64,000 nucleotides of DNA, from the sequence record PQ799574.1. One strand, 5' to 3'. The notes under the pieces are model-generated. The model was not told where the DNA came from. It was given only the letters and a program-made list of their open reading frames with translations, and searched no databases. Position 1 is the stretch's first letter; the number at the start of each line of letters is the position of its first letter. Shown one piece after another: positions 1 through 64,000 of the stretch. Origin of the DNA: Escherichia phage vB_EcoM_Maryam. Made by a program: the position numbers and the translations under genes.

Positions 1-260
1 GGAGCTTTCCACAAATACAACTGAGTATTAGAATCAGTTGGAAGTTCTTCCCATGAAGCAGCAGTTTTAAATTCATCGCCTAAACGATATTTCAACGCGT
101 CAGTTCCAAAACCAAATACAGATTCATATGTTCCGTATAAGCGATTTTCTTCTACTAAAACCCCAGGAGTTTCTTCGTAACTAGTTATATTTATAGATAC
201 TAACGTTTCACCTGTTTCTAATTGAGCGGTAAAGGTGACGTCGATAGAAGAACCTTCCAT
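1..260 (-). CDS. hypothetical protein, 3-prime part outside window (gene 5.1-like position downstream of gene 5)
   Basis: ATG at 260 on minus strand preceded by aggag RBS; ORF stays open to window edge. Confidence 0.45.
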   Translation of the reverse strand, partial: MEGSSIDVTFTAQLETGETLVSINITSYEETPGVLVEENRLYGTYESVFGFGTDALKYRLGDEFKTAASWEELPTDSNTQLYLWKA

Positions 261-294
261 GGATTCTCCTAAATCAGCGCTCATTGGAAGTATA

Positions 295-2022
295 TTAGCC
301 AATGTCAATCCTCGATCCATCAATTGTGTATTGACCAGATGAAATAGAACTCATAGATGCCATTTTTTCTGTCCAATCACCACCAACGTCCCAATCAACT
401 GTCCCAGCAACTTTCCAAGAAAGATTTCCATTTACTGTATTAGTCTGATTTCCTTCAACTAAAGTGGTAGCATCTCCTTTAACTGTAATGTCAGCATTAC
501 CTTCAACTACAATAGTAACATTACCTTTAACTAGAATAGTTCCATTACCTTCAACAGTTTTCGTTTCGTCGCCACGTACAAATATTGTATTGCTTCCATC
601 TATCTGGTGAAGACGATTATCCATGTTGTAATAAATTTCTGAACCACCGACGTTAGTCTTTTTATCACCGGCTACCAAAAAATTACCATCAGCATTTGTT
701 ATATCATACAAATTATCGACAGTTTTTCTTGTTCTTCTTCCTGACGGTGATACTTCTTCATAAGTTCCAGTTGGATGAACTAATCTGTATCGTTCTTGCC
801 CAGGGGTATCATCAAATTCCTGAATATGTCCGCTTTCAGTTTCCATTGTATGTACATAAGGATATTCACCTTTATATGAAGAAACTGGTTCTTTGAATAA
901 AATTCTCGAGTCATTTGGAATAGGAGGGTCAGCAGGGTCAGAAGATTTAGCTACAGTAGCAGCCATTGCTGATAGAGACCTAGCTGGGGTTTTCACTTCA
1001 ACACCGTATGATTCCAAATTCCCCGTAAGAATAATCATGGTAACACGGGATGCACGGCCTTTTGTTTGTTGATACCACAATGAATCACGACCGGCTTTAT
1101 ATGCTTTTTCCCAATCTCCGGCTAACATAGCAGTTAACATTGTGTTAAATTTAGCTACACCGCCAACACCCATTTGAAATGCCATATTTTCTAACGCCAT
1201 TTGACGAGAACGGTTGACAGCTTGCCAGACTGGTCCTACTTTAGAATGTGATTTAATGTCCCGTTGCATATCAGCCAAATCACGCTCAAATAAAGTCGTC
1301 GCCTCTTCCATTGTAATAGAACCTGGATTTCCTGTAATTTCACGACCAACTTGTTTTGATAAAACTTTATTAATTTGAGCCATATCACGAACTGGCTGTT
1401 TCATGATAAGATGACCAATACCAATTGTCGGATATCCTTCAGTATCCCAATAAACTTTTAGTCTTAATCCTTCATCACGGCGAAGCATTTCAGCCATTGA
1501 CATATTTGGATTATCATCAGTTGGAATCTCTGATAGTGGTCTATCATCGGGATTTATTGCGGTGTCTAAGTTACTATCTTGGATAACGTTAGAAGACGAA
1601 TCATATCCTACTTCTCCGCCTTGGTTTAGTACGTTAGTATCATTCCCTAAACGTCTAGGATACTGCCCAGTTGGGTCAGAAAATCCTTCAAGTCTATTCG
1701 GTTTTTCGCGAACTATTCCACCATACGTGCCAAGGACAATTCCGTTAGTTTTCCATTTGTCCAAAAAATGACCATAAACTCTAGTTCCTTCTACCGGTCC
1801 AGTAACAGAACCTCCAATTCCTGACATTGCTGCAGAAGTTATAGGTTGAATAACTGACATCCATGGTAATTTTTCAGTTGGAATACCCATTACATCACCT
1901 TGTGCTCTTTGAGGTGGATGCAGACCAACCACACGAACACGAACACGACCTAATTTTAATGGGTCCATTCTATCTTCAACAACACCAACAAACCAATTAA
2001 GGTTATTACTTATCATTTCCAT
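295..2022 (-). CDS. 5: baseplate central hub / tail-associated lysozyme gp5
   Basis: 575 aa; internal lysozyme motif DEGLRLKVYWDTEGYPTIGIGHL (same fold as gene e product); C-terminal VEGN/VKGN beta-helix repeats. Confidence 0.95.
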   Translation of the reverse strand: MEMISNNLNWFVGVVEDRMDPLKLGRVRVRVVGLHPPQRAQGDVMGIPTEKLPWMSVIQPITSAAMSGIGGSVTGPVEGTRVYGHFLDKWKTNGIVLGTYGGIVREKPNRLEGFSDPTGQYPRRLGNDTNVLNQGGEVGYDSSSNVIQDSNLDTAINPDDRPLSEIPTDDNPNMSMAEMLRRDEGLRLKVYWDTEGYPTIGIGHLIMKQPVRDMAQINKVLSKQVGREITGNPGSITMEEATTLFERDLADMQRDIKSHSKVGPVWQAVNRSRQMALENMAFQMGVGGVAKFNTMLTAMLAGDWEKAYKAGRDSLWYQQTKGRASRVTMIILTGNLESYGVEVKTPARSLSAMAATVAKSSDPADPPIPNDSRILFKEPVSSYKGEYPYVHTMETESGHIQEFDDTPGQERYRLVHPTGTYEEVSPSGRRTRKTVDNLYDITNADGNFLVAGDKKTNVGGSEIYYNMDNRLHQIDGSNTIFVRGDETKTVEGNGTILVKGNVTIVVEGNADITVKGDATTLVEGNQTNTVNGNLSWKVAGTVDWDVGGDWTEKMASMSSISSGQYTIDGSRIDIG

Positions 2023-2596
2023 AAGATTTCTCCATTATACGTATAAGGTCGTTCATAAATGAATTGATGTCTGATTTTGCTATTATTTTTATTTGACGAA
2101 GTTTTTCATTTTCAAGAACAGCAGCTTCATACGTATCGACCGCAGCAAGTGCTCCTTCATATTGAGGATATTTTCTAGCTTTATCACCTTTGTCATACCA
2201 AACATATGGATTATCATCGTATGATATTAAATTATAAAATTTTTCACCGTTCTCATTTACATGATATACTATTTGGTCTCCACCTACATTTTTGTATTTT
2301 TGTATAGATGCTTGATAAGCAGCTTCTTGTGAAGTAATCCATCCATAATACGGGTCATAATTATCATTACACATCAATAAAACCCAATACAACTGCGGAT
2401 TTCCATATATAGTATTTGCTAATTCTTCCGGGCGTGGTGAACCTTTAATATAATAAGTACGTAAGCGGTATCCCGCAAGAGCGCGTTTAAAATAGTCTTT
2501 ATAGTTTCTAAAAATATCTGTCATAGGAATAGTCGGCGCGTTTTTATTCACCGTTTTGGCCGCATATTCAATCGGATCAAAAAATGTAAAGAGCAT
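2006..2596 (-). CDS. 53: baseplate wedge protein gp53
   Basis: 196 aa; overlaps gene 5 start; T-even synteny 53-5. Confidence 0.8.
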   Translation of the reverse strand: MLFTFFDPIEYAAKTVNKNAPTIPMTDIFRNYKDYFKRALAGYRLRTYYIKGSPRPEELANTIYGNPQLYWVLLMCNDNYDPYYGWITSQEAAYQASIQKYKNVGGDQIVYHVNENGEKFYNLISYDDNPYVWYDKGDKARKYPQYEGALAAVDTYEAAVLENEKLRQIKIIAKSDINSFMNDLIRIMEKSYGNDK

Positions 2597-2609
2597 GGGC
2601 CCTCCTGTT

Positions 2610-2617
2610 TATAAATA
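2610..2617 (+). promoter_or_regulatory. late promoter TATAAATA for gene 4
   Basis: exact TATAAATA about 27 nt upstream of gene 4 ATG. Confidence 0.65.
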
Positions 2618-2624
2618 TATTATC

Positions 2625-2632
2625 TATTTATA
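2625..2632 (-). promoter_or_regulatory. late promoter TATAAATA (minus strand) for gene 53-5
   Basis: TATAAATA on minus strand about 30 nt upstream of gene 53 ATG; divergent with gene 4 promoter. Confidence 0.6.
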
Positions 2633-2643
2633 AGGAGAATCCA

Positions 2644-3096
2644 ATGGCATATTCTGGAAAATGGGTTCCTAAAAATATATCAAAGTATAGAGGTGACCCT
2701 AAAAAAATTACGTATAGATCAAATTGGGAAAAATTCTTTTTTGAATGGTTAGATAAAAATCCAGAAATTATTGCATGGGGTAGTGAAACAGCAGTAATTC
2801 CTTATTTTTGTAATGCAGAAGGGAAAAAACGTAGATACTTCATGGATATTTGGATGAAAGATTCTTCTGGACAAGAATTTTTTATTGAAATAAAGCCTAA
2901 AAAAGAAACACAACCACCAGTTAAACCAGCACATCTAACGACTGCAGCGAAGAAAAGATTTATGAATGAAATTTATACATATTCTGTTAATACCGACAAA
3001 TGGAAAGCAGCGCAAGCTTTAGCTGAAAAGCGTGGAATAAAATTTAGAATTCTAACAGAAGATGGATTACGAGCTCTTGGCTTTAAGGGGGCATAA
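2644..3096 (+). CDS. 4: head completion protein gp4
   Basis: 150 aa; synteny 53 / 4-2-3. Confidence 0.8.
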
Positions 3097-3920
3097 TGGC
3101 TATTTTTCAAATAATTAATGAAAGCACACCCCAAGTTCCAAAGGTTAAGCAATCATTAAACGAAAAGAAATGGATTCAGATAGGTCTTGAATATAAAAAG
3201 GCCAAAGCAAAAGGAATGACAGGAAAGCAATTTGCTGAAGAAAGAGGAATCAAATACTCTACGTTTACTTCGGCATTGTCAAAATATGCTTCGGGAATTA
3301 AAACGGCTGAAAAGATTCAAAAGCTTGAATCAAAACCAATGAATAAGCTCAATAAGCAAGAAAGACAACTGCTTATGATAAATTCATTCAGACAAACATT
3401 GCGCGATAAAATTCGTAATGAAGGTGCAGCAATTAATAATAAAACCAGAAAATGGTTTGCTGAAACTATTAAGCAAGTAAAAGGACATAAAGTTGTTCGC
3501 CCGCAGCCGGGACGAATATATGCTTTTGCTTATGATGCTAAACACAAGGAAACTCTTCCTTACTGGGATAAATTTCCTTTGATAATTTACCTTGGTTTAG
3601 GTAAGCATAATTTAATGTACGGATTGAACTTGCACTATATTCCACCTAAAGCTCGTCAGCAATTTCTAGAAGAGCTTTTAAAGCAATATTCAAATACACC
3701 TACTATTACTAATAAAACGAAATTAAAAATTGATTGGAGTCAAGTGAAAGGATTTAGGGGTGCAGACCAAATGATTAAGGCATATATACCTGGTAATATT
3801 ATGGGTAGCCTTGTTGAAATCGCCCCGAAAGACTGGGCGAACGTTGTGCTGATGCCACTTCAGCAGTTCGTTTCAAAAGGAAAACGTTTCTCTGCAAACA
3901 AAGTCTGGTCAAATATCTAA
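3096..3920 (+). CDS. 2: DNA end protector protein gp2
   Basis: 274 aa; start overlaps gene 4 stop; synteny. Confidence 0.8.
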
Positions 3921-4026
3921 TTCTATTATCTTCCATTCTTTTCTGTTGTTTGTTCTAAATGGAATTGAATGGAAGGGACTTAGACCCATTATACCACCAA
4001 CAGTTATAAAGCATTATGAGGAATAT

Positions 4027-4557
4027 ATGTCGCAAGCTCTGCAACAAATTTTTAACCAAGCAAATACAACTAACTTTGTAGTATCAATACCACATAGTAA
4101 TACTACATCTGCTTTTACTTTAAATGCTCAGTCAGTTCCTATTCCAGGAATTAGAATACCTGTTACTGATACCGTGACTGGGCCGTTTGGACTGGGCCGA
4201 GCACAACGTCCAGGTGTTACATTTGAGTATGATCCACTCATTGTGAGATTTATAGTTGATGAAGAACTTAAGTCGTGGATAGGAATGTATGAATGGATGT
4301 TAGGAACTAGCAACTATCTTACAGGTGAAAATACTGCCCAAAAAACAGGTCCTGAGTACATTACGCTTTACATCTTAGATAATAGCAAAACTGAAATCGT
4401 GATGTCAATAAATTTTTATAAGCCGTGGGTTTCTGACCTATCTGAAGTAGAATTTAGCTACACAGAAGATTCAGACCCGGCTTTAGTATGTACTGCAACG
4501 ATTCCTTACACCTATTTTCAAGTAGAAAAAGATGGAAAAATTATAGCAGAAGTTTAA
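4027..4557 (+). CDS. 3: tail completion / sheath stabiliser gp3
   Basis: 176 aa from ATG 4027 (ORF open from 3946); synteny 2-3-1. Confidence 0.7.
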   Translation: MSQALQQIFNQANTTNFVVSIPHSNTTSAFTLNAQSVPIPGIRIPVTDTVTGPFGLGRAQRPGVTFEYDPLIVRFIVDEELKSWIGMYEWMLGTSNYLTGENTAQKTGPEYITLYILDNSKTEIVMSINFYKPWVSDLSEVEFSYTEDSDPALVCTATIPYTYFQVEKDGKIIAEV

Positions 4558-4606
4558 TGCTTCAGTTTTGTGTGTTATAATCTTAATTAAATTTGAGGAG
4601 AAACAC

Positions 4607-5331
4607 ATGAAACTAATCTTTTTAAGCGGTGTAAAGCGTAGTGGAAAAGATACTACTGCTGATTTTATCATGAGCAATTATTCTGCAGTTAAATACCAAC
4701 TTGCTGGTCCTATTAAGGATGCATTGGCTTATGCATGGGGAGTATTTGCAGCAAACACTGACTATCCTTGCTTAACTCGTAAAGAGTTTGAAGGAATTGA
4801 CTATGATCGTGAGACTAATTTAAATCTGACTAAATTAGAAGTAATCACAATTATGGAACAAGCATTTTGCTATCTTAACGGTAAAAGCCCAATTAAGGGT
4901 GTGTTTGTTTTTGATGACGAAGGACAAGAATCAGTTAATTCCGTAGCATTTAACAAGATTATTGACGTTATAAATAATATTGAAGATCAATGGTCAGTCC
5001 GTCGTCTGATGCAAGCCCTAGGTACGGATTTGATTGTTAATAACTTCGACCGCATGTATTGGGTAAAATTATTTGCTTTAGATTATCTTGATAAATTTAA
5101 CTCAGGTTATGAATATTATATCGTTCCTGATACTCGTCAAGATCATGAAATGGATGCGGCTAGGGCGATGGGTGCTACAGTAATTCATGTAGTTCGTCCT
5201 GGTCAAAAATCCAATGATACACATATTACAGAAGCTGGATTGCCAATTCGTGATGGCGATTTAGTAATTACAAACGATGGTTCTCTTGAAGAACTTTTTT
5301 CTAAAATTAAAAATACACTAAAGGTACTATA

Positions 5332-5332
<1 letters not shown>
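4607..5332 (+). CDS. 1: deoxynucleoside monophosphate kinase gp1
   Basis: 241 aa from ATG 4607; P-loop FLSGVKRSGKDT. Confidence 0.85.
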
Positions 5333-6029
<697 letters not shown>

Positions 6030-6041
6030 TTTCACAAAGTT

Positions 6042-6074
6042 GTTTACATGGGGTTTTAGTAGTGATACTATTAC
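6042..6074 (+). promoter_or_regulatory. T4-type early promoter (-35 GTTTAC, -10 region AGTGATACTATTAC)
   Basis: GTTTAC plus extended -10 at the usual spacing; A/T-rich upstream; first copy of a direct repeat. Confidence 0.6.
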
Positions 6075-6107
6075 CCTATCAAAACAAATGTGAAATTGGA
6101 GAACAAA

Positions 6108-6341
6108 ATGAAAACGTATCAAGAATTTATTGCTGAAACTGCTGATGTAAAAGTTGAGTTTATTTACACTGGCAAGAAAGATAAAATGGGTGAAATGCCT
6201 CATGGAGTTCTTCGTGATGCATTAGATGATTTCGGTCAACTCGGTGGTGAAGAGTTTGGCGATTACTTTGTTATCTATGGCCCGGCAAAAGTCATTGAGA
6301 AATGGGCTGATAAATATAAATCAATTTTTCGTAAAAAATAA
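6108..6341 (+). CDS. internal protein (ipI position) with capsid-targeting N-terminus
   Basis: N-terminus MKTYQEFIAE equals the T-even internal-protein capsid targeting sequence; body differs from T4 IPI; alternative start 6090. Confidence 0.65.
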   Translation: MKTYQEFIAETADVKVEFIYTGKKDKMGEMPHGVLRDALDDFGQLGGEEFGDYFVIYGPAKVIEKWADKYKSIFRKK

Positions 6342-6374
6342 GTTTACTTTTAGATAGGGTAGTGATACTATTAC
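6342..6374 (+). promoter_or_regulatory. T4-type early promoter, second copy of the 6042 repeat
   Basis: GTTTAC and identical 22-mer agtgatactattaccctatcaa as at 6061-6082. Confidence 0.6.
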
Positions 6375-6399
6375 CCTATCAACTACCGAGGAGAATAAA

Positions 6400-6585
6400 A
6401 TGAAACGTTGTGAATTAATTCGAAATGTTGCTATTGCAATTTCTGCTTCCGCTTTTAGTTTTTCAATGTTTGTTGGATTTATATGCGGATTATTGACTAC
6501 AGCAGAAAATGTTTTTTCACTTGTAGTAGCATTTTTAATTGGTTTAATTGCTATCGTTATGGATAAAATTTCTAAAGGTGAATAG
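6400..6585 (+). CDS. small membrane protein
   Basis: 61 aa, hydrophobic helices. Confidence 0.5.
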   Translation: MKRCELIRNVAIAISASAFSFSMFVGFICGLLTTAENVFSLVVAFLIGLIAIVMDKISKGE

Positions 6586-6586
6586 A

Positions 6587-6967
6587 ATGTATAAAGTGTA
6601 CGCGGATTATCAGGCTAATCCATCTGAAAAGCCAGATTGCCAAATTGGATGGGCTCATGATACCCTGCTTGAAGCAGTAGATGCTGCTCAAAAATTAGGA
6701 TATAGTTATGTAGATATTGTTCAACCTGGTGGAACAGTTATTACTCTTGAAGAGTTCAATAACATTAAACCAAACTTTTTACTTTTTGCAGGTGATAATT
6801 ATTATCCTCGTGGTGGATATGCTGATTTAATCGCGAAAGCCGCTACTGAAGATGAACTTCGTGATATTATCAAAGAAAATGAAAACAAACCGATGTATGG
6901 TTCTAATCGCTTTGATTGGTGGCAAATTGTAAATGCCCATACTCATACTATTGTTGATGAAGGTTGA
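6587..6967 (+). CDS. hypothetical protein
   Basis: 126 aa from ATG 6587 with aaggtga RBS (ORF open from 6548). Confidence 0.5.
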   Translation: MYKVYADYQANPSEKPDCQIGWAHDTLLEAVDAAQKLGYSYVDIVQPGGTVITLEEFNNIKPNFLLFAGDNYYPRGGYADLIAKAATEDELRDIIKENENKPMYGSNRFDWWQIVNAHTHTIVDEG

Positions 6968-6969
6968 TA

Positions 6970-7257
6970 ATGATTCTTTATGCTAAAGTATCATCCATTG
7001 AAAATGGATATAAATATGATCAAGAAGCAGCTAAAGCCTTGATTGATGATTATGGCATTTTAACATGTTTTGAAGTTGAAAAGGTTTATGTTGACCGTTC
7101 ATCTTCTCAAGTTAAATTAGTGAAGGAAGACCGTAAATTTAATACAGTAAATTTTGATTTCTTTATTGAAACAGAAAAAGGTCCTCTTGGATATGATATT
7201 TTCAAGAATCCTTTGGGTCTTGAATGCATCGTAAATATGTATTATCATAAATGGTAA
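6970..7257 (+). CDS. hypothetical protein
   Basis: 95 aa from ATG 6970 (track start 6964 is TTG). Confidence 0.5.
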   Translation: MILYAKVSSIENGYKYDQEAAKALIDDYGILTCFEVEKVYVDRSSSQVKLVKEDRKFNTVNFDFFIETEKGPLGYDIFKNPLGLECIVNMYYHKW

Positions 7258-7354
7258 ATATGCTTTAAGAATTATTTGTTATTATTAACTCATACCGCAC
7301 TGATTAATACCCTCTATCATCAAGGGCTCTTGCTAAAGAGCCTTTGTTAATAAT

Positions 7355-7427
7355 TGGGAATTAGCCAAGTTGGTAAGGCACTGGATTTTGATTCCAGGAT
7401 GCAAAGGTTCAAGTCCTTTATTCCCAG
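7355..7427 (+). tRNA. tRNA-Gln (anticodon UUG)
   Basis: cloverleaf folded by hand: 7-bp acceptor tgggaat/attccca, anticodon loop ttTTGat, T-loop ttcaagt. Confidence 0.85.
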
Positions 7428-7428
7428 C

Positions 7429-7512
7429 GCGAGAATGGTCAAATTGGTAAAGGCACAGCACTTAAAATGCTGCGGAATGATTTCCTTGTGGGTTCGAGTC
7501 CCACTTCTCGCA
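7429..7512 (+). tRNA. tRNA-Leu (anticodon UAA)
   Basis: acceptor gcgagaa/ttctcgc, anticodon loop ctTAAaa, long variable arm, encoded CCA. Confidence 0.85.
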
Positions 7513-7520
7513 CCAAATTT

Positions 7521-7594
<74 letters not shown>

Positions 7595-7604
7595 ATTTAA
7601 TTTA

Positions 7605-7678
7605 CTCCGTGTAGCTCAGTTTGGTAGAGCGCCTGATTTGGGATCAGGAGGTCCAAGGTTCAAATCCTTGTATGGAGA
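7605..7678 (+). tRNA. tRNA-Pro (anticodon UGG)
   Basis: D-arm agctcagtttggtagagc, anticodon loop ttTGGga, T-loop ttcaaat. Confidence 0.8.
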
Positions 7679-7680
7679 CT

Positions 7681-7767
7681 GGAGGTGTGGCAGAGTGGTT
7701 GAATGCACCGGTCTTGAAAACCGGCAGTCGCTCCGGCGACTCATAGGTTCAAATCCTATCGCCTCCG
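7681..7767 (+). tRNA. tRNA-Ser (anticodon UGA)
   Basis: acceptor ggaggtg/cgcctcc, anticodon loop ctTGAaa, long variable arm, T-loop ttcaaat. Confidence 0.8.
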
Positions 7768-7774
7768 TAATTTC

Positions 7775-7847
7775 GCTGATTTAGCTCAGTAGGTAGAGCA
7801 CCTCACTTGTAATGAGGACGTCGGCGGTTCGATTCCGTCAATCAGCA
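7775..7847 (+). tRNA. tRNA-Thr (anticodon UGU)
   Basis: acceptor gctgatt/aatcagc, anticodon loop ctTGTaa, T-loop ttcgatt, CCA follows. Confidence 0.85.
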
Positions 7848-7851
7848 CCAA

Positions 7852-7925
7852 GGCCCTGTAGCTCAATGGTTAGCAGCAGTCCCCTCATAAGGGAAAGGTT
7901 ACCAGTTCAAATCTGGTCTGGGTCA
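7852..7925 (+). tRNA. tRNA with anticodon CAU (Ile-2 by position in T-even cluster, or Met)
   Basis: anticodon loop ctCATaa, T-arm accag-ttcaaat-ctggt, CCA follows; D-stem and top anticodon-stem pair imperfect. Confidence 0.6.
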
Positions 7926-7937
7926 CCAAATTAATTA

Positions 7938-8021
7938 GGGGAGTTATCCCGTAGAGGTAGCGGTGTGGACTGTAAATCCATTGTCATTGCGACTCGGGTG
8001 GTTCGACTCCATCACTCCCCA
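7938..8021 (+). tRNA. tRNA-Tyr-like (anticodon GUA, long variable arm); possibly pseudo-tRNA
   Basis: acceptor ggggagt/actcccc perfect, anticodon loop ctGTAaa, variable arm resembles bacterial tRNA-Tyr, T-loop ttcgact, CCA follows; D-arm pairs poorly. Confidence 0.5.
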
Positions 8022-8070
8022 CCAATTTATGACTCGTCGTGAGACGCTCAGTTCTTTATTAGGGACTGAT

Positions 8071-8736
8071 ATGCATTTTTATCTTTATAAAATAACAAAT
8101 AAAATTAATAATAAAATTTATATTGGTGTGCATTCTACCGAAAATTTAGATGATGGATATATGGGTTCTGGTAAATTATTAAAAAGAGCCCAAGACAAGT
8201 ATGGTATAGAAAATTTTTCTAAAGAAATATTAGAGTATTTTGATGATAAAGAATCTATGCTTGAAGCCGAGAAAAATATTGTCACAGAAGAGTTTTTAAA
8301 TAGACCAGATGTGTATAATTTAAAACTTGGCGGTGAAGGTGGATGGGACCATATAAATATTCCTGGGATGCTAAACCAGAAGAAAGATGCTAGCTTAAAA
8401 GGAGCTAAATCGTTTAAATCGCGTTTTGAAAATGATATTTTACTTCAAGAAAAATATCGTAAAATTGGTTCAAATGTATTTAAACGTTTGTGGTCAACTC
8501 CTGAATACAAGGAAAAATTTTTAAATAATAGCAGATTTTTAAATAAGCATCATACTCCTGAAACTATTAATAAAATGAAAGAAATTCATGTTAAAAATAA
8601 TCATCAGAAAGGAGAAAAGAATTCCCAATTTGGTATGATGTGGATTCATTCATTAGATGAAAAAGTTTCTAAACGTATTAAGAAAACTGACCCAATTCCA
8701 GAAGGATGGTTTAAAGGTCGAAAAATGAAATTTTAA
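8071..8736 (+). CDS. segB: GIY-YIG homing endonuclease (SegB-like)
   Basis: 221 aa from ATG 8071; YLYKITN...KIYIG motif; embedded in tRNA cluster like T4 segB; upstream ORF extension to 7963 overlaps a tRNA. Confidence 0.75.
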   Translation: MHFYLYKITNKINNKIYIGVHSTENLDDGYMGSGKLLKRAQDKYGIENFSKEILEYFDDKESMLEAEKNIVTEEFLNRPDVYNLKLGGEGGWDHINIPGMLNQKKDASLKGAKSFKSRFENDILLQEKYRKIGSNVFKRLWSTPEYKEKFLNNSRFLNKHHTPETINKMKEIHVKNNHQKGEKNSQFGMMWIHSLDEKVSKRIKKTDPIPEGWFKGRKMKF

Positions 8737-8739
8737 TTA

Positions 8740-8812
8740 CGGGGCATAGCTCAGAAGGAAGAGCAAGGACCTTCTAAGTCCTGGGTCGTAGGTTCGATCC
8801 CTACTGCCTCGA
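8740..8812 (+). tRNA. tRNA-Arg (anticodon UCU)
   Basis: acceptor cggggca/tgcctcg, anticodon stem aggac/gtcct with loop ctTCTaa, T-loop ttcgatc, CCA follows. Confidence 0.85.
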
Positions 8813-8833
8813 CCAATTATAAGTGAGGAAAAT

Positions 8834-9184
8834 ATGAAAGGTAATGTTTATTTAGTAGTTCATGATTTAACATTCTATTTTAATCATAATGATACTGTTA
8901 TTTCTGAACGTGTAATTAATTTGCTTTATCAGCATGCAGATTATGTTTATGTCGAAAACGAATTTGGTCATTGGCAATTTCTCAAAAATCGTTCATTTGG
9001 TTTAGATGGTTACGAATATTTTGAACGTAAAGACCTTTTAGATAAAATTCCGTTATCTACACAATATCAAAATCATAAGTCTTTACATAAATGTCGACTA
9101 ATTCGAAATGCTGAATCTGCTTATGAAGCAATTGATTTATGGCGTAAACGCCGTGAACAGATTGATGCTTTAAAAGAATATTAA
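8834..9184 (+). CDS. hypothetical protein
   Basis: 116 aa; ggaaaat RBS. Confidence 0.5.
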   Translation: MKGNVYLVVHDLTFYFNHNDTVISERVINLLYQHADYVYVENEFGHWQFLKNRSFGLDGYEYFERKDLLDKIPLSTQYQNHKSLHKCRLIRNAESAYEAIDLWRKRREQIDALKEY

Positions 9185-9493
9185 GAAGCCGGGTCGCTAC
9201 CGGTAAGTCGTCGGACTGATGTTCCCTGAGTAAGGAATTGCGTTAATAATCCTTGCGTTTATTGATGCCCTCTTACATCACAGCAGAAACGGCGCACCGA
9301 ATTATCGATTCGAGGAAATATCTTTGCCGTAAGCCGAGTAGCGTTTTTGACGGAACGTTCGGATATGGTCGAGATATGGCCTTTTAAAAATATTGAGTAG
9401 CGTCAACTGCTTGATAACCGGGTTCGAATCCCGGCGTTTCGTACAAACACTTGCCTTAGCAGGTGGAACCCCGACAAGGTTGCCGCAAGGCTT
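9185..9493 (+). ncRNA. candidate structured stable RNA region (T4 species 1/2 RNA-like, tRNA-like T-arm)
   Basis: about 300 bp with no ORF, locally GC-rich; GGGTTCGAATCCCGG T-arm-like motif at 9418-9432; sits just past tRNA-Arg where T4 encodes small stable RNAs. Confidence 0.4.
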
Positions 9494-9522
9494 AGCCCCG
9501 ACCGAAAGGTTGGGGCTTTTTG
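9494..9522 (+). terminator. rho-independent terminator (hairpin + T run)
   Basis: agcccc...ggggct stem followed by ttttt; first copy of a repeated module. Confidence 0.6.
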
Positions 9523-9523
9523 G

Positions 9524-9531
9524 TATAAATA
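9524..9531 (+). promoter_or_regulatory. late promoter TATAAATA
   Basis: exact TATAAATA about 40 nt upstream of the 9572 internal-protein-like gene. Confidence 0.6.
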
Positions 9532-9571
9532 TAGTAGTATATTAAATCCACGAATTAAAACAGGAAATAAG

Positions 9572-10045
9572 ATGAAATCATATACTCAATTTTTAAATGA
9601 AGCGGTGTTAAATGAAGCATCTAGCACCGAAATTCAAGCTGTCGCAAAAGCAGCCATTGCAGCGGGTAAATATTCTTACAAAGATGCTTCTGATGAATCG
9701 CGATTCCAGTTTGCACGCGACATGAAAGCGGAAGGATTTACGGGAAATGCAGTTAGTATGGCCTGGAAAAGTTTAGTTGCTACTGGCGCTGCTTTTGCAA
9801 AGGCTTCGGGTAAACCTGCTCCTAAAGCAGATCCTAAAGTCGCACAAGAGAAAAATATTGTTAAAGGAATTATCTCCAAATATGAAGCTATCCTTAAAGA
9901 GCTTTTAGTAATCAAAACTGAAGGCCAAAAACTAGCTCGTGCTTATAGTTTCAAAGATAACCCACATGCTCACTCTCTTGAGTATGTTGAAGACATCCAA
10001 AAAATTATTAAAGACCGCATTTGGTCTGCTAAACAAATCAAATAA
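9572..10045 (+). CDS. internal-protein-like head protein (CTS-like N-terminus MKSYTQFLNEA)
   Basis: 157 aa; N-terminus resembles capsid targeting sequence; own late promoter; basic/Ala-rich. Confidence 0.55.
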   Translation: MKSYTQFLNEAVLNEASSTEIQAVAKAAIAAGKYSYKDASDESRFQFARDMKAEGFTGNAVSMAWKSLVATGAAFAKASGKPAPKADPKVAQEKNIVKGIISKYEAILKELLVIKTEGQKLARAYSFKDNPHAHSLEYVEDIQKIIKDRIWSAKQIK

Positions 10046-10052
10046 CATTCTT

Positions 10053-10082
10053 AGCCCTAGCCGAAAGGTTGGGGCTTTTTGG
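10053..10082 (+). terminator. rho-independent terminator, second copy of the 9494 module
   Basis: shares ccgaaaggttggggctttttggtat with 9500-9525. Confidence 0.6.
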
Positions 10083-10213
10083 TATCTAGGCCTTTCCAGG
10101 CCTCTCTAGGCATCATTTAGTTTCTACCCTTTATAATATATTATCCTATCCTTTGATTTCCCCTCCCTGCCCTAGAATTCCCCAAAACTTTTTAAAAATT
10201 TTTTCACAAAACT

Positions 10214-10245
10214 GTTTACATCCCTGTTCTTCTATGGTACTATAC
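10214..10245 (+). promoter_or_regulatory. T4-type early promoter (GTTTAC ... TGGTACTATAC)
   Basis: -35 GTTTAC, 15-nt spacer, extended -10; A/T-rich upstream ttttcacaaaa. Confidence 0.7.
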
Positions 10246-10286
10246 AACTATCAACTACTGATACAGAAAACAACTTGGAGAATGAA

Positions 10287-10550
10287 ATGGATAATTACGG
10301 TGAACTGTTCAACTTTTTTATGAAATGTGTTTCAGAAGATTTTGGTCGTACAGTGAATGATATTAAAGTTATCGGTCCTGACCATCCGATGTTTGAAACT
10401 TACGCAGTAATGGGTAATGAAGATGGTCAGTGGTATACTGTAAAGGTTGTGATTAATATGTTCACAGCAGAAGGTTATGTTAAACTGTCTTCTAAAGTTT
10501 ACCATGATAACGATGAAATCGCAGAAGAATATTTCAATAATATGAAATAA
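10287..10550 (+). CDS. hypothetical protein
   Basis: 87 aa from ATG 10287 (track start 10275 is TTG); ggag RBS. Confidence 0.5.
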   Translation: MDNYGELFNFFMKCVSEDFGRTVNDIKVIGPDHPMFETYAVMGNEDGQWYTVKVVINMFTAEGYVKLSSKVYHDNDEIAEEYFNNMK

Positions 10551-10581
10551 GTTTACACAGGCTCATGATTGAGATATTATG
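10551..10581 (+). promoter_or_regulatory. early promoter-like (GTTTAC ... GATATTATG)
   Basis: sigma70-like hexamers at correct spacing. Confidence 0.5.
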
Positions 10582-10606
10582 AGTCTATAACTTTGAGGAG
10601 AACATT

Positions 10607-10942
10607 ATGAAACGTAACTTTAGTAAAGCTTTTTGTAATAGAAATTATTATCCTGAAGAGCTTTTTGAATCTAAGGAATTTAAAGAGTTTAACGAACGCT
10701 CTCAAAACATGCCTGTACAATGGGTGTTAGATTATGCCAAACGTATCTTTGAAGGCGTGCGGGATATTTGTCCTGATGATGAAGCTCCTTATTTTAAAAA
10801 GGCTTGGGAACTCGCCAACCAAGCATATATCAATGCTTTAGAATCTTCTAAAGGTACTGACGATGATTTTATTTTATTAGCTATCAATGATGCCGTTATC
10901 GAGGCCATCAACGTCTTTATCGACGAGCTAGACGAAGAATAA
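10607..10942 (+). CDS. hypothetical protein
   Basis: 111 aa; gaggag RBS. Confidence 0.5.
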   Translation: MKRNFSKAFCNRNYYPEELFESKEFKEFNERSQNMPVQWVLDYAKRIFEGVRDICPDDEAPYFKKAWELANQAYINALESSKGTDDDFILLAINDAVIEAINVFIDELDEE

Positions 10943-10943
10943 G

Positions 10944-10972
10944 TTTACAATCTATTAAAACGTGATATTATC
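10944..10972 (+). promoter_or_regulatory. early promoter-like (GTTTAC ... GTGATATTATC)
   Basis: sigma70-like hexamers at correct spacing. Confidence 0.5.
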
Positions 10973-10998
10973 TAATTGTATCAACCTAAGGAAATACT

Positions 10999-11592
10999 AT
11001 GAACACACTGAAGAAAATTGTTGAGTTTATTCGCACTAAACTTGGTTCTGCTATGGCTAAAAATTTATCTGTTGAAGAACAGTATACTGCTGCGGCAGCA
11101 AAACTACTTGATAAGATTAAAGATCTAAAAACTGCTTCTGTTAAATCTATTAATGAAGAAAAACGTATTCGTGAACTTATTGTCGAAAAGAATCGACAGG
11201 CCGAATCAAAAGAGCGTGAAATTCGCAAGCTTCTTTCCGAAGGTCAAGATGTAACAATGCATGCTAAACTTGGTTTACTATATCGTCGAACAGCTGAGCA
11301 GTTGACTACTAAAGCTGATGGTTATGCTGAAATGCGAATTGAAATCGCCAAGAAAGTAGTTGAGTTAGATGATGCTCGCCAAGAACTTGCAGTTAAATTG
11401 GAATATATCCGTGAAACTCGCGCCGCGAATGCCCTTGGAATTAGTACTGCTGATGATGTAGTTGAAATTGCAGCACTGACTAAGGTTGATATTGAAGATA
11501 CTCTTGCTCGAGTTGAAACCTTTAATGGTAATATTTCTGGGGTTGAAACTACCTCTGCCGATGTTCAGGAATATATTAATTCTCTGAAATAA
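10999..11592 (+). CDS. hypothetical coiled-coil protein
   Basis: 197 aa, heptad-rich. Confidence 0.5.
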
Positions 11593-11597
11593 TGATA

Positions 11598-11613
11598 AGG
11601 GGCTTCGGCCCCT
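11598..11613 (+). terminator. stable UUCG-tetraloop hairpin (aggggc-ttcg-gcccct), weak T tract
   Basis: perfect 6-bp GC stem with UUCG loop after the 10999 gene. Confidence 0.45.
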
Positions 11614-11633
11614 ATTACTTGGAGTAAATAGGA

Positions 11634-12248
11634 ATGAAAATGCAAATGCAAAGTGATTTCAATTCAATGTTTGAAGAGTTTCAAAGACAGGTTGATGTTC
11701 CAGACCAATTATTAAATGCTCTTAAACGTATGGCAGAAGGACGTAATTATTATTGGGGTTCTTCATATGAAACTGATGAAAGTCTTTCTGGAAGATTTTC
11801 TAGAGGTAAAAAGTCTTTAATACGTCCTGGAATACTTATTAACAGTATTGAATCAATTCATTTATTAACATGCGATTTTGATGTTGAATTTACTGATTTT
11901 GTTTCTCCTGAATGGACGGTCTGTTATTTAAACGACGATTATGATTATCTTGGCGTTTATAGTTTAAGTGATGCATGGTTTAAACGTAATTTACAAAAGT
12001 CAAATTTATTCTATATTGATACTACTGTAAAATTTCAGGGCAAGAAATATTTCTTTACTCTTATAGTTGATTCTGAAACGAAGCATGAAAATAAACGTAT
12101 TCTTAGTAAAAAGAATATCTTAACTATAGTTGATGATCTTTTTGATAAATTCGTAGAAAATCCCAATTTTGAAAGCGATTTATTATTAGAAAAATTTGTT
12201 AAGGAATGTAGAGAATATGTCAAAGCCATCACTATACCTTCCAAGTAA
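11634..12248 (+). CDS. hypothetical protein
   Basis: 204 aa; C-terminal FVKECREY motif shared with next three ORFs. Confidence 0.5.
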   Translation: MKMQMQSDFNSMFEEFQRQVDVPDQLLNALKRMAEGRNYYWGSSYETDESLSGRFSRGKKSLIRPGILINSIESIHLLTCDFDVEFTDFVSPEWTVCYLNDDYDYLGVYSLSDAWFKRNLQKSNLFYIDTTVKFQGKKYFFTLIVDSETKHENKRILSKKNILTIVDDLFDKFVENPNFESDLLLEKFVKECREYVKAITIPSK

Positions 12249-12609
12249 ACCTTTGAAGTATGAACTAAAGCGTCAGATAATTTCTACTGATGTGTTAATA
12301 GGTCCTGTGGTAGCTGTATCATTTGTGATTCTGCTGATTGCTGGAATGGTTATAGACGTTATGACTGATATTGAATCTGGTGTAATATTTGCGTCAACAC
12401 TAATTCTTCCAATGATAGTTCCATTTTTATTAGTACCCGTAAATTGGATAGGATACTGGTATCAAGGAAGACATTATCGTAAACGTGTACGCGATTGGAA
12501 AGCTCAGTGTAAAAAGATTAAAAAGGAACACCAGCTTAAACTAGATATGTATGAATTTAATGAAATTATGAAATTTGTTAAGGAATCACGATGCAAAAGC
12601 CAAAATTAA
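12217..12609 (+). CDS. membrane protein (paralogous array member)
   Basis: 130 aa from ATG 12217; TM helices; C-terminal FVKESRC. Confidence 0.45.
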   Translation: MSKPSLYLPSKPLKYELKRQIISTDVLIGPVVAVSFVILLIAGMVIDVMTDIESGVIFASTLILPMIVPFLLVPVNWIGYWYQGRHYRKRVRDWKAQCKKIKKEHQLKLDMYEFNEIMKFVKESRCKSQN

Positions 12610-12953
12610 ATAAAGTCAAATATTCGTTTCCTGAGTCACTATTAATTCTTGCTGTATCAGTATTTGCAGCTCTTGCGGGTAGTCTTATTGGATTGTTAAT
12701 TGACTGTTTTATTTTAAACATTGACGGCACAGTAATTATAACAGAGGTTTGGAGTGAACTTCGTTATACTATAGCGATTTCATTATTTTCATTCTTTGGT
12801 ACCATGTTATATTTTCATTATGATAATTTTAAAATAAATTGGCAAAGAAAAAAGGATTACAAAATACAATTAAAGGAATATAATAGCTACATGTCTTATA
12901 TTGAAAAAGAATCAATGGAAGAGTTTGTGAGTGATTGTAGGAAAATTAAATGA
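12591..12953 (+). CDS. membrane protein (paralogous array member)
   Basis: 120 aa; two TM helices; C-terminal FVSDCRKIK. Confidence 0.5.
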   Translation: MQKPKLNKVKYSFPESLLILAVSVFAALAGSLIGLLIDCFILNIDGTVIITEVWSELRYTIAISLFSFFGTMLYFHYDNFKINWQRKKDYKIQLKEYNSYMSYIEKESMEEFVSDCRKIK

Positions 12954-13434
12954 TTTTAAAAACTCGCTGGTATGATTTAGATGATGGGGATGATGGCATT
13001 TCAGTTGATAGAGTTGACTGGAATGGTTGTTCCGAAGATATGAAAAATTTGTTGATTAGGGAGTTTAGAATGGGATATCAAGCAGCTAAGCCATCTATTA
13101 TAACAGATGATAAATTCGTGTGTATTCATAATGGTCGCGCTAAGTTAACGAACGCTGATTGGTTCACAGATAAAATTATGATTCTGTGGTATATTATTAG
13201 TCTTCCTGTGACATCATTCGTATTTTACTTTTTTATAAAAAATCCAATGGACAGAATAGGAGATTGGATTCTTTTAACCATACTTGTTAATATTTTTACA
13301 GCAGCAATATTATCAGGAATATGGTGCGTGTTCATTGAAATGCCATGGCGTTTACGCAGACAGCAAAAGATTTTTGATGAAAAGAAATACGCTCAAAATT
13401 TAAATAACTTTATCACTGAATGCAGGAAATTAAA

Positions 13435-13438
<4 letters not shown>
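12950..13438 (+). CDS. membrane protein (paralogous array member)
   Basis: 162 aa; TM helices; C-terminal FITECRKLK. Confidence 0.5.
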
Positions 13439-14407
<969 letters not shown>

Positions 14408-14411
14408 AGTT

Positions 14412-14443
14412 ATTTACTTTCTCCTAGAATTGTGATAGTATAT
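14412..14443 (+). promoter_or_regulatory. early promoter-like (ATTTAC ... TGTGATAGTATAT)
   Basis: imperfect -35, extended -10. Confidence 0.4.
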
Positions 14444-14501
14444 TCACAGTTACTTGAAGAGATAAATTATTAATTAAAATATTTACATTTAAAGGATACA
14501 C

Positions 14502-14975
14502 ATGAAAACATATCAAGAATTTATTACTGAAGCAGCTATTAATTCTCAAATTATTGCTGAATCTTTTACTGATCTTTTGAAATTTAAAAAAGGACAGAAA
14601 ATCACTGCTGTACTGGATGATGGTACAGAAGTTGAGATGGATGTACAAGGATATAATTATGCAGTAGATGGAAAACTGTATAATAAATCTCATGCTAAAT
14701 TTGATTCATTTGACGACTTTGTTAATACAGTTGAAGATGAAAAAACTCGTAGATCCATTGCAACTGGTGATGCTAAGGTTCTTATGGCACATGGTCATGA
14801 ACGCATTCGCGCTAAACAGAATAAAATGGGTGAAGATAATTTCGCATTAGTTGGTTATCAATCTGGTAAACAAACTTATGGCTATCAACGTACTGCTACC
14901 ATGTATAATAAAAATGGTAAAATTGCCTTTGTGAATAGTAAAGGTTCTATTCAGTACGTTAAATCGTTCAAATAA
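14502..14975 (+). CDS. internal protein (ipII/ipIII position) with capsid targeting sequence MKTYQEFITEA
   Basis: 157 aa; canonical CTS N-terminus; sits next to gene e. Confidence 0.6.
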   Translation: MKTYQEFITEAAINSQIIAESFTDLLKFKKGQKITAVLDDGTEVEMDVQGYNYAVDGKLYNKSHAKFDSFDDFVNTVEDEKTRRSIATGDAKVLMAHGHERIRAKQNKMGEDNFALVGYQSGKQTYGYQRTATMYNKNGKIAFVNSKGSIQYVKSFK

Positions 14976-15115
14976 TATGGGAACAACCTGGACCTCATGA
15001 TTCTATGAGGGATTCCCGCCAACCTGTAATAAGGTCGAGCCTAAGTGCGGTAATGGGTAAATACAGAAATGGACAATTCATGCGCCATGGAATGGCCCAA
15101 ACTTAGAGAGAAGAA

Positions 15116-15655
15116 ATGAGAACATTTTTAACTGGTCCTTATCTATCCCTGATGAATGCTTTTACACACCATTCTGATGCTAGAGTAGAAGAAATTTGTA
15201 AAAACGAATATATCCCGCCATTTGAAGAATTACTTAAACAGTACTGCACACTTCGTATAGATGGTGGACGTCAATCCGGTAAATCAATTGCTGTGACTAA
15301 CTTTGCTGCTAATTGGCTGTATGATGGCGGAACAGTTATTGTTCTTTCTAATACTTCAGCTTACGCTAAAATTTCTGCAAATAACATTAAAAAGGAATTT
15401 TCGCGTTATTCTAATGATGATATACGTTTTCGTTTATTTACTGATTCTGTGCGCAGTTTTATTGGTAATAAAGGAAGTAAGTTCAGAGGTTTATCGCTTT
15501 CGCGAATTTTGTATATAATTGATGAGCCTGTCAAATCTCCTGATATGGATAAGATTTATAGCGTCCATATTGACACTGTACACTACTGCTGTAATAGTAA
15601 ATGTTGCATTGGTGGTATTACTCGTCCGCAGTTTTTCGTAATCGGAATGCAATGA
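15116..15655 (+). CDS. small P-loop NTPase-like protein
   Basis: 179 aa; Walker A DGGRQSGKS and Walker B-like ILYIIDEP. Confidence 0.5.
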   Translation: MRTFLTGPYLSLMNAFTHHSDARVEEICKNEYIPPFEELLKQYCTLRIDGGRQSGKSIAVTNFAANWLYDGGTVIVLSNTSAYAKISANNIKKEFSRYSNDDIRFRLFTDSVRSFIGNKGSKFRGLSLSRILYIIDEPVKSPDMDKIYSVHIDTVHYCCNSKCCIGGITRPQFFVIGMQ

Positions 15656-15981
15656 TGACAGACACACAGCTTTTCGAATATCTCTATTTTTCGCCAAAAA
15701 CTATTAAAAATAAATTGGTAAATCATTTTGAAATTTTGGCAAATAACAACATTTTAAGCGAATTTTATCCCAAGCAATACAAATTACAAAAAGGTGTATT
15801 CAAAGGATGCAGAGTTTTGTGCACTGCTCCTAATTCACGGCTAATGAATAAAATTCCGTATTTTACCATGGAATTTATTGATGGACCTTTTAAAGGATTA
15901 ATTACCCAAAGTTTAATGGCATATGATTCTGAGCCATTTTTAATTAAAGAACAATCTTGGATAAATTTATTTTCTAATTGA
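15655..15981 (+). CDS. hypothetical protein
   Basis: 108 aa from ATG 15655. Confidence 0.45.
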
Positions 15982-15988
15982 GGTTTAT

Positions 15989-16351
15989 ATGAAAGCATAT
16001 CAAATTCTTGAAGGCACACATAAAGGTACTATTTATTTTGAAGATGGTATTCAAGCACGAATTATTGTCTCTAAAACCTTTAAAGAGGACTCTTTTGTAG
16101 ACCCAGAAATTTTCTATGGTTTGCATGCCCGTGAAATTGAAATTGAGCCACAACCTACAGTTAAAATTGAAGGTGGTCAACACCTGAACGTTAACGTTCT
16201 GCGTCGTGAAACTCTGGAAGATGCAGTTAAGCATCCGGAAAAATATCCGCAACTGACCATCCGTGTATCCGGTTATGCAGTTCGCTTTAACTCTCTGACT
16301 CCGGAACAGCAGCGCGACGTTATCGCTCGTACCTTTACCGAGAGTTTGTAA
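15989..16351 (+). CDS. autonomous glycyl radical cofactor (GrcA/YfiD-like)
   Basis: 120 aa; C-terminal glycyl radical motif RVSGYAVRF. Confidence 0.8.
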
Positions 16352-16572
16352 TGGCAAAGATAATTATTGAAGGTTCTGAAGATGTGCTAAATGCTTTCGC
16401 CGAGTGGTTTAGTAATTCAGGCGAACAGCAATTTAACGAAGCGTGGAATATGGGTGATATTGATGGAATTTATCCTACGACAGAAATTTCTGTTCAGGGA
16501 TATGGCATTCATGAACCTATTCGTTTAGTTGAATATGATTTATGTACTGGTGAGGAAGTCAAATATGATTGA
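16351..16572 (+). CDS. hypothetical protein
   Basis: 73 aa, acidic; translationally coupled. Confidence 0.45.
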   Translation: MAKIIIEGSEDVLNAFAEWFSNSGEQQFNEAWNMGDIDGIYPTTEISVQGYGIHEPIRLVEYDLCTGEEVKYD

Positions 16573-16831
16573 AGACATTAAAGGTTATAAGCCGCATACT
16601 GAAGAGAAAATCGGTAAAGTAAATGCTATCAAAGATGCTGAAGTTCGTTTAGGACTTATCTTTGACGCTTTATACGATGAATTCTGGGAAGCACTAGATA
16701 ATTGCGAAGACTATGAATTCGCGAAGAATTATGCTGAAAGCCTCGATCAGTTAACTATTGCTAAAACGAAACTCAAAGAAGCCAGTATGTGGGCTTGTCG
16801 TGCAGTGTTCCAACCAGAGGAAAAATACTAA
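16565..16831 (+). CDS. hypothetical protein
   Basis: 88 aa from ATG 16565. Confidence 0.45.
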
Positions 16832-17109
16832 TGGCTCAATTAAGTGCAGGGTTTGGTTATGAGTATTATACTGCACCTCGTCGTGTATCTGCTGCTCCTA
16901 AGAAAATTCAAAGTCTTGATGACTTCCAGGAAGTAGTCCGTAAAGCTTTCCAGGACTATGCACGTTATCTTAAAGAAGATTCGCAGGACTGTCTCGAAGA
17001 AGATGAAATTGCTTACTATGAGCAGCGTCTTGAACAGCTTAAAAACTTACATGAGGTTCGTGCAGAAGTTTCAAAGTCTATGAATAAATTGATTAGATTT
17101 AAAGAATAA
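16831..17109 (+). CDS. hypothetical protein
   Basis: 92 aa from ATG 16831. Confidence 0.45.
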
Positions 17110-17111
17110 CT

Positions 17112-17141
17112 GTTTACTTTTCCTCTTGACTGTGGTATAAT
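17112..17141 (+). promoter_or_regulatory. T4-type early promoter (GTTTAC ... TGTGGTATAAT) for regB
   Basis: near-consensus -35 and extended -10. Confidence 0.7.
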
Positions 17142-17168
17142 TTTTCTATCAGTTAAGAGGAGAACAAC

Positions 17169-17630
17169 ATGACTATCAATACAGAAGTTTTTATCCGTCG
17201 AAATAAGCTTCGTCGTCATTTTGAGTCGGAGTTTCGTCAAATTAACAATGAGATTCGTGAGGCATCAAAAGCAGCAGGAGTCTCATCGTTTCATCTAAAA
17301 TATTCTCAACATCTTCTTGATCGTGCAATTCAACGGGAGATTGATGAGACATATGTTTTTAAATTATTCCATAAAATAAAAGACCATGTTTTAGAAGTTA
17401 ATGAATTCCTGAGTATGCCTCCGCGTCCTGACATTGACGAGGATTTTATTGATGGGGTTGAATATCGTCCTGGACGTTTAGAAATCACAGATGGAAATCT
17501 TTGGCTTGGATTTACGGTTTGTAAGCCTAATGAGAAGTTCAAAAACCCGTCACTTCAATGCAGGATGGCAATTATCAACAGTCGTCGTTTACCAGGAAAG
17601 GCTTCTAAAGCAGTAATTAAAACTCAATGA
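17169..17630 (+). CDS. regB: endoribonuclease RegB
   Basis: 153 aa; matches recalled T4 RegB N-terminus and size. Confidence 0.8.
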   Translation: MTINTEVFIRRNKLRRHFESEFRQINNEIREASKAAGVSSFHLKYSQHLLDRAIQREIDETYVFKLFHKIKDHVLEVNEFLSMPPRPDIDEDFIDGVEYRPGRLEITDGNLWLGFTVCKPNEKFKNPSLQCRMAIINSRRLPGKASKAVIKTQ

Positions 17631-17637
17631 GGTAAGC

Positions 17638-18183
17638 ATGAGAAAAGCACTACTCGCTGGTCTATTGGCCATTTCTATGATGGCACATAGCTCCGAGCAT
17701 ACTTTCAGTAATGTCCAACTCGATAACATGCGTTACGCGTATCAATTCGGGGAACAATTTTCTAAGGATGGAAAATATAAAACACACAAAAATATCCACA
17801 AGAGCGGATTAGGTCATATAATGGCTGCCATTTTATGGCAAGAAAGCTCTGGCGGAGTTAATTTAAAATCTAAACCAAAGCATCACGCCTACGGAATGTT
17901 CCAAAATTATTTGCCTACTATGCGAGCAAGAGTTAAGGAACTTGGTTATAATATGACCGATGCTGAAATAAAAAGAATGTTGAATAAACGGTCCAATTCA
18001 GCTTCCTGGGCGTACATTGAACTTTCTTATTGGTTAAATATACATAAGGGCGATATAAGAAAAGCAGTATCCTCTTATAATTCGGGATGGAATGTTAAAG
18101 CAGGTTCTAAATATGCTTCTGAAGTCCTAGAAAAGGCTAATTACCTTAAAAATAATAAACTTTTGGAAATAGTAAATGACTAA
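17638..18183 (+). CDS. secreted lytic transglycosylase-like protein
   Basis: signal peptide MRKALLAGLLAISMMAHS; SLT-like motif WQESSGG...YGMFQ. Confidence 0.6.
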   Translation: MRKALLAGLLAISMMAHSSEHTFSNVQLDNMRYAYQFGEQFSKDGKYKTHKNIHKSGLGHIMAAILWQESSGGVNLKSKPKHHAYGMFQNYLPTMRARVKELGYNMTDAEIKRMLNKRSNSASWAYIELSYWLNIHKGDIRKAVSSYNSGWNVKAGSKYASEVLEKANYLKNNKLLEIVND

Positions 18184-18517
18184 AATTTTGGTTTTATGTA
18201 TAGGATTAATTTCATTTTCTGCGTTAGCAGATACATCATATACTGAAATTAGAGAGTATGTAAACCGTACTGCAGCGGATTATTGCGGGAAAAATAAAGC
18301 ATGCCAAGCTGAATTTGCGCAGAAATTAATATATGCATATAAAGACGGAGAAAGAGATAAATCAAGCAGATACAAAAATGATACATTGTTAAAACGATAT
18401 GCTAAAAAGTGGAATACCTTAGAATGTTCAGTTGCGGAGGAGAAAGATAAAGCCGCTTGTCATTCAATGGTTGACCGTTTGGTAGATTCTTATAATCGAG
18501 GATTGAGTACTAGATGA
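18176..18517 (+). CDS. secreted Cys-containing protein
   Basis: 113 aa; signal peptide MTKILVLCIGLISFSALA. Confidence 0.5.
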   Translation: MTKILVLCIGLISFSALADTSYTEIREYVNRTAADYCGKNKACQAEFAQKLIYAYKDGERDKSSRYKNDTLLKRYAKKWNTLECSVAEEKDKAACHSMVDRLVDSYNRGLSTR

Positions 18518-18993
18518 TTGTAAAATATATCAAGGGCGATATTGTCGCCCTATTTCTTCAAGGTAATATTATTGCGCACGGGTGCAATTGTTTTCATACT
18601 ATGGGTTCAGGTGTAGCGGGTCAATTAGCCAGAGCCTATCCCAAAATTTTAGAAATAGATAAAACCACTACTGAGTACGGTTCTCGTGATAAATTAGGCG
18701 ATATGTCTATTGTTTTTAAACATAAACCTAATGGTTTTGGTATATGCTATAACCTGTATACGCAATACGAACCAGGTCCTAATCTTGATTATGGTGCTTT
18801 AGTAAACTGCATGATAGAATTAAATCTACAGGCAGAAACCCTTTTGTTTAAACCAGTAATTTACATTCCACGCATAGGTTGTGGTATTGCTGGCGGCGAT
18901 TGGGATAAGGTTTCTAAATTAATCGACATGTTTACTCCTGATATTGATTTAATAGTGGTGGATTATGAAAGTACATTACCCACATCCGTTTGA
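18514..18993 (+). CDS. macro domain protein (ADP-ribose binding/processing)
   Basis: 159 aa; GDIV...GNIIAHGCNC...GSGVAGQL resembles macro-domain signature. Confidence 0.55.
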   Translation: MIVKYIKGDIVALFLQGNIIAHGCNCFHTMGSGVAGQLARAYPKILEIDKTTTEYGSRDKLGDMSIVFKHKPNGFGICYNLYTQYEPGPNLDYGALVNCMIELNLQAETLLFKPVIYIPRIGCGIAGGDWDKVSKLIDMFTPDIDLIVVDYESTLPTSV

Positions 18994-19177
18994 TCCTAAA
19001 AACAAAGTGGAAATTATTCGTCAATGGGAACGCATTTGCCGTACTAAATGTCCAATTAATAGTCCACATGATGTAGATAAAGACTACATTGGAACATTCG
19101 TTGAATATACCTTTATTGATAAGAAAGGTCGTAAACAACATGTAGAAGAATATTGCTTAAAGGTTACATGGTTATGA
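18965..19177 (+). CDS. hypothetical protein
   Basis: 70 aa. Confidence 0.45.
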   Translation: MKVHYPHPFDPKNKVEIIRQWERICRTKCPINSPHDVDKDYIGTFVEYTFIDKKGRKQHVEEYCLKVTWL

Positions 19178-19380
19178 GCCAAACTAGTATTCTTAAAAAT
19201 GCCCACTGTGAAAAGTGTAAGTGGCCGGTTGTTTTTGCTTTATGCAACGATGAAATGGCTTGTGATTTCGATTATTGGTGCTATTGTTCTAATAAAGGAT
19301 GCATCAATCATAAAGGTGAAGGATTTTATTCAGGATTTTATCCTTATCCTGATTTCGTTAAAGAAGGTAAACCGAAATGA
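19174..19380 (+). CDS. Cys-rich putative zinc-binding protein
   Basis: 68 aa; CEKC...CNDEMAC...CYCSNKGC. Confidence 0.45.
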   Translation: MSQTSILKNAHCEKCKWPVVFALCNDEMACDFDYWCYCSNKGCINHKGEGFYSGFYPYPDFVKEGKPK

Positions 19381-19546
19381 ATAGTTTTGAGTTACAATAT
19401 GAAGTGTTACGTGAACTTGATAATTTAATTGAACTCGCTGTTAATAAAGGTTTTGCCATTGGAATTGGTCAAAAAGATACTGATCATTTAACTGTGGAAA
19501 TATTTAAGCAAAAGCGAATTATTTTAAAACTTCTGGAAATTAATAT

Positions 19547-19732
19547 ATGAGCCTAAGCAAAGAACAAAAAGACAAACTCTTTTCTCTTATCCACGAAGTT
19601 ATGGATAAAAATAGTGAATTGGAAAAAGTTTGTAATGAATGCGGTCCTTTTAGTGCAAACGAGTACGAAGAACTTTCTAAAGAATTCGATAATAAAGAAC
19701 AAGAACTCATTAATTATATAAATTCCTTATGA
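19547..19732 (+). CDS. small acidic protein (paralog family)
   Basis: 61 aa; N-terminal xxEQK pattern shared by neighbours. Confidence 0.45.
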   Translation: MSLSKEQKDKLFSLIHEVMDKNSELEKVCNECGPFSANEYEELSKEFDNKEQELINYINSL

Positions 19733-19917
19733 TTACTCGCGAACAAAAGAACGAAATATTATTTTTAGTTAGTGAAATTGTTAGTTTAGAAAAGGATTTG
19801 TCTTTTGAAATATCTTCTGAATATGGAGATGCCGAAACATATTACGAATTAGTAAAATCTATCGATAAAGCTGAAAATGATTTAGAAACATATTTAGAAA
19901 ATTTAACTAAGGACTAA
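19729..19917 (+). CDS. small acidic protein (paralog family)
   Basis: 62 aa; MITREQKNEILFLV. Confidence 0.45.
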   Translation: MITREQKNEILFLVSEIVSLEKDLSFEISSEYGDAETYYELVKSIDKAENDLETYLENLTKD

Positions 19918-19918
19918 G

Positions 19919-20500
19919 ATGGCGAGTTTAATTTTTACTTATGCAGCAATGAATGCTGGAAAATCTGCTTCTCTTTTGACTGCTGCACATAATTATAAAG
20001 AACGCGGAATGGGCGTATTAGTTCTTAAGCCTGCTATTGATACTCGCGATTCTGTCTGTGAAGTCGTTTCTCGCATTGGAATTAAACAGGAAGCGAATAT
20101 TATCACAGATGATATGGATATTTTCGAGTTCTATAAATGGGCTGAAGCACAAAAAGATATTCATTGCGTATTTGTAGATGAAGCCCAATTTTTAAAAACT
20201 GAACAGGTGCATCAATTAAGTCGAATTGTTGATACATATAATGTTCCTGTTATGGCTTATGGATTAAGGACTGATTTCGCTGGAAAATTATTTGAAGGTT
20301 CTAAAGAACTTTTGGCGATTGCAGATAAACTTATTGAACTAAAGGCAGTTTGTCACTGTGGTAAAAAAGCGATTATGACAGCTCGATTAATGGAAGATGG
20401 AACACCAGTTAAAGAAGGTAATCAAATCTGTATTGGTGATGAAATTTATGTTTCTTTGTGTAGAAAACATTGGAATGAATTAACTAAAAAGCTCGGTTAG
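19919..20500 (+). CDS. tk: thymidine kinase
   Basis: 193 aa; P-loop AAMNAGKSASLL; C-terminal Cys zinc site. Confidence 0.95.
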   Translation: MASLIFTYAAMNAGKSASLLTAAHNYKERGMGVLVLKPAIDTRDSVCEVVSRIGIKQEANIITDDMDIFEFYKWAEAQKDIHCVFVDEAQFLKTEQVHQLSRIVDTYNVPVMAYGLRTDFAGKLFEGSKELLAIADKLIELKAVCHCGKKAIMTARLMEDGTPVKEGNQICIGDEIYVSLCRKHWNELTKKLG

Positions 20501-20509
20501 TGCAAAAGT

Positions 20510-20517
20510 TATAAATA
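20510..20517 (+). promoter_or_regulatory. late promoter-like TATAAATA
   Basis: exact TATAAATA about 25 nt upstream of the 20543 ORF. Confidence 0.45.
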
Positions 20518-20542
20518 GGTTTATCTAACTAAAGGGGTATAT

Positions 20543-20755
20543 ATGCTACAATTAACTGAAAAGCAACTTCGCAATCTTACTGTTCTTCAATTAGATGAAA
20601 TTCGTAGGGAAGTTGGAAATATCATTTCAGCTTTGCGTCGAGAAGTATCACTCAACCAATCTCCGGCAGACTATACTAGATTGCGAAATTTTGAAAAATA
20701 CCTTGATAAAGTTAAGGCCGTGCATCGGCATAAAGTAAATACAGGACAAAAATGA
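20543..20755 (+). CDS. hypothetical protein
   Basis: 70 aa. Confidence 0.45.
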
Positions 20756-20767
20756 TAGGAGGCCTTT

Positions 20768-21061
20768 ATGGCCTTAAAAGCAACGGCACTTTTTGCCATG
20801 CTAGGATTGTCATTTGTTTTATCTCCATCGATTGAAGCGAATGTCGATCCTCATTTTGATAAATTTATGGAATCTGGTATTAGGCACGTTTATATGCTTT
20901 TTGAAAATAAAAGCGTAGAATCGTCTGAACAATTCTATAGTTTTATGAGAACGACCTATAAAAATGACCCGTGCTCTTCTGATTTTGAATGTATAGAGCG
21001 AGGCGCGGAGATGGCACAATCATACGCTAGAATTATGAACATTAAATTGGAGACTGAATGA
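20768..21061 (+). CDS. secreted protein
   Basis: 97 aa; signal peptide MALKATALFAMLGLSFVLSPSIEA. Confidence 0.5.
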   Translation: MALKATALFAMLGLSFVLSPSIEANVDPHFDKFMESGIRHVYMLFENKSVESSEQFYSFMRTTYKNDPCSSDFECIERGAEMAQSYARIMNIKLETE

Positions 21062-21444
21062 AATTCAGCGACTTTTCACAAAGTGGAAAACCTTCAAAGG
21101 CAGATGAATACTTAGGTTTATTAATGGCTGCACAAGCTTATTTTCATTCTGCACATTTTGAAACTAAAAGTTATGCTAGACACAAAGCATACGATTTTAT
21201 TTTCTCCGAGTTGCCAGATTTGATTGATAAATTTGGTGAGCAATATTTGGGGTATTCTGGTAGAAAATACACACCTTCAATTCCAGATGCCAGTAAACTT
21301 CCTACCGACACAATTAAAATGATTGATCGCATACTAGACCAATCTAACAGCATTTATAAAGAAATGCCTCCAGCCATCCAAAGCACGATAGATGATATTA
21401 CTGGAATGTTTTACCAGAGTAAGTATCTTCTTTCCCTCGAATAA
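21058..21444 (+). CDS. hypothetical protein
   Basis: 128 aa. Confidence 0.5.
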
Positions 21445-21448
21445 CATT

Positions 21449-21472
21449 AGTCTCCTTCGGGAGACTTTTTTC
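21449..21472 (+). terminator. rho-independent terminator (agtctcc-ttcg-ggagact + T run)
   Basis: 7-bp stem, UUCG loop, tttttt. Confidence 0.7.
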
Positions 21473-21481
21473 ATTTTACCG

Positions 21482-21513
21482 GTTTACTTTCCGTTTGAGC
21501 TGTGGTACTATAC
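21482..21513 (+). promoter_or_regulatory. T4-type early promoter (GTTTAC ... TGTGGTACTATAC)
   Basis: member of repeated promoter cassette family. Confidence 0.7.
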
Positions 21514-21539
21514 AACTATCGGATAAAGAGGAGAACATC

Positions 21540-21728
21540 ATGAAAATTGAAGCACTCAATCAAGAAGGAAATATCTACGTCATCATTAATGGTGATTTTT
21601 TCGTCAACATGGATGAAGTTACTAGTGAAGAACTTGTTGAAGTTTTGAAGAAACGTTATAATATGTGTGATGAAGCTGCAACGCATATGGCGTGTGCAAT
21701 ATTCTCTCTGTCATATGTGGTGGAATAA
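21540..21728 (+). CDS. hypothetical protein
   Basis: 62 aa from ATG 21540. Confidence 0.45.
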
Positions 21729-21931
21729 TGATTAGTATAGAGCAAGCAGATAAAATCAAGGAATTAGTGGCTTCAATTCGTAAAGCAGATGAAGAGCTGA
21801 TTGACTTTGCTTGGTATTCATCGGGTATTTCGAATAAAGGCATTAAAGACTTTGAAACTAAAGTTGATAATGCTTTAGAAGCGTTAGATATGTTTCTTGA
21901 TGAAATTATCGATCATAATACGAGAGTTTAA
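21728..21931 (+). CDS. small acidic protein (paralog family)
   Basis: 67 aa; [13 protein letters not shown]. Confidence 0.45.
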   Translation: MISIEQADKIKELVASIRKADEELIDFAWYSSGISNKGIKDFETKVDNALEALDMFLDEIIDHNTRV

Positions 21932-21933
21932 TT

Positions 21934-22128
21934 ATGCTAACACGCGAACAGTTTGAAAAAATCATTAAATTAGCACGTGATATTGAAATAGATTCATATC
22001 AATTAGCAGTTGAGCATTGTGAAGGATATTCATACGACGGTATAGAAGCAGCTAAAAAGGATTTGGATAAATCTAAAGCTAAGTTAGTTCAATATCTTGA
22101 AATGATTAGGTGGAATAATGAAAACTGA
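21934..22128 (+). CDS. small acidic protein (paralog family)
   Basis: 64 aa; MLTREQFEKIIKL. Confidence 0.45.
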   Translation: MLTREQFEKIIKLARDIEIDSYQLAVEHCEGYSYDGIEAAKKDLDKSKAKLVQYLEMIRWNNEN

Positions 22129-22291
22129 AAAGCAGATGTTTTTAATGAAGCTAATTGAAGAATATGCTAATGCAGTTTCTGACTATGAGTATTCTGCTCG
22201 GGAAAGAGGTACAGCTTTCGCAAAGGAAGAAATGAAAATCATGGTTGATGCTCACACAAAGCTTCAGAATTTTATTGAAAACAACATTTAA
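22118..22291 (+). CDS. small acidic protein (paralog family)
   Basis: 57 aa; MKTEKQMFLMKLIEE; below the ORF-track size cutoff. Confidence 0.4.
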   Translation: MKTEKQMFLMKLIEEYANAVSDYEYSARERGTAFAKEEMKIMVDAHTKLQNFIENNI

Positions 22292-22293
22292 CG

Positions 22294-22327
22294 GTTTACA
22301 AGTTGGCAAGGTTATGGTATAGTAATC
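22294..22327 (+). promoter_or_regulatory. T4-type early promoter (GTTTAC ... TATGGTATAGTAAT)
   Basis: hexamers and spacing. Confidence 0.6.
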
Positions 22328-22455
22328 TTGTCAACTGTCAAGGAGAAGAGAATGAAAGTTTTGTTTGTTATATATGTGATGATTCAATATAATTACCCAA
22401 TGTTTACTTATAATCTGGTGAACAACATTATTGATATGATTCAGAGGAGTATGTA

Positions 22456-22641
22456 ATGACAAGTGAGCAGGCTTTTAAATTAAGAGAATTAATTGAGACG
22501 TATAGTAAAGCTGTTCATACATCAACAATTATTGATGAATCAGCTTTCTCCGGACATGCCAGCAAGATTAAATACAAAACTCTTATGGAAGAAGCTAAAG
22601 TAAATCTTGATTCTTATATTGAAACTTTAATTGGTAAATAA
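22456..22641 (+). CDS. small acidic protein (paralog family)
   Basis: 61 aa; MTSEQAFKLRELIE. Confidence 0.45.
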   Translation: MTSEQAFKLRELIETYSKAVHTSTIIDESAFSGHASKIKYKTLMEEAKVNLDSYIETLIGK

Positions 22642-22642
22642 T

Positions 22643-23185
22643 ATGAAAGCTGTAATTGAAACAACTGATTTGTTCGGTGACCTGGTTATCGAAAAACGTG
22701 ATAATGTATACGTTCTGACGCAGGAAGACGATAGTATTACTATTCTTCCTATGGAATTGCCTGCGATTTTATCTTATGCTCCCTCAGGAGTTACCTGTGT
22801 AACTAATATTACAGACGACCTCCAAGTTCGTTTTTATCGTGGCACTCACGGCGGTAATATTGAAACTGAACTTGCGTGTCTTTCTATCAACAATTGGGCA
22901 ACATTCGTTGCCAAGGTGAAAGAATTCTTGGAATCTGAAACAGTCGAAACACCCGAAAAGGCTAAACTTCAATGGGCTAAAGATCGCGGTGCTAGCATTA
23001 TTAATCCAGTAGCTGCAAATTATACTACGACTTTGGATGTCAAGACTTCTTATGAAGATGGCGATGTCGTACTTGTTCGCCAAATTGATGATTCTCGAGC
23101 ACATATTGTCACATTTACCAAAGACGAAGCTATTGCGCTAAAGACTTATCTTGATTCTGTTATTCCAACTATGATTTCAAAGTGA
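22643..23185 (+). CDS. hypothetical protein (paralog of next ORF)
   Basis: 180 aa from ATG 22643; C-terminal EAIALKTYLDSVIPTM. Confidence 0.5.
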   Translation: MKAVIETTDLFGDLVIEKRDNVYVLTQEDDSITILPMELPAILSYAPSGVTCVTNITDDLQVRFYRGTHGGNIETELACLSINNWATFVAKVKEFLESETVETPEKAKLQWAKDRGASIINPVAANYTTTLDVKTSYEDGDVVLVRQIDDSRAHIVTFTKDEAIALKTYLDSVIPTMISK

Positions 23186-23191
23186 GGAAAT

Positions 23192-23713
23192 ATGTTTATT
23201 TCAAGTGGAAGCGGTTTAATTCGTGTTGAATTTAAAAATGACATCTTCCTTATTCAAGGAGATGATATTATTAAAATGAGTTATGACGAAATCAAGAAAA
23301 TTTGTCATACTCTTGAAAGCCGTGGAAAAGTAAATGCTGTTATTGACATTGGTGATTTATGGGTAACGCTTTATGAAGTATCCGAAGGATTTAACATTGA
23401 AGATGAAAATAACATCTTAGCTATTGATAAAAGAACTGATTTGCTTGATGTATTAAAAGCCTATGAACAATCAAACGGTGGAAGAAAAGCTGTATTGATT
23501 TATCAAAAACCGCATTCATGTGGAACTGCTTCAATCATTTCAAATATTGAAGGCGAAGTTGATACTTATATGTGTGTTTTAAAAGCTGGTGGTGACCGTC
23601 ATCCAGATTTTGTTTCTATTCGCCAAAACGGTGAAGAAATTTCACTATCAAAATCAGAAGCTGAAGCTATGATTAAGTATTTAACAACTGTTACGCCTTC
23701 AATGAAAGGATAG
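23192..23713 (+). CDS. hypothetical protein (paralog of previous ORF)
   Basis: 173 aa; C-terminal EAEAMIKYLTTVTPSM. Confidence 0.5.
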   Translation: MFISSGSGLIRVEFKNDIFLIQGDDIIKMSYDEIKKICHTLESRGKVNAVIDIGDLWVTLYEVSEGFNIEDENNILAIDKRTDLLDVLKAYEQSNGGRKAVLIYQKPHSCGTASIISNIEGEVDTYMCVLKAGGDRHPDFVSIRQNGEEISLSKSEAEAMIKYLTTVTPSMKG

Positions 23714-23715
23714 TT

Positions 23716-24177
23716 ATGATTATTAATGAAAACTCTTGGCACTATAAATTATTCAAATTGTTTAACGACGAATGGCAACGACCTAAGACGCTATGTGCAT
23801 ACTTTTGGTCTATTGTTATCCCTACATTTTTCGTTTCTATTTTTGGGTGTGCTATACTCGTAGGGCTGACAATTATTTGTGCAGAAAGCCTACAACGATG
23901 GCTTATTTTCGGTAGTTTATGGACTTTGCTTCCATCAGCATTTATACTTGCGCTTTTGGTTGTTTTACTTATTATTGGTTCATTTGTTATTCCTGTACAT
24001 TTGCGTGAAAAATATAAAGATTATAAATGGAAAAAGGATTATGCTTTACACGTAGAAAACATTGATAGGAAAAATAAAGGTTTACCTCCTATTCAACCCA
24101 AGAAATCGATTATCGTTGAATTTTTAAAAGCTCGTAAAGCTAAAGTATGTCCTGTTATTGAATATAAGGCTGAATGA
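23716..24177 (+). CDS. membrane protein
   Basis: 153 aa; 2-3 TM helices. Confidence 0.5.
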   Translation: MIINENSWHYKLFKLFNDEWQRPKTLCAYFWSIVIPTFFVSIFGCAILVGLTIICAESLQRWLIFGSLWTLLPSAFILALLVVLLIIGSFVIPVHLREKYKDYKWKKDYALHVENIDRKNKGLPPIQPKKSIIVEFLKARKAKVCPVIEYKAE

Positions 24178-25187
24178 TGAAAACAGTAATGAAAAGCTAT
24201 TTTGGTAGTCATCTTTATGGAACTTCTACTCCAGAATCTGATGTAGATTTTAAAGAAATCTTTGTTCCTCCTGCTCGCGATATTCTTATCGGAAATGTTA
24301 AAGAGCATATGAGTAAAAATACTAACAATACATCATCTAAAAACACTAAAGATGATATTGACCATGAACTATACAGTCTTAAATATTTCTTTAAATTAGC
24401 AGCAGATGGTGAAACCGTAGCATTGGATATGCTTCACACTCCACCTGAGCTAGTAGTTAAATCAGATTTGCCTGATGTGTGGAAGTTTATTCAAGACAAC
24501 CGTTCTCGTTTTTATACGACTAACATGAAATCCTATTTAGGATATGTCCGCAAGCAAGCTTCTAAATACGGTGTCAAGGGTTCTCGTTTGGCTGCATTAC
24601 GTGATGTATTGAAAGTAGTTAATCAAATTCCTGATCAACGGAATGTCTACCGAGAAGATGGAACACAAGGACAACGTCGCACTAAAATTGAAGATATTAA
24701 GCATCGTCTTCCAGAAAACGAATTCTGTGAATGGGTGTTCCATAATCATGAGAAAACAGGCCCACAGACGTTTTACACAGTGTTGGGTCGTAAATATCAG
24801 ACAACGCTTTCTCTTATTGAGCTTAAGCAGTCACTGAACAAATTAGATGCTGAATATGGTGAACGCGCTCGAAAGGCCGAAGCCAATGAAGGCATTGACT
24901 GGAAAGCTCTGAGCCATGCTTGTCGTGGTGGACTTCAACTATTGGAAATTTACAAAACTGGTGACTTGGTTTATCCACTTCAAGACGCTCCATTTATTCT
25001 CGACGTGAAGTTGGGTAAACATCCATTTAAAACGGTTCAAGAGTTTTTGGAAGATGTGGTCGATCAAGTAGAAGCAGCATCTACTGAAGCTTCTAAGAAT
25101 GGTATGCCTAAAACAGTAGATATGAGCTTTTGGAATAATTTCCTCGAACAGGTTTATCTTGAAAACCACCGAAGTTATTATAAATGA
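24174..25187 (+). CDS. nucleotidyltransferase-fold protein (Pol beta superfamily motif)
   Basis: 337 aa; N-terminal GSHLYGTSTPESDVD fits the G[SG]-x(9-13)-DxD minimal nucleotidyltransferase motif. Confidence 0.55.
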   Translation: MMKTVMKSYFGSHLYGTSTPESDVDFKEIFVPPARDILIGNVKEHMSKNTNNTSSKNTKDDIDHELYSLKYFFKLAADGETVALDMLHTPPELVVKSDLPDVWKFIQDNRSRFYTTNMKSYLGYVRKQASKYGVKGSRLAALRDVLKVVNQIPDQRNVYREDGTQGQRRTKIEDIKHRLPENEFCEWVFHNHEKTGPQTFYTVLGRKYQTTLSLIELKQSLNKLDAEYGERARKAEANEGIDWKALSHACRGGLQLLEIYKTGDLVYPLQDAPFILDVKLGKHPFKTVQEFLEDVVDQVEAASTEASKNGMPKTVDMSFWNNFLEQVYLENHRSYYK

Positions 25188-25189
25188 TA

Positions 25190-25216
25190 GGGAGCCTTCG
25201 GGCTCCCTTTTTTTAT
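25190..25216 (+). terminator. rho-independent terminator (gggagcc-ttcg-ggctccc + T7)
   Basis: perfect 7-bp stem, UUCG loop, ttttttt. Confidence 0.75.
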
Positions 25217-25238
25217 TTCAAAAATTTTTCACAAAACG

Positions 25239-25270
25239 GTTTACAAGCATAAAGCTTTATGGTACTATAC
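25239..25270 (+). promoter_or_regulatory. T4-type early promoter (GTTTAC ... TATGGTACTATAC)
   Basis: member of repeated promoter cassette family. Confidence 0.7.
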
Positions 25271-25302
25271 AACTATCAACTGATACTGATTTGGAGAATA
25301 AA

Positions 25303-26271
25303 ATGAAAACTGTAACTATCAATAAGGGTATCTACTTCGGTAAAGAAATCTCTGGAACTTTTGAGCTCTTAGGCGAATGGTTCCCAGATAATGCTCCGGT
25401 AGATGCGCAAGGAGATGGTAAAGTTTTTGTTGAAATTGACGGTAAACGTCGCGGTGTTTGGGTTTACAAATCAGACATTTCATATGATGGTGTAAAAGTT
25501 GAAGAAGTTAAAGAATCGTATGAAGATATGAAAACCCGCATTAATAAAAGATTTAATGTTATGGGAATGATGACGAATGGTATTATTAACGGAAACATTC
25601 GTTCATTAATTATCTCTGGTGCGGCAGGTATTGGTAAAACGTATTCTTTAGATAAAGCTTTAAATAAAGCAAATGATATTGGATACATTGAATATAAAAG
25701 CATTAACGGTAAAATCTCCGGTATCGGTCTTTATGAACAGCTTTGGAATAATCGTGAAGAGAATTCTGTCCTTTTGATTGATGATGTGGATGTTTTCTCT
25801 GATATGGACATTCTTAATCTTCTGAAAGCTGCTCTGGACACTGGAGAGACCCGTAAAGTCTGCTGGAGCACCGCATCTTCTTACTTAGAAGAAAAAGGCA
25901 TTGAGCGTGAGTTTGAATTTAAAGGAACGATTGTTTTTATCACAAACGTTGACATTGACCGCGAATTAGACCGTGGTACTAAACTTGCTCCACATTTACA
26001 AGCATTAGTGTCCCGCTCAGTTTATTTGGATTTGGGTGTTCACACTAATGAAGAAATTATGGTCAGGGTTGAAGATGTTATTCTTTCAACTGACATGATG
26101 CAAAAACGCGGTCTTTCTGATGAAGAAACTTATAAAGCATTATCATGGATGAAAGTCAATGTTAACCGTTTACGCAATGTTTCACTGCGTACTGCACTTT
26201 ATCTTGCTGACTTTATTATGACCGACAAAAACGGTTGGGAAGAAATCGCTGAGGTTACTCTTCTGAAATAA
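25303..26271 (+). CDS. AAA+ family ATPase
   Basis: 322 aa from ATG 25303; Walker A GAAGIGKT, Walker B VLLIDDVD. Confidence 0.6.
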   Translation: MKTVTINKGIYFGKEISGTFELLGEWFPDNAPVDAQGDGKVFVEIDGKRRGVWVYKSDISYDGVKVEEVKESYEDMKTRINKRFNVMGMMTNGIINGNIRSLIISGAAGIGKTYSLDKALNKANDIGYIEYKSINGKISGIGLYEQLWNNREENSVLLIDDVDVFSDMDILNLLKAALDTGETRKVCWSTASSYLEEKGIEREFEFKGTIVFITNVDIDRELDRGTKLAPHLQALVSRSVYLDLGVHTNEEIMVRVEDVILSTDMMQKRGLSDEETYKALSWMKVNVNRLRNVSLRTALYLADFIMTDKNGWEEIAEVTLLK

Positions 26272-26369
26272 TTCATAAGAGGCCTTCTAAGATAAAAAGG
26301 CAGTTCAGAAATAGATTATATGGACTGCCATCAAAAAGATGACTAGAATTAAACTGGTAAATGGAGGTA

Positions 26370-26675
26370 ATGATGTTATACTCAAAGGCTCGTGAAATTT
26401 ACGAAACTAAAATTAAAGAAGCTGTATTTCAATTCGCAACGACAATGCGATGGACAAATGACTGGGAGTATTCAAAAAATCATAAGAAGCCCATGGTGAC
26501 AAGAAAGGCTCATATGTTAGTGTTAATAGACCGTGAGCAGATTAAAGCCCGAGAAGCCCTCCATAATCATAAAAAGGCTGCCTTTGAATGGTTTATGGAT
26601 AACACTGCTCCTGAGACTAAGAAAGCGGTTAGCGCATGGTTTAGTGGAAAAAATTGTGAAAGAAGTTTCTTTTAG
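26370..26675 (+). CDS. hypothetical protein
   Basis: about 101 aa; ggagg RBS before ATG 26370 (alternatives 26361, 26373). Confidence 0.45.
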   Translation: MMLYSKAREIYETKIKEAVFQFATTMRWTNDWEYSKNHKKPMVTRKAHMLVLIDREQIKAREALHNHKKAAFEWFMDNTAPETKKAVSAWFSGKNCERSFF

Positions 26676-26677
26676 TG

Positions 26678-26709
26678 GTTTACAAGACTGTTCCTCTGTG
26701 GTACTATAC
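26678..26709 (+). promoter_or_regulatory. T4-type early promoter (GTTTAC ... TGTGGTACTATAC)
   Basis: inside the 3-prime end of the preceding ORF; member of repeated cassette family. Confidence 0.65.
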
Positions 26710-26735
26710 AACTATCAACTACGGAGGAACAGAAA

Positions 26736-27263
26736 ATGAACGCTAAAGATATTTTCAACTTGGTAAATTACAACGATGGTAAATTTAAATCTGAAGCACA
26801 AAGCAAGTTCTTTAATGACATCTCAATCGGAGGTGAAATCACAGTTGATGGAGGACAAATTTACAAATCCCGTTGGAATTGGATCGTTATTATTGATGAG
26901 ATTGGTATTGTAGAAATTTATAAGAATACGAATAAAAATCGTACATTACACTGGTCTCGTGATACTAACGAACAGTACAAAAAGGATAAAGCATCTAAAT
27001 TATCTCGCGTAACTCAAGAAGATATTGAGTTCATCAAGAAAGATATTTTGATGTATGATAACTTAATTGCTGAAGAGCAAGCTGTTATTGATAAATTTGA
27101 CGAGATTAAAGCTTCTCGTGAAATTCCTGATTTTATGAAAGAATCAGTAAATGAACGATACACTCTCATTTCAGAGCGTATTGAAACTTACAAAAAGCAA
27201 AGAGCTGAACGCCAAAATACTCTTCGGAAGTTTGAAGAACGGTTAAAGACGGTACTCGCATAA
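26736..27263 (+). CDS. hypothetical protein
   Basis: 175 aa; ggagg RBS. Confidence 0.5.
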   Translation: MNAKDIFNLVNYNDGKFKSEAQSKFFNDISIGGEITVDGGQIYKSRWNWIVIIDEIGIVEIYKNTNKNRTLHWSRDTNEQYKKDKASKLSRVTQEDIEFIKKDILMYDNLIAEEQAVIDKFDEIKASREIPDFMKESVNERYTLISERIETYKKQRAERQNTLRKFEERLKTVLA

Positions 27264-27318
27264 CCGCTTTATACCAAGGATGGTATAATGGTTCTAAGCC
27301 CTTTTAATTGAGATTATT

Positions 27319-27723
27319 ATGAAACAGTTGATAATTAAAAGATTGAATTTATTGATATGTTGTTTATGTGTAGTAGTTGCATATGGTTATTACGCAATTA
27401 ATGATTATATGCATTATAAAGATTATGATGTTACTGTAGTTAATACCCTTACAGGAACTCAAGGGAAGGGGTCTAGTTTATCGTTTATTGCTGTATATGA
27501 ACTAAATGACGGTTATAGATTTAGCGAATATATTTCACCGGAGATGTATTCTTCAATAGAAAAAGGTGATAATATTACTGTAAGTTTACGTCCTTTCGAC
27601 GTAAAACAGACACTGTTTGATAATATTGTTTGGTTCTTTGGAATGGTATTAGTTCAATCTGTATGCGGTGCTTATATAGTCTTTTCCATCATATTCTGTG
27701 TATTTAGTAAAATTGAAAATTGA
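27319..27723 (+). CDS. membrane protein
   Basis: 134 aa; N- and C-terminal TM helices. Confidence 0.5.
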   Translation: MKQLIIKRLNLLICCLCVVVAYGYYAINDYMHYKDYDVTVVNTLTGTQGKGSSLSFIAVYELNDGYRFSEYISPEMYSSIEKGDNITVSLRPFDVKQTLFDNIVWFFGMVLVQSVCGAYIVFSIIFCVFSKIEN

Positions 27724-28622
27724 GTGAGAAAAATATGTCAGTAGTAATTAATAATGTCAATGCAGTAATTAAATCTTTAGTTAATAAAAAATTAAATGAA
27801 TGGACTGTACTTCGTCGTGGAGAGCCAGATAAATTTTTTCATAGATTTAACCCAACTTTGGATTTGAATGTTATTGACAGAGATGTTCATGCTGAAATTT
27901 TAGATAAATTTAAAGTTGATATTGGGTTTGGATTAGATAAACATTTACAACGAACAAACGGGTCTGGAATGGGTTTATCTAATCGCATCATGAAAGCCCT
28001 TAATAAAATTGGAGCGTTGTCTCGTATTAATGCGAGTGAAATCCTTCGCAATTATAATAAAGGATATGACCTTTATGGTCGACTAATGCCGAAATTATCA
28101 TTCGATCAAATGATTGCGGATTTGTGGGAAAATCAACGACGATTATTAGCATTAGGCGCTCGATTAGCTAAAGGTTTAGATAAACAAATGATTTTTAAAA
28201 CTAATAATACAGAAGACCTTAAATGCTTTAAATTTAGCACTCGTGGAGATGATTATTACGTCAGAGCTCACTCTACAGATTATGTCAATATGGGGCATCA
28301 TCTCTGTTTAGCTTTTGAAGTTTTAAAGGAAGCTGGAACATTAGAATATGTGTCTGGTGCTAAATGCCCGATTGGTTCAAATTGTATTTTAATTTATCGC
28401 CCGGATGAATCCAGTTTAACTAAATTTCCTACAAAACCTGTACCAGTTCGTAGTAACGAAAAACATTCTGAACAAATTGATTATTTTAATAAGCAAATTG
28501 AAGAGCTGAATATTTCTATTCAACAATATGACGATGAAATTTTCAGACTATCTGGATTGAGTAGTAAAGCTAAATCTGAGCGTGAAAAATTAATTAAAAT
28601 TGTTGATTTACTTAAATCTTAA
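27720..28622 (+). CDS. hypothetical protein with C-terminal coiled coil
   Basis: 300 aa. Confidence 0.5.
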   Translation: MSEKNMSVVINNVNAVIKSLVNKKLNEWTVLRRGEPDKFFHRFNPTLDLNVIDRDVHAEILDKFKVDIGFGLDKHLQRTNGSGMGLSNRIMKALNKIGALSRINASEILRNYNKGYDLYGRLMPKLSFDQMIADLWENQRRLLALGARLAKGLDKQMIFKTNNTEDLKCFKFSTRGDDYYVRAHSTDYVNMGHHLCLAFEVLKEAGTLEYVSGAKCPIGSNCILIYRPDESSLTKFPTKPVPVRSNEKHSEQIDYFNKQIEELNISIQQYDDEIFRLSGLSSKAKSEREKLIKIVDLLKS

Positions 28623-28630
28623 GGAACACC

Positions 28631-29650
28631 ATGAAAACTCGTTCTCAAATTGAAGATATGGTTCGTAATGCCAGCTATACTCGTGATGTTATGACATTTT
28701 TGTGCCAAAATAATTTAGACCCTGATAAAGTTAATCGTGATATTCACTTTAAATATATGAATAGCAGTGAATGGTTACGTCATTTTAGTAAAGCGGGGTA
28801 TATTACACAAATGACTGCTCGTGAGCAGCTCACCGATTTCTGTAAAACTATTGATTATAAAAATCCTCTGTTTGTTCAAGGTGTTGGTCAGAGTAAGGTC
28901 GATTTATCATCTGGATTTTTCAATCCAAATCATTATCGTATTGAATGGAGATTTATTGCTCTATTCCGTAAACAATTAAAGCAAATTTTGTCGACGGCTA
29001 GTCGATTAAAAGGTTCTGACATTAACTTAAAGAACCTGAAATTTGATGGTTATACTCTTCAGATGGAAGTAAGACCATTAAAAGAAAATAATAGAACTGC
29101 ACGAATTAGCTTTAAACCTAATACAAAAAATTCTCTTTCAATTTGCGAATGCCTTAAATCGCAGTTGACAGAAGCATTTAAGTATATGGATGTTGTTGCC
29201 GCTGTTCATTCTAAGATTTTACCTCGTTTTGAGCGAAATTGGGAACATACAACAACATATGAACTTGATATGATCGTTTCATTTAAATACGATTTTTTGA
29301 GAAAGGATGAAGTCCCGCAAGAGAAAAAGCAAGAAGTGCAAGATAACTTAAATTTATCTAATTACTCATCAAACGATCCTAAATTTTGGATGTATAGTTC
29401 AGGCAATAAAGATGCATGGAAATTCAATAAAGTGAATTTTCTTCCTATTGAAAATCCGAGTCTTAAACCTGTTGAAAAATGGCACGCGGATGCGATTGAG
29501 AAGTCTATCAAGGCAGTAGATGATGAACTCGTTAAAGCGACCAATGAAGTGCTAGAAGCTGAAAAGATGCTAGAAAAAGCTCAAGAAAAAGTCAAAAATC
29601 TCACGAAGCAACGTTCTAAACTGAACAATGCACTAAATGCACTGAACTAG
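28631..29650 (+). CDS. hypothetical protein with C-terminal coiled coil (paralog family)
   Basis: 339 aa; MKTR N-terminus. Confidence 0.5.
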   Translation: MKTRSQIEDMVRNASYTRDVMTFLCQNNLDPDKVNRDIHFKYMNSSEWLRHFSKAGYITQMTAREQLTDFCKTIDYKNPLFVQGVGQSKVDLSSGFFNPNHYRIEWRFIALFRKQLKQILSTASRLKGSDINLKNLKFDGYTLQMEVRPLKENNRTARISFKPNTKNSLSICECLKSQLTEAFKYMDVVAAVHSKILPRFERNWEHTTTYELDMIVSFKYDFLRKDEVPQEKKQEVQDNLNLSNYSSNDPKFWMYSSGNKDAWKFNKVNFLPIENPSLKPVEKWHADAIEKSIKAVDDELVKATNEVLEAEKMLEKAQEKVKNLTKQRSKLNNALNALN

Positions 29651-29679
29651 TTTACTTTGCCACAAGGATGTGGTATAAT
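29650..29679 (+). promoter_or_regulatory. T4-type early promoter (GTTTAC ... TGTGGTATAAT)
   Basis: consensus hexamers. Confidence 0.7.
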
Positions 29680-29707
29680 GTTCTTACTTTCTACTGAGGA
29701 GATTATT

Positions 29708-30706
29708 ATGACTCGTAACGAATATATCAAATCATTCAATAGCGTTATTGATGATAAAGTTAAACCTATGTCTAGTAAGAATAGTGTGATTTCTATTATC
29801 AATCAATGGCTCAATAATACTGATGCAAGTATTGTTTCTTCCGGCAAATTTATTCATGAAGTTCGTGAAATTTCTAGCCGTGTAGATAAAGATGACATTA
29901 AGAAAACCTTTAAAGGGTCTCGTCTTCTTTCATACTTAGTCAACAGAGATATTCTTAGTAAATTTGGGAAAGAAATTAAACGAACTAAAGATGTAGTAGG
30001 ATATAATTGGTTCGGTGATGTTAATTCTTATCATCTTAATAAAGAAGCCCCTGAGAATATTTTTACTCGTCGTTGGATTAGTAATTTCAGACTTTTCAAA
30101 GGACAAATTCTAAAATCAGCTTCTAAATTATGTTATGGCGATTATCGTCAAATTCATCCTTTGGCTTCTGATATGATTATCGTAAAAGAATATGAGCTTG
30201 ATGAAAATAAAGTAGCTATTTTTGTGAATTATGGATTTTTTACACCAAACGCTAACCAAAAGAATATTAATAAATTTTTCTCAATTGCTAGCACTATAAC
30301 TTATCAATTAAAGGCGGTTTTGGGCTGTATGGAAACAGTAGAAAATATTCATACATATCCTTTTAAGAATATATGCGGTTGGGAAGGATATAAAATTGTA
30401 GTTAGTCTTCGTGAAGTGAAATGTACTTATTCACCTACTAGTAAAGAAATTTACCAACAAAAATGTGATGAAATTGTGAATACTCCTAAAGAAGAAACTA
30501 CCCTTGAGGAACTAATGGAATGTCTTGATGATTCACCTGAACCGGTAGAAATTCGTCCAGAAGTTATTGCATTAGAAAAAGCTTATAAAGAAGTTCTAGA
30601 AATTTCTAATAAAGCGCAGAAAGAATATGAGCAGGCTAAAAGGATTTGGGAAGAATCTGTCAATCGCTTGGATCGTCTTGAACAAGCTTTACAGTTAATT
30701 AAGTAA
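29708..30706 (+). CDS. hypothetical protein with C-terminal coiled coil (paralog family)
   Basis: 332 aa from ATG 29708 (ORF open from 29657). Confidence 0.5.
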   Translation: MTRNEYIKSFNSVIDDKVKPMSSKNSVISIINQWLNNTDASIVSSGKFIHEVREISSRVDKDDIKKTFKGSRLLSYLVNRDILSKFGKEIKRTKDVVGYNWFGDVNSYHLNKEAPENIFTRRWISNFRLFKGQILKSASKLCYGDYRQIHPLASDMIIVKEYELDENKVAIFVNYGFFTPNANQKNINKFFSIASTITYQLKAVLGCMETVENIHTYPFKNICGWEGYKIVVSLREVKCTYSPTSKEIYQQKCDEIVNTPKEETTLEELMECLDDSPEPVEIRPEVIALEKAYKEVLEISNKAQKEYEQAKRIWEESVNRLDRLEQALQLIK

Positions 30707-30760
30707 AATTTAAAGCCAAGGATGGCTCGGAGTATAAATCATTAACCAAGTGAGAAGAAC

Positions 30761-31687
30761 ATGAAAACTCGTAAACATTATATTGATTATTTTGACAGTC
30801 TTATTACTAAACATCGTGATTATCAGATAGGACACAGAGCAGTAATCAATAATATTCTTCGTGATTTTTTAGACTATATTGGATGGGAAAACCATATTTG
30901 TAAAGATACACAAAATGCGTATTCACATTCTCTTGGTTCTTTGCTCGAGTGGTTCAAACGTTCCCGATTACTATCTTCTGTGATAGCTGTTAATAATGTT
31001 AAAAAATTTATGTATCCAAGCTACATTGAGACTAATGTATCAAATGCTAGTGTTGTTACATTTAATATTATTAACGATGTGAAAAGAACTTATTTAGAAG
31101 AATGGTTTTCTAAAGATAGTAAAGAAAAATTTGCTAGTGAATTTTCACACGAATTCAATAATAACGTGAATATGCTTTTTAAGCATTCTCGTAGACTGTT
31201 TTGTCATGGTGATAACCGTACTATTAATGTGAATGTAAAAGACTGGGTTACGGCTAAATTCATTCCATCGTCCCAGAATGGACAATTTGAATTGTCAATT
31301 ATCGTTTGCGCTCCGCATGAGATATATAAAAATCTTCCGTATATGAAACCACGCGAAGCTAATAAACACAATGAAACTATTAGTTCTTTGGCTTATAATT
31401 TGCGCGTGTTATTATCTGATATGGATGTAGTCAAATCCTTTGATGATAATACGAATTATGGTCTTTCACTGTTTGAAACTAAATTTGTTATTAAATTAAA
31501 GGACCCTAGTGAATTTAAACCTACACCAAAATCTAATCATGGAAATGATACTATGAAAGAAGAACGCGAATATCTCAATGCTCGTTTGATTGAAGTTGAA
31601 AAACAAATTGAAGAGCATACTAAAGTTCTTAAGGCTTTAACCGCCAAAGCAAATGGTTTACGTGATGCTATTGAGGTACTGAAATGA
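30761..31687 (+). CDS. hypothetical protein with C-terminal coiled coil (paralog family)
   Basis: 308 aa; MKTR N-terminus; RSRLLS motif shared with the 29708 ORF. Confidence 0.5.
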   Translation: MKTRKHYIDYFDSLITKHRDYQIGHRAVINNILRDFLDYIGWENHICKDTQNAYSHSLGSLLEWFKRSRLLSSVIAVNNVKKFMYPSYIETNVSNASVVTFNIINDVKRTYLEEWFSKDSKEKFASEFSHEFNNNVNMLFKHSRRLFCHGDNRTINVNVKDWVTAKFIPSSQNGQFELSIIVCAPHEIYKNLPYMKPREANKHNETISSLAYNLRVLLSDMDVVKSFDDNTNYGLSLFETKFVIKLKDPSEFKPTPKSNHGNDTMKEEREYLNARLIEVEKQIEEHTKVLKALTAKANGLRDAIEVLK

Positions 31688-32073
31688 AAAAGCGTTTATT
31701 AGAAGATATTGCAGCTTCAAGTAATTCTAGTCTAATTAAAATTATTATGGCTGGTGAGGAAGATGATATGGAAATGCGTGGAAAGATTCACGGCTGCGAC
31801 GATTTAGATTTTAAACCTCCAGCATGGGATGCTATTATGGCTATGGTTGAACGACGTGAAAGAGCTTCTAAAAACGTTCCTAATTGCCCTGAATGCGGTA
31901 CTGAACAAGTTCAATTGATTAACTGGCGTAAACCAGAGCTTGAATATAAATGCCGTCAATGTAAACATAAATTCAGTAAGCATGCTCCGGAAATGGTTAA
32001 ATTGCCTGACTCTACTGAGTTCTTTAAAGAACTTGTGAGTGTTCAACCAATGCCTAATAATATTTTGGATTAA
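31684..32073 (+). CDS. zinc-ribbon protein
   Basis: 129 aa; CPECG...CRQC. Confidence 0.5.
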
Positions 32074-32075
32074 AA

Positions 32076-32318
32076 ATGACCAAGCGTAAAGAATATATGG
32101 AGGCTGCTGAAAAGGCAGTCCGTGAATTAGCAATAGCTTATTATAATGAACATGGTAAATTTCCTGATAGATACAGCGTGCTTAAATCTGCTTTAACTCG
32201 TTCATATAAAAATATGCTATCAGAAGTAAGTGATATTATATACAAACATAAAGAACAAACGGGCCAAAGTCTTGATTACGACGAGACTTTTAAACAAGTA
32301 CTAGGAATTAAGGAATAA
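32076..32318 (+). CDS. hypothetical protein
   Basis: 80 aa. Confidence 0.45.
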
Positions 32319-32319
32319 T

Positions 32320-32583
32320 ATGTTTAAAGTATATGGTTATGATAGCAACATTCATAAATGTGTGTATTGCGATAATGCAAAACGTCTTTTGACCGTGAAG
32401 AAACAGCCGTTTGAATTTATCAACATTATGCCGGAAAAAGGTGTTTTTGATGATGAGAAAATCGCTGAGCTTCTGACTAAACTAGGTCGTGATACTCAAA
32501 TCGGCTTGACAATGCCTCAGGTATTTGCTCCTGATGGAAGTCATATTGGTGGATTTGACCAACTGCGAGAATATTTTAAATGA
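32320..32583 (+). CDS. nrdC: glutaredoxin/thioredoxin NrdC
   Basis: 87 aa; CVYC redox motif; matches recalled T4 NrdC. Confidence 0.9.
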   Translation: MFKVYGYDSNIHKCVYCDNAKRLLTVKKQPFEFINIMPEKGVFDDEKIAELLTKLGRDTQIGLTMPQVFAPDGSHIGGFDQLREYFK

Positions 32584-32795
32584 TGCTCGAAGGAACTGAC
32601 TATATTCATGATTACCGCGGAAGCGCGGTATATGTAGGTGATGAAGTTGCAGTTTATTATGGGTATGGAACTTTGATGACAGCCAAGGTTATTCAAATTA
32701 AAAATAATCGTGCTAAACTTGAAGTTTATTATTCTAATGGTGAAAAGTCTATTTCTAAGTGGAAATACGGTGATTGCATGGTCAAACTGGGGTAA
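32580..32795 (+). CDS. hypothetical protein
   Basis: 71 aa. Confidence 0.45.
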   Translation: MMLEGTDYIHDYRGSAVYVGDEVAVYYGYGTLMTAKVIQIKNNRAKLEVYYSNGEKSISKWKYGDCMVKLG

Positions 32796-32797
32796 AT

Positions 32798-32968
32798 ATG
32801 ATTTACGATATTAATGTAGCAAGAGCTCCGTCAATGGTTACTATTCCTGCTGAAGAACTAGATCGTCTTCATAAAATTGAAGAACTTCTTTGGGAAATTG
32901 AATGTGACCTGCCATCAGGACTAGAATCCTGGATTGATTATGAAGAACTTAATAAGCTTCGGGGTTAA
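32798..32968 (+). CDS. hypothetical protein
   Basis: 56 aa from ATG 32798. Confidence 0.4.
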   Translation: MIYDINVARAPSMVTIPAEELDRLHKIEELLWEIECDLPSGLESWIDYEELNKLRG

Positions 32969-33090
32969 ACCTTGGTGGGCGGCTAGATGGGAAACTGTAG
33001 AGCCAGAGCCGGAAGAACCGGTTTACACTGATGAAGAAACAGTATATAATGAACCAACGATAAATGACTTAATTGATATGGAGATGGGAC

Positions 33091-33576
33091 ATGATTACAG
33101 TAGATAAGTGGTTTAGAATTAATCGTGCTGATACAGGGCTGTGTAATTACTGGCCGGAACTTAGTGCAGGTACTGTCTTTAAAGTTCGTGAACTTGCAAA
33201 AGAATGTGAAGATGATATAGAGCCTGATACTGGAATTATTGAAATTGAACTTTCCGACGGAAAGATTATTAATATCTATGATAAGCCAATTACGTATTGG
33301 TGCTTATGGAATACTGAATCAGTAGAAAATGGTGAAATCGAGGAAGTTGTAGAGCGAACTAATCAAGTTGTTCAGAAGCCTAAAGCTGATTTTCAAGGTG
33401 AACGTATTTCATACGCATTAGCTAAATTAGCTGCGCAAGAAAATAACGATGGCTATGAAGGTAACCTGATGCAAGCTGCGGCAGAATATATTGAATGGCT
33501 TGAAACCCAAATTTCTTTTTCTGACCAAAAGATTCGGCAATATAAGCGATTGAATCAAATGTTTTACAATACTTGA
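33091..33576 (+). CDS. hypothetical protein (pin position between nrdC and gene 49)
   Basis: 161 aa from ATG 33091 (track start 33073 is TTG); assignment by position and size only. Confidence 0.4.
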   Translation: MITVDKWFRINRADTGLCNYWPELSAGTVFKVRELAKECEDDIEPDTGIIEIELSDGKIINIYDKPITYWCLWNTESVENGEIEEVVERTNQVVQKPKADFQGERISYALAKLAAQENNDGYEGNLMQAAAEYIEWLETQISFSDQKIRQYKRLNQMFYNT

Positions 33577-33618
33577 AAATAATAAATACCCTTATCTATT
33601 TAAGGTAAGGGTTTTATT

Positions 33619-34092
33619 ATGTTATTGACTGGCAAATTATATAAAGAAGAAAAACAGAAATTTTATGATGCACAAAATGGTAAATGCTTAATTTGCCAAC
33701 GAGAACTAAATCCTGACGTTCAAGCTAATCACCTCGACCATGACCATGAATTAAATGGACCAAAAGCAGGAAAGGTGCGTGGATTGCTTTGTAATCTCTG
33801 CAATGCCGCAGAAGGTCAAATGAAGCATAAATTTAATCGTTCTGGCTTAAAGGGACAAGGTGTTGATTATCTTGAATGGTTAGAAAATTTACTTACTTAT
33901 TTAAAATCCGATTACACCCAAAATAATATTCACCCTAACTTCGTTGGAGATAAATCAAAGGAATTTTCTCGTTTAGGAAAAGAGGAAATGATGGCTGAGA
34001 TGCTTCAAAGAGGATTTGAATATAATGAATCTGACACTAAAACACAATTAATAGCTTCATTTAAGAAGCAGCTTAGAAAGAGTTTAAAATGA
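33619..34092 (+). CDS. 49: endonuclease VII (Holliday junction resolvase) gp49
   Basis: 157 aa; Cys zinc site CLICQ...CNLCN; HNH-like LDHDHEL. Confidence 0.85.
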   Translation: MLLTGKLYKEEKQKFYDAQNGKCLICQRELNPDVQANHLDHDHELNGPKAGKVRGLLCNLCNAAEGQMKHKFNRSGLKGQGVDYLEWLENLLTYLKSDYTQNNIHPNFVGDKSKEFSRLGKEEMMAEMLQRGFEYNESDTKTQLIASFKKQLRKSLK

Positions 34093-35906
34093 CAATTGAA
34101 AAAGAAATTGAAGGATTGATTCATAAAACTAATAAAGACCTTTTAAACGAGAATGCTAATAAAGATTCTCGTGTTTTTCCAACTCAACGGGACCTTATGG
34201 CTGGTATTGTGTCTAAACACATTGCCAAAAATATGGTCCCGTCTTTTATTATGAAAGCGCATGAAAGCGGAATTATTCATTTCCATGATATTGATTATTC
34301 CCCTGCTCTTCCATTTACTAATTGTTGTTTAGTAGATTTAAAAGGAATGCTTGAAAACGGATTTAAGCTAGGTAATGCGCAGATTGAAACTCCTAAATCA
34401 ATTGGCGTTGCTACTGCAATTATGGCACAAATTACTGCGCAAGTTGCTTCCCATCAATATGGCGGAACGACTTTTGCGAATGTAGATAAAGTACTTTCTC
34501 CTTATGTTAAACGCACCTATGCAAAACATATTGAGGATGCAGAAAAATGGCAAATCGCTGATGCGTTGAATTATGCCCAGTCTAAAACAGAAAAAGACGT
34601 ATACGATGCATTCCAAGCTTATGAATATGAAGTAAATACTCTTTTTAGTTCAAACGGACAAACTCCTTTTGTAACAATTACATTTGGTACGGGAACTGAC
34701 TGGACTGAACGAATGATTCAGAAAGCAATTCTGAAAAATCGTATTAAAGGTCTCGGTCGTGATGGGATAACTCCTATTTTCCCTAAGCTTGTTATGTTCG
34801 TCGAAGAAGGTGTTAATCTTTATAAAGACGATCCGAACTATGATATTAAACAGCTTGCTCTAGAGTGCGCAAGCAAAAGAATGTATCCTGACATCATTTC
34901 GGCTAAGAACAATAAAGCTATTACTGGTTCATCTGTTCCTGTTTCTCCAATGGGTTGCCGTAGTTTCTTGAGCGTATGGAAAGATTCGACTGGTAATGAA
35001 ATTCTTGATGGACGTAATAATCTTGGTGTTGTAACACTGAATCTTCCTCGTATCGCATTAGATTCTTATATTGGAACACAGTTCAATGAACAGAAATTTA
35101 TCGAATTGTTCAATGAGCGAATGGATTTGTGTTTTGAAGCTTTGATGTGTAGAATTAGTTCCTTAAAAGGAGTTAAAGCAACTGTTGCTCCTATTCTTTA
35201 CCAAGAAGGTGCATTCGGGGTTCGTCTTAAACCTGATGACGACATAATTGAGTTATTTAAAAACGGTAGAAGTTCAGTGTCTTTAGGATACATTGGTATT
35301 CACGAATTGAATATTCTTGTCGGTCGTGATATTGGACAAGAAATTTTAACTAAAATGAATGCTCATCTTAAACAGTGGACTGAAAGAACCGGATTTGCTT
35401 TTAGTTTATATTCGACTCCTGCTGAAAACCTTTGTTATCGCTTCTGTAAACTCGATACAGAAAAATATGGAAGCGTAAAAGATGTTACAGATAAAGGCTG
35501 GTACACTAACAGTTTCCATGTTTCAGTAGAAGAAAATATTACTCCGTTTGAAAAGATTTCTCGTGAAGCGCCATATCATTTCATTGCGACAGGTGGTCAC
35601 ATTTCTTATGTTGAACTTCCTGATATGAAAAATAACTTAAAGGGTCTTGAGGCCGTATGGGATTATGCTGCACAACATTTAGATTATTTTGGTGTTAACA
35701 TGCCGGTAGATAAATGTTTTACGTGTGGAAGTACCCATGAAATGACTCCTACTGAAAACGGATTTGTTTGTTCTATCTGTGGAGAAACTGATCCTAAAAA
35801 GATGAACACAATAAGAAGAACATGTGGTTATTTGGGAAATCCGAACGAACGCGGATTTAATCTCGGTAAAAATAAAGAAATCATGCATAGGGTTAAACAC
35901 CAATGA
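34089..35906 (+). CDS. nrdD: anaerobic ribonucleoside-triphosphate reductase NrdD
   Basis: 605 aa; C-terminal Zn ribbon and glycyl radical motif RRTCGYLG; continuous ORF with no intron. Confidence 0.95.
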   Translation: MTIEKEIEGLIHKTNKDLLNENANKDSRVFPTQRDLMAGIVSKHIAKNMVPSFIMKAHESGIIHFHDIDYSPALPFTNCCLVDLKGMLENGFKLGNAQIETPKSIGVATAIMAQITAQVASHQYGGTTFANVDKVLSPYVKRTYAKHIEDAEKWQIADALNYAQSKTEKDVYDAFQAYEYEVNTLFSSNGQTPFVTITFGTGTDWTERMIQKAILKNRIKGLGRDGITPIFPKLVMFVEEGVNLYKDDPNYDIKQLALECASKRMYPDIISAKNNKAITGSSVPVSPMGCRSFLSVWKDSTGNEILDGRNNLGVVTLNLPRIALDSYIGTQFNEQKFIELFNERMDLCFEALMCRISSLKGVKATVAPILYQEGAFGVRLKPDDDIIELFKNGRSSVSLGYIGIHELNILVGRDIGQEILTKMNAHLKQWTERTGFAFSLYSTPAENLCYRFCKLDTEKYGSVKDVTDKGWYTNSFHVSVEENITPFEKISREAPYHFIATGGHISYVELPDMKNNLKGLEAVWDYAAQHLDYFGVNMPVDKCFTCGSTHEMTPTENGFVCSICGETDPKKMNTIRRTCGYLGNPNERGFNLGKNKEIMHRVKHQ

Positions 35907-36373
35907 ATTACGATAGATTTTATCCATGTGATTTTGTGAATGGCCCTGGATGCAGGGTCGTTCTTTTCGTTACAGGTTGTTTGCATAAATGCGAAGGGTG
36001 TTATAATAAATCAACATGGAATGCTAGAAATGGTATTCCATTCACTGGTGAAACACTAGAACAATTGATTGAATGTTTGAATAATGATTATATAGAAGGA
36101 TTGACTATAACCGGAGGTGACCCTCTCTATCCTGATAATCGAGATGTTATTCATTGCATTGTTCAAACAGTAAAAAATCTTTATCCCAATAAAAGCATTT
36201 GGTTGTGGACAGGATATAAATTTGAAGATATTAAACAACTAGAAATGCTTAAATATGTTGATGTTATTATTGATGGGAAGTATGAGAAAAATCTTCCGAC
36301 TAAAAAGCTATGGCGAGGATCAGATAATCAGCGGCTTTGGTCAAATACCGATGGGGTGTGGAAACATGATTAA
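35903..36373 (+). CDS. nrdG: anaerobic RNR activating enzyme NrdG (radical SAM)
   Basis: 156 aa; Cys cluster GCLHKCEGCYN. Confidence 0.9.
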   Translation: MNYDRFYPCDFVNGPGCRVVLFVTGCLHKCEGCYNKSTWNARNGIPFTGETLEQLIECLNNDYIEGLTITGGDPLYPDNRDVIHCIVQTVKNLYPNKSIWLWTGYKFEDIKQLEMLKYVDVIIDGKYEKNLPTKKLWRGSDNQRLWSNTDGVWKHD

Positions 36374-36488
36374 ATTGAATTATATTATGGATACTATAAA
36401 TGATATGATTTTTCATTTTGGTCCAGAATTTTATTCGCAATATAGTTTAGTGCTTATCAATGCTTGGTTAATCAATTAAGGGTAAAAT

Positions 36489-36704
36489 ATGTATAAATTT
36501 CGTAAAGGTTTAGCTGATTTTCTTACAACTGTAACATTCTTTCTGTTTATGGCAGTTGGAGCTATTTTTCTTATTCCTTTTATTGTTGTATTTTTCGTTA
36601 TTAGTTTAATTTCTCCAGAAAAGGGCTTATCTTCTAGTGAGTTCAATGAGCGTCTGGATAAAATTACTAACAAGCTGAATGCTGTTCTTGATAAAAAGGC
36701 TTAA
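36489..36704 (+). CDS. small membrane protein
   Basis: 71 aa, two TM helices. Confidence 0.5.
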   Translation: MYKFRKGLADFLTTVTFFLFMAVGAIFLIPFIVVFFVISLISPEKGLSSSEFNERLDKITNKLNAVLDKKA

Positions 36705-36706
36705 TT

Positions 36707-37018
36707 ATGATTAGTTTTGAGCGGTATGTAGTAGAGAGTTGGAATGGTTTTGATATGTTCGGTAATGACTATTATTTCTATGAATGTAGTCTGAACCCAA
36801 GCTTCTGGGCTGGACGTGAACAAGACCTCGAAGAAATCAACGCTCGTGCCGATTTGTTAGGTGAACTGCCTACTACTTATTTCACCTTTGATGAATCCGG
36901 CTTCGTTATCCAGGTTTATTTCCCTGAAGAAAATTCTGGTGATGATTCTGTTAATCCTCCTTATTGGGCTTACCAAGGAATTATTTCTCGTGGAACAAAA
37001 CTCGAACTTAAAGAATAA
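36707..37018 (+). CDS. hypothetical protein
   Basis: 103 aa. Confidence 0.5.
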   Translation: MISFERYVVESWNGFDMFGNDYYFYECSLNPSFWAGREQDLEEINARADLLGELPTTYFTFDESGFVIQVYFPEENSGDDSVNPPYWAYQGIISRGTKLELKE

Positions 37019-37019
37019 G

Positions 37020-37313
37020 ATTGAAGTCTATGGAATTCCAGATGAAGTAGGTCGTTGTCCTGGATGTCAATCAGTTACAAAACTTCTAAAGGAGCTCAAT
37101 GCTCCTTTTACTTTCTATAAAGTTCTTACAAATAACGGTAAGATTGAGTATGATCGTCCACTGATTGTATCTCTTGCTAAACGCGCTGGATTCACATCTC
37201 TTAACATTCGTTATCCAGTCATTTTCATTAATGATTCTAGACAAAAGAACATTAAACACTTCAAAGAAACTCTCATTTCACTTGGATATGATAGAGATAT
37301 CATAGAAGATTAA
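37020..37313 (+). CDS. nrdH: glutaredoxin-like protein NrdH (start codon uncertain, no in-frame ATG)
   Basis: CPGC redox motif in KIEVYGIPDEVGRCPGCQ; ORF open from 36861 with no ATG near the domain start. Confidence 0.55.
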   Translation: MEVYGIPDEVGRCPGCQSVTKLLKELNAPFTFYKVLTNNGKIEYDRPLIVSLAKRAGFTSLNIRYPVIFINDSRQKNIKHFKETLISLGYDRDIIED

Positions 37314-37315
37314 GA

Positions 37316-37340
37316 CGGGCCCTTTGGGCCTTTCTTTCTC
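37316..37340 (+). terminator. rho-independent terminator (ggccc-ttt-gggcc + T-rich)
   Basis: GC hairpin followed by tttctttctc. Confidence 0.55.
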
Positions 37341-37411
37341 ACATTCTGTATATTACCATTCTAAGCTATCGTTCCCTTCTTATCATTCCCTAAAATAATT
37401 TTCACAAAGTT

Positions 37412-37442
37412 GTTTACAACGAGCTCAAACTGTGGTATTATT
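37412..37442 (+). promoter_or_regulatory. T4-type early promoter (GTTTAC ... TGTGGTATTATT)
   Basis: upstream ttcacaaagttgtttaca identical to the promoter at 6031-6048. Confidence 0.7.
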
Positions 37443-37640
37443 AACACATGAATTGCCTTTGAGGAATTGATATGGTTGATAAAGAGATTAAAATTGACCA
37501 GTATTATCGTGTTAACGGACATATCGTTATTGTTACAGCAGTCGATGATCTAGATGTTCATTATACTGTGATTAAATGGAACAAACGTATGATTTGTGAT
37601 CGTGCTGTATTTAGTTCAGTTGCTAAGGAAATTAAACTCC

Positions 37641-37934
37641 ATGGGTAAAACGTATCGTCGTAAAGACTTAAAAGTGCGTGATTATGACTATTTCGGAAAG
37701 CGTAAAGCTCCTGATGGGGTAAGTCATAAAGATATGGTTGAAAACATTTTTCGCTCAGATAAATGGCGTAGAATGAAAGGCATTGATTCAGAAGTTAAAG
37801 ATGAGCTAAATCGCCAATTACGCGGTGAAGTAAGAAAGTTGAAAAAATCAGTTTACATTGATGATGATTTTGATTATAATACTTCTCAACGAGTTGCTAA
37901 ACGTAAATCAAACGAGTGTTATCGTTACAGCTGA
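37641..37934 (+). CDS. hypothetical basic protein
   Basis: 97 aa from ATG 37641. Confidence 0.45.
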   Translation: MGKTYRRKDLKVRDYDYFGKRKAPDGVSHKDMVENIFRSDKWRRMKGIDSEVKDELNRQLRGEVRKLKKSVYIDDDFDYNTSQRVAKRKSNECYRYS

Positions 37935-38073
37935 GGAAAATATGAATATCAAACGAATGCTTTTTAAGCAGGGGTTATACACTTTAAATGTTACTCCAAA
38001 AGGTGATACAACTAAGTGGTCAGTAAATGACTGGATTAAATTTATTGATGAAAATGGTAATTGGGAAATTTAA

Positions 38074-38274
38074 ATGAATCCTGAATCTAAATTATCGCAG
38101 CGAATTGCCGAAGCTCGTCGTCAGTTCTTTGAAAATATGATAGCACAAGGTATTGATGACGAAGTTTTTCTAAACTGGTTTTGGAATCACAAATATTCAA
38201 GTTGCTCAGGAGCAATATTAATATCAGCCGCAATGATGTATGAAGGCTGGAAGGGTGCCAAACGGTTTAGCTAA
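38074..38274 (+). CDS. hypothetical protein
   Basis: 66 aa. Confidence 0.45.
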   Translation: MNPESKLSQRIAEARRQFFENMIAQGIDDEVFLNWFWNHKYSSCSGAILISAAMMYEGWKGAKRFS

Positions 38275-38292
38275 GGGCTTCGGCCCTTTTTG
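38273..38292 (+). terminator. rho-independent terminator (agggc-ttcg-gccct + T5)
   Basis: UUCG hairpin then ttttt. Confidence 0.7.
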
Positions 38293-38326
38293 GATAATAA
38301 AATTTTAATGCAATTGAGGATAATGT

Positions 38327-38653
38327 ATGACTATTCAAATTAAAAACGCCATCAATTCTTACGCATATGATAAAGTAGTTTCTTTGTTAGAAAAAGGCGA
38401 TATTGTAACTCCTCAAATTTTGGATAAATGGGAAAAAGAGCTTCATCAAATGATGAAACAGAATGATCAGAAGATTGGACGCAATACTGTCCGTGAATTG
38501 TTGGTTCAATATATCTTGTCAGAATTTGATGTTAAAGCTTTTGGTGTAGAATCTAAAGCTTATCAAAAGCATGAAATTTCCGATAAAACTATTCGTCGCA
38601 TGAAAAATCAACGCAAGAAAAAATTTGCAGACCTGAAAATTACTAAGGTATAA
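38327..38653 (+). CDS. hypothetical protein
   Basis: 108 aa. Confidence 0.5.
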   Translation: MTIQIKNAINSYAYDKVVSLLEKGDIVTPQILDKWEKELHQMMKQNDQKIGRNTVRELLVQYILSEFDVKAFGVESKAYQKHEISDKTIRRMKNQRKKKFADLKITKV

Positions 38654-38655
38654 TT

Positions 38656-38871
38656 ATGAACGAAGCTCTTATTAACGATTTGCGTCTTGCCGGATATGAA
38701 GTAAATACAAACGGCAATGGTTTAACTCAAATTGAAGGAAATGGATTCATCCTTGAGTATGAATTTAGCCAATGGTGGTTATATGCCAATTACGGCGAAT
38801 TGATTGAATATGTTGACCAATTTGATTCACTAGATGCAGCTCTTGGAGCGGCTAAGTTGATGAATGTATGA
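38656..38871 (+). CDS. hypothetical protein
   Basis: 71 aa. Confidence 0.45.
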   Translation: MNEALINDLRLAGYEVNTNGNGLTQIEGNGFILEYEFSQWWLYANYGELIEYVDQFDSLDAALGAAKLMNV

Positions 38872-39137
38872 AATTTATTAATATTTCTATTACTATTGAA
38901 AATTATGGCATTTTCTATGTTGACCAATACATGAAAATTTCATTTTTCCCAAATAAGACTGGTGTTGGATATTGGGAAAGCCATGTTTCTGAATTAAATG
39001 AAAGTGAATATGTTAGTACACATGAAAAGTTTTTAGACTTTTTATATCATGCTGATCTAACTAGTCATTATATAGATATTCATGAATTTAAAAAGATGAT
39101 GGAGAAAGTATTCCAAGCATACTGTTTACTTAGATAA
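38868..39137 (+). CDS. hypothetical protein
   Basis: 89 aa. Confidence 0.45.
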   Translation: MKFINISITIENYGIFYVDQYMKISFFPNKTGVGYWESHVSELNESEYVSTHEKFLDFLYHADLTSHYIDIHEFKKMMEKVFQAYCLLR

Positions 39138-39215
39138 CTGATATCCTCTATGCTTTAAGATAGATCTTCAAATATTATGATATAATAGATCTATGAATTG
39201 AGCTAAGAGGTGAAA

Positions 39216-39773
39216 ATGTCAGAAACTAAGCCTAAATATAATTACGTAAACAATAAAGAGCTTTTACAAGCTATTATTGATTGGAAAACAGAATTAGCAA
39301 ATAATAAAGACCCAAATAAAGTAGTTCGTCAGAATGATACTATCGGATTAGCCATTATGCTTATTGCAGAAGGCTTATCTAAGCGTTTCAACTTTTCAGG
39401 ATACACCCAGTCTTGGAAACAAGAAATGATTGCAGATGGTATAGAAGCTTCTATTAAGGGGCTTCACAATTTTGATGAAACGAAATATAAAAACCCACAT
39501 GCATATATAACTCAAGCTTGTTTTAATGCATTCGTCCAGCGTATTAAAAAAGAACGTAAGGAAGTTGCAAAGAAATATAGTTACTTCGTTCACAATGTCT
39601 ATGACAGTCGTGACGACGATATGGTTGCGTTAGTAGATGAAACTTTTATTCAAGACATCTACGATAAAATGACGCATTACGAAGAATCAACCTATAGAAC
39701 ACCGGGGGCTGAAAAGAAAAGTGTTGTAGACGATTCTCCTAGTTTGGATTTTTTATATGAGGCTAACGATTAA
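39216..39773 (+). CDS. 55: late-transcription sigma factor gp55
   Basis: 185 aa from ATG 39216; matches recalled T4 gp55 N-terminus [23 protein letters not shown]. Confidence 0.9.
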
Positions 39774-39975
39774 CCTCTCCGGATTCTTGGAAGAAATACC
39801 TGAAGTTGAAGCTATTCCCTATTTACTTAAAATGTATCTCAGGGAAGTTTTAGCTCTTGACATTGATATTGATCCAGAAAATCCGTATGATACCGCTTTT
39901 AAATCTAATGGTGTAGAATTAAATTACAGGTATCATTTAACAGATGATGATTTTTATTTTATATTAGAGAAATAA
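39757..39975 (+). CDS. hypothetical protein
   Basis: 72 aa. Confidence 0.4.
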
Positions 39976-39976
39976 T

Positions 39977-40294
39977 ATGACTGATAAACCCGAAATTAAT
40001 GATGAAGTGGAAAAGCTTATTTCTTCTATTGAAGAAAAGAACCGTCTTGAAGCAGAAAGAAAAGCAAATAAGTTATTGTCTAAAAACAAACGCGAACTGA
40101 ATCGTCTTTATAAGCATGCTCAGATTGCGGCTGAAAATAATAATTTTGCTCAATACGAATATGCTATCAAGAAAAGTCGGGATATTCTAAAACAGCCATA
40201 TAACGATGAACTCATCAGTATTCTTTGGAAGACTACTAGATCGCAAATTGAGGATATGATTGATGCTTACACACGTAAAATTCAAGCGTCTTAA
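39977..40294 (+). CDS. hypothetical protein
   Basis: 105 aa. Confidence 0.45.
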   Translation: MTDKPEINDEVEKLISSIEEKNRLEAERKANKLLSKNKRELNRLYKHAQIAAENNNFAQYEYAIKKSRDILKQPYNDELISILWKTTRSQIEDMIDAYTRKIQAS

Positions 40295-40466
40295 AATTAA
40301 TGCAGGATTTACTGAATCTTTGAATGGTCATCTTTGTGTGAAAATTTCTGAAAAAGAATACCATGATAGTTCAATTAAAGAAGTTAATCCTCCTATTGTA
40401 AGAGCAGACCCTAATATGAAAGTGTGGGTTGATTCTTATCAAGTCAAAAAATGGTGGCAGTTATGA
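40260..40466 (+). CDS. hypothetical protein
   Basis: 68 aa. Confidence 0.4.
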   Translation: MMLTHVKFKRLKINAGFTESLNGHLCVKISEKEYHDSSIKEVNPPIVRADPNMKVWVDSYQVKKWWQL

Positions 40467-40642
40467 AAGATGAACATCCAGACTTCTGAAATAGATTATA
40501 ATAAAATTCGTTCCTCTAAAGAGGAAATGATGAGACTCTTTAAAGCGTCTCATGATAAAGCTAAAGCAGAAGGAACTATAAAATATAAGCGCATAAAATT
40601 TAAAAGTTCTAACGAGCCTCTGTATGGCGTATTATGTGGATA

Positions 40643-40658
40643 GGAGCTTCGGCTCCTA
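40643..40658 (+). terminator. UUCG-tetraloop hairpin (aggagc-ttcg-gctcct)
   Basis: perfect 6-bp stem. Confidence 0.45.
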
Positions 40659-40660
40659 TA

Positions 40661-40690
40661 TTGCTTTATAAATTTTTGGTAAAATAAACC
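40661..40690 (+). promoter_or_regulatory. putative MotA-dependent middle promoter for a-gt (MotA box TTGCTTTA)
   Basis: TTGCTTTA at 40661-40668 with an A/T -10-like element about 12 nt downstream. Confidence 0.4.
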
Positions 40691-40709
40691 AAAACAAAGA
40701 GGATATTAA

Positions 40710-41912
40710 ATGAAAGTATGTATTTTTATGGCTCGAGGTCTTGAAGGTTGTGGTGTAACAAAATTCTCACTCGAGCAACGTGATTGGTTTATTAAAAATG
40801 GTCATGAAGTAACTTTGGTTTATGCTAAAGATAAATCATTTACTCGTAATTGCGCGCATGATTATAAATCATTTTCAATTCCGGTTTTATTGGCAAAAGA
40901 ATATGATAAAACACTTAAGCTGGTAAATGATTGTGATATTCTAATTATCAATTCAGTTCCTGCTACTTCGGTTGAAGAAGACACTATTAATAACTATAAA
41001 AAAATTATTGATAACATTAAACCTTCTGTTCGTGTTGTAGTTTATCAACATGACCATTCTTCTCTTTCTTTGCGCCGAAATTTGGGATTAGAAGAAACTG
41101 TTCGTCGAGCTGATGTTATTTTTAGCCATTCTGATAATGGTGATTTTAATAAAGTTCTGATGAAAGAATGGTATCCTGAAACAGTTTCTCTGTTTGATGA
41201 TATTGAAGAAGCACCGACAGTATATAACTTTCAGCCTCCTATGGATATTGCGAAGGTTCGGTCAACCTACTGGAAAGATGTTTCTGAAATTAACATGAAT
41301 ATCAACCGTTGGATTGGTCGTACGACTACATGGAAAGGTTTTTATCAGATGTTTGATTTTCATGAAAAACATCTTAAACCTGCAGGACTAAGTACTATTA
41401 TGGAAGGTCTGGAACGTTCTCCAGCGTTCATTCCTATTAAAGAAAAAGGAATTCCATACGAGTATTATCGTCTTCATCAAGTAGACCAAATTAAAATTGC
41501 TCCTAATTTGCCAACGCAAATTCTTGACCGTTATGTAAATAGCGAAATGCTTGAACGTATGAGTAAATCCGGTTTTGGTTATCAGTTGAGTAAGTTGGAT
41601 AAAAAATATCTACAACGTTCTTTAGAATATACTCATCTCGAGCTTGGTGCATGTGGAACAATTCCGGTATTTTGGAAATCTACTGGCGAAAATTTAAAAT
41701 TCCGTGTTGATAATACTCCGCTAATTTCGCATGATAGCGGTATCGTTTGGTTTGATGAAAATGATATGGAATCAACGTTTGAACGTATTAAAGAACTGTC
41801 ATCTGACCGAGCTCTTTATGACCGTGAGCGAGAAAAAGCGTATGAATTTTTGTATCAGCATCAAGATTCAAGCTTCTGCTTTAAAGAACAGTTTGACATT
41901 ATTACAAAATAA
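40710..41912 (+). CDS. a-gt: DNA alpha-glucosyltransferase
   Basis: 400 aa; position between gene 55 and gene 47. Confidence 0.8.
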   Translation: MKVCIFMARGLEGCGVTKFSLEQRDWFIKNGHEVTLVYAKDKSFTRNCAHDYKSFSIPVLLAKEYDKTLKLVNDCDILIINSVPATSVEEDTINNYKKIIDNIKPSVRVVVYQHDHSSLSLRRNLGLEETVRRADVIFSHSDNGDFNKVLMKEWYPETVSLFDDIEEAPTVYNFQPPMDIAKVRSTYWKDVSEINMNINRWIGRTTTWKGFYQMFDFHEKHLKPAGLSTIMEGLERSPAFIPIKEKGIPYEYYRLHQVDQIKIAPNLPTQILDRYVNSEMLERMSKSGFGYQLSKLDKKYLQRSLEYTHLELGACGTIPVFWKSTGENLKFRVDNTPLISHDSGIVWFDENDMESTFERIKELSSDRALYDREREKAYEFLYQHQDSSFCFKEQFDIITK

Positions 41913-41913
41913 A

Positions 41914-41932
41914 GGGCTTCGGCCCTTTAGCT
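41914..41932 (+). terminator. UUCG-tetraloop hairpin (agggc-ttcg-gccct)
   Basis: hairpin just after a-gt stop; weak T tract. Confidence 0.5.
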
Positions 41933-42088
41933 TTATACGGAGTTTGATATAATGATATTTCTTGGATATGTGATACTTTTTCTTGCATTTTATCTATTCA
42001 CTAGAGCATGTTGGATTGGGTTCTTTAGCACTCCAGATGGATTTATTTCAATAATTTTATTTTGCATTTCAATGACGGTTCTTGATAT

Positions 42089-43108
42089 ATGAAAATTTTA
42101 AATTTAGGTGATTGGCATTTAGGCGTTAAAGCTGATGATGAGTGGGTTCAATCCATTCAGTTGGATGGAATTAAACAAGCAATAGAATATTCTAAGAAAA
42201 ATGGAATTACTACCTGGATTCAATACGGCGATATTTTTGATGTGCGAAAAGCGATCACGCATAAAACTATGGAGTTTGCTCGTGAAATAGTTCAAATGCT
42301 TGATGATGCTGGTATTACCCTACATACTATTGTAGGAAACCATGATATGCACTTTAAAAATACTTTAACTCCAAATGCCTCTACTGAGCTTTTGGCTAAA
42401 TATCCTAATGTTAAAGTATATGATAAGCCTACTACAGTAGATTTTGACGGATGTTTAATTGATTTAATTCCTTGGATGTGTGAAGAAAATACTGGTGAAA
42501 TTCTTGAACACATCAAAACTTCATCTGCTTCTTTTTGTGTTGGTCACTGGGAACTGAATGGATTTTATTTTTATAAAGGAATGAAATCTCATGGTCTTGA
42601 ACCTGATTTCCTTAAGACTTATAAAGAAGTGTGGTCTGGTCACTTCCATACTATTTCTGAGGCTGCAAACGTCAGATATATTGGGACACCATGGACACTA
42701 ACTGCAGGTGACGAGAATGACCCTCGTGGGTTCTGGATGTTTGATACAGAAACAGAACGAATGGAATTTATTCCAAACAATACTACCTGGCATCGTAGAA
42801 TTCATTATCCATTTAAAGGAAAAATTGACTATAAAGATTTTACAAATCTATCAGTACGTGTTATAGTAACTGAAGTAGACAAAAATCTAACGAAGTTCGA
42901 ATCTGAACTAGAAAAAGTTGTGCATTCATTACGAGTTGTGTCAAAGATTGATAACTCTGTCGAGTCAGATGACAGTGAAGAAGTTGAAGTTCAATCTCTT
43001 CAGACGTTGATGGAAGAATACATTAATGCAATTCCAGACATCACTGATTCTGATCGCGAAGCACTTATTCAATATGCAAATCAGTTATATGTAGAGGCAA
43101 CACAATGA
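42089..43108 (+). CDS. 47: recombination endonuclease subunit gp47 (Mre11-like)
   Basis: 339 aa; phosphoesterase motifs GDWHLG, GDIFD, GNHD. Confidence 0.9.
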   Translation: MKILNLGDWHLGVKADDEWVQSIQLDGIKQAIEYSKKNGITTWIQYGDIFDVRKAITHKTMEFAREIVQMLDDAGITLHTIVGNHDMHFKNTLTPNASTELLAKYPNVKVYDKPTTVDFDGCLIDLIPWMCEENTGEILEHIKTSSASFCVGHWELNGFYFYKGMKSHGLEPDFLKTYKEVWSGHFHTISEAANVRYIGTPWTLTAGDENDPRGFWMFDTETERMEFIPNNTTWHRRIHYPFKGKIDYKDFTNLSVRVIVTEVDKNLTKFESELEKVVHSLRVVSKIDNSVESDDSEEVEVQSLQTLMEEYINAIPDITDSDREALIQYANQLYVEATQ

Positions 43109-43368
43109 CTTTTGATGAATTTAAAAATGTTATGATGAGTCAGCATTTTGAATGCGAAGTAAAAGATGATATTGGTCATAAAGAAATTATTGAATATTGG
43201 TTTGAACCGCTAGAGGTTGAAGATAATTGTATTAAAAAGGTTACGGTCTGCACTGACTGGGCTGTATCTTTTAACTTCAACATTTTAGATAATGACACAC
43301 CTAAATCATTACGAGATATGGCTGTATCTTGTATTAAGGATGCATATTGTGAAGTTTTCGACATTTGA
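43105..43368 (+). CDS. hypothetical protein
   Basis: 87 aa. Confidence 0.5.
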   Translation: MTFDEFKNVMMSQHFECEVKDDIGHKEIIEYWFEPLEVEDNCIKKVTVCTDWAVSFNFNILDNDTPKSLRDMAVSCIKDAYCEVFDI

Positions 43369-43555
43369 CATTAATGATGAATTCATAGCAAATATTGATT
43401 ATACCGAAGAAGATTCTAGATATGTTGGAATAATTTATATTACATCAAAAACAGCACAAGGTGTTGTTTGCATGGCTGAATTTGATGAATACTTTTTAGA
43501 TTATGATGATATGATAGAATGGTCTAAAAGATACATTAAAAGGAATCTTTTGTGA
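43340..43555 (+). CDS. hypothetical protein
   Basis: 71 aa from ATG 43340. Confidence 0.45.
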   Translation: MHIVKFSTFDINDEFIANIDYTEEDSRYVGIIYITSKTAQGVVCMAEFDEYFLDYDDMIEWSKRYIKRNLL

Positions 43556-45234
43556 AGAATTTTAAACTAAACCGAGTTAGGTATCAAAATATAATGTCAG
43601 TAGGTGGAAATCCTATTGACATTCAATTAGATAAGGTTCAAAAAACTCTTATTACTGGACGAAATGGCGGTGGTAAGTCTACTATGCTAGAAGCCATCAC
43701 ATTTGGGCTTTTTGGTAAGCCATTTCGTGATGTAAAGAAAGGTCAATTAATAAACAGCACAAATAAGAAAGAACTTTTAGTTGAACTGTGGATGGAATAT
43801 GATGAGAAAAAGTACTATATCAAAAGAGGACAAAAACCAAACGTTTTCGAAATCACCGTTAACGGTACACGTCTTAATGAATCTGCCAGCAGTAAAGATT
43901 TCCAAGCAGAATTTGAACAGCTTATCGGAATGTCATATGCCAGTTTCAAGCAGATTGTTGTCCTTGGTACAGCAGGGTATACCCCTTTCATGGGTTTGTC
44001 GACCCCTGCACGAAGAAAGCTTGTGGAAGACCTGCTTGAGGTAGGAACATTAGCTGAAATGGATAAGCTTAATAAAGCACTAATACGTGAATTAAATTCG
44101 CAGAACCAAGTGCTTGATGTTAAAAAAGATAGTATTATCCAACAAATTAAAATATATAATGATAACGTTGAACGCCAGAAAAAATTGTCTGGTGACAACC
44201 TTACTCGTCTGCAGAATATGTATGATGATTTGGCAAAAGAAGCTAGAACGCTAAAATCGGAAATAGAAGAAGCTAATGAAAGATTAGTTAATATTGTTTT
44301 AGATGAAGACCCGACTGATGCATTTAATAAAATCGGTCAAGAAGCATTTTTAATTAAATCAAAAATTGACTCGTATAATAAAGTCATTAATATGTATCAT
44401 GAAGGTGGATTATGTCCAACCTGTTTGTCACAATTAAGTTCCGGTGATAAAGTTGTTTCTAAAATTAAAGATAAAGTTTCTGAATGTACGCATTCATTTG
44501 AACAGCTTTCAACACACCGTGATAATTTAAAAGTTCTTGTTGATGAATACCGAGATAATATTAAAACCCAGCAGTCGTTGGCAAATGATATTCGCAATAA
44601 AAAGCAATCTCTAATCACGACGGTAGATAAAGCTAAAAAAGTTAAAGCGGCTATAGAAAAAGCATCTTCTGAGTTTATTGACCATGCTGATGAAATAGCA
44701 CTGCTTCAAGAAGAACTTGATAAAATTGTTAAGACAAAAACTAATTTAGTAATGGAAAAATACCACCGAGGAATTTTGACTGATATGCTCAAAGATTCTG
44801 GTATTAAAGGTGCTATTATTAAAAAGTACATTCCATTATTTAATAAGCAGATTAACCATTATCTTAAAATAATGGAAGCGGATTATGTGTTTACATTAGA
44901 TGAAGAATTTAATGAGACAATTAAATCCCGTGGTCGTGAAGATTTTAGTTATGCTTCATTTAGTGAAGGTGAAAAGGCACGAATTGATATTGCTCTTTTA
45001 TTTACTTGGCGTGATATTGCTTCTATCGTATCTGGTGTTAGTATTAGTACATTAATTCTTGATGAAGTGTTTGATGGGTCATTTGATGCCGAAGGTATTA
45101 AAGGTGTAGCTAATATTATAAATTCAATGAAAAACACTAATGTTTTTATAATTTCGCATAAAGACCATGACCCGCAAGAATATGGTCAGCATCTTCAAAT
45201 GAAGAAAGTTGGTCGATTTACTATAATGGTTTAA
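43552..45234 (+). CDS. 46: recombination endonuclease subunit gp46 (Rad50/SbcC-like ATPase)
   Basis: 560 aa; Walker A GRNGGGKST, central coiled coil with CPTC zinc hook, C-terminal signature; GTG start. Confidence 0.9.
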   Translation: MKNFKLNRVRYQNIMSVGGNPIDIQLDKVQKTLITGRNGGGKSTMLEAITFGLFGKPFRDVKKGQLINSTNKKELLVELWMEYDEKKYYIKRGQKPNVFEITVNGTRLNESASSKDFQAEFEQLIGMSYASFKQIVVLGTAGYTPFMGLSTPARRKLVEDLLEVGTLAEMDKLNKALIRELNSQNQVLDVKKDSIIQQIKIYNDNVERQKKLSGDNLTRLQNMYDDLAKEARTLKSEIEEANERLVNIVLDEDPTDAFNKIGQEAFLIKSKIDSYNKVINMYHEGGLCPTCLSQLSSGDKVVSKIKDKVSECTHSFEQLSTHRDNLKVLVDEYRDNIKTQQSLANDIRNKKQSLITTVDKAKKVKAAIEKASSEFIDHADEIALLQEELDKIVKTKTNLVMEKYHRGILTDMLKDSGIKGAIIKKYIPLFNKQINHYLKIMEADYVFTLDEEFNETIKSRGREDFSYASFSEGEKARIDIALLFTWRDIASIVSGVSISTLILDEVFDGSFDAEGIKGVANIINSMKNTNVFIISHKDHDPQEYGQHLQMKKVGRFTIMV

Positions 45235-45289
45235 TTTATAAGAGATTATGCTTTAATTTATTAGAGTATAATCTCTATGGAGGAAAAAC

Positions 45290-45478
45290 ATGGAATATTC
45301 AACTGGACAGCATCTATTAACTATTCCTGAAATAAAACGATATATTCTGAGAAATAATTTTTCTAATGAAGAGCATATAGTTACTGAATCTATGCTTAGG
45401 AATGCATTTAAAGCAGAATATACAAAAATAATGTCCAATAGAAATGAAGCTTGGACTGTTACTGATTATTATGACTAA
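45290..45478 (+). CDS. hypothetical protein
   Basis: 62 aa. Confidence 0.45.
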   Translation: MEYSTGQHLLTIPEIKRYILRNNFSNEEHIVTESMLRNAFKAEYTKIMSNRNEAWTVTDYYD

Positions 45479-45487
45479 AGGTGTATT

Positions 45488-45877
45488 ATGACTAAAATTA
45501 CTGTGAATTATACTGTTGATGTAAAAGATATTCAGCCAAAACACGTGCGTTCTGAATCAAATCCACAAAACCAAAATAAAATTCGTCGCGCATGGGTTTT
45601 GTCTCTTTCTGATAACGCAATGGAAGTTATTCAGAATAAAATTAAATCTGCACCTGCTCGTCATGCGTATTATGAAGCTATCGATCGTGAAGTAAGTAAT
45701 AAATGGATTGAACTAATGCGCAAACATACTACAGAATCCCTAAACGCCGGTGCTAAATTTATTATGACTTCATGTGGTGAACGCCTTGAAGATGATTATT
45801 GTGGTAATGCAGATGAACGTCTAATTGTTGCTGCTCAAATTGTTGCGGAAACAATTGCGGCTGATTTTAATCGTTAA
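45488..45877 (+). CDS. rpbA: RNA polymerase-binding protein RpbA
   Basis: 129 aa; position between gene 46 and gene 45. Confidence 0.7.
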
Positions 45878-45878
45878 T

Positions 45879-45905
45879 TGCTTTATTAAATTAGTTATAA
45901 AATTA
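45879..45905 (+). promoter_or_regulatory. putative middle promoter for gene 45 (MotA box TGCTTTA)
   Basis: TGCTTTA at 45879-45885 followed by an A/T -10-like element; spacing slightly short. Confidence 0.35.
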
Positions 45906-45932
45906 AATCTCATTTGAATTGAAGGAAATTAC

Positions 45933-45992
45933 ATGAAACTGTCTAAAGATACTACTGCTCTGCTTAAAAATTTCGCTACTATTAACTCGTAA
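45933..45992 (+). pseudogene. 45: truncated sliding clamp gene 45: first 19 codons then stop
   Basis: MKLSKDTTALLKNFATINS matches recalled gp45 N-terminus; expected GIMLKSG continuation is replaced by TAA; rest of the 228-codon gene absent. Confidence 0.8.
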
Positions 45993-46062
45993 TTAAAATC
46001 GCAGCAGTTTTTTCATTCAGAACATCGTTAGAAGCTTTGATGATGTAAGTTACTTTAGACAT
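45982..46062 (-). pseudogene. motA: truncated motA: first about 25 codons on minus strand, then unrelated codons and stop
   Basis: minus-strand MSKVTYIIKASNDVLNEKTAAILIT matches recalled MotA N-terminus; similarity ends at 45988, abutting the gene 45 fragment. Confidence 0.75.
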
Positions 46063-46159
46063 TTTGTTTCTCCGTAGTTGATAAGACTATAATACCATAA
46101 GTTAAAGCAGAAGTAAACTTTATTTTGAGCTCTTTTTCAAGAGCTCTGGTAAAAATTAC

Positions 46160-46375
46160 TTAGATTGATAGGTCTTTAATCTTAGCTATTAAAACAGCTT
46201 TTCCTTCACGAAGTTTTTCCAGTTTACGACCATTAGAGCCGCGAACTACTAAGGAATTTATCTCCACTTCCAACCAATTTAGTTTTTCAACTAGTTCTTT
46301 ACGTTTAGCATTCATGCCGGGTTTAACTTTACCGAAACGGGTGGTAGCGTTTTGAGTATTTTTCATCTTATTCAT
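46160..46375 (-). CDS. hypothetical basic protein
   Basis: 71 aa; ggag RBS. Confidence 0.5.
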   Translation of the reverse strand: MNKMKNTQNATTRFGKVKPGMNAKRKELVEKLNWLEVEINSLVVRGSNGRKLEKLREGKAVLIAKIKDLSI

Positions 46376-46414
46376 TTTAATCTCCAGTTATTTTTCTGTA
46401 TCAGTGTTGATAGG

Positions 46415-46447
46415 GTAATAGTACCATGGAATGCTTTGGTTGTAAAC
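46415..46447 (-). promoter_or_regulatory. T4-type early promoter, minus strand (GTTTAC ... TGGTACTATTAC)
   Basis: reverse complement shows GTTTAC, 15-nt spacer, extended -10; shares ctattaccctatcaac with the promoters at 6061 and 6361. Confidence 0.65.
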
Positions 46448-46469
46448 CGTTTTGTGAAAAAAATTTTAA

Positions 46470-46497
46470 ATAAAAAAGGGAGAGCCGAGGCTCTCCC
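46470..46497 (-). terminator. rho-independent terminator, minus strand (gggagagcc hairpin + T run on minus)
   Basis: 9-bp GC stem; A run precedes on plus strand, so T run follows on minus. Confidence 0.65.
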
Positions 46498-46502
46498 TAA
46501 AA

Positions 46503-46652
46503 TTACTGCATGACTGTGATAACTGTCATGATAACACGTTGAATTCCGAACGCAAGAAGACCTCCTGCTACGGCTGGAACAACGCCTAAACCAGCCAGTA
46601 AAATGCTACCAGATACTAATGCAGCGCTTGTAATACCAATGAATGGACTCAT
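46503..46652 (-). CDS. small hydrophobic membrane peptide
   Basis: 49 aa MSPFIGITSAALVSGSILLAGLGVV...; ATGA overlap with gene 52 stop. Confidence 0.4.
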   Translation of the reverse strand: MSPFIGITSAALVSGSILLAGLGVVPAVAGGLLAFGIQRVIMTVITVMQ

Positions 46653-47977
46653 TTGATTTCCTCTAAATCTTTGGTGTATTCGGTAACTACATCAGTAGTT
46701 TTCCAATATTCGTTTTCTTCTTTTTTAGCTTTAGCTTCTTCAGCAAGTTTCTTTGCTTCATCGGAAGTCATATGAAAAATATTCATTCCAACTAGTTTAT
46801 CAACATAAGAAGAATACATATCGATTTTCGAAAGTTCTTCGGTCAGTTCTTTACGAGTTTTACCCTGTACAACAATTTCACCTGAAATTACTTTCTTAAT
46901 GAAATGTGCCTTGGCAAAGGCTAAACGAAAAGCTGATTCAGTTTCTTTAATTTTGTTATCAATTCGTTTTTGGACATAAGTTTTACGAACTTCAACGAAG
47001 TCTTTAATTAAATCAACTACGTTATCGTAAACTTGTAGTTTTCCTTTCTCATTAATAACCGTAATATTCTGAGAACGACGCTCAATCAACCCAAAGTCTT
47101 TCATAATTTTTGCATGGCGTTCTTCTTCATTATCGCTCAAAGAATATTCTTTACGGAATTTAACTTTGAATCCAAAACCGTGCTCACCGCAAGCATCATC
47201 CCATGTAATGAAGCCTTTATCTTCAAGTGGGTCTAAGATTTTACTCACATAAGTTTCACGATCATACTTATATGGAATCTCAGTGATATGCATTTGAGTT
47301 CGTGAAGTAAACTTATATGTTCCGCGAATTTCATATTGACCATCAATCTCAACGACTTCACCACGAAATTCTGGGAATTCTACCTTCGGTTTAGTTACTT
47401 TCTTTCCTTGAAGAGCTTGCAGTACAGCTTTCTTGACAGAAGAAACACTATGAGGAAGAATGTAAGTTGCATAACCAGTTGCAATACCGGAAACGCCATT
47501 AAGAAGAACAGTAGGAATAATAGGTAAATAGAAAGCAGGCGGAATGTGTTCTTTATCTTGATGTACCGGAGCATATTCAGTATCTTTATATACGTTATAG
47601 AAATTTTTACTTACACGAGCAAAAATATAACGACTTGCTGCTGCTTTTTGGACGGTACGAGAACCAAAGTTTCCTTGACCATCTAACAGAGGAAAATTAT
47701 TATTCCAAGTGTTAGCCATCAAAGCACCTGCGTCTTGTGCAGAGTTTTCGCCATGGTGATATCCAAGGTCCGCTACACCACCTGCAATAGAAGCAAGTTT
47801 GTGAAACTTATCTTTATTTCCTCGTGCCAAATCAAGAGCTCGAGCAATAACAAATCGTTGAACTGGCTTAAATCCATCAATCATATTTGGAATGGCACGA
47901 TTTTCAACCGTGTACATAGCATAAGCCAATGCTTCATTATCAATGATACTTTTTAAATCGCGATTATTCAGTTGCAT
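46649..47977 (-). CDS. 52: DNA topoisomerase II medium subunit gp52 (GyrA-like)
   Basis: 442 aa; conserved GyrA-like N-terminal region (PNMIDGFKPVQRFVIARAL). Confidence 0.9.
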   Translation of the reverse strand: MQLNNRDLKSIIDNEALAYAMYTVENRAIPNMIDGFKPVQRFVIARALDLARGNKDKFHKLASIAGGVADLGYHHGENSAQDAGALMANTWNNNFPLLDGQGNFGSRTVQKAAASRYIFARVSKNFYNVYKDTEYAPVHQDKEHIPPAFYLPIIPTVLLNGVSGIATGYATYILPHSVSSVKKAVLQALQGKKVTKPKVEFPEFRGEVVEIDGQYEIRGTYKFTSRTQMHITEIPYKYDRETYVSKILDPLEDKGFITWDDACGEHGFGFKVKFRKEYSLSDNEEERHAKIMKDFGLIERRSQNITVINEKGKLQVYDNVVDLIKDFVEVRKTYVQKRIDNKIKETESAFRLAFAKAHFIKKVISGEIVVQGKTRKELTEELSKIDMYSSYVDKLVGMNIFHMTSDEAKKLAEEAKAKKEENEYWKTTDVVTEYTKDLEEIK

Positions 47978-47981
47978 AAAT

Positions 47982-48122
47982 TTACCATACTAGTGAATGT
48001 AGTGCCATAATAACATCAGAAATGAAAAGCACGACTTGAATTAATCCGAACATTACTCCATAATATAGTGCTACTAATAAAGTAGCAAGGGCTAATGAAT
48101 AGCCCAAGATTTTCTTAATCAT
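47982..48122 (-). CDS. small membrane peptide
   Basis: 46 aa hydrophobic ORF MIKKILGYSLALATLLVALYYG... Confidence 0.4.
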   Translation of the reverse strand: MIKKILGYSLALATLLVALYYGVMFGLIQVVLFISDVIMALHSLVW

Positions 48123-48273
48123 TAGTAGATAACAACACAAATGTTAAATATGCACACATACCTTGGGCTAAAGCTTGCGAAAACACGCTGCTGGCATCAA
48201 TACAGATAGTTAAAACACATGCTACTATCCAACAAATAAATGAAATAACTCCTAATAATTTTGCAATATTCAT
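48115..48273 (-). CDS. small membrane peptide (ac position)
   Basis: 52 aa MNIAKLLGVISFICWIVACVLTIC...; overlaps the next small ORF. Confidence 0.4.
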   Translation of the reverse strand: MNIAKLLGVISFICWIVACVLTICIDASSVFSQALAQGMCAYLTFVLLSTND

Positions 48274-48360
48274 ATTTTCCTCACTGGCGTCCGAAGACGC
48301 CTTTAGTTTTAAGATTATTACGATAGAACTGCATCACATGTTCGTTATGGAAATTACTCA

Positions 48361-48819
48361 TTAATATGCCTGCAAAACAAATTTAAAGTTATCAGCCAAC
48401 ATACGGTTCATTTCTTCAAGTGTTTGATACTCAGAATGATGATTACGAGTAAACGCCAAAGCTAACTGACCTTTACCAAATCCTGTCGTCAGAGGTTTCA
48501 TCTTAGAAGCAGGCAGATAAAATACTGTGTATGGAACATTGTTATTTGCAATAGTACGTGCAAGCTGAGACCGACGTTGACGAATATGACTTAGAACTGC
48601 ACTGAATCCTTGCTTAGAACGCTGATTACCTACATAAAATCGTGCAGACACACATGGATTACTAAATGGACGACCATCTAATTTACTTACTAAAAAGTAA
48701 AATCCAGGTTTAGATAAAATGTCTTTATGCGGAGTTCCCAAAAACCATTCACCGCCCTTGATTGTGCCAATAACAGTAGCGCCTGCATTATTCAGATCAG
48801 TAACAGTCATGTATTTCAT
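48361..48819 (-). CDS. hypothetical protein (ndd position, possible nucleoid disruption protein)
   Basis: 152 aa from ATG 48819; assignment by position and size only. Confidence 0.4.
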
Positions 48820-48879
48820 ATTAATTTCCTCTAAATTATTTTCTACTCCAAGGCCGCATGAATACACGCGGCCATTAAA

Positions 48880-49095
48880 TTAATCGTCGCAGTCGACGCT
48901 CAATTCCCAAAACTCTTCTACGGTATAAGTTTCAATATCATTTTCAATACAGAAACGTTCATTACTATTGTTTGCTAAAGTAGCGTTAACTGTCATTTTC
49001 TCGCTGGTACTCTTAAGAGGTGAAATACGAATTAACTGATCACCGTTATCTAAACAAAAAATTTCACCAACTTTTACATCTTTAAAACTTTTCAT
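48880..49095 (-). CDS. hypothetical protein
   Basis: 71 aa. Confidence 0.45.
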   Translation of the reverse strand: MKSFKDVKVGEIFCLDNGDQLIRISPLKSTSEKMTVNATLANNSNERFCIENDIETYTVEEFWELSVDCDD

Positions 49096-49210
49096 AATTC
49101 ACCTCAAGGAGTATAAAATCCGAATGCAGTTGTTGACCATCCCATCCAGTATGGGAAATTTGCACCAATGTAAAACATAAGAATATAAAACCAACCGCTC
49201 AGCAAATTCA

Positions 49211-49429
49211 TCATTTTACACCGTTCCAAATTGTTTCAACCACGGATTTTAAGCCATTTTGATGAATGTCCATTCCAACTACCGCCATCAAATAGATTCC
49301 AACTACAACTGAACCTAAGGCAAAAATCAGCATGAAAATGAATAAAGCCGGAAAAATATTATCGAAAAACCATTCAATAAATGTAAAAGCACTGCGTTTA
49401 CGCTTCATATTTTCCTCACATAAATCCAA
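49211..49429 (-). CDS. small membrane protein
   Basis: 72 aa; TM helix. Confidence 0.45.
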   Translation of the reverse strand: MDLCEENMKRKRSAFTFIEWFFDNIFPALFIFMLIFALGSVVVGIYLMAVVGMDIHQNGLKSVVETIWNGVK

Positions 49430-49529
49430 AGTAAACGTTTAATACATCAATCATTAAAACGATTGGGAATATACTCAAAACAACTAAAATTATAATTATA
49501 TTCCATATAGCTTTAATAATCTTTTTCAT
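49416..49529 (-). CDS. small membrane peptide
   Basis: 37 aa from ATG 49529 with ggagg RBS; longer ORF-track version runs through a promoter. Confidence 0.35.
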   Translation of the reverse strand: MKKIIKAIWNIIIILVVLSIFPIVLMIDVLNVYFGFM

Positions 49530-49554
49530 TTTGTGTTCCTCCGTGGTTGATAGG

Positions 49555-49587
49555 GTAATAATACCACAGAGGAACAGTCTTGTAAAC
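49555..49587 (-). promoter_or_regulatory. T4-type early promoter, minus strand (GTTTAC ... TGTGGTATTATTAC)
   Basis: reverse complement gttgtttacaagactgttcctctgtggtattattaccctatcaacc. Confidence 0.65.
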
Positions 49588-49834
49588 AACTTTTTTAAAA
49601 ATATTCGTAATAAATGTGAATACCAATCACTACTGCCGAAACTTGCGCAACCCACCACGCACAAGCAATAAGTACAGAATTAAAAATTTTCATAATAACC
49701 TCATCACAAAAGTAAATGTTAAACAAATTACTGGAATACTAATTAACCAAACAAAACACCACCACAATGAACTCATAGTTCAATCTCAGCGATTTTCATT
49801 TTATTCTCCAAATCTGTATCAGTAGTTGATAGTT

Positions 49835-49866
49835 GTATAGTACCACGGTCCTTGTGGTATGTAAAC
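49835..49866 (-). promoter_or_regulatory. T4-type early promoter, minus strand (GTTTAC ... TGGTACTATAC)
   Basis: member of repeated promoter cassette family. Confidence 0.65.
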
Positions 49867-49881
49867 CATTTTGTGAAATTT

Positions 49882-50439
49882 TTAAATGGAAAGATACCAT
49901 CCATTGTAGTTGCTTTTTCTTACAACCTTACGAAGGTCTTCTCTATCACCGATGAACTTCGGAGTGTACTGGATGACACCTGGATGAATTTCTTTAGTGT
50001 TGAATATAATTATACAGTCCGCGACCTGGTGATTTAGAATGGGCCCTAGATTTATTCCAGAACCATATGGATACTCTCCGCTGCATCCTGTTGTTACAGA
50101 AATCCAACGTGAGTCAGTTTGATGTGTCTTAACTTCTACACGGAGCCCGCAATATTTTGGATGTGCTAAAACATCCCATGCATATGTGTACGGATCATTG
50201 ACATCTTCTTGGCCTTTATTGACATATCCGCTTAGCCAATCTGCTACAAAAAACTCTGCGTACACAGCGATACGGCATCTTTCGATAACTTCTGTCTTAT
50301 CCTGATTTGGGTTTTGTTTTAAAGAGTATCTTGCAGTATCAGCAATTTTGACCTTCATTTCACCAGTCAAGTCACTGTTCGATAGGGTAAATGTCGGAAT
50401 CTGAAATAGTCTCTGTAGCCCCGGATTCGTTTTCTGCAT
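49882..50439 (-). CDS. denB: endonuclease IV DenB (by position and size)
   Basis: 185 aa, between the ndd-region ORFs and rIIB. Confidence 0.6.
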   Translation of the reverse strand: MQKTNPGLQRLFQIPTFTLSNSDLTGEMKVKIADTARYSLKQNPNQDKTEVIERCRIAVYAEFFVADWLSGYVNKGQEDVNDPYTYAWDVLAHPKYCGLRVEVKTHQTDSRWISVTTGCSGEYPYGSGINLGPILNHQVADCIIIFNTKEIHPGVIQYTPKFIGDREDLRKVVRKSNYNGWYLSI

Positions 50440-50493
50440 TTAAACTTTCCTTTATGTCGGAATCACTGATATTCATATAATAAATCATAAAAC

Positions 50494-50512
50494 AAAAGGG
50501 CCGAAGCCCTTA
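50494..50512 (-). terminator. hairpin terminator (gggc-cgaa-gccc) with A/T runs on both sides
   Basis: GC stem with CGAA loop between convergently ending ORFs. Confidence 0.5.
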
Positions 50513-50514
50513 TT

Positions 50515-50709
50515 TTATTTGAATTGTGCAATTCTTTTCTCTAGACATTCAGCATAAGATTTCATTGAGATGAACTGTGAAAGCAGCAGTTCTTGCTCAA
50601 CTGCACTAACCGTTAGAAACTTTGTGCTTTCTAAAAATTTGCTCAGTGCATTAATTTTGAGCATTAATTGATCGTATTCTTCTTTTACTCGTGCTTGATA
50701 ACCTAACAT
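50515..50709 (-). CDS. hypothetical protein
   Basis: 64 aa. Confidence 0.45.
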   Translation of the reverse strand: MLGYQARVKEEYDQLMLKINALSKFLESTKFLTVSAVEQELLLSQFISMKSYAECLEKRIAQFK

Positions 50710-50737
50710 AATTTTCCTTAGTTAAGGGCCGAAGCCC

Positions 50738-51676
50738 TTATTTAAATTGTTCAGTAACGTCTTCAACTACTTCATATTGGCAGGTACGCATTTTAGCATC
50801 ATTGTAATCAATCGGAATTGATACTACATCACGTGGATGTACTTTAACTTTTACAACTCGGCTGGTTGAACTGCCAAAGTGACGAATATAAGATTTAGAA
50901 CACACATGCAGACCACGAGAACAAGTTTGTGTATCATCGTCATTCACACGAGTACGCGGCATTTTAACTACTTTACCAGGACTGTTATCAAAGGTATTTG
51001 AGTGACAGTCAAAGTAATTGCTGCGAACTACTTTCCAAGCATAGAAGTAACCATCTTCTGTAATTTCAATATCGTTTGCTACCAAGAAATCAAAAAGTCG
51101 AGATACCGCTTTCTGGCTTGGGTTTTCCAGCAGATTTTCCAAGAACGGAAAATAAAATTCAAAGTTTTCGCCTTTTTCCATCGAATCAAGAATACGATCA
51201 ACCAAACCAGACCGCAATTCAATATTTTGATAGAATAAGCTTCCACCTTCAATTCGAACATCGCCGGAAATATATTTTTCAACAGCACGACGAACATTAA
51301 TTTTTTGTGCCGCTTCTTCCAGCTTATCTGCTACAAGCAGATTAAGAATTTCCTGGAAGTTTGAATGAGTATTAGGAGTTGCGTTATAAGTTACACCGTC
51401 AACAGTAATTGAAATGAATTTTTTAGATGCATTCCAAATAATGTCAGATTTAGCAACTGGAGCAATAACTGCATCGCTATTAACTTTAACTGTAATATCA
51501 CCGCTAATAGTAACTTTAGAGCGTTTAGCTTCTTCAGCATTTTTCAAAACACGACGGATTGTGTCAACCGATACATCCTTCCAATAAGCTAATTCCTGCT
51601 GAGTGTAATTACCACTTGAATACAGTTTAACAATTTCAGCTTGTTCGTTTTTGGTCAGGCATTTAATATTGTACAT
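50738..51676 (-). CDS. rIIB: rIIB membrane-associated protein
   Basis: 312 aa; directly downstream of rIIA. Confidence 0.85.
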   Translation of the reverse strand: MYNIKCLTKNEQAEIVKLYSSGNYTQQELAYWKDVSVDTIRRVLKNAEEAKRSKVTISGDITVKVNSDAVIAPVAKSDIIWNASKKFISITVDGVTYNATPNTHSNFQEILNLLVADKLEEAAQKINVRRAVEKYISGDVRIEGGSLFYQNIELRSGLVDRILDSMEKGENFEFYFPFLENLLENPSQKAVSRLFDFLVANDIEITEDGYFYAWKVVRSNYFDCHSNTFDNSPGKVVKMPRTRVNDDDTQTCSRGLHVCSKSYIRHFGSSTSRVVKVKVHPRDVVSIPIDYNDAKMRTCQYEVVEDVTEQFK

Positions 51677-51687
51677 AATTTTCCTTA

Positions 51688-53865
51688 TTAGGCCGCAAGG
51701 GCCTTCATAGTTTTAGCGATTTGGGAAACTTCATCATCACTTAAAGAGTTGCGATATCCGATGAAGTCGGAAACAATACGGAATTTCTTGGTAAACTCAG
51801 CAACCATTTTATCACTGTTTTTTGAAGCATTATTTGATAATACATCAAAAAGATTAGTTACTGTCCAGATGTCATGACCGATGGTATCTTTTCCACCATT
51901 AAAATATACACCGCGCAATGAACTAACTATATTAGCGAGTCGTGTATATTCTTCAGAAACTTCATCTGTACTGAAGTACTTCATCATAAAATCTAGTTCA
52001 GGATACTTGATAATTTTATCAATATATCGTTGAGCTGAACTTGAATAACCTACATACTTATCATAATCTACATCATCAAAAGCATCTACATATAAATCAC
52101 GCAAAGCTTCAAAAATACATTGGCACTGACCGAGTTCTTTTACCTTTTTCTGTAAAAGCGGACGAATAACATAAAATTCATTAATGCCAATAAGATTAGC
52201 CATACGAATCAAAATATTCATAGATGGATGACAAAGAGATGTAGTACCATCCATAGAGAAAATATCAGAACGATGCATATACGCTACATAACCAGTAATT
52301 TCATCTGCTTCTGATGTGAGCGTAAATAATTCCTCTTTTTCCCATCGCCCATCTTTAATTTCAAACTTAAATGCTGTAGCAGCTTTAGGACGAGGAGCTT
52401 TACTTTTAACTACCTTTGGAATATAGCTTTTAACTAAAGCTTCAATTTCTGACAAATAATGAATGTTAACTTCATCACTTTCAAACATCGCCATAATATC
52501 AGGAAGTAAATCAATCTGCGATTCTACTTCCGGATTAATAAACAGAAGACGCTCATTGTGATGAATATTCAAAGTGTTATTAAATTCACTATCATCTAAC
52601 GCGTGTGCTAATCCACGGACAATATTAACACGATTTTTAATATTATCAATAACGATATTAATTTTTGTTGCATTAATACCAAACAGACGATAACTTGATG
52701 CAACGGCTGAAGTTTCATGACTTTGCTTAATGCGCTTCAGTCGAGGGTCAAGATTTACTTCATACACAACTCCTGCATTACATAACTTACTATCAGGTTC
52801 AAACATGCTTTGCATCTTCTTATATGACAGATTTTTAGTCGTAAATTTGACTGAATTACTAATCATATAATCTCGAGCAGAATACCCCATCTTCATCAAT
52901 TCACGATATGTATGACGGGGAGATGTGGATTCTTTAAATCGTTTTACATCTTCATTAAATGCTTTCTCACTGAGTTCTTTAACTCGTTCAATGATATTTT
53001 TACGAGTGCGATCATCTAGTGAAAGAGCCTCGCGAGATGGAGCAATATCAAGTGAACCCATTGGAAACTTAATGTAATTCACTTCATTGCGAATGCTTAG
53101 CCAGTTACGGTCTCTAATAACACCATCGATAGGATAAACAATACCGCCATAGATAGCATATAATCCACCACGATCAGGCCAGTATCTTTCTGGATTTACA
53201 CCATAATAATCATCAAAATCCGGAAAATAATCAATTTCACGGTCAAGACCATTAATGATAGCCAAATCTTTGAACGGTCGCATGATATAAGAAACTTCAT
53301 AAGCAAAGTTTCTAAAGTCTTTTTCTTCAACTGGAACTACGATTTCAATACCAGTTTTATCATCTGGACCCATTTCTTTTACGAATGTAGGTTTAATCTG
53401 TGGACCATCACCATCCATGTAAGCTACATAACCACGAATTTCACCTTTATGATACGAAGTAATACTAAACGTATCAGTATAACTAAACGGAGATTTAGAA
53501 CCTAAACCAAATCCGCCAATAAAGTCATTAGATTCAGCTTTAGATGAACTGAAGTATGAATTATACAACCCAGGAGAATTATCATCACCTTGAATATCAA
53601 AATCACTCATACCCGGACCAAAATCTCGACAAACAAATCGCGGGTCTAAACGTCCAGGAACTTGTATGATAAATTTCTCTGGATTTCCATTAAGTGCATG
53701 AGCATCAATCATGTTAGTAATCAATTCACGGACTACTGCGCGAATCTTGTTTGTATACAAATCAGACGACAGAATTTTAAATACTTTAGGAGATGCTGTG
53801 ATGCTAAATGCTTTCGATTTAGAACCATTACCAAGAATTGTTTCTTTTTCAGTGGTGATAATCAT
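51688..53865 (-). CDS. rIIA: rIIA protein
   Basis: 725 aa; GHKL-ATPase-like N-terminal region. Confidence 0.9.
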
Positions 53866-53875
53866 AATTTCCTCA

Positions 53876-54079
53876 TTAATTCATATTACGCTTAATAACT
53901 TCAGCAACTTCTAGTAGTTCATCTTTAGTTGCGGTGTCGGATTGAATTTTATCTCTAATATCTTTAAAGCGGTTTTTAAATTCTTCAGCTTCTCCCATAT
54001 CGAAAAAGCGTTGAATGATTCTATATTCTCGATGAACTGCTTTATCAAAAAGTTCTAAATTTACTTTATATGATTTCAT
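53876..54079 (-). CDS. hypothetical protein (rIIA.1 position)
   Basis: 67 aa; gagga RBS. Confidence 0.45.
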
Positions 54080-54100
54080 TTCAATATCCTCATTTGCCCA

Positions 54101-54134
54101 ATTAATTATACCACATCCTTGTGGTAAAGTAAAC
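54101..54134 (-). promoter_or_regulatory. T4-type early promoter, minus strand (GTTTAC ... TGTGGTATAATTAAT)
   Basis: reverse complement cagtagtttactttaccacaaggatgtggtataattaat; would drive rIIA.1-rIIA. Confidence 0.65.
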
Positions 54135-55954
54135 TACTGGCTCATCCATTCTTTACGAAGGTCAGCATTATCTCCCATGAGCATTTCAAAAAGCTCTTTC
54201 CAGTTCTCAGGAAGTTTAACAACATCATATACTGGGTTTTGAATCATCTCACGATATTCAGATTTTTCCAAAGAGCCAAGTCCCTTAATATAACGGATGC
54301 TATGTTTAGGTAGAGCATCTTTGGCACTCTCATATTCAGCGACTGTATAAAACCATTCTTGTTTTTTACCGACCTGAGCGATGATTACAGGAGTTTTGAC
54401 AAAGCGAATTCGTCCTTGCTCAAACAATTCTGGCCAATTACTAAAAAATCCAAGCAGAGAAGGATAAATGCTTCCTAGACCATCATGGTCAGCATCAGTC
54501 ATAATAGCAATATTATGATAATTCAAGTTTTCAGCTTTTTCACCGAGAACTAATCCAGTGATTGCGCAAATATCAAATAGTTCTTTGTTTTTAAGCATAT
54601 CAGCATATGACATACCCCAACTATTAAGAACTTTACCACGCAATGGATAACCACCATGAAGTTCTTTATCACGAACATCAATAAGATATCCGATAGCCGA
54701 ATCACCCTCAGTCAAGAAAAGAGTCGTGTCAGCATCTTTACCACAAAGATTCGCTTTAATATGTTTATGAACCTTAGCTTTAGAAGCCTTTTTAGCTGCT
54801 TTTGTTTCTGCTGCTTTTTCTGCTGCCAATTTACGAGCCAAAGCAGCTTCAATAATCGGCATTAGAATTGCTTCATTATTTAGAATAGCACGTGAAATCT
54901 TTTTAGCATCAAGCTGAATATGACTACGGATTTCACCAAATGGAGAAGTCAAACGCTCTTTAGTTTGAGAATCAAATCGCATGTTTTTCATATCACGAAC
55001 AAACATAACGATAGTCAAACATTCTTTAACACGTGCTTTAGTTACATCAATTTTGAATTTACGTTTGATTTGTGGAATAAGGTCTTCACAAATATCATCC
55101 ATAACACAGTCAATGTGATGGCCACCATTCTTAGTGTGAATGTTATTCACATAAGTTAATTGACGAAATCCATCCGGTGAACGACCAACCGCAATAGAAC
55201 AATTTTCTTGTTCTTGAACAATAGCATGTTCATCATACTGTCGTGCATATTTCTTAAAATTGCCCTGAACCTTTTTACCATTAAAGGTAAATTGAATATC
55301 AGGATAAACAACAGCAAGTGTCTGGAGACGATCTAGTGTAATATCAAGATAAACTTGGGACAGCTCATTAGTTTCAAATGACATAAAATCAGGAATGAAA
55401 GTAACACGTGTTCCTTTCCATTTTCCAGGAATATCTTCCCATGATTTATTTTCCATGCCATTTGAACAACGAACTACAATATTATTTTGACCATCACCCG
55501 TTTCACCAACAAACATCACAGAAAAAATGTTTGTCAAACTAGAACCAACACCATTCATACCGCCGGTGACACGTTCTTTATCATCACCAAAGTTACCACC
55601 CGCTTTTGGAATAGTCCAAGCAGCAACTGGACCAGGAATTTCTTCACCGGTAGGTGTTTTAACCATCGCTTGTGGAATACCACGACCGTTATCTTCAACT
55701 GTTACTTGATTGTTTTTAATAGTAACATTAATTTTATTTGCGAATTTAAACTTAGTACGAATACCTTCATCGACTGAGTTATCGATAATTTCATCAATAA
55801 GCTTAACAAGACCAGGTACATACTGAACACTTTCCCATTTACCAAACAGAAAGCGCTCATGCATTTCATTAGCAGAAGAGCCAATGTACATGCCACTACG
55901 CTTTTTGATATGTTCAATATCGCTCAGAATTTTAATTTCATTCTTAATCATCAC
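54134..55954 (-). CDS. 39: DNA topoisomerase II large subunit gp39 (GyrB-like), unsplit
   Basis: 606 aa continuous ORF; GHKL ATPase motifs incl. VEDNGRGIP; Toprim region; no gene 60 split. Confidence 0.9.
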   Translation of the reverse strand: MMIKNEIKILSDIEHIKKRSGMYIGSSANEMHERFLFGKWESVQYVPGLVKLIDEIIDNSVDEGIRTKFKFANKINVTIKNNQVTVEDNGRGIPQAMVKTPTGEEIPGPVAAWTIPKAGGNFGDDKERVTGGMNGVGSSLTNIFSVMFVGETGDGQNNIVVRCSNGMENKSWEDIPGKWKGTRVTFIPDFMSFETNELSQVYLDITLDRLQTLAVVYPDIQFTFNGKKVQGNFKKYARQYDEHAIVQEQENCSIAVGRSPDGFRQLTYVNNIHTKNGGHHIDCVMDDICEDLIPQIKRKFKIDVTKARVKECLTIVMFVRDMKNMRFDSQTKERLTSPFGEIRSHIQLDAKKISRAILNNEAILMPIIEAALARKLAAEKAAETKAAKKASKAKVHKHIKANLCGKDADTTLFLTEGDSAIGYLIDVRDKELHGGYPLRGKVLNSWGMSYADMLKNKELFDICAITGLVLGEKAENLNYHNIAIMTDADHDGLGSIYPSLLGFFSNWPELFEQGRIRFVKTPVIIAQVGKKQEWFYTVAEYESAKDALPKHSIRYIKGLGSLEKSEYREMIQNPVYDVVKLPENWKELFEMLMGDNADLRKEWMSQ

Positions 55955-56020
55955 TTATCCTCGTTTGGTTTCGGGAATATTATACTCCGGTAATCATAAA
56001 GCTAAAGGCCCGAAGGCCTT

Positions 56021-56290
56021 TTATTTAAAACGAATAGTTGAATCCTTAAAGAACAGCCCAGAACATACTGTTCCTTCTACTTTCTGCCCGGTAGGTCCAA
56101 TAGCACGAAATCCAGTATGTTGGAAATCATTTTCAGAGCAACCGAACCAGTTATATCCAGTGATTTCAATATTCGTAAAACCACTTGATGATAAAATTTT
56201 AGTTGCATTATCAGCATCAGTACATCCTACTAAAGATACTGCTAATACTAATGCTGCAATAGAACGATTAATATATTTCATAATTTTCAC
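56021..56290 (-). CDS. lipoprotein
   Basis: 89 aa; signal peptide with lipobox LVGC. Confidence 0.5.
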   Translation of the reverse strand: MKIMKYINRSIAALVLAVSLVGCTDADNATKILSSSGFTNIEITGYNWFGCSENDFQHTGFRAIGPTGQKVEGTVCSGLFFKDSTIRFK

Positions 56291-56658
56291 TTAAATTTAA
56301 TGGCTTGAAGAAGACTAATAACTCTCAAGCGACTTCTTTCATCTTTAACTGTAAAGGAAAGAGGGTCACCAGATTTCATAGTGATAGTGCATCCAAAATC
56401 AAAATTTTCGGGAACTTCTTTGAAGAAGTCAAATTCTTCATCATAAATTAGAACATTACTCTGACAACTATGAAGAATTTTTCCATCATTTCCAGATGCT
56501 GTACTAATCATTGTAACATTATGACCTTTCATATCTTCAACGATAAATTCACTAGTCAATATTACAGCATTAATAGAACTATTCCTATTACTAGCAGAAA
56601 GTAGAAATTTCTGTTCTTCACCTTCACGAATGCAATATTTCTTACCAATTTTAAACAT
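56287..56658 (-). CDS. hypothetical protein
   Basis: 123 aa. Confidence 0.5.
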   Translation of the reverse strand: MFKIGKKYCIREGEEQKFLLSASNRNSSINAVILTSEFIVEDMKGHNVTMISTASGNDGKILHSCQSNVLIYDEEFDFFKEVPENFDFGCTITMKSGDPLSFTVKDERSRLRVISLLQAIKFK

Positions 56659-56660
56659 AA

Positions 56661-56837
56661 TTACCCTTTAAGTAAATCGTAAAATCCACCATTCACATGC
56701 TTAGGAGCAGAAGGCCGACGAGTAGACAAACGATGACATTTAGGGCAAACATCATTTTCTCGTTCAGAAATCTTTTTAATTTTTTCATATTCATGCCCGC
56801 AGTCTTCAGATTGGCATTTATAATCATACATTGGCAT
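56661..56837 (-). CDS. zinc-ribbon protein (CxxC...CPxC)
   Basis: 58 aa MPMYDYKCQSEDCGHEYE...CPKC; below the ORF-track cutoff. Confidence 0.45.
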   Translation of the reverse strand: MPMYDYKCQSEDCGHEYEKIKKISERENDVCPKCHRLSTRRPSAPKHVNGGFYDLLKG

Positions 56838-56839
56838 AA

Positions 56840-57265
56840 TTATTCCTTAAAGTGTGCTTTCAGCATTTGATACAAGGACCATGCCTGTTCATTATTTTCA
56901 ATAGTAACTTTCATGACAGGAAATTCTGTGAAATCTTCTATTTGTTCTTGCTCTTTCTCTTCCTGCTCTTGCTCTTCAGCTGCCTGATATGGATTTTCCA
57001 CTTCATCAAAGAACTCGGCTTCGTTAGTAGAGAGCCAGATAAAGTTTTCGTCAAGGATATCACCATGTGTTGCATATCCAATTGTGCCAGTAAATGACAT
57101 AATTTTAGTAGGACGACCAAGATGGTCAACATCTAAAATTTTAAAAGGATGCATACCTAAACGTCGTGCATAAATTCCGTTATCAGTATGGTCTTTAATA
57201 AAAGCTTCTTGAGCTTGTTTATTTTTAAATTGATACCATTTATTAACTTCAAATTTAATAGCCAT
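56840..57265 (-). CDS. hypothetical acidic protein
   Basis: 141 aa. Confidence 0.5.
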
Positions 57266-57480
57266 TAATAAATTTCCTTCCAGTAAGTTGTGCCATCTTC
57301 AGTAATTTCACGAAATACACCGTAAATTGGTTGTTTATCACCAACCTTTTCATACACATAAACCGAAGTCAAGTGAGTAAACTTAACGGTATGTTCCTTT
57401 TGAACCACTACCAAATCTGGATCAAATAATACATCTTCAAATTCGTCATTAGTGCAATTCTGAACAATTTTACGTTTCAT
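57265..57480 (-). CDS. hypothetical protein
   Basis: 71 aa. Confidence 0.45.
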
Positions 57481-57493
57481 TACAATTTCCTCA

Positions 57494-57763
57494 TTAATTA
57501 AACATTGGAGCGATACGTTTCAGAAGAGTAGCAGCACCTTTAGCGAATTTTACATCATGAAAAACAGTTTCTTCTTCTGTAACAACTCGAACTTTAATAT
57601 TTTCACAATCCCAATTTTTACGAACAATCTTCAAAAGCTGCAGTAAATCTTTACATTCAGCAATATCGATAACACATCCACGAGAATCTTCCATTATCGC
57701 ACGATAACCGTAAGCCATACCATAATCGTTGAAAGATTGCTCGATGATAATTAAGTTTTCCAT
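57494..57763 (-). CDS. hypothetical protein
   Basis: 89 aa from ATG 57763; leader nearly identical to that of the 10287 gene. Confidence 0.45.
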   Translation of the reverse strand: MENLIIIEQSFNDYGMAYGYRAIMEDSRGCVIDIAECKDLLQLLKIVRKNWDCENIKVRVVTEEETVFHDVKFAKGAATLLKRIAPMFN

Positions 57764-57860
57764 TTTATTCTCCAAGTTGTTTTCTGTATCAGTAGTTGAT
57801 ATTGATATAGTACCATAATCAACTACTGATGTATATAGTTTTATGAAAAAATTTTAAACT

Positions 57861-58352
57861 TTATGCATAGCGAGCTTTGCTGTAGTGTTTAATCCAACTT
57901 TCAGGAATGACTTTGTATGTTCCTAAAAATACCGCGTTGTATAACTTAACGCCATCTTCTACCCATTGATCAGTAATGTATGCACACATAGCGCGAGTAC
58001 GGTTAACAACACCTTCCTCACCTTCAGTAAATTCAAACTCATAAGGAGCAACGAACTTGATAGCTTGACCGAGTTTCCACTTAAAGTCTACACCTACATG
58101 CGAAGTATCAATCGTTTCAATTCCTTTAGCGGGAACAGCTTTCAAAAACGCAGGCTCAAGAAATTTCCATCGAACATAACCAAACTGAGGTTTAGACATT
58201 CCATCTTTAGGAATGATACGCACTTTTACTTCAGAATCTTCATCTTTAACACCATGTTTAAGCTGAATGCTTACGACTTCAACCAATTTTCCTGCTGCTT
58301 TAGAACGGGATTTATCAGATACACGAGCAATTTCACCGATATTAATATTCAT
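57861..58352 (-). CDS. hypothetical protein (paralog of next ORF)
   Basis: 163 aa; C-terminal ITDQWVEDGVKLYNAVFLGTY motif. Confidence 0.5.
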   Translation of the reverse strand: MNINIGEIARVSDKSRSKAAGKLVEVVSIQLKHGVKDEDSEVKVRIIPKDGMSKPQFGYVRWKFLEPAFLKAVPAKGIETIDTSHVGVDFKWKLGQAIKFVAPYEFEFTEGEEGVVNRTRAMCAYITDQWVEDGVKLYNAVFLGTYKVIPESWIKHYSKARYA

Positions 58353-58425
58353 AATTATCTCTCACTTGTTAAAAAGATTTTATACTCCGCAGGACCATTA
58401 TACTCTGGTCCCAAGAGTTTGTAAA

Positions 58426-58926
58426 CTAGCTTACACGAACATTAATCACTGCGCTGCGAGGAACTACGGAGTACTCTCCAGCATGAACTACGTTCAGAAG
58501 TTCAACACCATCTTCAATCCACTGATCAGTTACCCAACCGCCAATCGGATTCGCGAATGGACGACGAATATAAACTGCCTTACACAACAAATCAGTCGGG
58601 TCTTCAATTTTTTCAACTGGTGTTACATACATAGAAACTAAATCCATATCAATATGGGATTTTTCTTGTTCTTCTTTTTCAATTTCTGTCAATAAATTGA
58701 AATCTTCTTCATAGATGATGAATGATGATACCCTTCCATAATAGTTTCTAATTTCCATGTACACTGTACCAATGAGAATTCCGCTATTAACACTAATAAC
58801 AGTAAAAGGATATCCGCCAGTTGTACCAAGAAGTTCCCAAAACTTGCTATCAGTCGTATTCGACATTGTCTGGAAATCAATTTCAGATGGTTTTTTCATT
58901 TGATACGTAGTATTAATTTTAATCAT
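58426..58926 (-). CDS. hypothetical protein (paralog of previous ORF)
   Basis: 166 aa; C-terminal VTDQWIEDGVELLNVVHAGEY. Confidence 0.5.
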   Translation of the reverse strand: MIKINTTYQMKKPSEIDFQTMSNTTDSKFWELLGTTGGYPFTVISVNSGILIGTVYMEIRNYYGRVSSFIIYEEDFNLLTEIEKEEQEKSHIDMDLVSMYVTPVEKIEDPTDLLCKAVYIRRPFANPIGGWVTDQWIEDGVELLNVVHAGEYSVVPRSAVINVRVS

Positions 58927-58935
58927 AATTTTCCT

Positions 58936-59448
58936 TTAATCTAAGGTAATAAAGCCTTTTAATTCGGCATGCGATTTGCGAAACATTACTTGATGCCCAC
59001 CAATGATAACTTGATCATCTGGCACTTCATAAATCGCAATGTACATTCCACGATCTTTTAAGTCTTCACGCTCTTCTCGAGTAAACCATCTCATTATATC
59101 ATATTCACTAGCGAAAGCAAAATGATATAATGCAATAAACCACAATGGAATATAATTTTCAATTCGTGAATAATCTTTATTCCATTTAGTTTTAATAGCA
59201 TCATTAGCATTTTCAACTAATAACTTATCATCGTGTGGAATAGGAATACTTTCATGACTTTCATAATCATTGCTATGATGATGAAATGATGATGAATTAA
59301 TACCGCAAAATTTTAGCCAAGTTCGAGTTTTCATAGAATCAAATCCACGATAAGGAGTTGATTGAACACATAACTCTTGCCTAATTTTCATTATACCACT
59401 ATCATCATTTAATGCGCTAAACGATGATTCAACACGATAAATTTTCAT
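58936..59448 (-). CDS. hypothetical protein
   Basis: 170 aa from ATG 59448 with gagga RBS; longer ORF-track version overlaps the promoter. Confidence 0.5.
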   Translation of the reverse strand: MKIYRVESSFSALNDDSGIMKIRQELCVQSTPYRGFDSMKTRTWLKFCGINSSSFHHHSNDYESHESIPIPHDDKLLVENANDAIKTKWNKDYSRIENYIPLWFIALYHFAFASEYDIMRWFTREEREDLKDRGMYIAIYEVPDDQVIIGGHQVMFRKSHAELKGFITLD

Positions 59449-59472
59449 TTTATTATCCTCAGTAGCTATGGT

Positions 59473-59505
59473 GTTATAATACCACAACTAACCGAGGAAG
59501 TAAAC
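59473..59505 (-). promoter_or_regulatory. T4-type early promoter, minus strand (GTTTAC ... TGTGGTATTATAAC)
   Basis: reverse complement gttgtttacttcctcggttagttgtggtattataac. Confidence 0.65.
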
Positions 59506-59511
59506 AACTTT

Positions 59512-60195
59512 TTATCGTTTTGTTGGAAGAGATAGAGGATCGCACTCTTCCTCTGATGGAGCGTCTTCAAGACCCATCGCATAGCGCAAAGCATACTTCA
59601 TCATCAGGATGTCTTTCGCACAGTCATGAATAGAATCATGCGCAACGAATCCATCTAAAGTTCCCTTTGGAAGAGGACATGTGGTCATATCACGAACAAG
59701 CAGAAGTGCTTCAATTCTGGTACGAATATCACGCTGATTCCAGAATTTACATGGTTCTAACTTAAATGTGTCAAGCTCATTCTCAGATACACCATTAAGG
59801 CGTTGAATATCACGAATGAGATCGACTAAAATTGGAAAATCAAACGACATTCCACGGCACCAGCCTTGAGATTTCCAAGGATCGATATTATGTGCATTGA
59901 TGTAATCATTAAATTTCGCAATACCGTCGATAGTGCTTACATCTTCATCGGACGGTGCAATATTTTTTCGAGCTTCAGGAGACTGATTTTTCCACCATTC
60001 GATAGTGCTTTTAGTAAAAAGACGGTGTCCTTTTTGGCTTTTTAAATCAAATTTGATTTTAATGCCGCGTGAAACTAATTCATCAAATGTTTCAACTACT
60101 TCTGGGTTAGGGTCAAAAGCAATTACAGCTAAATCAATAACAGCTGCTTTTTCACCACTTCCCATTGTTTCAAAATCTATAATAAAATCAAACAT
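59512..60195 (-). CDS. dexA: exonuclease A DexA (DEDD family 3-5 exonuclease)
   Basis: 227 aa; FDFIIDFETMG exo I motif. Confidence 0.85.
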   Translation of the reverse strand: MFDFIIDFETMGSGEKAAVIDLAVIAFDPNPEVVETFDELVSRGIKIKFDLKSQKGHRLFTKSTIEWWKNQSPEARKNIAPSDEDVSTIDGIAKFNDYINAHNIDPWKSQGWCRGMSFDFPILVDLIRDIQRLNGVSENELDTFKLEPCKFWNQRDIRTRIEALLLVRDMTTCPLPKGTLDGFVAHDSIHDCAKDILMMKYALRYAMGLEDAPSEEECDPLSLPTKR

Positions 60196-60452
60196 TAAAT
60201 TTTCCTTGCTAAATCGCGAATTTGACCTACAGTATAATCTTGGATATAAACTTTATTAATAGGCTCATCAATAAATTTTGACATAGATTCAATATCTTTT
60301 TGTATCTCTTCAAGACTGTATACTATCTTTAAAGCTTTTTCGCGAATAGTAATATTTTCAGGACCCTGATTTTCTTCAATGACAGCTTTAACATTTGTCA
60401 TAAGAGATTTAAATTGGTACCAACTTAATTCAATCATTAATAATCGCCTCAT
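60195..60452 (-). CDS. small protein (tandem paralog)
   Basis: 85 aa; LEEIQKDIESM. Confidence 0.45.
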   Translation of the reverse strand: MRRLLMIELSWYQFKSLMTNVKAVIEENQGPENITIREKALKIVYSLEEIQKDIESMSKFIDEPINKVYIQDYTVGQIRDLARKI

Positions 60453-60690
60453 AAAGATAGCTAATTTCGCCTAAAACATAATCATTAATTGTAACAGTTT
60501 TCACTTCACCGCAAAAGAATTCTAACGCAATTAAATCTCGTTCAATTTCTTCTAATTGAAGCATCAACTTATTAGATTCAATTTTTACAGTTTCACGATT
60601 TTTACCATGAGCAATTTCATAAATTTCGCTAATTTTATCCTGAAGAAGATAAAACTGATCTTTAGTTATTTCCACGAATAGCTTCCTCAA
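60430..60690 (-). CDS. small protein (tandem paralog)
   Basis: 86 aa; LEEIERDLIAL. Confidence 0.45.
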   Translation of the reverse strand: MRKLFVEITKDQFYLLQDKISEIYEIAHGKNRETVKIESNKLMLQLEEIERDLIALEFFCGEVKTVTINDYVLGEISYLYEAIIND

Positions 60691-60922
60691 ATTTAATTAG
60701 TAATTTACAGACACTTTCATCTAGTGTAATTACCGTATCTGTATTACTGTGATATGATTGTTTTTCAATTCGTTTAATTGCTAATATAGTATCACTTATA
60801 AGATAAAGCTTATGAAGGAGCTCAGCTCCTGTTACCATAACATTAAGATTATCTTGCTTATTAGTATGCTTCCTTATACCATCTATTAGACGATTTAAAT
60901 ATTTTGAATTGATGTTAATCAT
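60662..60922 (-). CDS. small protein
   Basis: 86 aa. Confidence 0.45.
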   Translation of the reverse strand: MININSKYLNRLIDGIRKHTNKQDNLNVMVTGAELLHKLYLISDTILAIKRIEKQSYHSNTDTVITLDESVCKLLIKFEEAIRGNN

Positions 60923-60928
60923 ATATCC

Positions 60929-62248
60929 TCACACATAAAATACGTCATAACGACCACGGGTAACACCAACATAAAGAAGTTGTTGAGCCAATTCAGCATC
61001 TGCATAATGAATACAAGGCGTATAAATGAAAGCACGGTCTACAGACATACCCTGAGCTTTATGGAATGTTGATGCAGGAAGTGCTTTCACTTTACTGAAC
61101 TGCGATTTAGCATCCCAAAAATCACTCCATGGAGCTTTTCCGCCTTTGTTCCAATTTTTATAAGTTTCTGCCGTTTTACCTAAAAATAGGTTAAACTTAT
61201 ACAATTCTTCATCAGATGAAATTATTTTAATCTTTTCACGATAATATTCATCATCGCCATAAGTTTCTACTGTTAAATCCCAATGACGAATTAAGTATTC
61301 CCCAGAAACACCACGAGCTTTAACAAACGTTGATGTATACTCTGCTTCTATAATACGAACTAATTGTCCGTTATTAAAAATAATTTCTGACACAGGCTTT
61401 CCATCAATTTTATATGTTTTAATTAATGGTTCCTGCATTACAATAATTTCACCGACAATAAAATCTTTATCAGTTTCAAAAATCTTTTTACGAATGATGT
61501 TATTTAACTTGTCAACAGATTTATTCGTAAATGCCATTACGCGATTTTCAAACAAATCATCTAGTGATTTTACGATTGAAAAATAATTTACCATAAAATC
61601 GCGTAAAGCGGTATCACCAGTAAATCCACGTACTCCATGCCCGTCAACAACTTTATCATAAATCCACTTACCGTTGCGAACATCAGTAGCTACATCAATA
61701 ATAGGAGCATTACTGCGTTTAACTTCAGTGAGTTCACACTGATAAAAATCTTTGTGTGTAAAGAATGGACTGATATAAGCAGTATTTTCTCCTGGGTCAA
61801 CAGGTCTAATTTGCTTATTATCGCCTATTCCAATTATAGTACACCACGGCGGAATAGTTGAAAGCAGAATTTTAAACAGCTTTCTATCATACATTGACAC
61901 TTCGTCACAGATTAATACTCTGCATTTAGCTAAATCTGGTACTTCCTTCTGCTCAAAGAGGACATTTTCTTCATATGTTACCGGGTTAATTTTAAGAATG
62001 CTGTGAATAGTACTCGCTTCTTTCCCTGATAGTTTTGAAAGAATCTTTTTAGCTGCATGAGTAGGAGCTGCTAAAATAATACCAGTTTCACCCGTAGATA
62101 TTAGGGCTTCAATGATGAATTTTGTAAGAGTAGTCTTACCAGTACCAGCAGGTCCATTAATAGTTACATGATGTTTCTTTTCTTTAATAGCCTTCATAAC
62201 AATGTTAAAGGCATTTTTCTGGCCTTCTGTCAAATCATCAAATGTCAT
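60929..62248 (-). CDS. dda: DNA helicase Dda (SF1B)
   Basis: 439 aa; Walker A GPAGTGKT, Walker B LICDEVSM. Confidence 0.9.
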   Translation of the reverse strand: MTFDDLTEGQKNAFNIVMKAIKEKKHHVTINGPAGTGKTTLTKFIIEALISTGETGIILAAPTHAAKKILSKLSGKEASTIHSILKINPVTYEENVLFEQKEVPDLAKCRVLICDEVSMYDRKLFKILLSTIPPWCTIIGIGDNKQIRPVDPGENTAYISPFFTHKDFYQCELTEVKRSNAPIIDVATDVRNGKWIYDKVVDGHGVRGFTGDTALRDFMVNYFSIVKSLDDLFENRVMAFTNKSVDKLNNIIRKKIFETDKDFIVGEIIVMQEPLIKTYKIDGKPVSEIIFNNGQLVRIIEAEYTSTFVKARGVSGEYLIRHWDLTVETYGDDEYYREKIKIISSDEELYKFNLFLGKTAETYKNWNKGGKAPWSDFWDAKSQFSKVKALPASTFHKAQGMSVDRAFIYTPCIHYADAELAQQLLYVGVTRGRYDVFYV

Positions 62249-62556
62249 CGGAAAGTCCCTGCAATTGGAATACTAACAATACGCCCAGTATCTAGAATTC
62301 GTTGATATAATCTTTGTGTATCTACATCAGGCTTAACATGTTTAACTTCTATTTTATTAAACCAAAATTTACGTGGGGTCTCAACTAATCTTGGAATTCC
62401 CTTACCTAAAGCTAGTTTATATTGGTCTTTGAGAGTAGTAAAAACTCTATCAGCAATCTCTCTTTCAAAAAACACAGCAGGACGATGTTCATCAAGTGGA
62501 ACTGGCGCCGTAAATCCGTCTTTGTCTCGGTAAACTATCGCATATACATAAACCAT
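62245..62556 (-). CDS. hypothetical protein (dda.1 position)
   Basis: 103 aa. Confidence 0.5.
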   Translation of the reverse strand: MVYVYAIVYRDKDGFTAPVPLDEHRPAVFFEREIADRVFTTLKDQYKLALGKGIPRLVETPRKFWFNKIEVKHVKPDVDTQRLYQRILDTGRIVSIPIAGTFR

Positions 62557-62557
62557 A

Positions 62558-63313
62558 TTATCCTCGGATAAGTTTAAAAATTGAACAATTTAGCGGGTAT
62601 CCTCTTTTCAGTTTAAGTTTATCAATAAAAGACAAGTTTTGATACCGCTCTACACCTTGAATAATTTTATCACACATATCATATTGCATTTCTGCTTCTG
62701 ACAACTTTTTCACAATTTTCCAATCCGAGCCTTTAAGAAGAACGTTCAGTTTAACAACTTCAGCGCCTTCTGCTATGCGAGAACCATCAATACGAGCTTT
62801 AAGTGCTATAATCTTTAGCTTAATGTCAGAGGTCTGTTTTGATTTAGAAAGCTGAGAAATGTGTTCAATTCGATTTTCACGTTTTTTCTGTATAGCTTTA
62901 ATTTGATTATAAGTCTTTTTGATTTTAGCCCATTTCTTTTCATCTAAATTTAGTTTATGAACTTTTTTCGCAGATGAACGACCAATTCGCAAAGCAAATA
63001 AATCCCGTTTTTCAATCAACTCTTCTAAAGTATAATCAGAACGAAATGTATTATACTTTTTCTTTACTGCAATAACATTCCCTTTAATGTATCCAATGTT
63101 ATTATCAAAACGTTCTAATGATAATTTCTCTCCTTCAATACGATTATCAAAAGGTTCTCCCGAGTAAGCACAAACTTTTTGATCTAAAATGTTCTTAATG
63201 TAATTGAAGTCTAAGTTAAAATCTTTAGAACGTCTTTTTGCAGATGCCTGAGTATGCTCTAAACGACGTTTAATTTTACGAATTTGATTATTAGACATAT
63301 TATGCAGTTTCAT
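62558..63313 (-). CDS. srd: Srd-like protein (by position and size)
   Basis: 251 aa basic protein downstream of the mod-like gene, upstream of dda. Confidence 0.55.
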   Translation of the reverse strand: MKLHNMSNNQIRKIKRRLEHTQASAKRRSKDFNLDFNYIKNILDQKVCAYSGEPFDNRIEGEKLSLERFDNNIGYIKGNVIAVKKKYNTFRSDYTLEELIEKRDLFALRIGRSSAKKVHKLNLDEKKWAKIKKTYNQIKAIQKKRENRIEHISQLSKSKQTSDIKLKIIALKARIDGSRIAEGAEVVKLNVLLKGSDWKIVKKLSEAEMQYDMCDKIIQGVERYQNLSFIDKLKLKRGYPLNCSIFKLIRG

Positions 63314-63344
63314 ATTTTTCTCACATCTTACGGACGATTGACTA

Positions 63345-63378
63345 CTATACTATAACATTTTTACCTTGGCTTGTAAAC
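63345..63378 (-). promoter_or_regulatory. T4-type early promoter, minus strand, for srd
   Basis: reverse complement ttgtttacaagccaaggtaaaaatgttatagtatag. Confidence 0.6.
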
Positions 63379-63434
63379 AATTTTATGAAAAATGCTTTAA
63401 AAATTTCATGGTATAATGAATCTAAGTCCTTCCA

Positions 63435-63992
63435 TTATAGATTAAATCCTTCAAAATCAAGAGTATAGATAGTGTATGTTGAGTACTTTTTGTACTCATA
63501 TCTATCTGCAATTCTAAATACACTTCCAGCTGGTATCATTACTTCTTGTTCATCTGAAACTAATTCCATATTACGATAACGATGACTATCCGGAAACTTA
63601 AAGTTTGGATTGTATTCTTTACAGCGTAGAGCTTTTATAGCATACTCCTGGAAATTGAATACCATAGGAGCTTTGAATTCAAAAATAACTTGTGTGTTAT
63701 ACTCTAAACCAGAAGCAAAATGTAGAGCTATATTTTTATCATATGAAGCTGATACGACTTTATCAAATGTAATAATATCAATTCCTTGATTTAATACTTG
63801 TTTAGTCTCAGCTGGAACACCTCTCCAAAGAGGTTTATCGTTTGGAACCAAACGAGATTTGATTATTTCATTTAACCAAGAATGATCGTCTGGTTTATTA
63901 GTAATACAATGAATTAAAAGTTCAATTTCAGATAAATTAAACCCTTCAGAAAGTAATTCTTCACGAATAGAAGCACGCACCGATGCATCCAT
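63435..63992 (-). CDS. modA: ADP-ribosyltransferase ModA-like
   Basis: 185 aa; ART-like R (LWRGVP) and S-x-S elements; position upstream of srd; start lies near window edge. Confidence 0.5.
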   Translation of the reverse strand: MDASVRASIREELLSEGFNLSEIELLIHCITNKPDDHSWLNEIIKSRLVPNDKPLWRGVPAETKQVLNQGIDIITFDKVVSASYDKNIALHFASGLEYNTQVIFEFKAPMVFNFQEYAIKALRCKEYNPNFKFPDSHRYRNMELVSDEQEVMIPAGSVFRIADRYEYKKYSTYTIYTLDFEGFNL

Positions 63993-64000
63993 TGATTTTA

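Follow-up and report, generated by a model that had tools for sequence, protein, structure and literature searches.

Why should a short intergenic segment between motB and cef recur, nearly letter for letter and on the opposite strand, in front of a different gene 47 kb away? The DNA analyzed here, a stretch of 64,000 nucleotides referred to below as the window, comes from a T4-like phage (Tequatrovirus). The sequence-only reading had described the two segments, which we call copy A (upstream of gene e.8) and copy B (between motB and cef), as an inverted repeat of a promoter-leader-start context, that is, as a substrate for homologous inversion and as a module reused on different cargo genes. 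Pairwise alignment of 10235-10290 (+) with the reverse complement of 57760-57815 bore out the match it had counted: 52 of 56 positions are identical (92.9%), ribosome-binding site and start codon included. The similarity is in fact longer than reported, extending ungapped over ~103 nt (10192-10294 versus 57756-57858) at 83% identity, so that on recount neither the 56-nt nor the ~103-nt alignment falls below 80%. The interval given for copy B, 57761-57818, does hold the repeat, with its exact coordinates off by 1 to 3 nt. Three of the four mismatches in the 56-nt core fall just 3' of the -10 box (ACAACT in copy A versus ATCAAT in copy B), and the fourth is a G/A difference within AATGAAATG (copy A) versus AATAAAATG (copy B); the longest exact run covers 35 nt (10249-10283). 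Since a 49-nt pattern searched with up to three mismatches matched only copies A and B in the window and nothing in 100 dinucleotide shuffles, the repeat is real and not a product of chance.

Both copies are built alike, from an UP region, a -35 box, a 17-nt spacer, TGG, TACTAT, an initial transcribed sequence TATCAACTAC, and a leader whose end, GGAGAAT(A/G)AAATG, combines a Shine-Dalgarno sequence with a putative RegB/S1 cleavage site (Table 1). A+T makes up 84% of the 25 nt preceding the -35 box in copy A and 88% in copy B, with AAAATTTTTTCA(C/T)AAAAC in common. T4 early promoters are known for a GTTTAC -35 box and an A-rich region from -40 to -44 (Nolan et al. 2006, PMC1524935), and they have been assigned to a UP/-35/TGn/-10 class with extra consensus regions (Hinton 2010, PMC2988021); the related consensus for PST/T4 PeSL promoters is TTTACW-N17-TAYWAT, with A/T-rich sequence upstream and a Shine-Dalgarno sequence and start codon downstream (PMC4122927). 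Copy A (GTTTACA-N17-TACTAT) follows this consensus without mismatch and copy B (TATACA-N17-TACTAT) with one, in the -35 box. The UP region, (G)TTTAC, the 17-nt spacer, TGG, and TAYWAT of T4 early (Pe) promoters are thus found in both, only the -35 box of copy B being weaker, and in both copies TGG lies directly 5' of TACTAT, as in an extended -10 element. Their position is also that of Pe promoters, directly upstream of small early open reading frames (ORFs) on the early-gene strand: copy A precedes e.8, and copy B precedes an ORF009-like gene followed by cef and goF, all co-oriented. By motif and context, copies A and B are therefore predicted T4 early (Pe) sigma-70 promoters. The GenBank and RefSeq records of T4 carry no annotated promoter features.

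Table 1. Positions of the two promoter-leader-start modules, their neighbors, further family members, and the junction within the window
Feature	Position	Strand	Remarks
Copy A, early promoter-leader-start module of gene e.8	10190..10292	+	motif scan, alignment; predicted promoter
Copy A, UP region	10190-10213	+	A/T-rich
Copy A, -35 box	10214-10220	+	GTTTACA
Copy A, TGG	10235-10237	+	end of 17-nt spacer
Copy A, -10 box	10238-10243	+	TACTAT
Copy A, predicted +1	near A10250	+	inferred from spacing; leader to 10286
Copy A, Shine-Dalgarno plus RegB/S1 motif	10277-10287	+	GGAGAATGAAA, one mismatch; ATG at 10287
Copy A cargo, gene e.8	10287..10550	+	87 aa, phrog_2678
Family member upstream of nrdC.10	25206..25305	+	exact GGAGAATAAAA site; leader 90% identical to that of the 49865(-) member
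Chimeric junction, blunt	45988..45989		tail-to-tail join that leaves 56 nt of gene 45 and 74 nt of motA
Family member upstream of motA.1/gene 52	46366..46476	-	matches copy A over 102 nt at ~78% identity, with leader and start
Family member	49785..49895	-	leader ATCAACTACTGATACAG-ATTTGGAGAATAAAATG, the A/B leader minus 6 nt (6-column alignment gap)
cef, next gene downstream of copy B cargo	57265..57480	-	
Copy B cargo, RB18ORF009/RB51ncORF009c type	57494..57763	-	89 aa, phrog_3720
Copy B, early promoter-leader-start module between motB and cef	57861-57759	-	predicted promoter
Copy B, ATG	57763-57761	-	
Copy B, Shine-Dalgarno	57773-57763	-	GGAGAATAAAA, exact T4 RegB/S1 consensus
Copy B, predicted +1	near A57800	-	
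Copy B, -10 box	57812-57807	-	TACTAT
Copy B, TGG	57815-57813	-	
Copy B, 13-bp perfect inverted repeat bracketing the -10 box	57788..57830	-	folding, self-match
Copy B, -35 box	57835-57830	-	TATACA, one mismatch to TTTACW; followed by 17-nt spacer
motB, gene upstream of copy B	57861..58352	-	stop TAA (57861-57863) within the A/T-rich region of the module

Such units have been described as PeSL cassettes, promoter-leader modules that stand before variable, unrelated small ORFs in T4-type phages (PMC2839356, PMC4122927). Copy B shows the composite order of these cassettes: its A/T tract holds the motB stop codon, after which come promoter, GGAG, and ATG. Copy A has the same composite layout, but its upstream element is noncoding sequence that follows a terminator. 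The two copies also differ in the stem-loop. In copy B, one arm of the inverted repeat (57830-57818, ATCAGTAGTTGAT) consists of the last base of the -35 box and the spacer, its partner (57800-57788, ATCAACTACTGAT) is the start of the leader, and the 17-nt loop between them contains TGG and TACTAT; the DNA folds at -12.7 kcal/mol (z = -3.5), a stability reached by 1 of 200 shuffles, and the same z score of -3.5 was obtained for motB read-through RNA across the stem-loop. PeSL stem-loops are mostly found between the -35 and -10 boxes or in overlap with the latter (PMC2839356). As the stem-loop of copy B overlaps its -10 box in this way, copy B is a typical PeSL, whereas copy A, near whose promoter no significant stem-loop was detected (DNA fold z = +1.3), is better described as a plain Pe promoter than as a full PeSL. 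The hairpin nearest to copy A is the terminator ~130 nt upstream (10050-10085). The hairpin of copy B could act as an attenuator or a processing site in motB read-through RNA, or it could modulate the promoter. Its 13-bp inverted repeat is kept in T4, while one pair is broken in RB18.

The end of the leader resembles a second known element. Efficient cleavage of early mRNAs by RegB/S1 in the Shine-Dalgarno region needs the sequence GGAGRAYARAA, of which GGAGAAUAAAA is the T4 form (Durand et al. 2006, PMC1702504; Uzan and Miller 2010, PMC3014915). This 11-nt consensus occurs five times in the window against 0.38 expected, and in all five cases its last base is the A of a start codon that lies downstream of a family-type promoter found by the motif scan. 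Exact GGAGAAUAAAA is present in copy B and in T4's copy A, while the window's copy A departs from it by one mismatch, a G at position 8. Two further features are shared with published RegB/S1 targets (PMC1702504; PMC3014915), namely the overlap of the copy B consensus with the Shine-Dalgarno sequence of an early intergenic region and the predicted single-stranded state of the RNA. Folding predictions describe both leader RNAs as weakly structured or unstructured (z = +2.1 for copy A and +0.5 for copy B). GGAG is unpaired in the minimum-energy fold of the copy A leader; in the -5 kcal/mol fold of the copy B leader it is weakly paired, yet this fold is no more stable than those of shuffled sequences. 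Leaders predicted to be unstructured fit RegB's requirement for a single-stranded GGAG. The leader end of copy B is thus a candidate RegB/S1 target, and that of copy A (GGAGAATGAAA) is a candidate with one mismatch. The text of PMC1702504 names neither e.8 nor cef as a RegB-cut site, and no mention of e.8 or of the ORF between motB and cef occurs in the text of the T4 promoter, PeSL, and RegB papers cited here. The A-to-G difference behind the mismatch in copy A (10282-10284, GGAGAATGAAATG) has two consequences at the sequence level: an additional ATG arises, out of frame and 5 nt upstream of the start of e.8, and the RegB/S1 consensus is lost at position 8. At this site, the base in T4 is A, and RB18 reads AACG.

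The pair is not unique: within a family of ~14 to 20 modules, several other pairs are as similar to each other as copies A and B. The motif scan returned 58 hits in the window, ~20 of them with the family architecture upstream of ORFs and ~14 with the extended leader consensus, and TATCAACTAC occurs six times where 0.17 occurrences would be expected. Likewise, a 103-nt copy A query matched 8 to 9 places per complete genome in 555 phage records. By the measure that gives 87% leader identity for copies A and B, the pair 25240(+)/49865(-) reaches 90%, and 26679(+)/49586(-) combines 87% with an identical 17-nt spacer; the 49865(-) member is also exact to copy A over 33 nt (10235-10267). Spacers, -10-proximal blocks, and pieces of leader occur in varying combinations across the family, a mosaic of the kind that recombination among cassettes would be expected to produce. 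Separately, we observed that the early promoters 26679(+) and 49586(-) have the spacer agactgttcctctgtgg in common and that 29648-29679 and 54105-54136, which belong to different early promoters, are 97% identical over 32 nt including the CCACAAGGATGTGG hairpin. Spacers shared in this manner between different early promoters show mosaic exchange of promoter subparts.

We then have to account for the orientation of the two copies. Positions 1-45988 of the window are 100% identical to PV290051.1, the first mismatch falling at 45989, 56 nt into gene 45, and everything beyond 45988 is ~97 to 99% identical to RB18-like phages. From 45989 the sequence starts inside motA and runs on through gene 52, ac, ndd, rIIB, rIIA, 39, goF, cef, motB, dexA, dda, srd, and modA. 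Projected onto RB18, the first block runs in reverse from 77.7 kb down to 31.1 kb, and the second (45989-64000) runs forward from ~161.4 kb through 166.7/0 to 12.3 kb. At 45988/45989, the first 19 codons of gene 45 thus meet the first 24 codons of motA. The two copies keep a common orientation in intact genomes. T4 has copy A upstream of e.8 at ~70.62 to 70.72 kb and copy B between motB and cef at ~6.48 to 6.65 kb, both on the minus strand; in RB18, they are found at 66,821-66,719 and 6,174-6,072, again both on the minus strand, together with all other family matches with an E value of 0.01 or better. Copies A and B are accordingly direct repeats, 60 to 64 kb apart, in both genomes. The same holds inside the window, where family copies are direct within each block (families D1 to D4 and D9), while nearly all long inverted pairs, including every one that contains a promoter module (I1, I3 to I15, I17, and I22), straddle 45988/45989. 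The inverted, 47-kb geometry of copies A and B follows from the joining of block 45989-64000 in reverse orientation. Hence, the description of the copies as inverted and 47 kb apart is literally correct for the window, but it depends on a blunt, nonhomologous junction. At 46.9 kb, the record of PV290051.1 (vB_EcoT_BCU-2, 1-46924) is itself labeled as a complete genome; it runs collinear with only ~47 kb, from gene 5 to gene 45, of Tequatrovirus genomes, which measure ~165 to 170 kb in the related records, and so covers only a part.

Could the window nevertheless record a true inverted repeat, across which homologous inversion generates isomeric arrangements of the phage genome? To this we attach a negligible probability. 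Besides the inverted copies in the window as given, the layout beyond the junction is what an in-place inversion of a ~36-kb segment, from gene 45 codon 19 to motA codon 24, would leave behind. However, the breakpoint of such an inversion lies away from the repeats, in a blunt join inside two genes at which we found no microhomology that might explain a recombinational inversion. One of the interrupted genes is gene 45, which encodes the sliding clamp and is essential in T4, and the otherwise identical PV290051.1 continues through it uninterrupted. None of the 688 phage records that match the flanks spans the junction, IMG/VR holds no exact match to it, and all family copies lie on one strand in T4 and RB18. 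Moreover, the longest exact run between copies A and B measures only 35 bp and falls below the roughly 50 bp needed for efficient homologous recombination in T4. Well-known genome inversions at inverted repeats, such as the invertible segments Mu G and P1 C and the isomers of herpesviruses, share with the window only the superficial likeness of two inverted copies; here no recombinase takes part, the breakpoint lies off the repeats, and real genomes have the copies in direct orientation. Since the essential gene 45 is cut, the junction is best taken as an artifact of assembly or concatenation and not as a viable arrangement. The idea that the repeat serves as a substrate for homologous inversion is therefore not supported; a crossover between copies in their natural, direct orientation would delete or duplicate ~60 kb instead of inverting it. 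As judged from the sequences compared, the inverted orientation is without biological meaning and is the product of a gene-disrupting join, and any inference from inverted repeats or synteny across 45988/45989 is unsafe.

The remaining alternatives concern the likeness of the two copies itself. The same motifs could have been selected independently at both loci, without shared ancestry or recombination between copies A and B, and indeed most of the conserved blocks correspond to functional motifs already known, which are found repeatedly in the family (PMC2988021, PMC1702504). The 35-nt exact run, however, includes CTGATACAGAAAACAACTT, a stretch that most family members lack or possess only in part; it is thus not required for function, and its identity in the two copies is best explained by descent. 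As other members (I4, I8, I12, and I13) share spacers and leaders in mosaic fashion, which also points to recombination, convergence by itself is improbable. We consider it still less probable that a dedicated cis-regulatory RNA element resides in the leader core, for example a binding site for an early translational regulator of the phage or for a small RNA, by which e.8 and the ORF between motB and cef would be coregulated. Perfect conservation of the core at both loci and in T4, RB18, and the window, together with related versions of it in front of two or three other early ORFs, would agree with such a role, but the genomes compared are ~96 to 98% identical overall, so that this conservation carries little weight, and the e.8 leader of Dhakavirus is without the core. 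Nor is the leader RNA predicted to be structured, and no Rfam family matches the core: a scan of the whole window returned nine tRNAs only, with no match in either leader. What best explains the data, and very probably holds, is that copies A and B are two T4-type early-promoter/leader/ribosome-binding-site cassettes (Pe, or composite PeSL) related by common descent through recombination, their inversion being an artifact of the join.

What the sequences themselves show is the anatomy, the family membership by motif, the orientation in reference genomes, the junction, and the distribution of cargo; we infer promoter activity, the +1, RegB cleavage at both sites, and the direction and mechanism of cassette exchange. 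The sigma-70 host RNA polymerase would bind the UP element, the -35 box, the TGG extended -10 element, and TACTAT, and transcription would probably start at the A of TATCAAC. The product would be a 37-nt, essentially unstructured leader, the end of which would serve both as Shine-Dalgarno sequence and as 11-nt RegB/S1 target, so the message could be translated at once and then be inactivated by RegB a few minutes into infection. While the promoter parts of copies A and B follow the family consensus, the 35-nt leader core goes beyond it and would reflect common descent, with cassette recombination placing one module before different small ORFs.

The genes behind the two modules are unrelated, as had been claimed. 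BLASTP of e.8 against the 89-aa ORF gave an E value of 7.5, the two proteins belong to different PHROGs, and a Pfam search with both returned nothing above threshold. The cargo of copy B is intact in ~260 of ~670 Tequatrovirus records and degraded in T4, where the copy B module is followed, between motB and cef, by a remnant ORF of 11 codons that carries no annotation (positions 2010-2075 of the T4 sequence used). This loss corresponds to a 208-nt internal deletion between short A-runs; removal of the T4 cargo by PeSL recombination was considered and rejected on account of this deletion and the remnant it leaves. From one related phage to another, small ORFs are thus inserted, deleted, or replaced at these loci, as described for PeSL units, though the loss in T4 is not a PeSL crossover. 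Copy B itself is identical in T4 and 98% identical in RB18, and in T4, RB18, and the window alike, each copy retains the bases specific to its locus. Stable locus-specific bases speak for an A/B duplication that is old, stable, and not homogenized, and recent gene conversion between the copies was rejected on the same observation.

Distant homologues of the copy B cargo were found only in Klebsiella and Raoultella phages (139 records, ~42 to 44% amino acid identity). The one we examined, in Klebsiella phage Merci (Jiaodavirus; 44% identity), lies between the tRNA cluster and an e.6 orthologue (62% identity), which is the slot of copy A, and is preceded by a Pe plus GGAGAATAAAATG module. In Tequatrovirus, Dhakavirus, and Karamvirus, the same tRNA-proximal slot holds e.8 behind a similar leader. 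Leaders in this slot are alike across genera whichever ORF follows, a similarity over short, consensus-rich sequence that is suggestive of orthology. The slot therefore holds e.8 or an ORF009 homologue depending on the genus, and the proposal that promoter-leader modules are reused on different cargo stands, as documented PeSL behavior. The simplest reading of these arrangements would be that the promoter-leader keeps its place in the slot, that one ORF replaces another behind it, and that Tequatrovirus holds the ORF009-type gene, with an A-type leader, at a second location. It is tempting to speculate that the 35-nt core is the footprint of a long-range move, in which an ancestor of Tequatrovirus received an ORF009-type gene, with the leader of the tRNA-proximal early promoter, in its motB-cef gap, ~60 kb from the slot still occupied by such a gene in Jiaodavirus, and in which e.8 came to fill the vacated slot, but we put this forward only tentatively, as a possibility on the unlikely side. 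Since only Tequatrovirus and Jiaodavirus hold the ORF009 family, the move may be read in either direction. The PeSL units of Arbiol et al. (2010, PMC2839356) and Comeau et al. (2014, PMC4122927) resemble copies A and B in their composite build, their variable small ORFs, and their differing cargo, and copy B also in its stem-loop, which copy A lacks in significant form; the documented events, however, are local mini-circle excisions and insertions between neighbors, in contrast to the 60 to 64 kb that separate copies A and B. If true, a long-range move would extend PeSL-type shuffling from local indels to transfer between genome regions and possibly between genera.

Just upstream of copy A, the terminator hairpin (CTTAGCCC..GGGGCTTTTTGGTAT) forms a 36-nt direct repeat (9491-9526 versus 10050-10085, 92% identity), the two copies of which flank a 157-aa ORF of the RB32ORF132c type (9572-10045). 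In T4, the ORF is missing and the hairpin is present only once, and recombination between the terminator repeats appears to have inserted or deleted the ORF. The tRNA cluster (7355-8815) comprises nine genes, including tRNA-Tyr and a tRNA with a CAU anticodon, compared to eight in T4, and an ORF (8029-8736) lies between tRNA-Tyr and tRNA-Arg. Finally, an inverted similarity of 82 nt (1411-1492 versus 13924-14005, 73%) connects gene 5 (tail lysozyme, minus strand) with gene e (lysozyme, plus strand), presumably reflecting the homology of the two annotated lysozymes.

Taken together, each functional element of the two modules, i.e., the Pe promoter, the PeSL cassette, and the RegB/S1 site, has a published counterpart, so that the finding is already known, and the idea of module reuse is the PeSL hypothesis itself. 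The locus thus adds little new biology; its by-products are the detection of a chimeric join and an example of cargo exchange across genera. This example, in which e.8 and ORF009 alternate behind one conserved promoter-leader slot in four genera, could seed a survey of cassette traffic in the Straboviridae.
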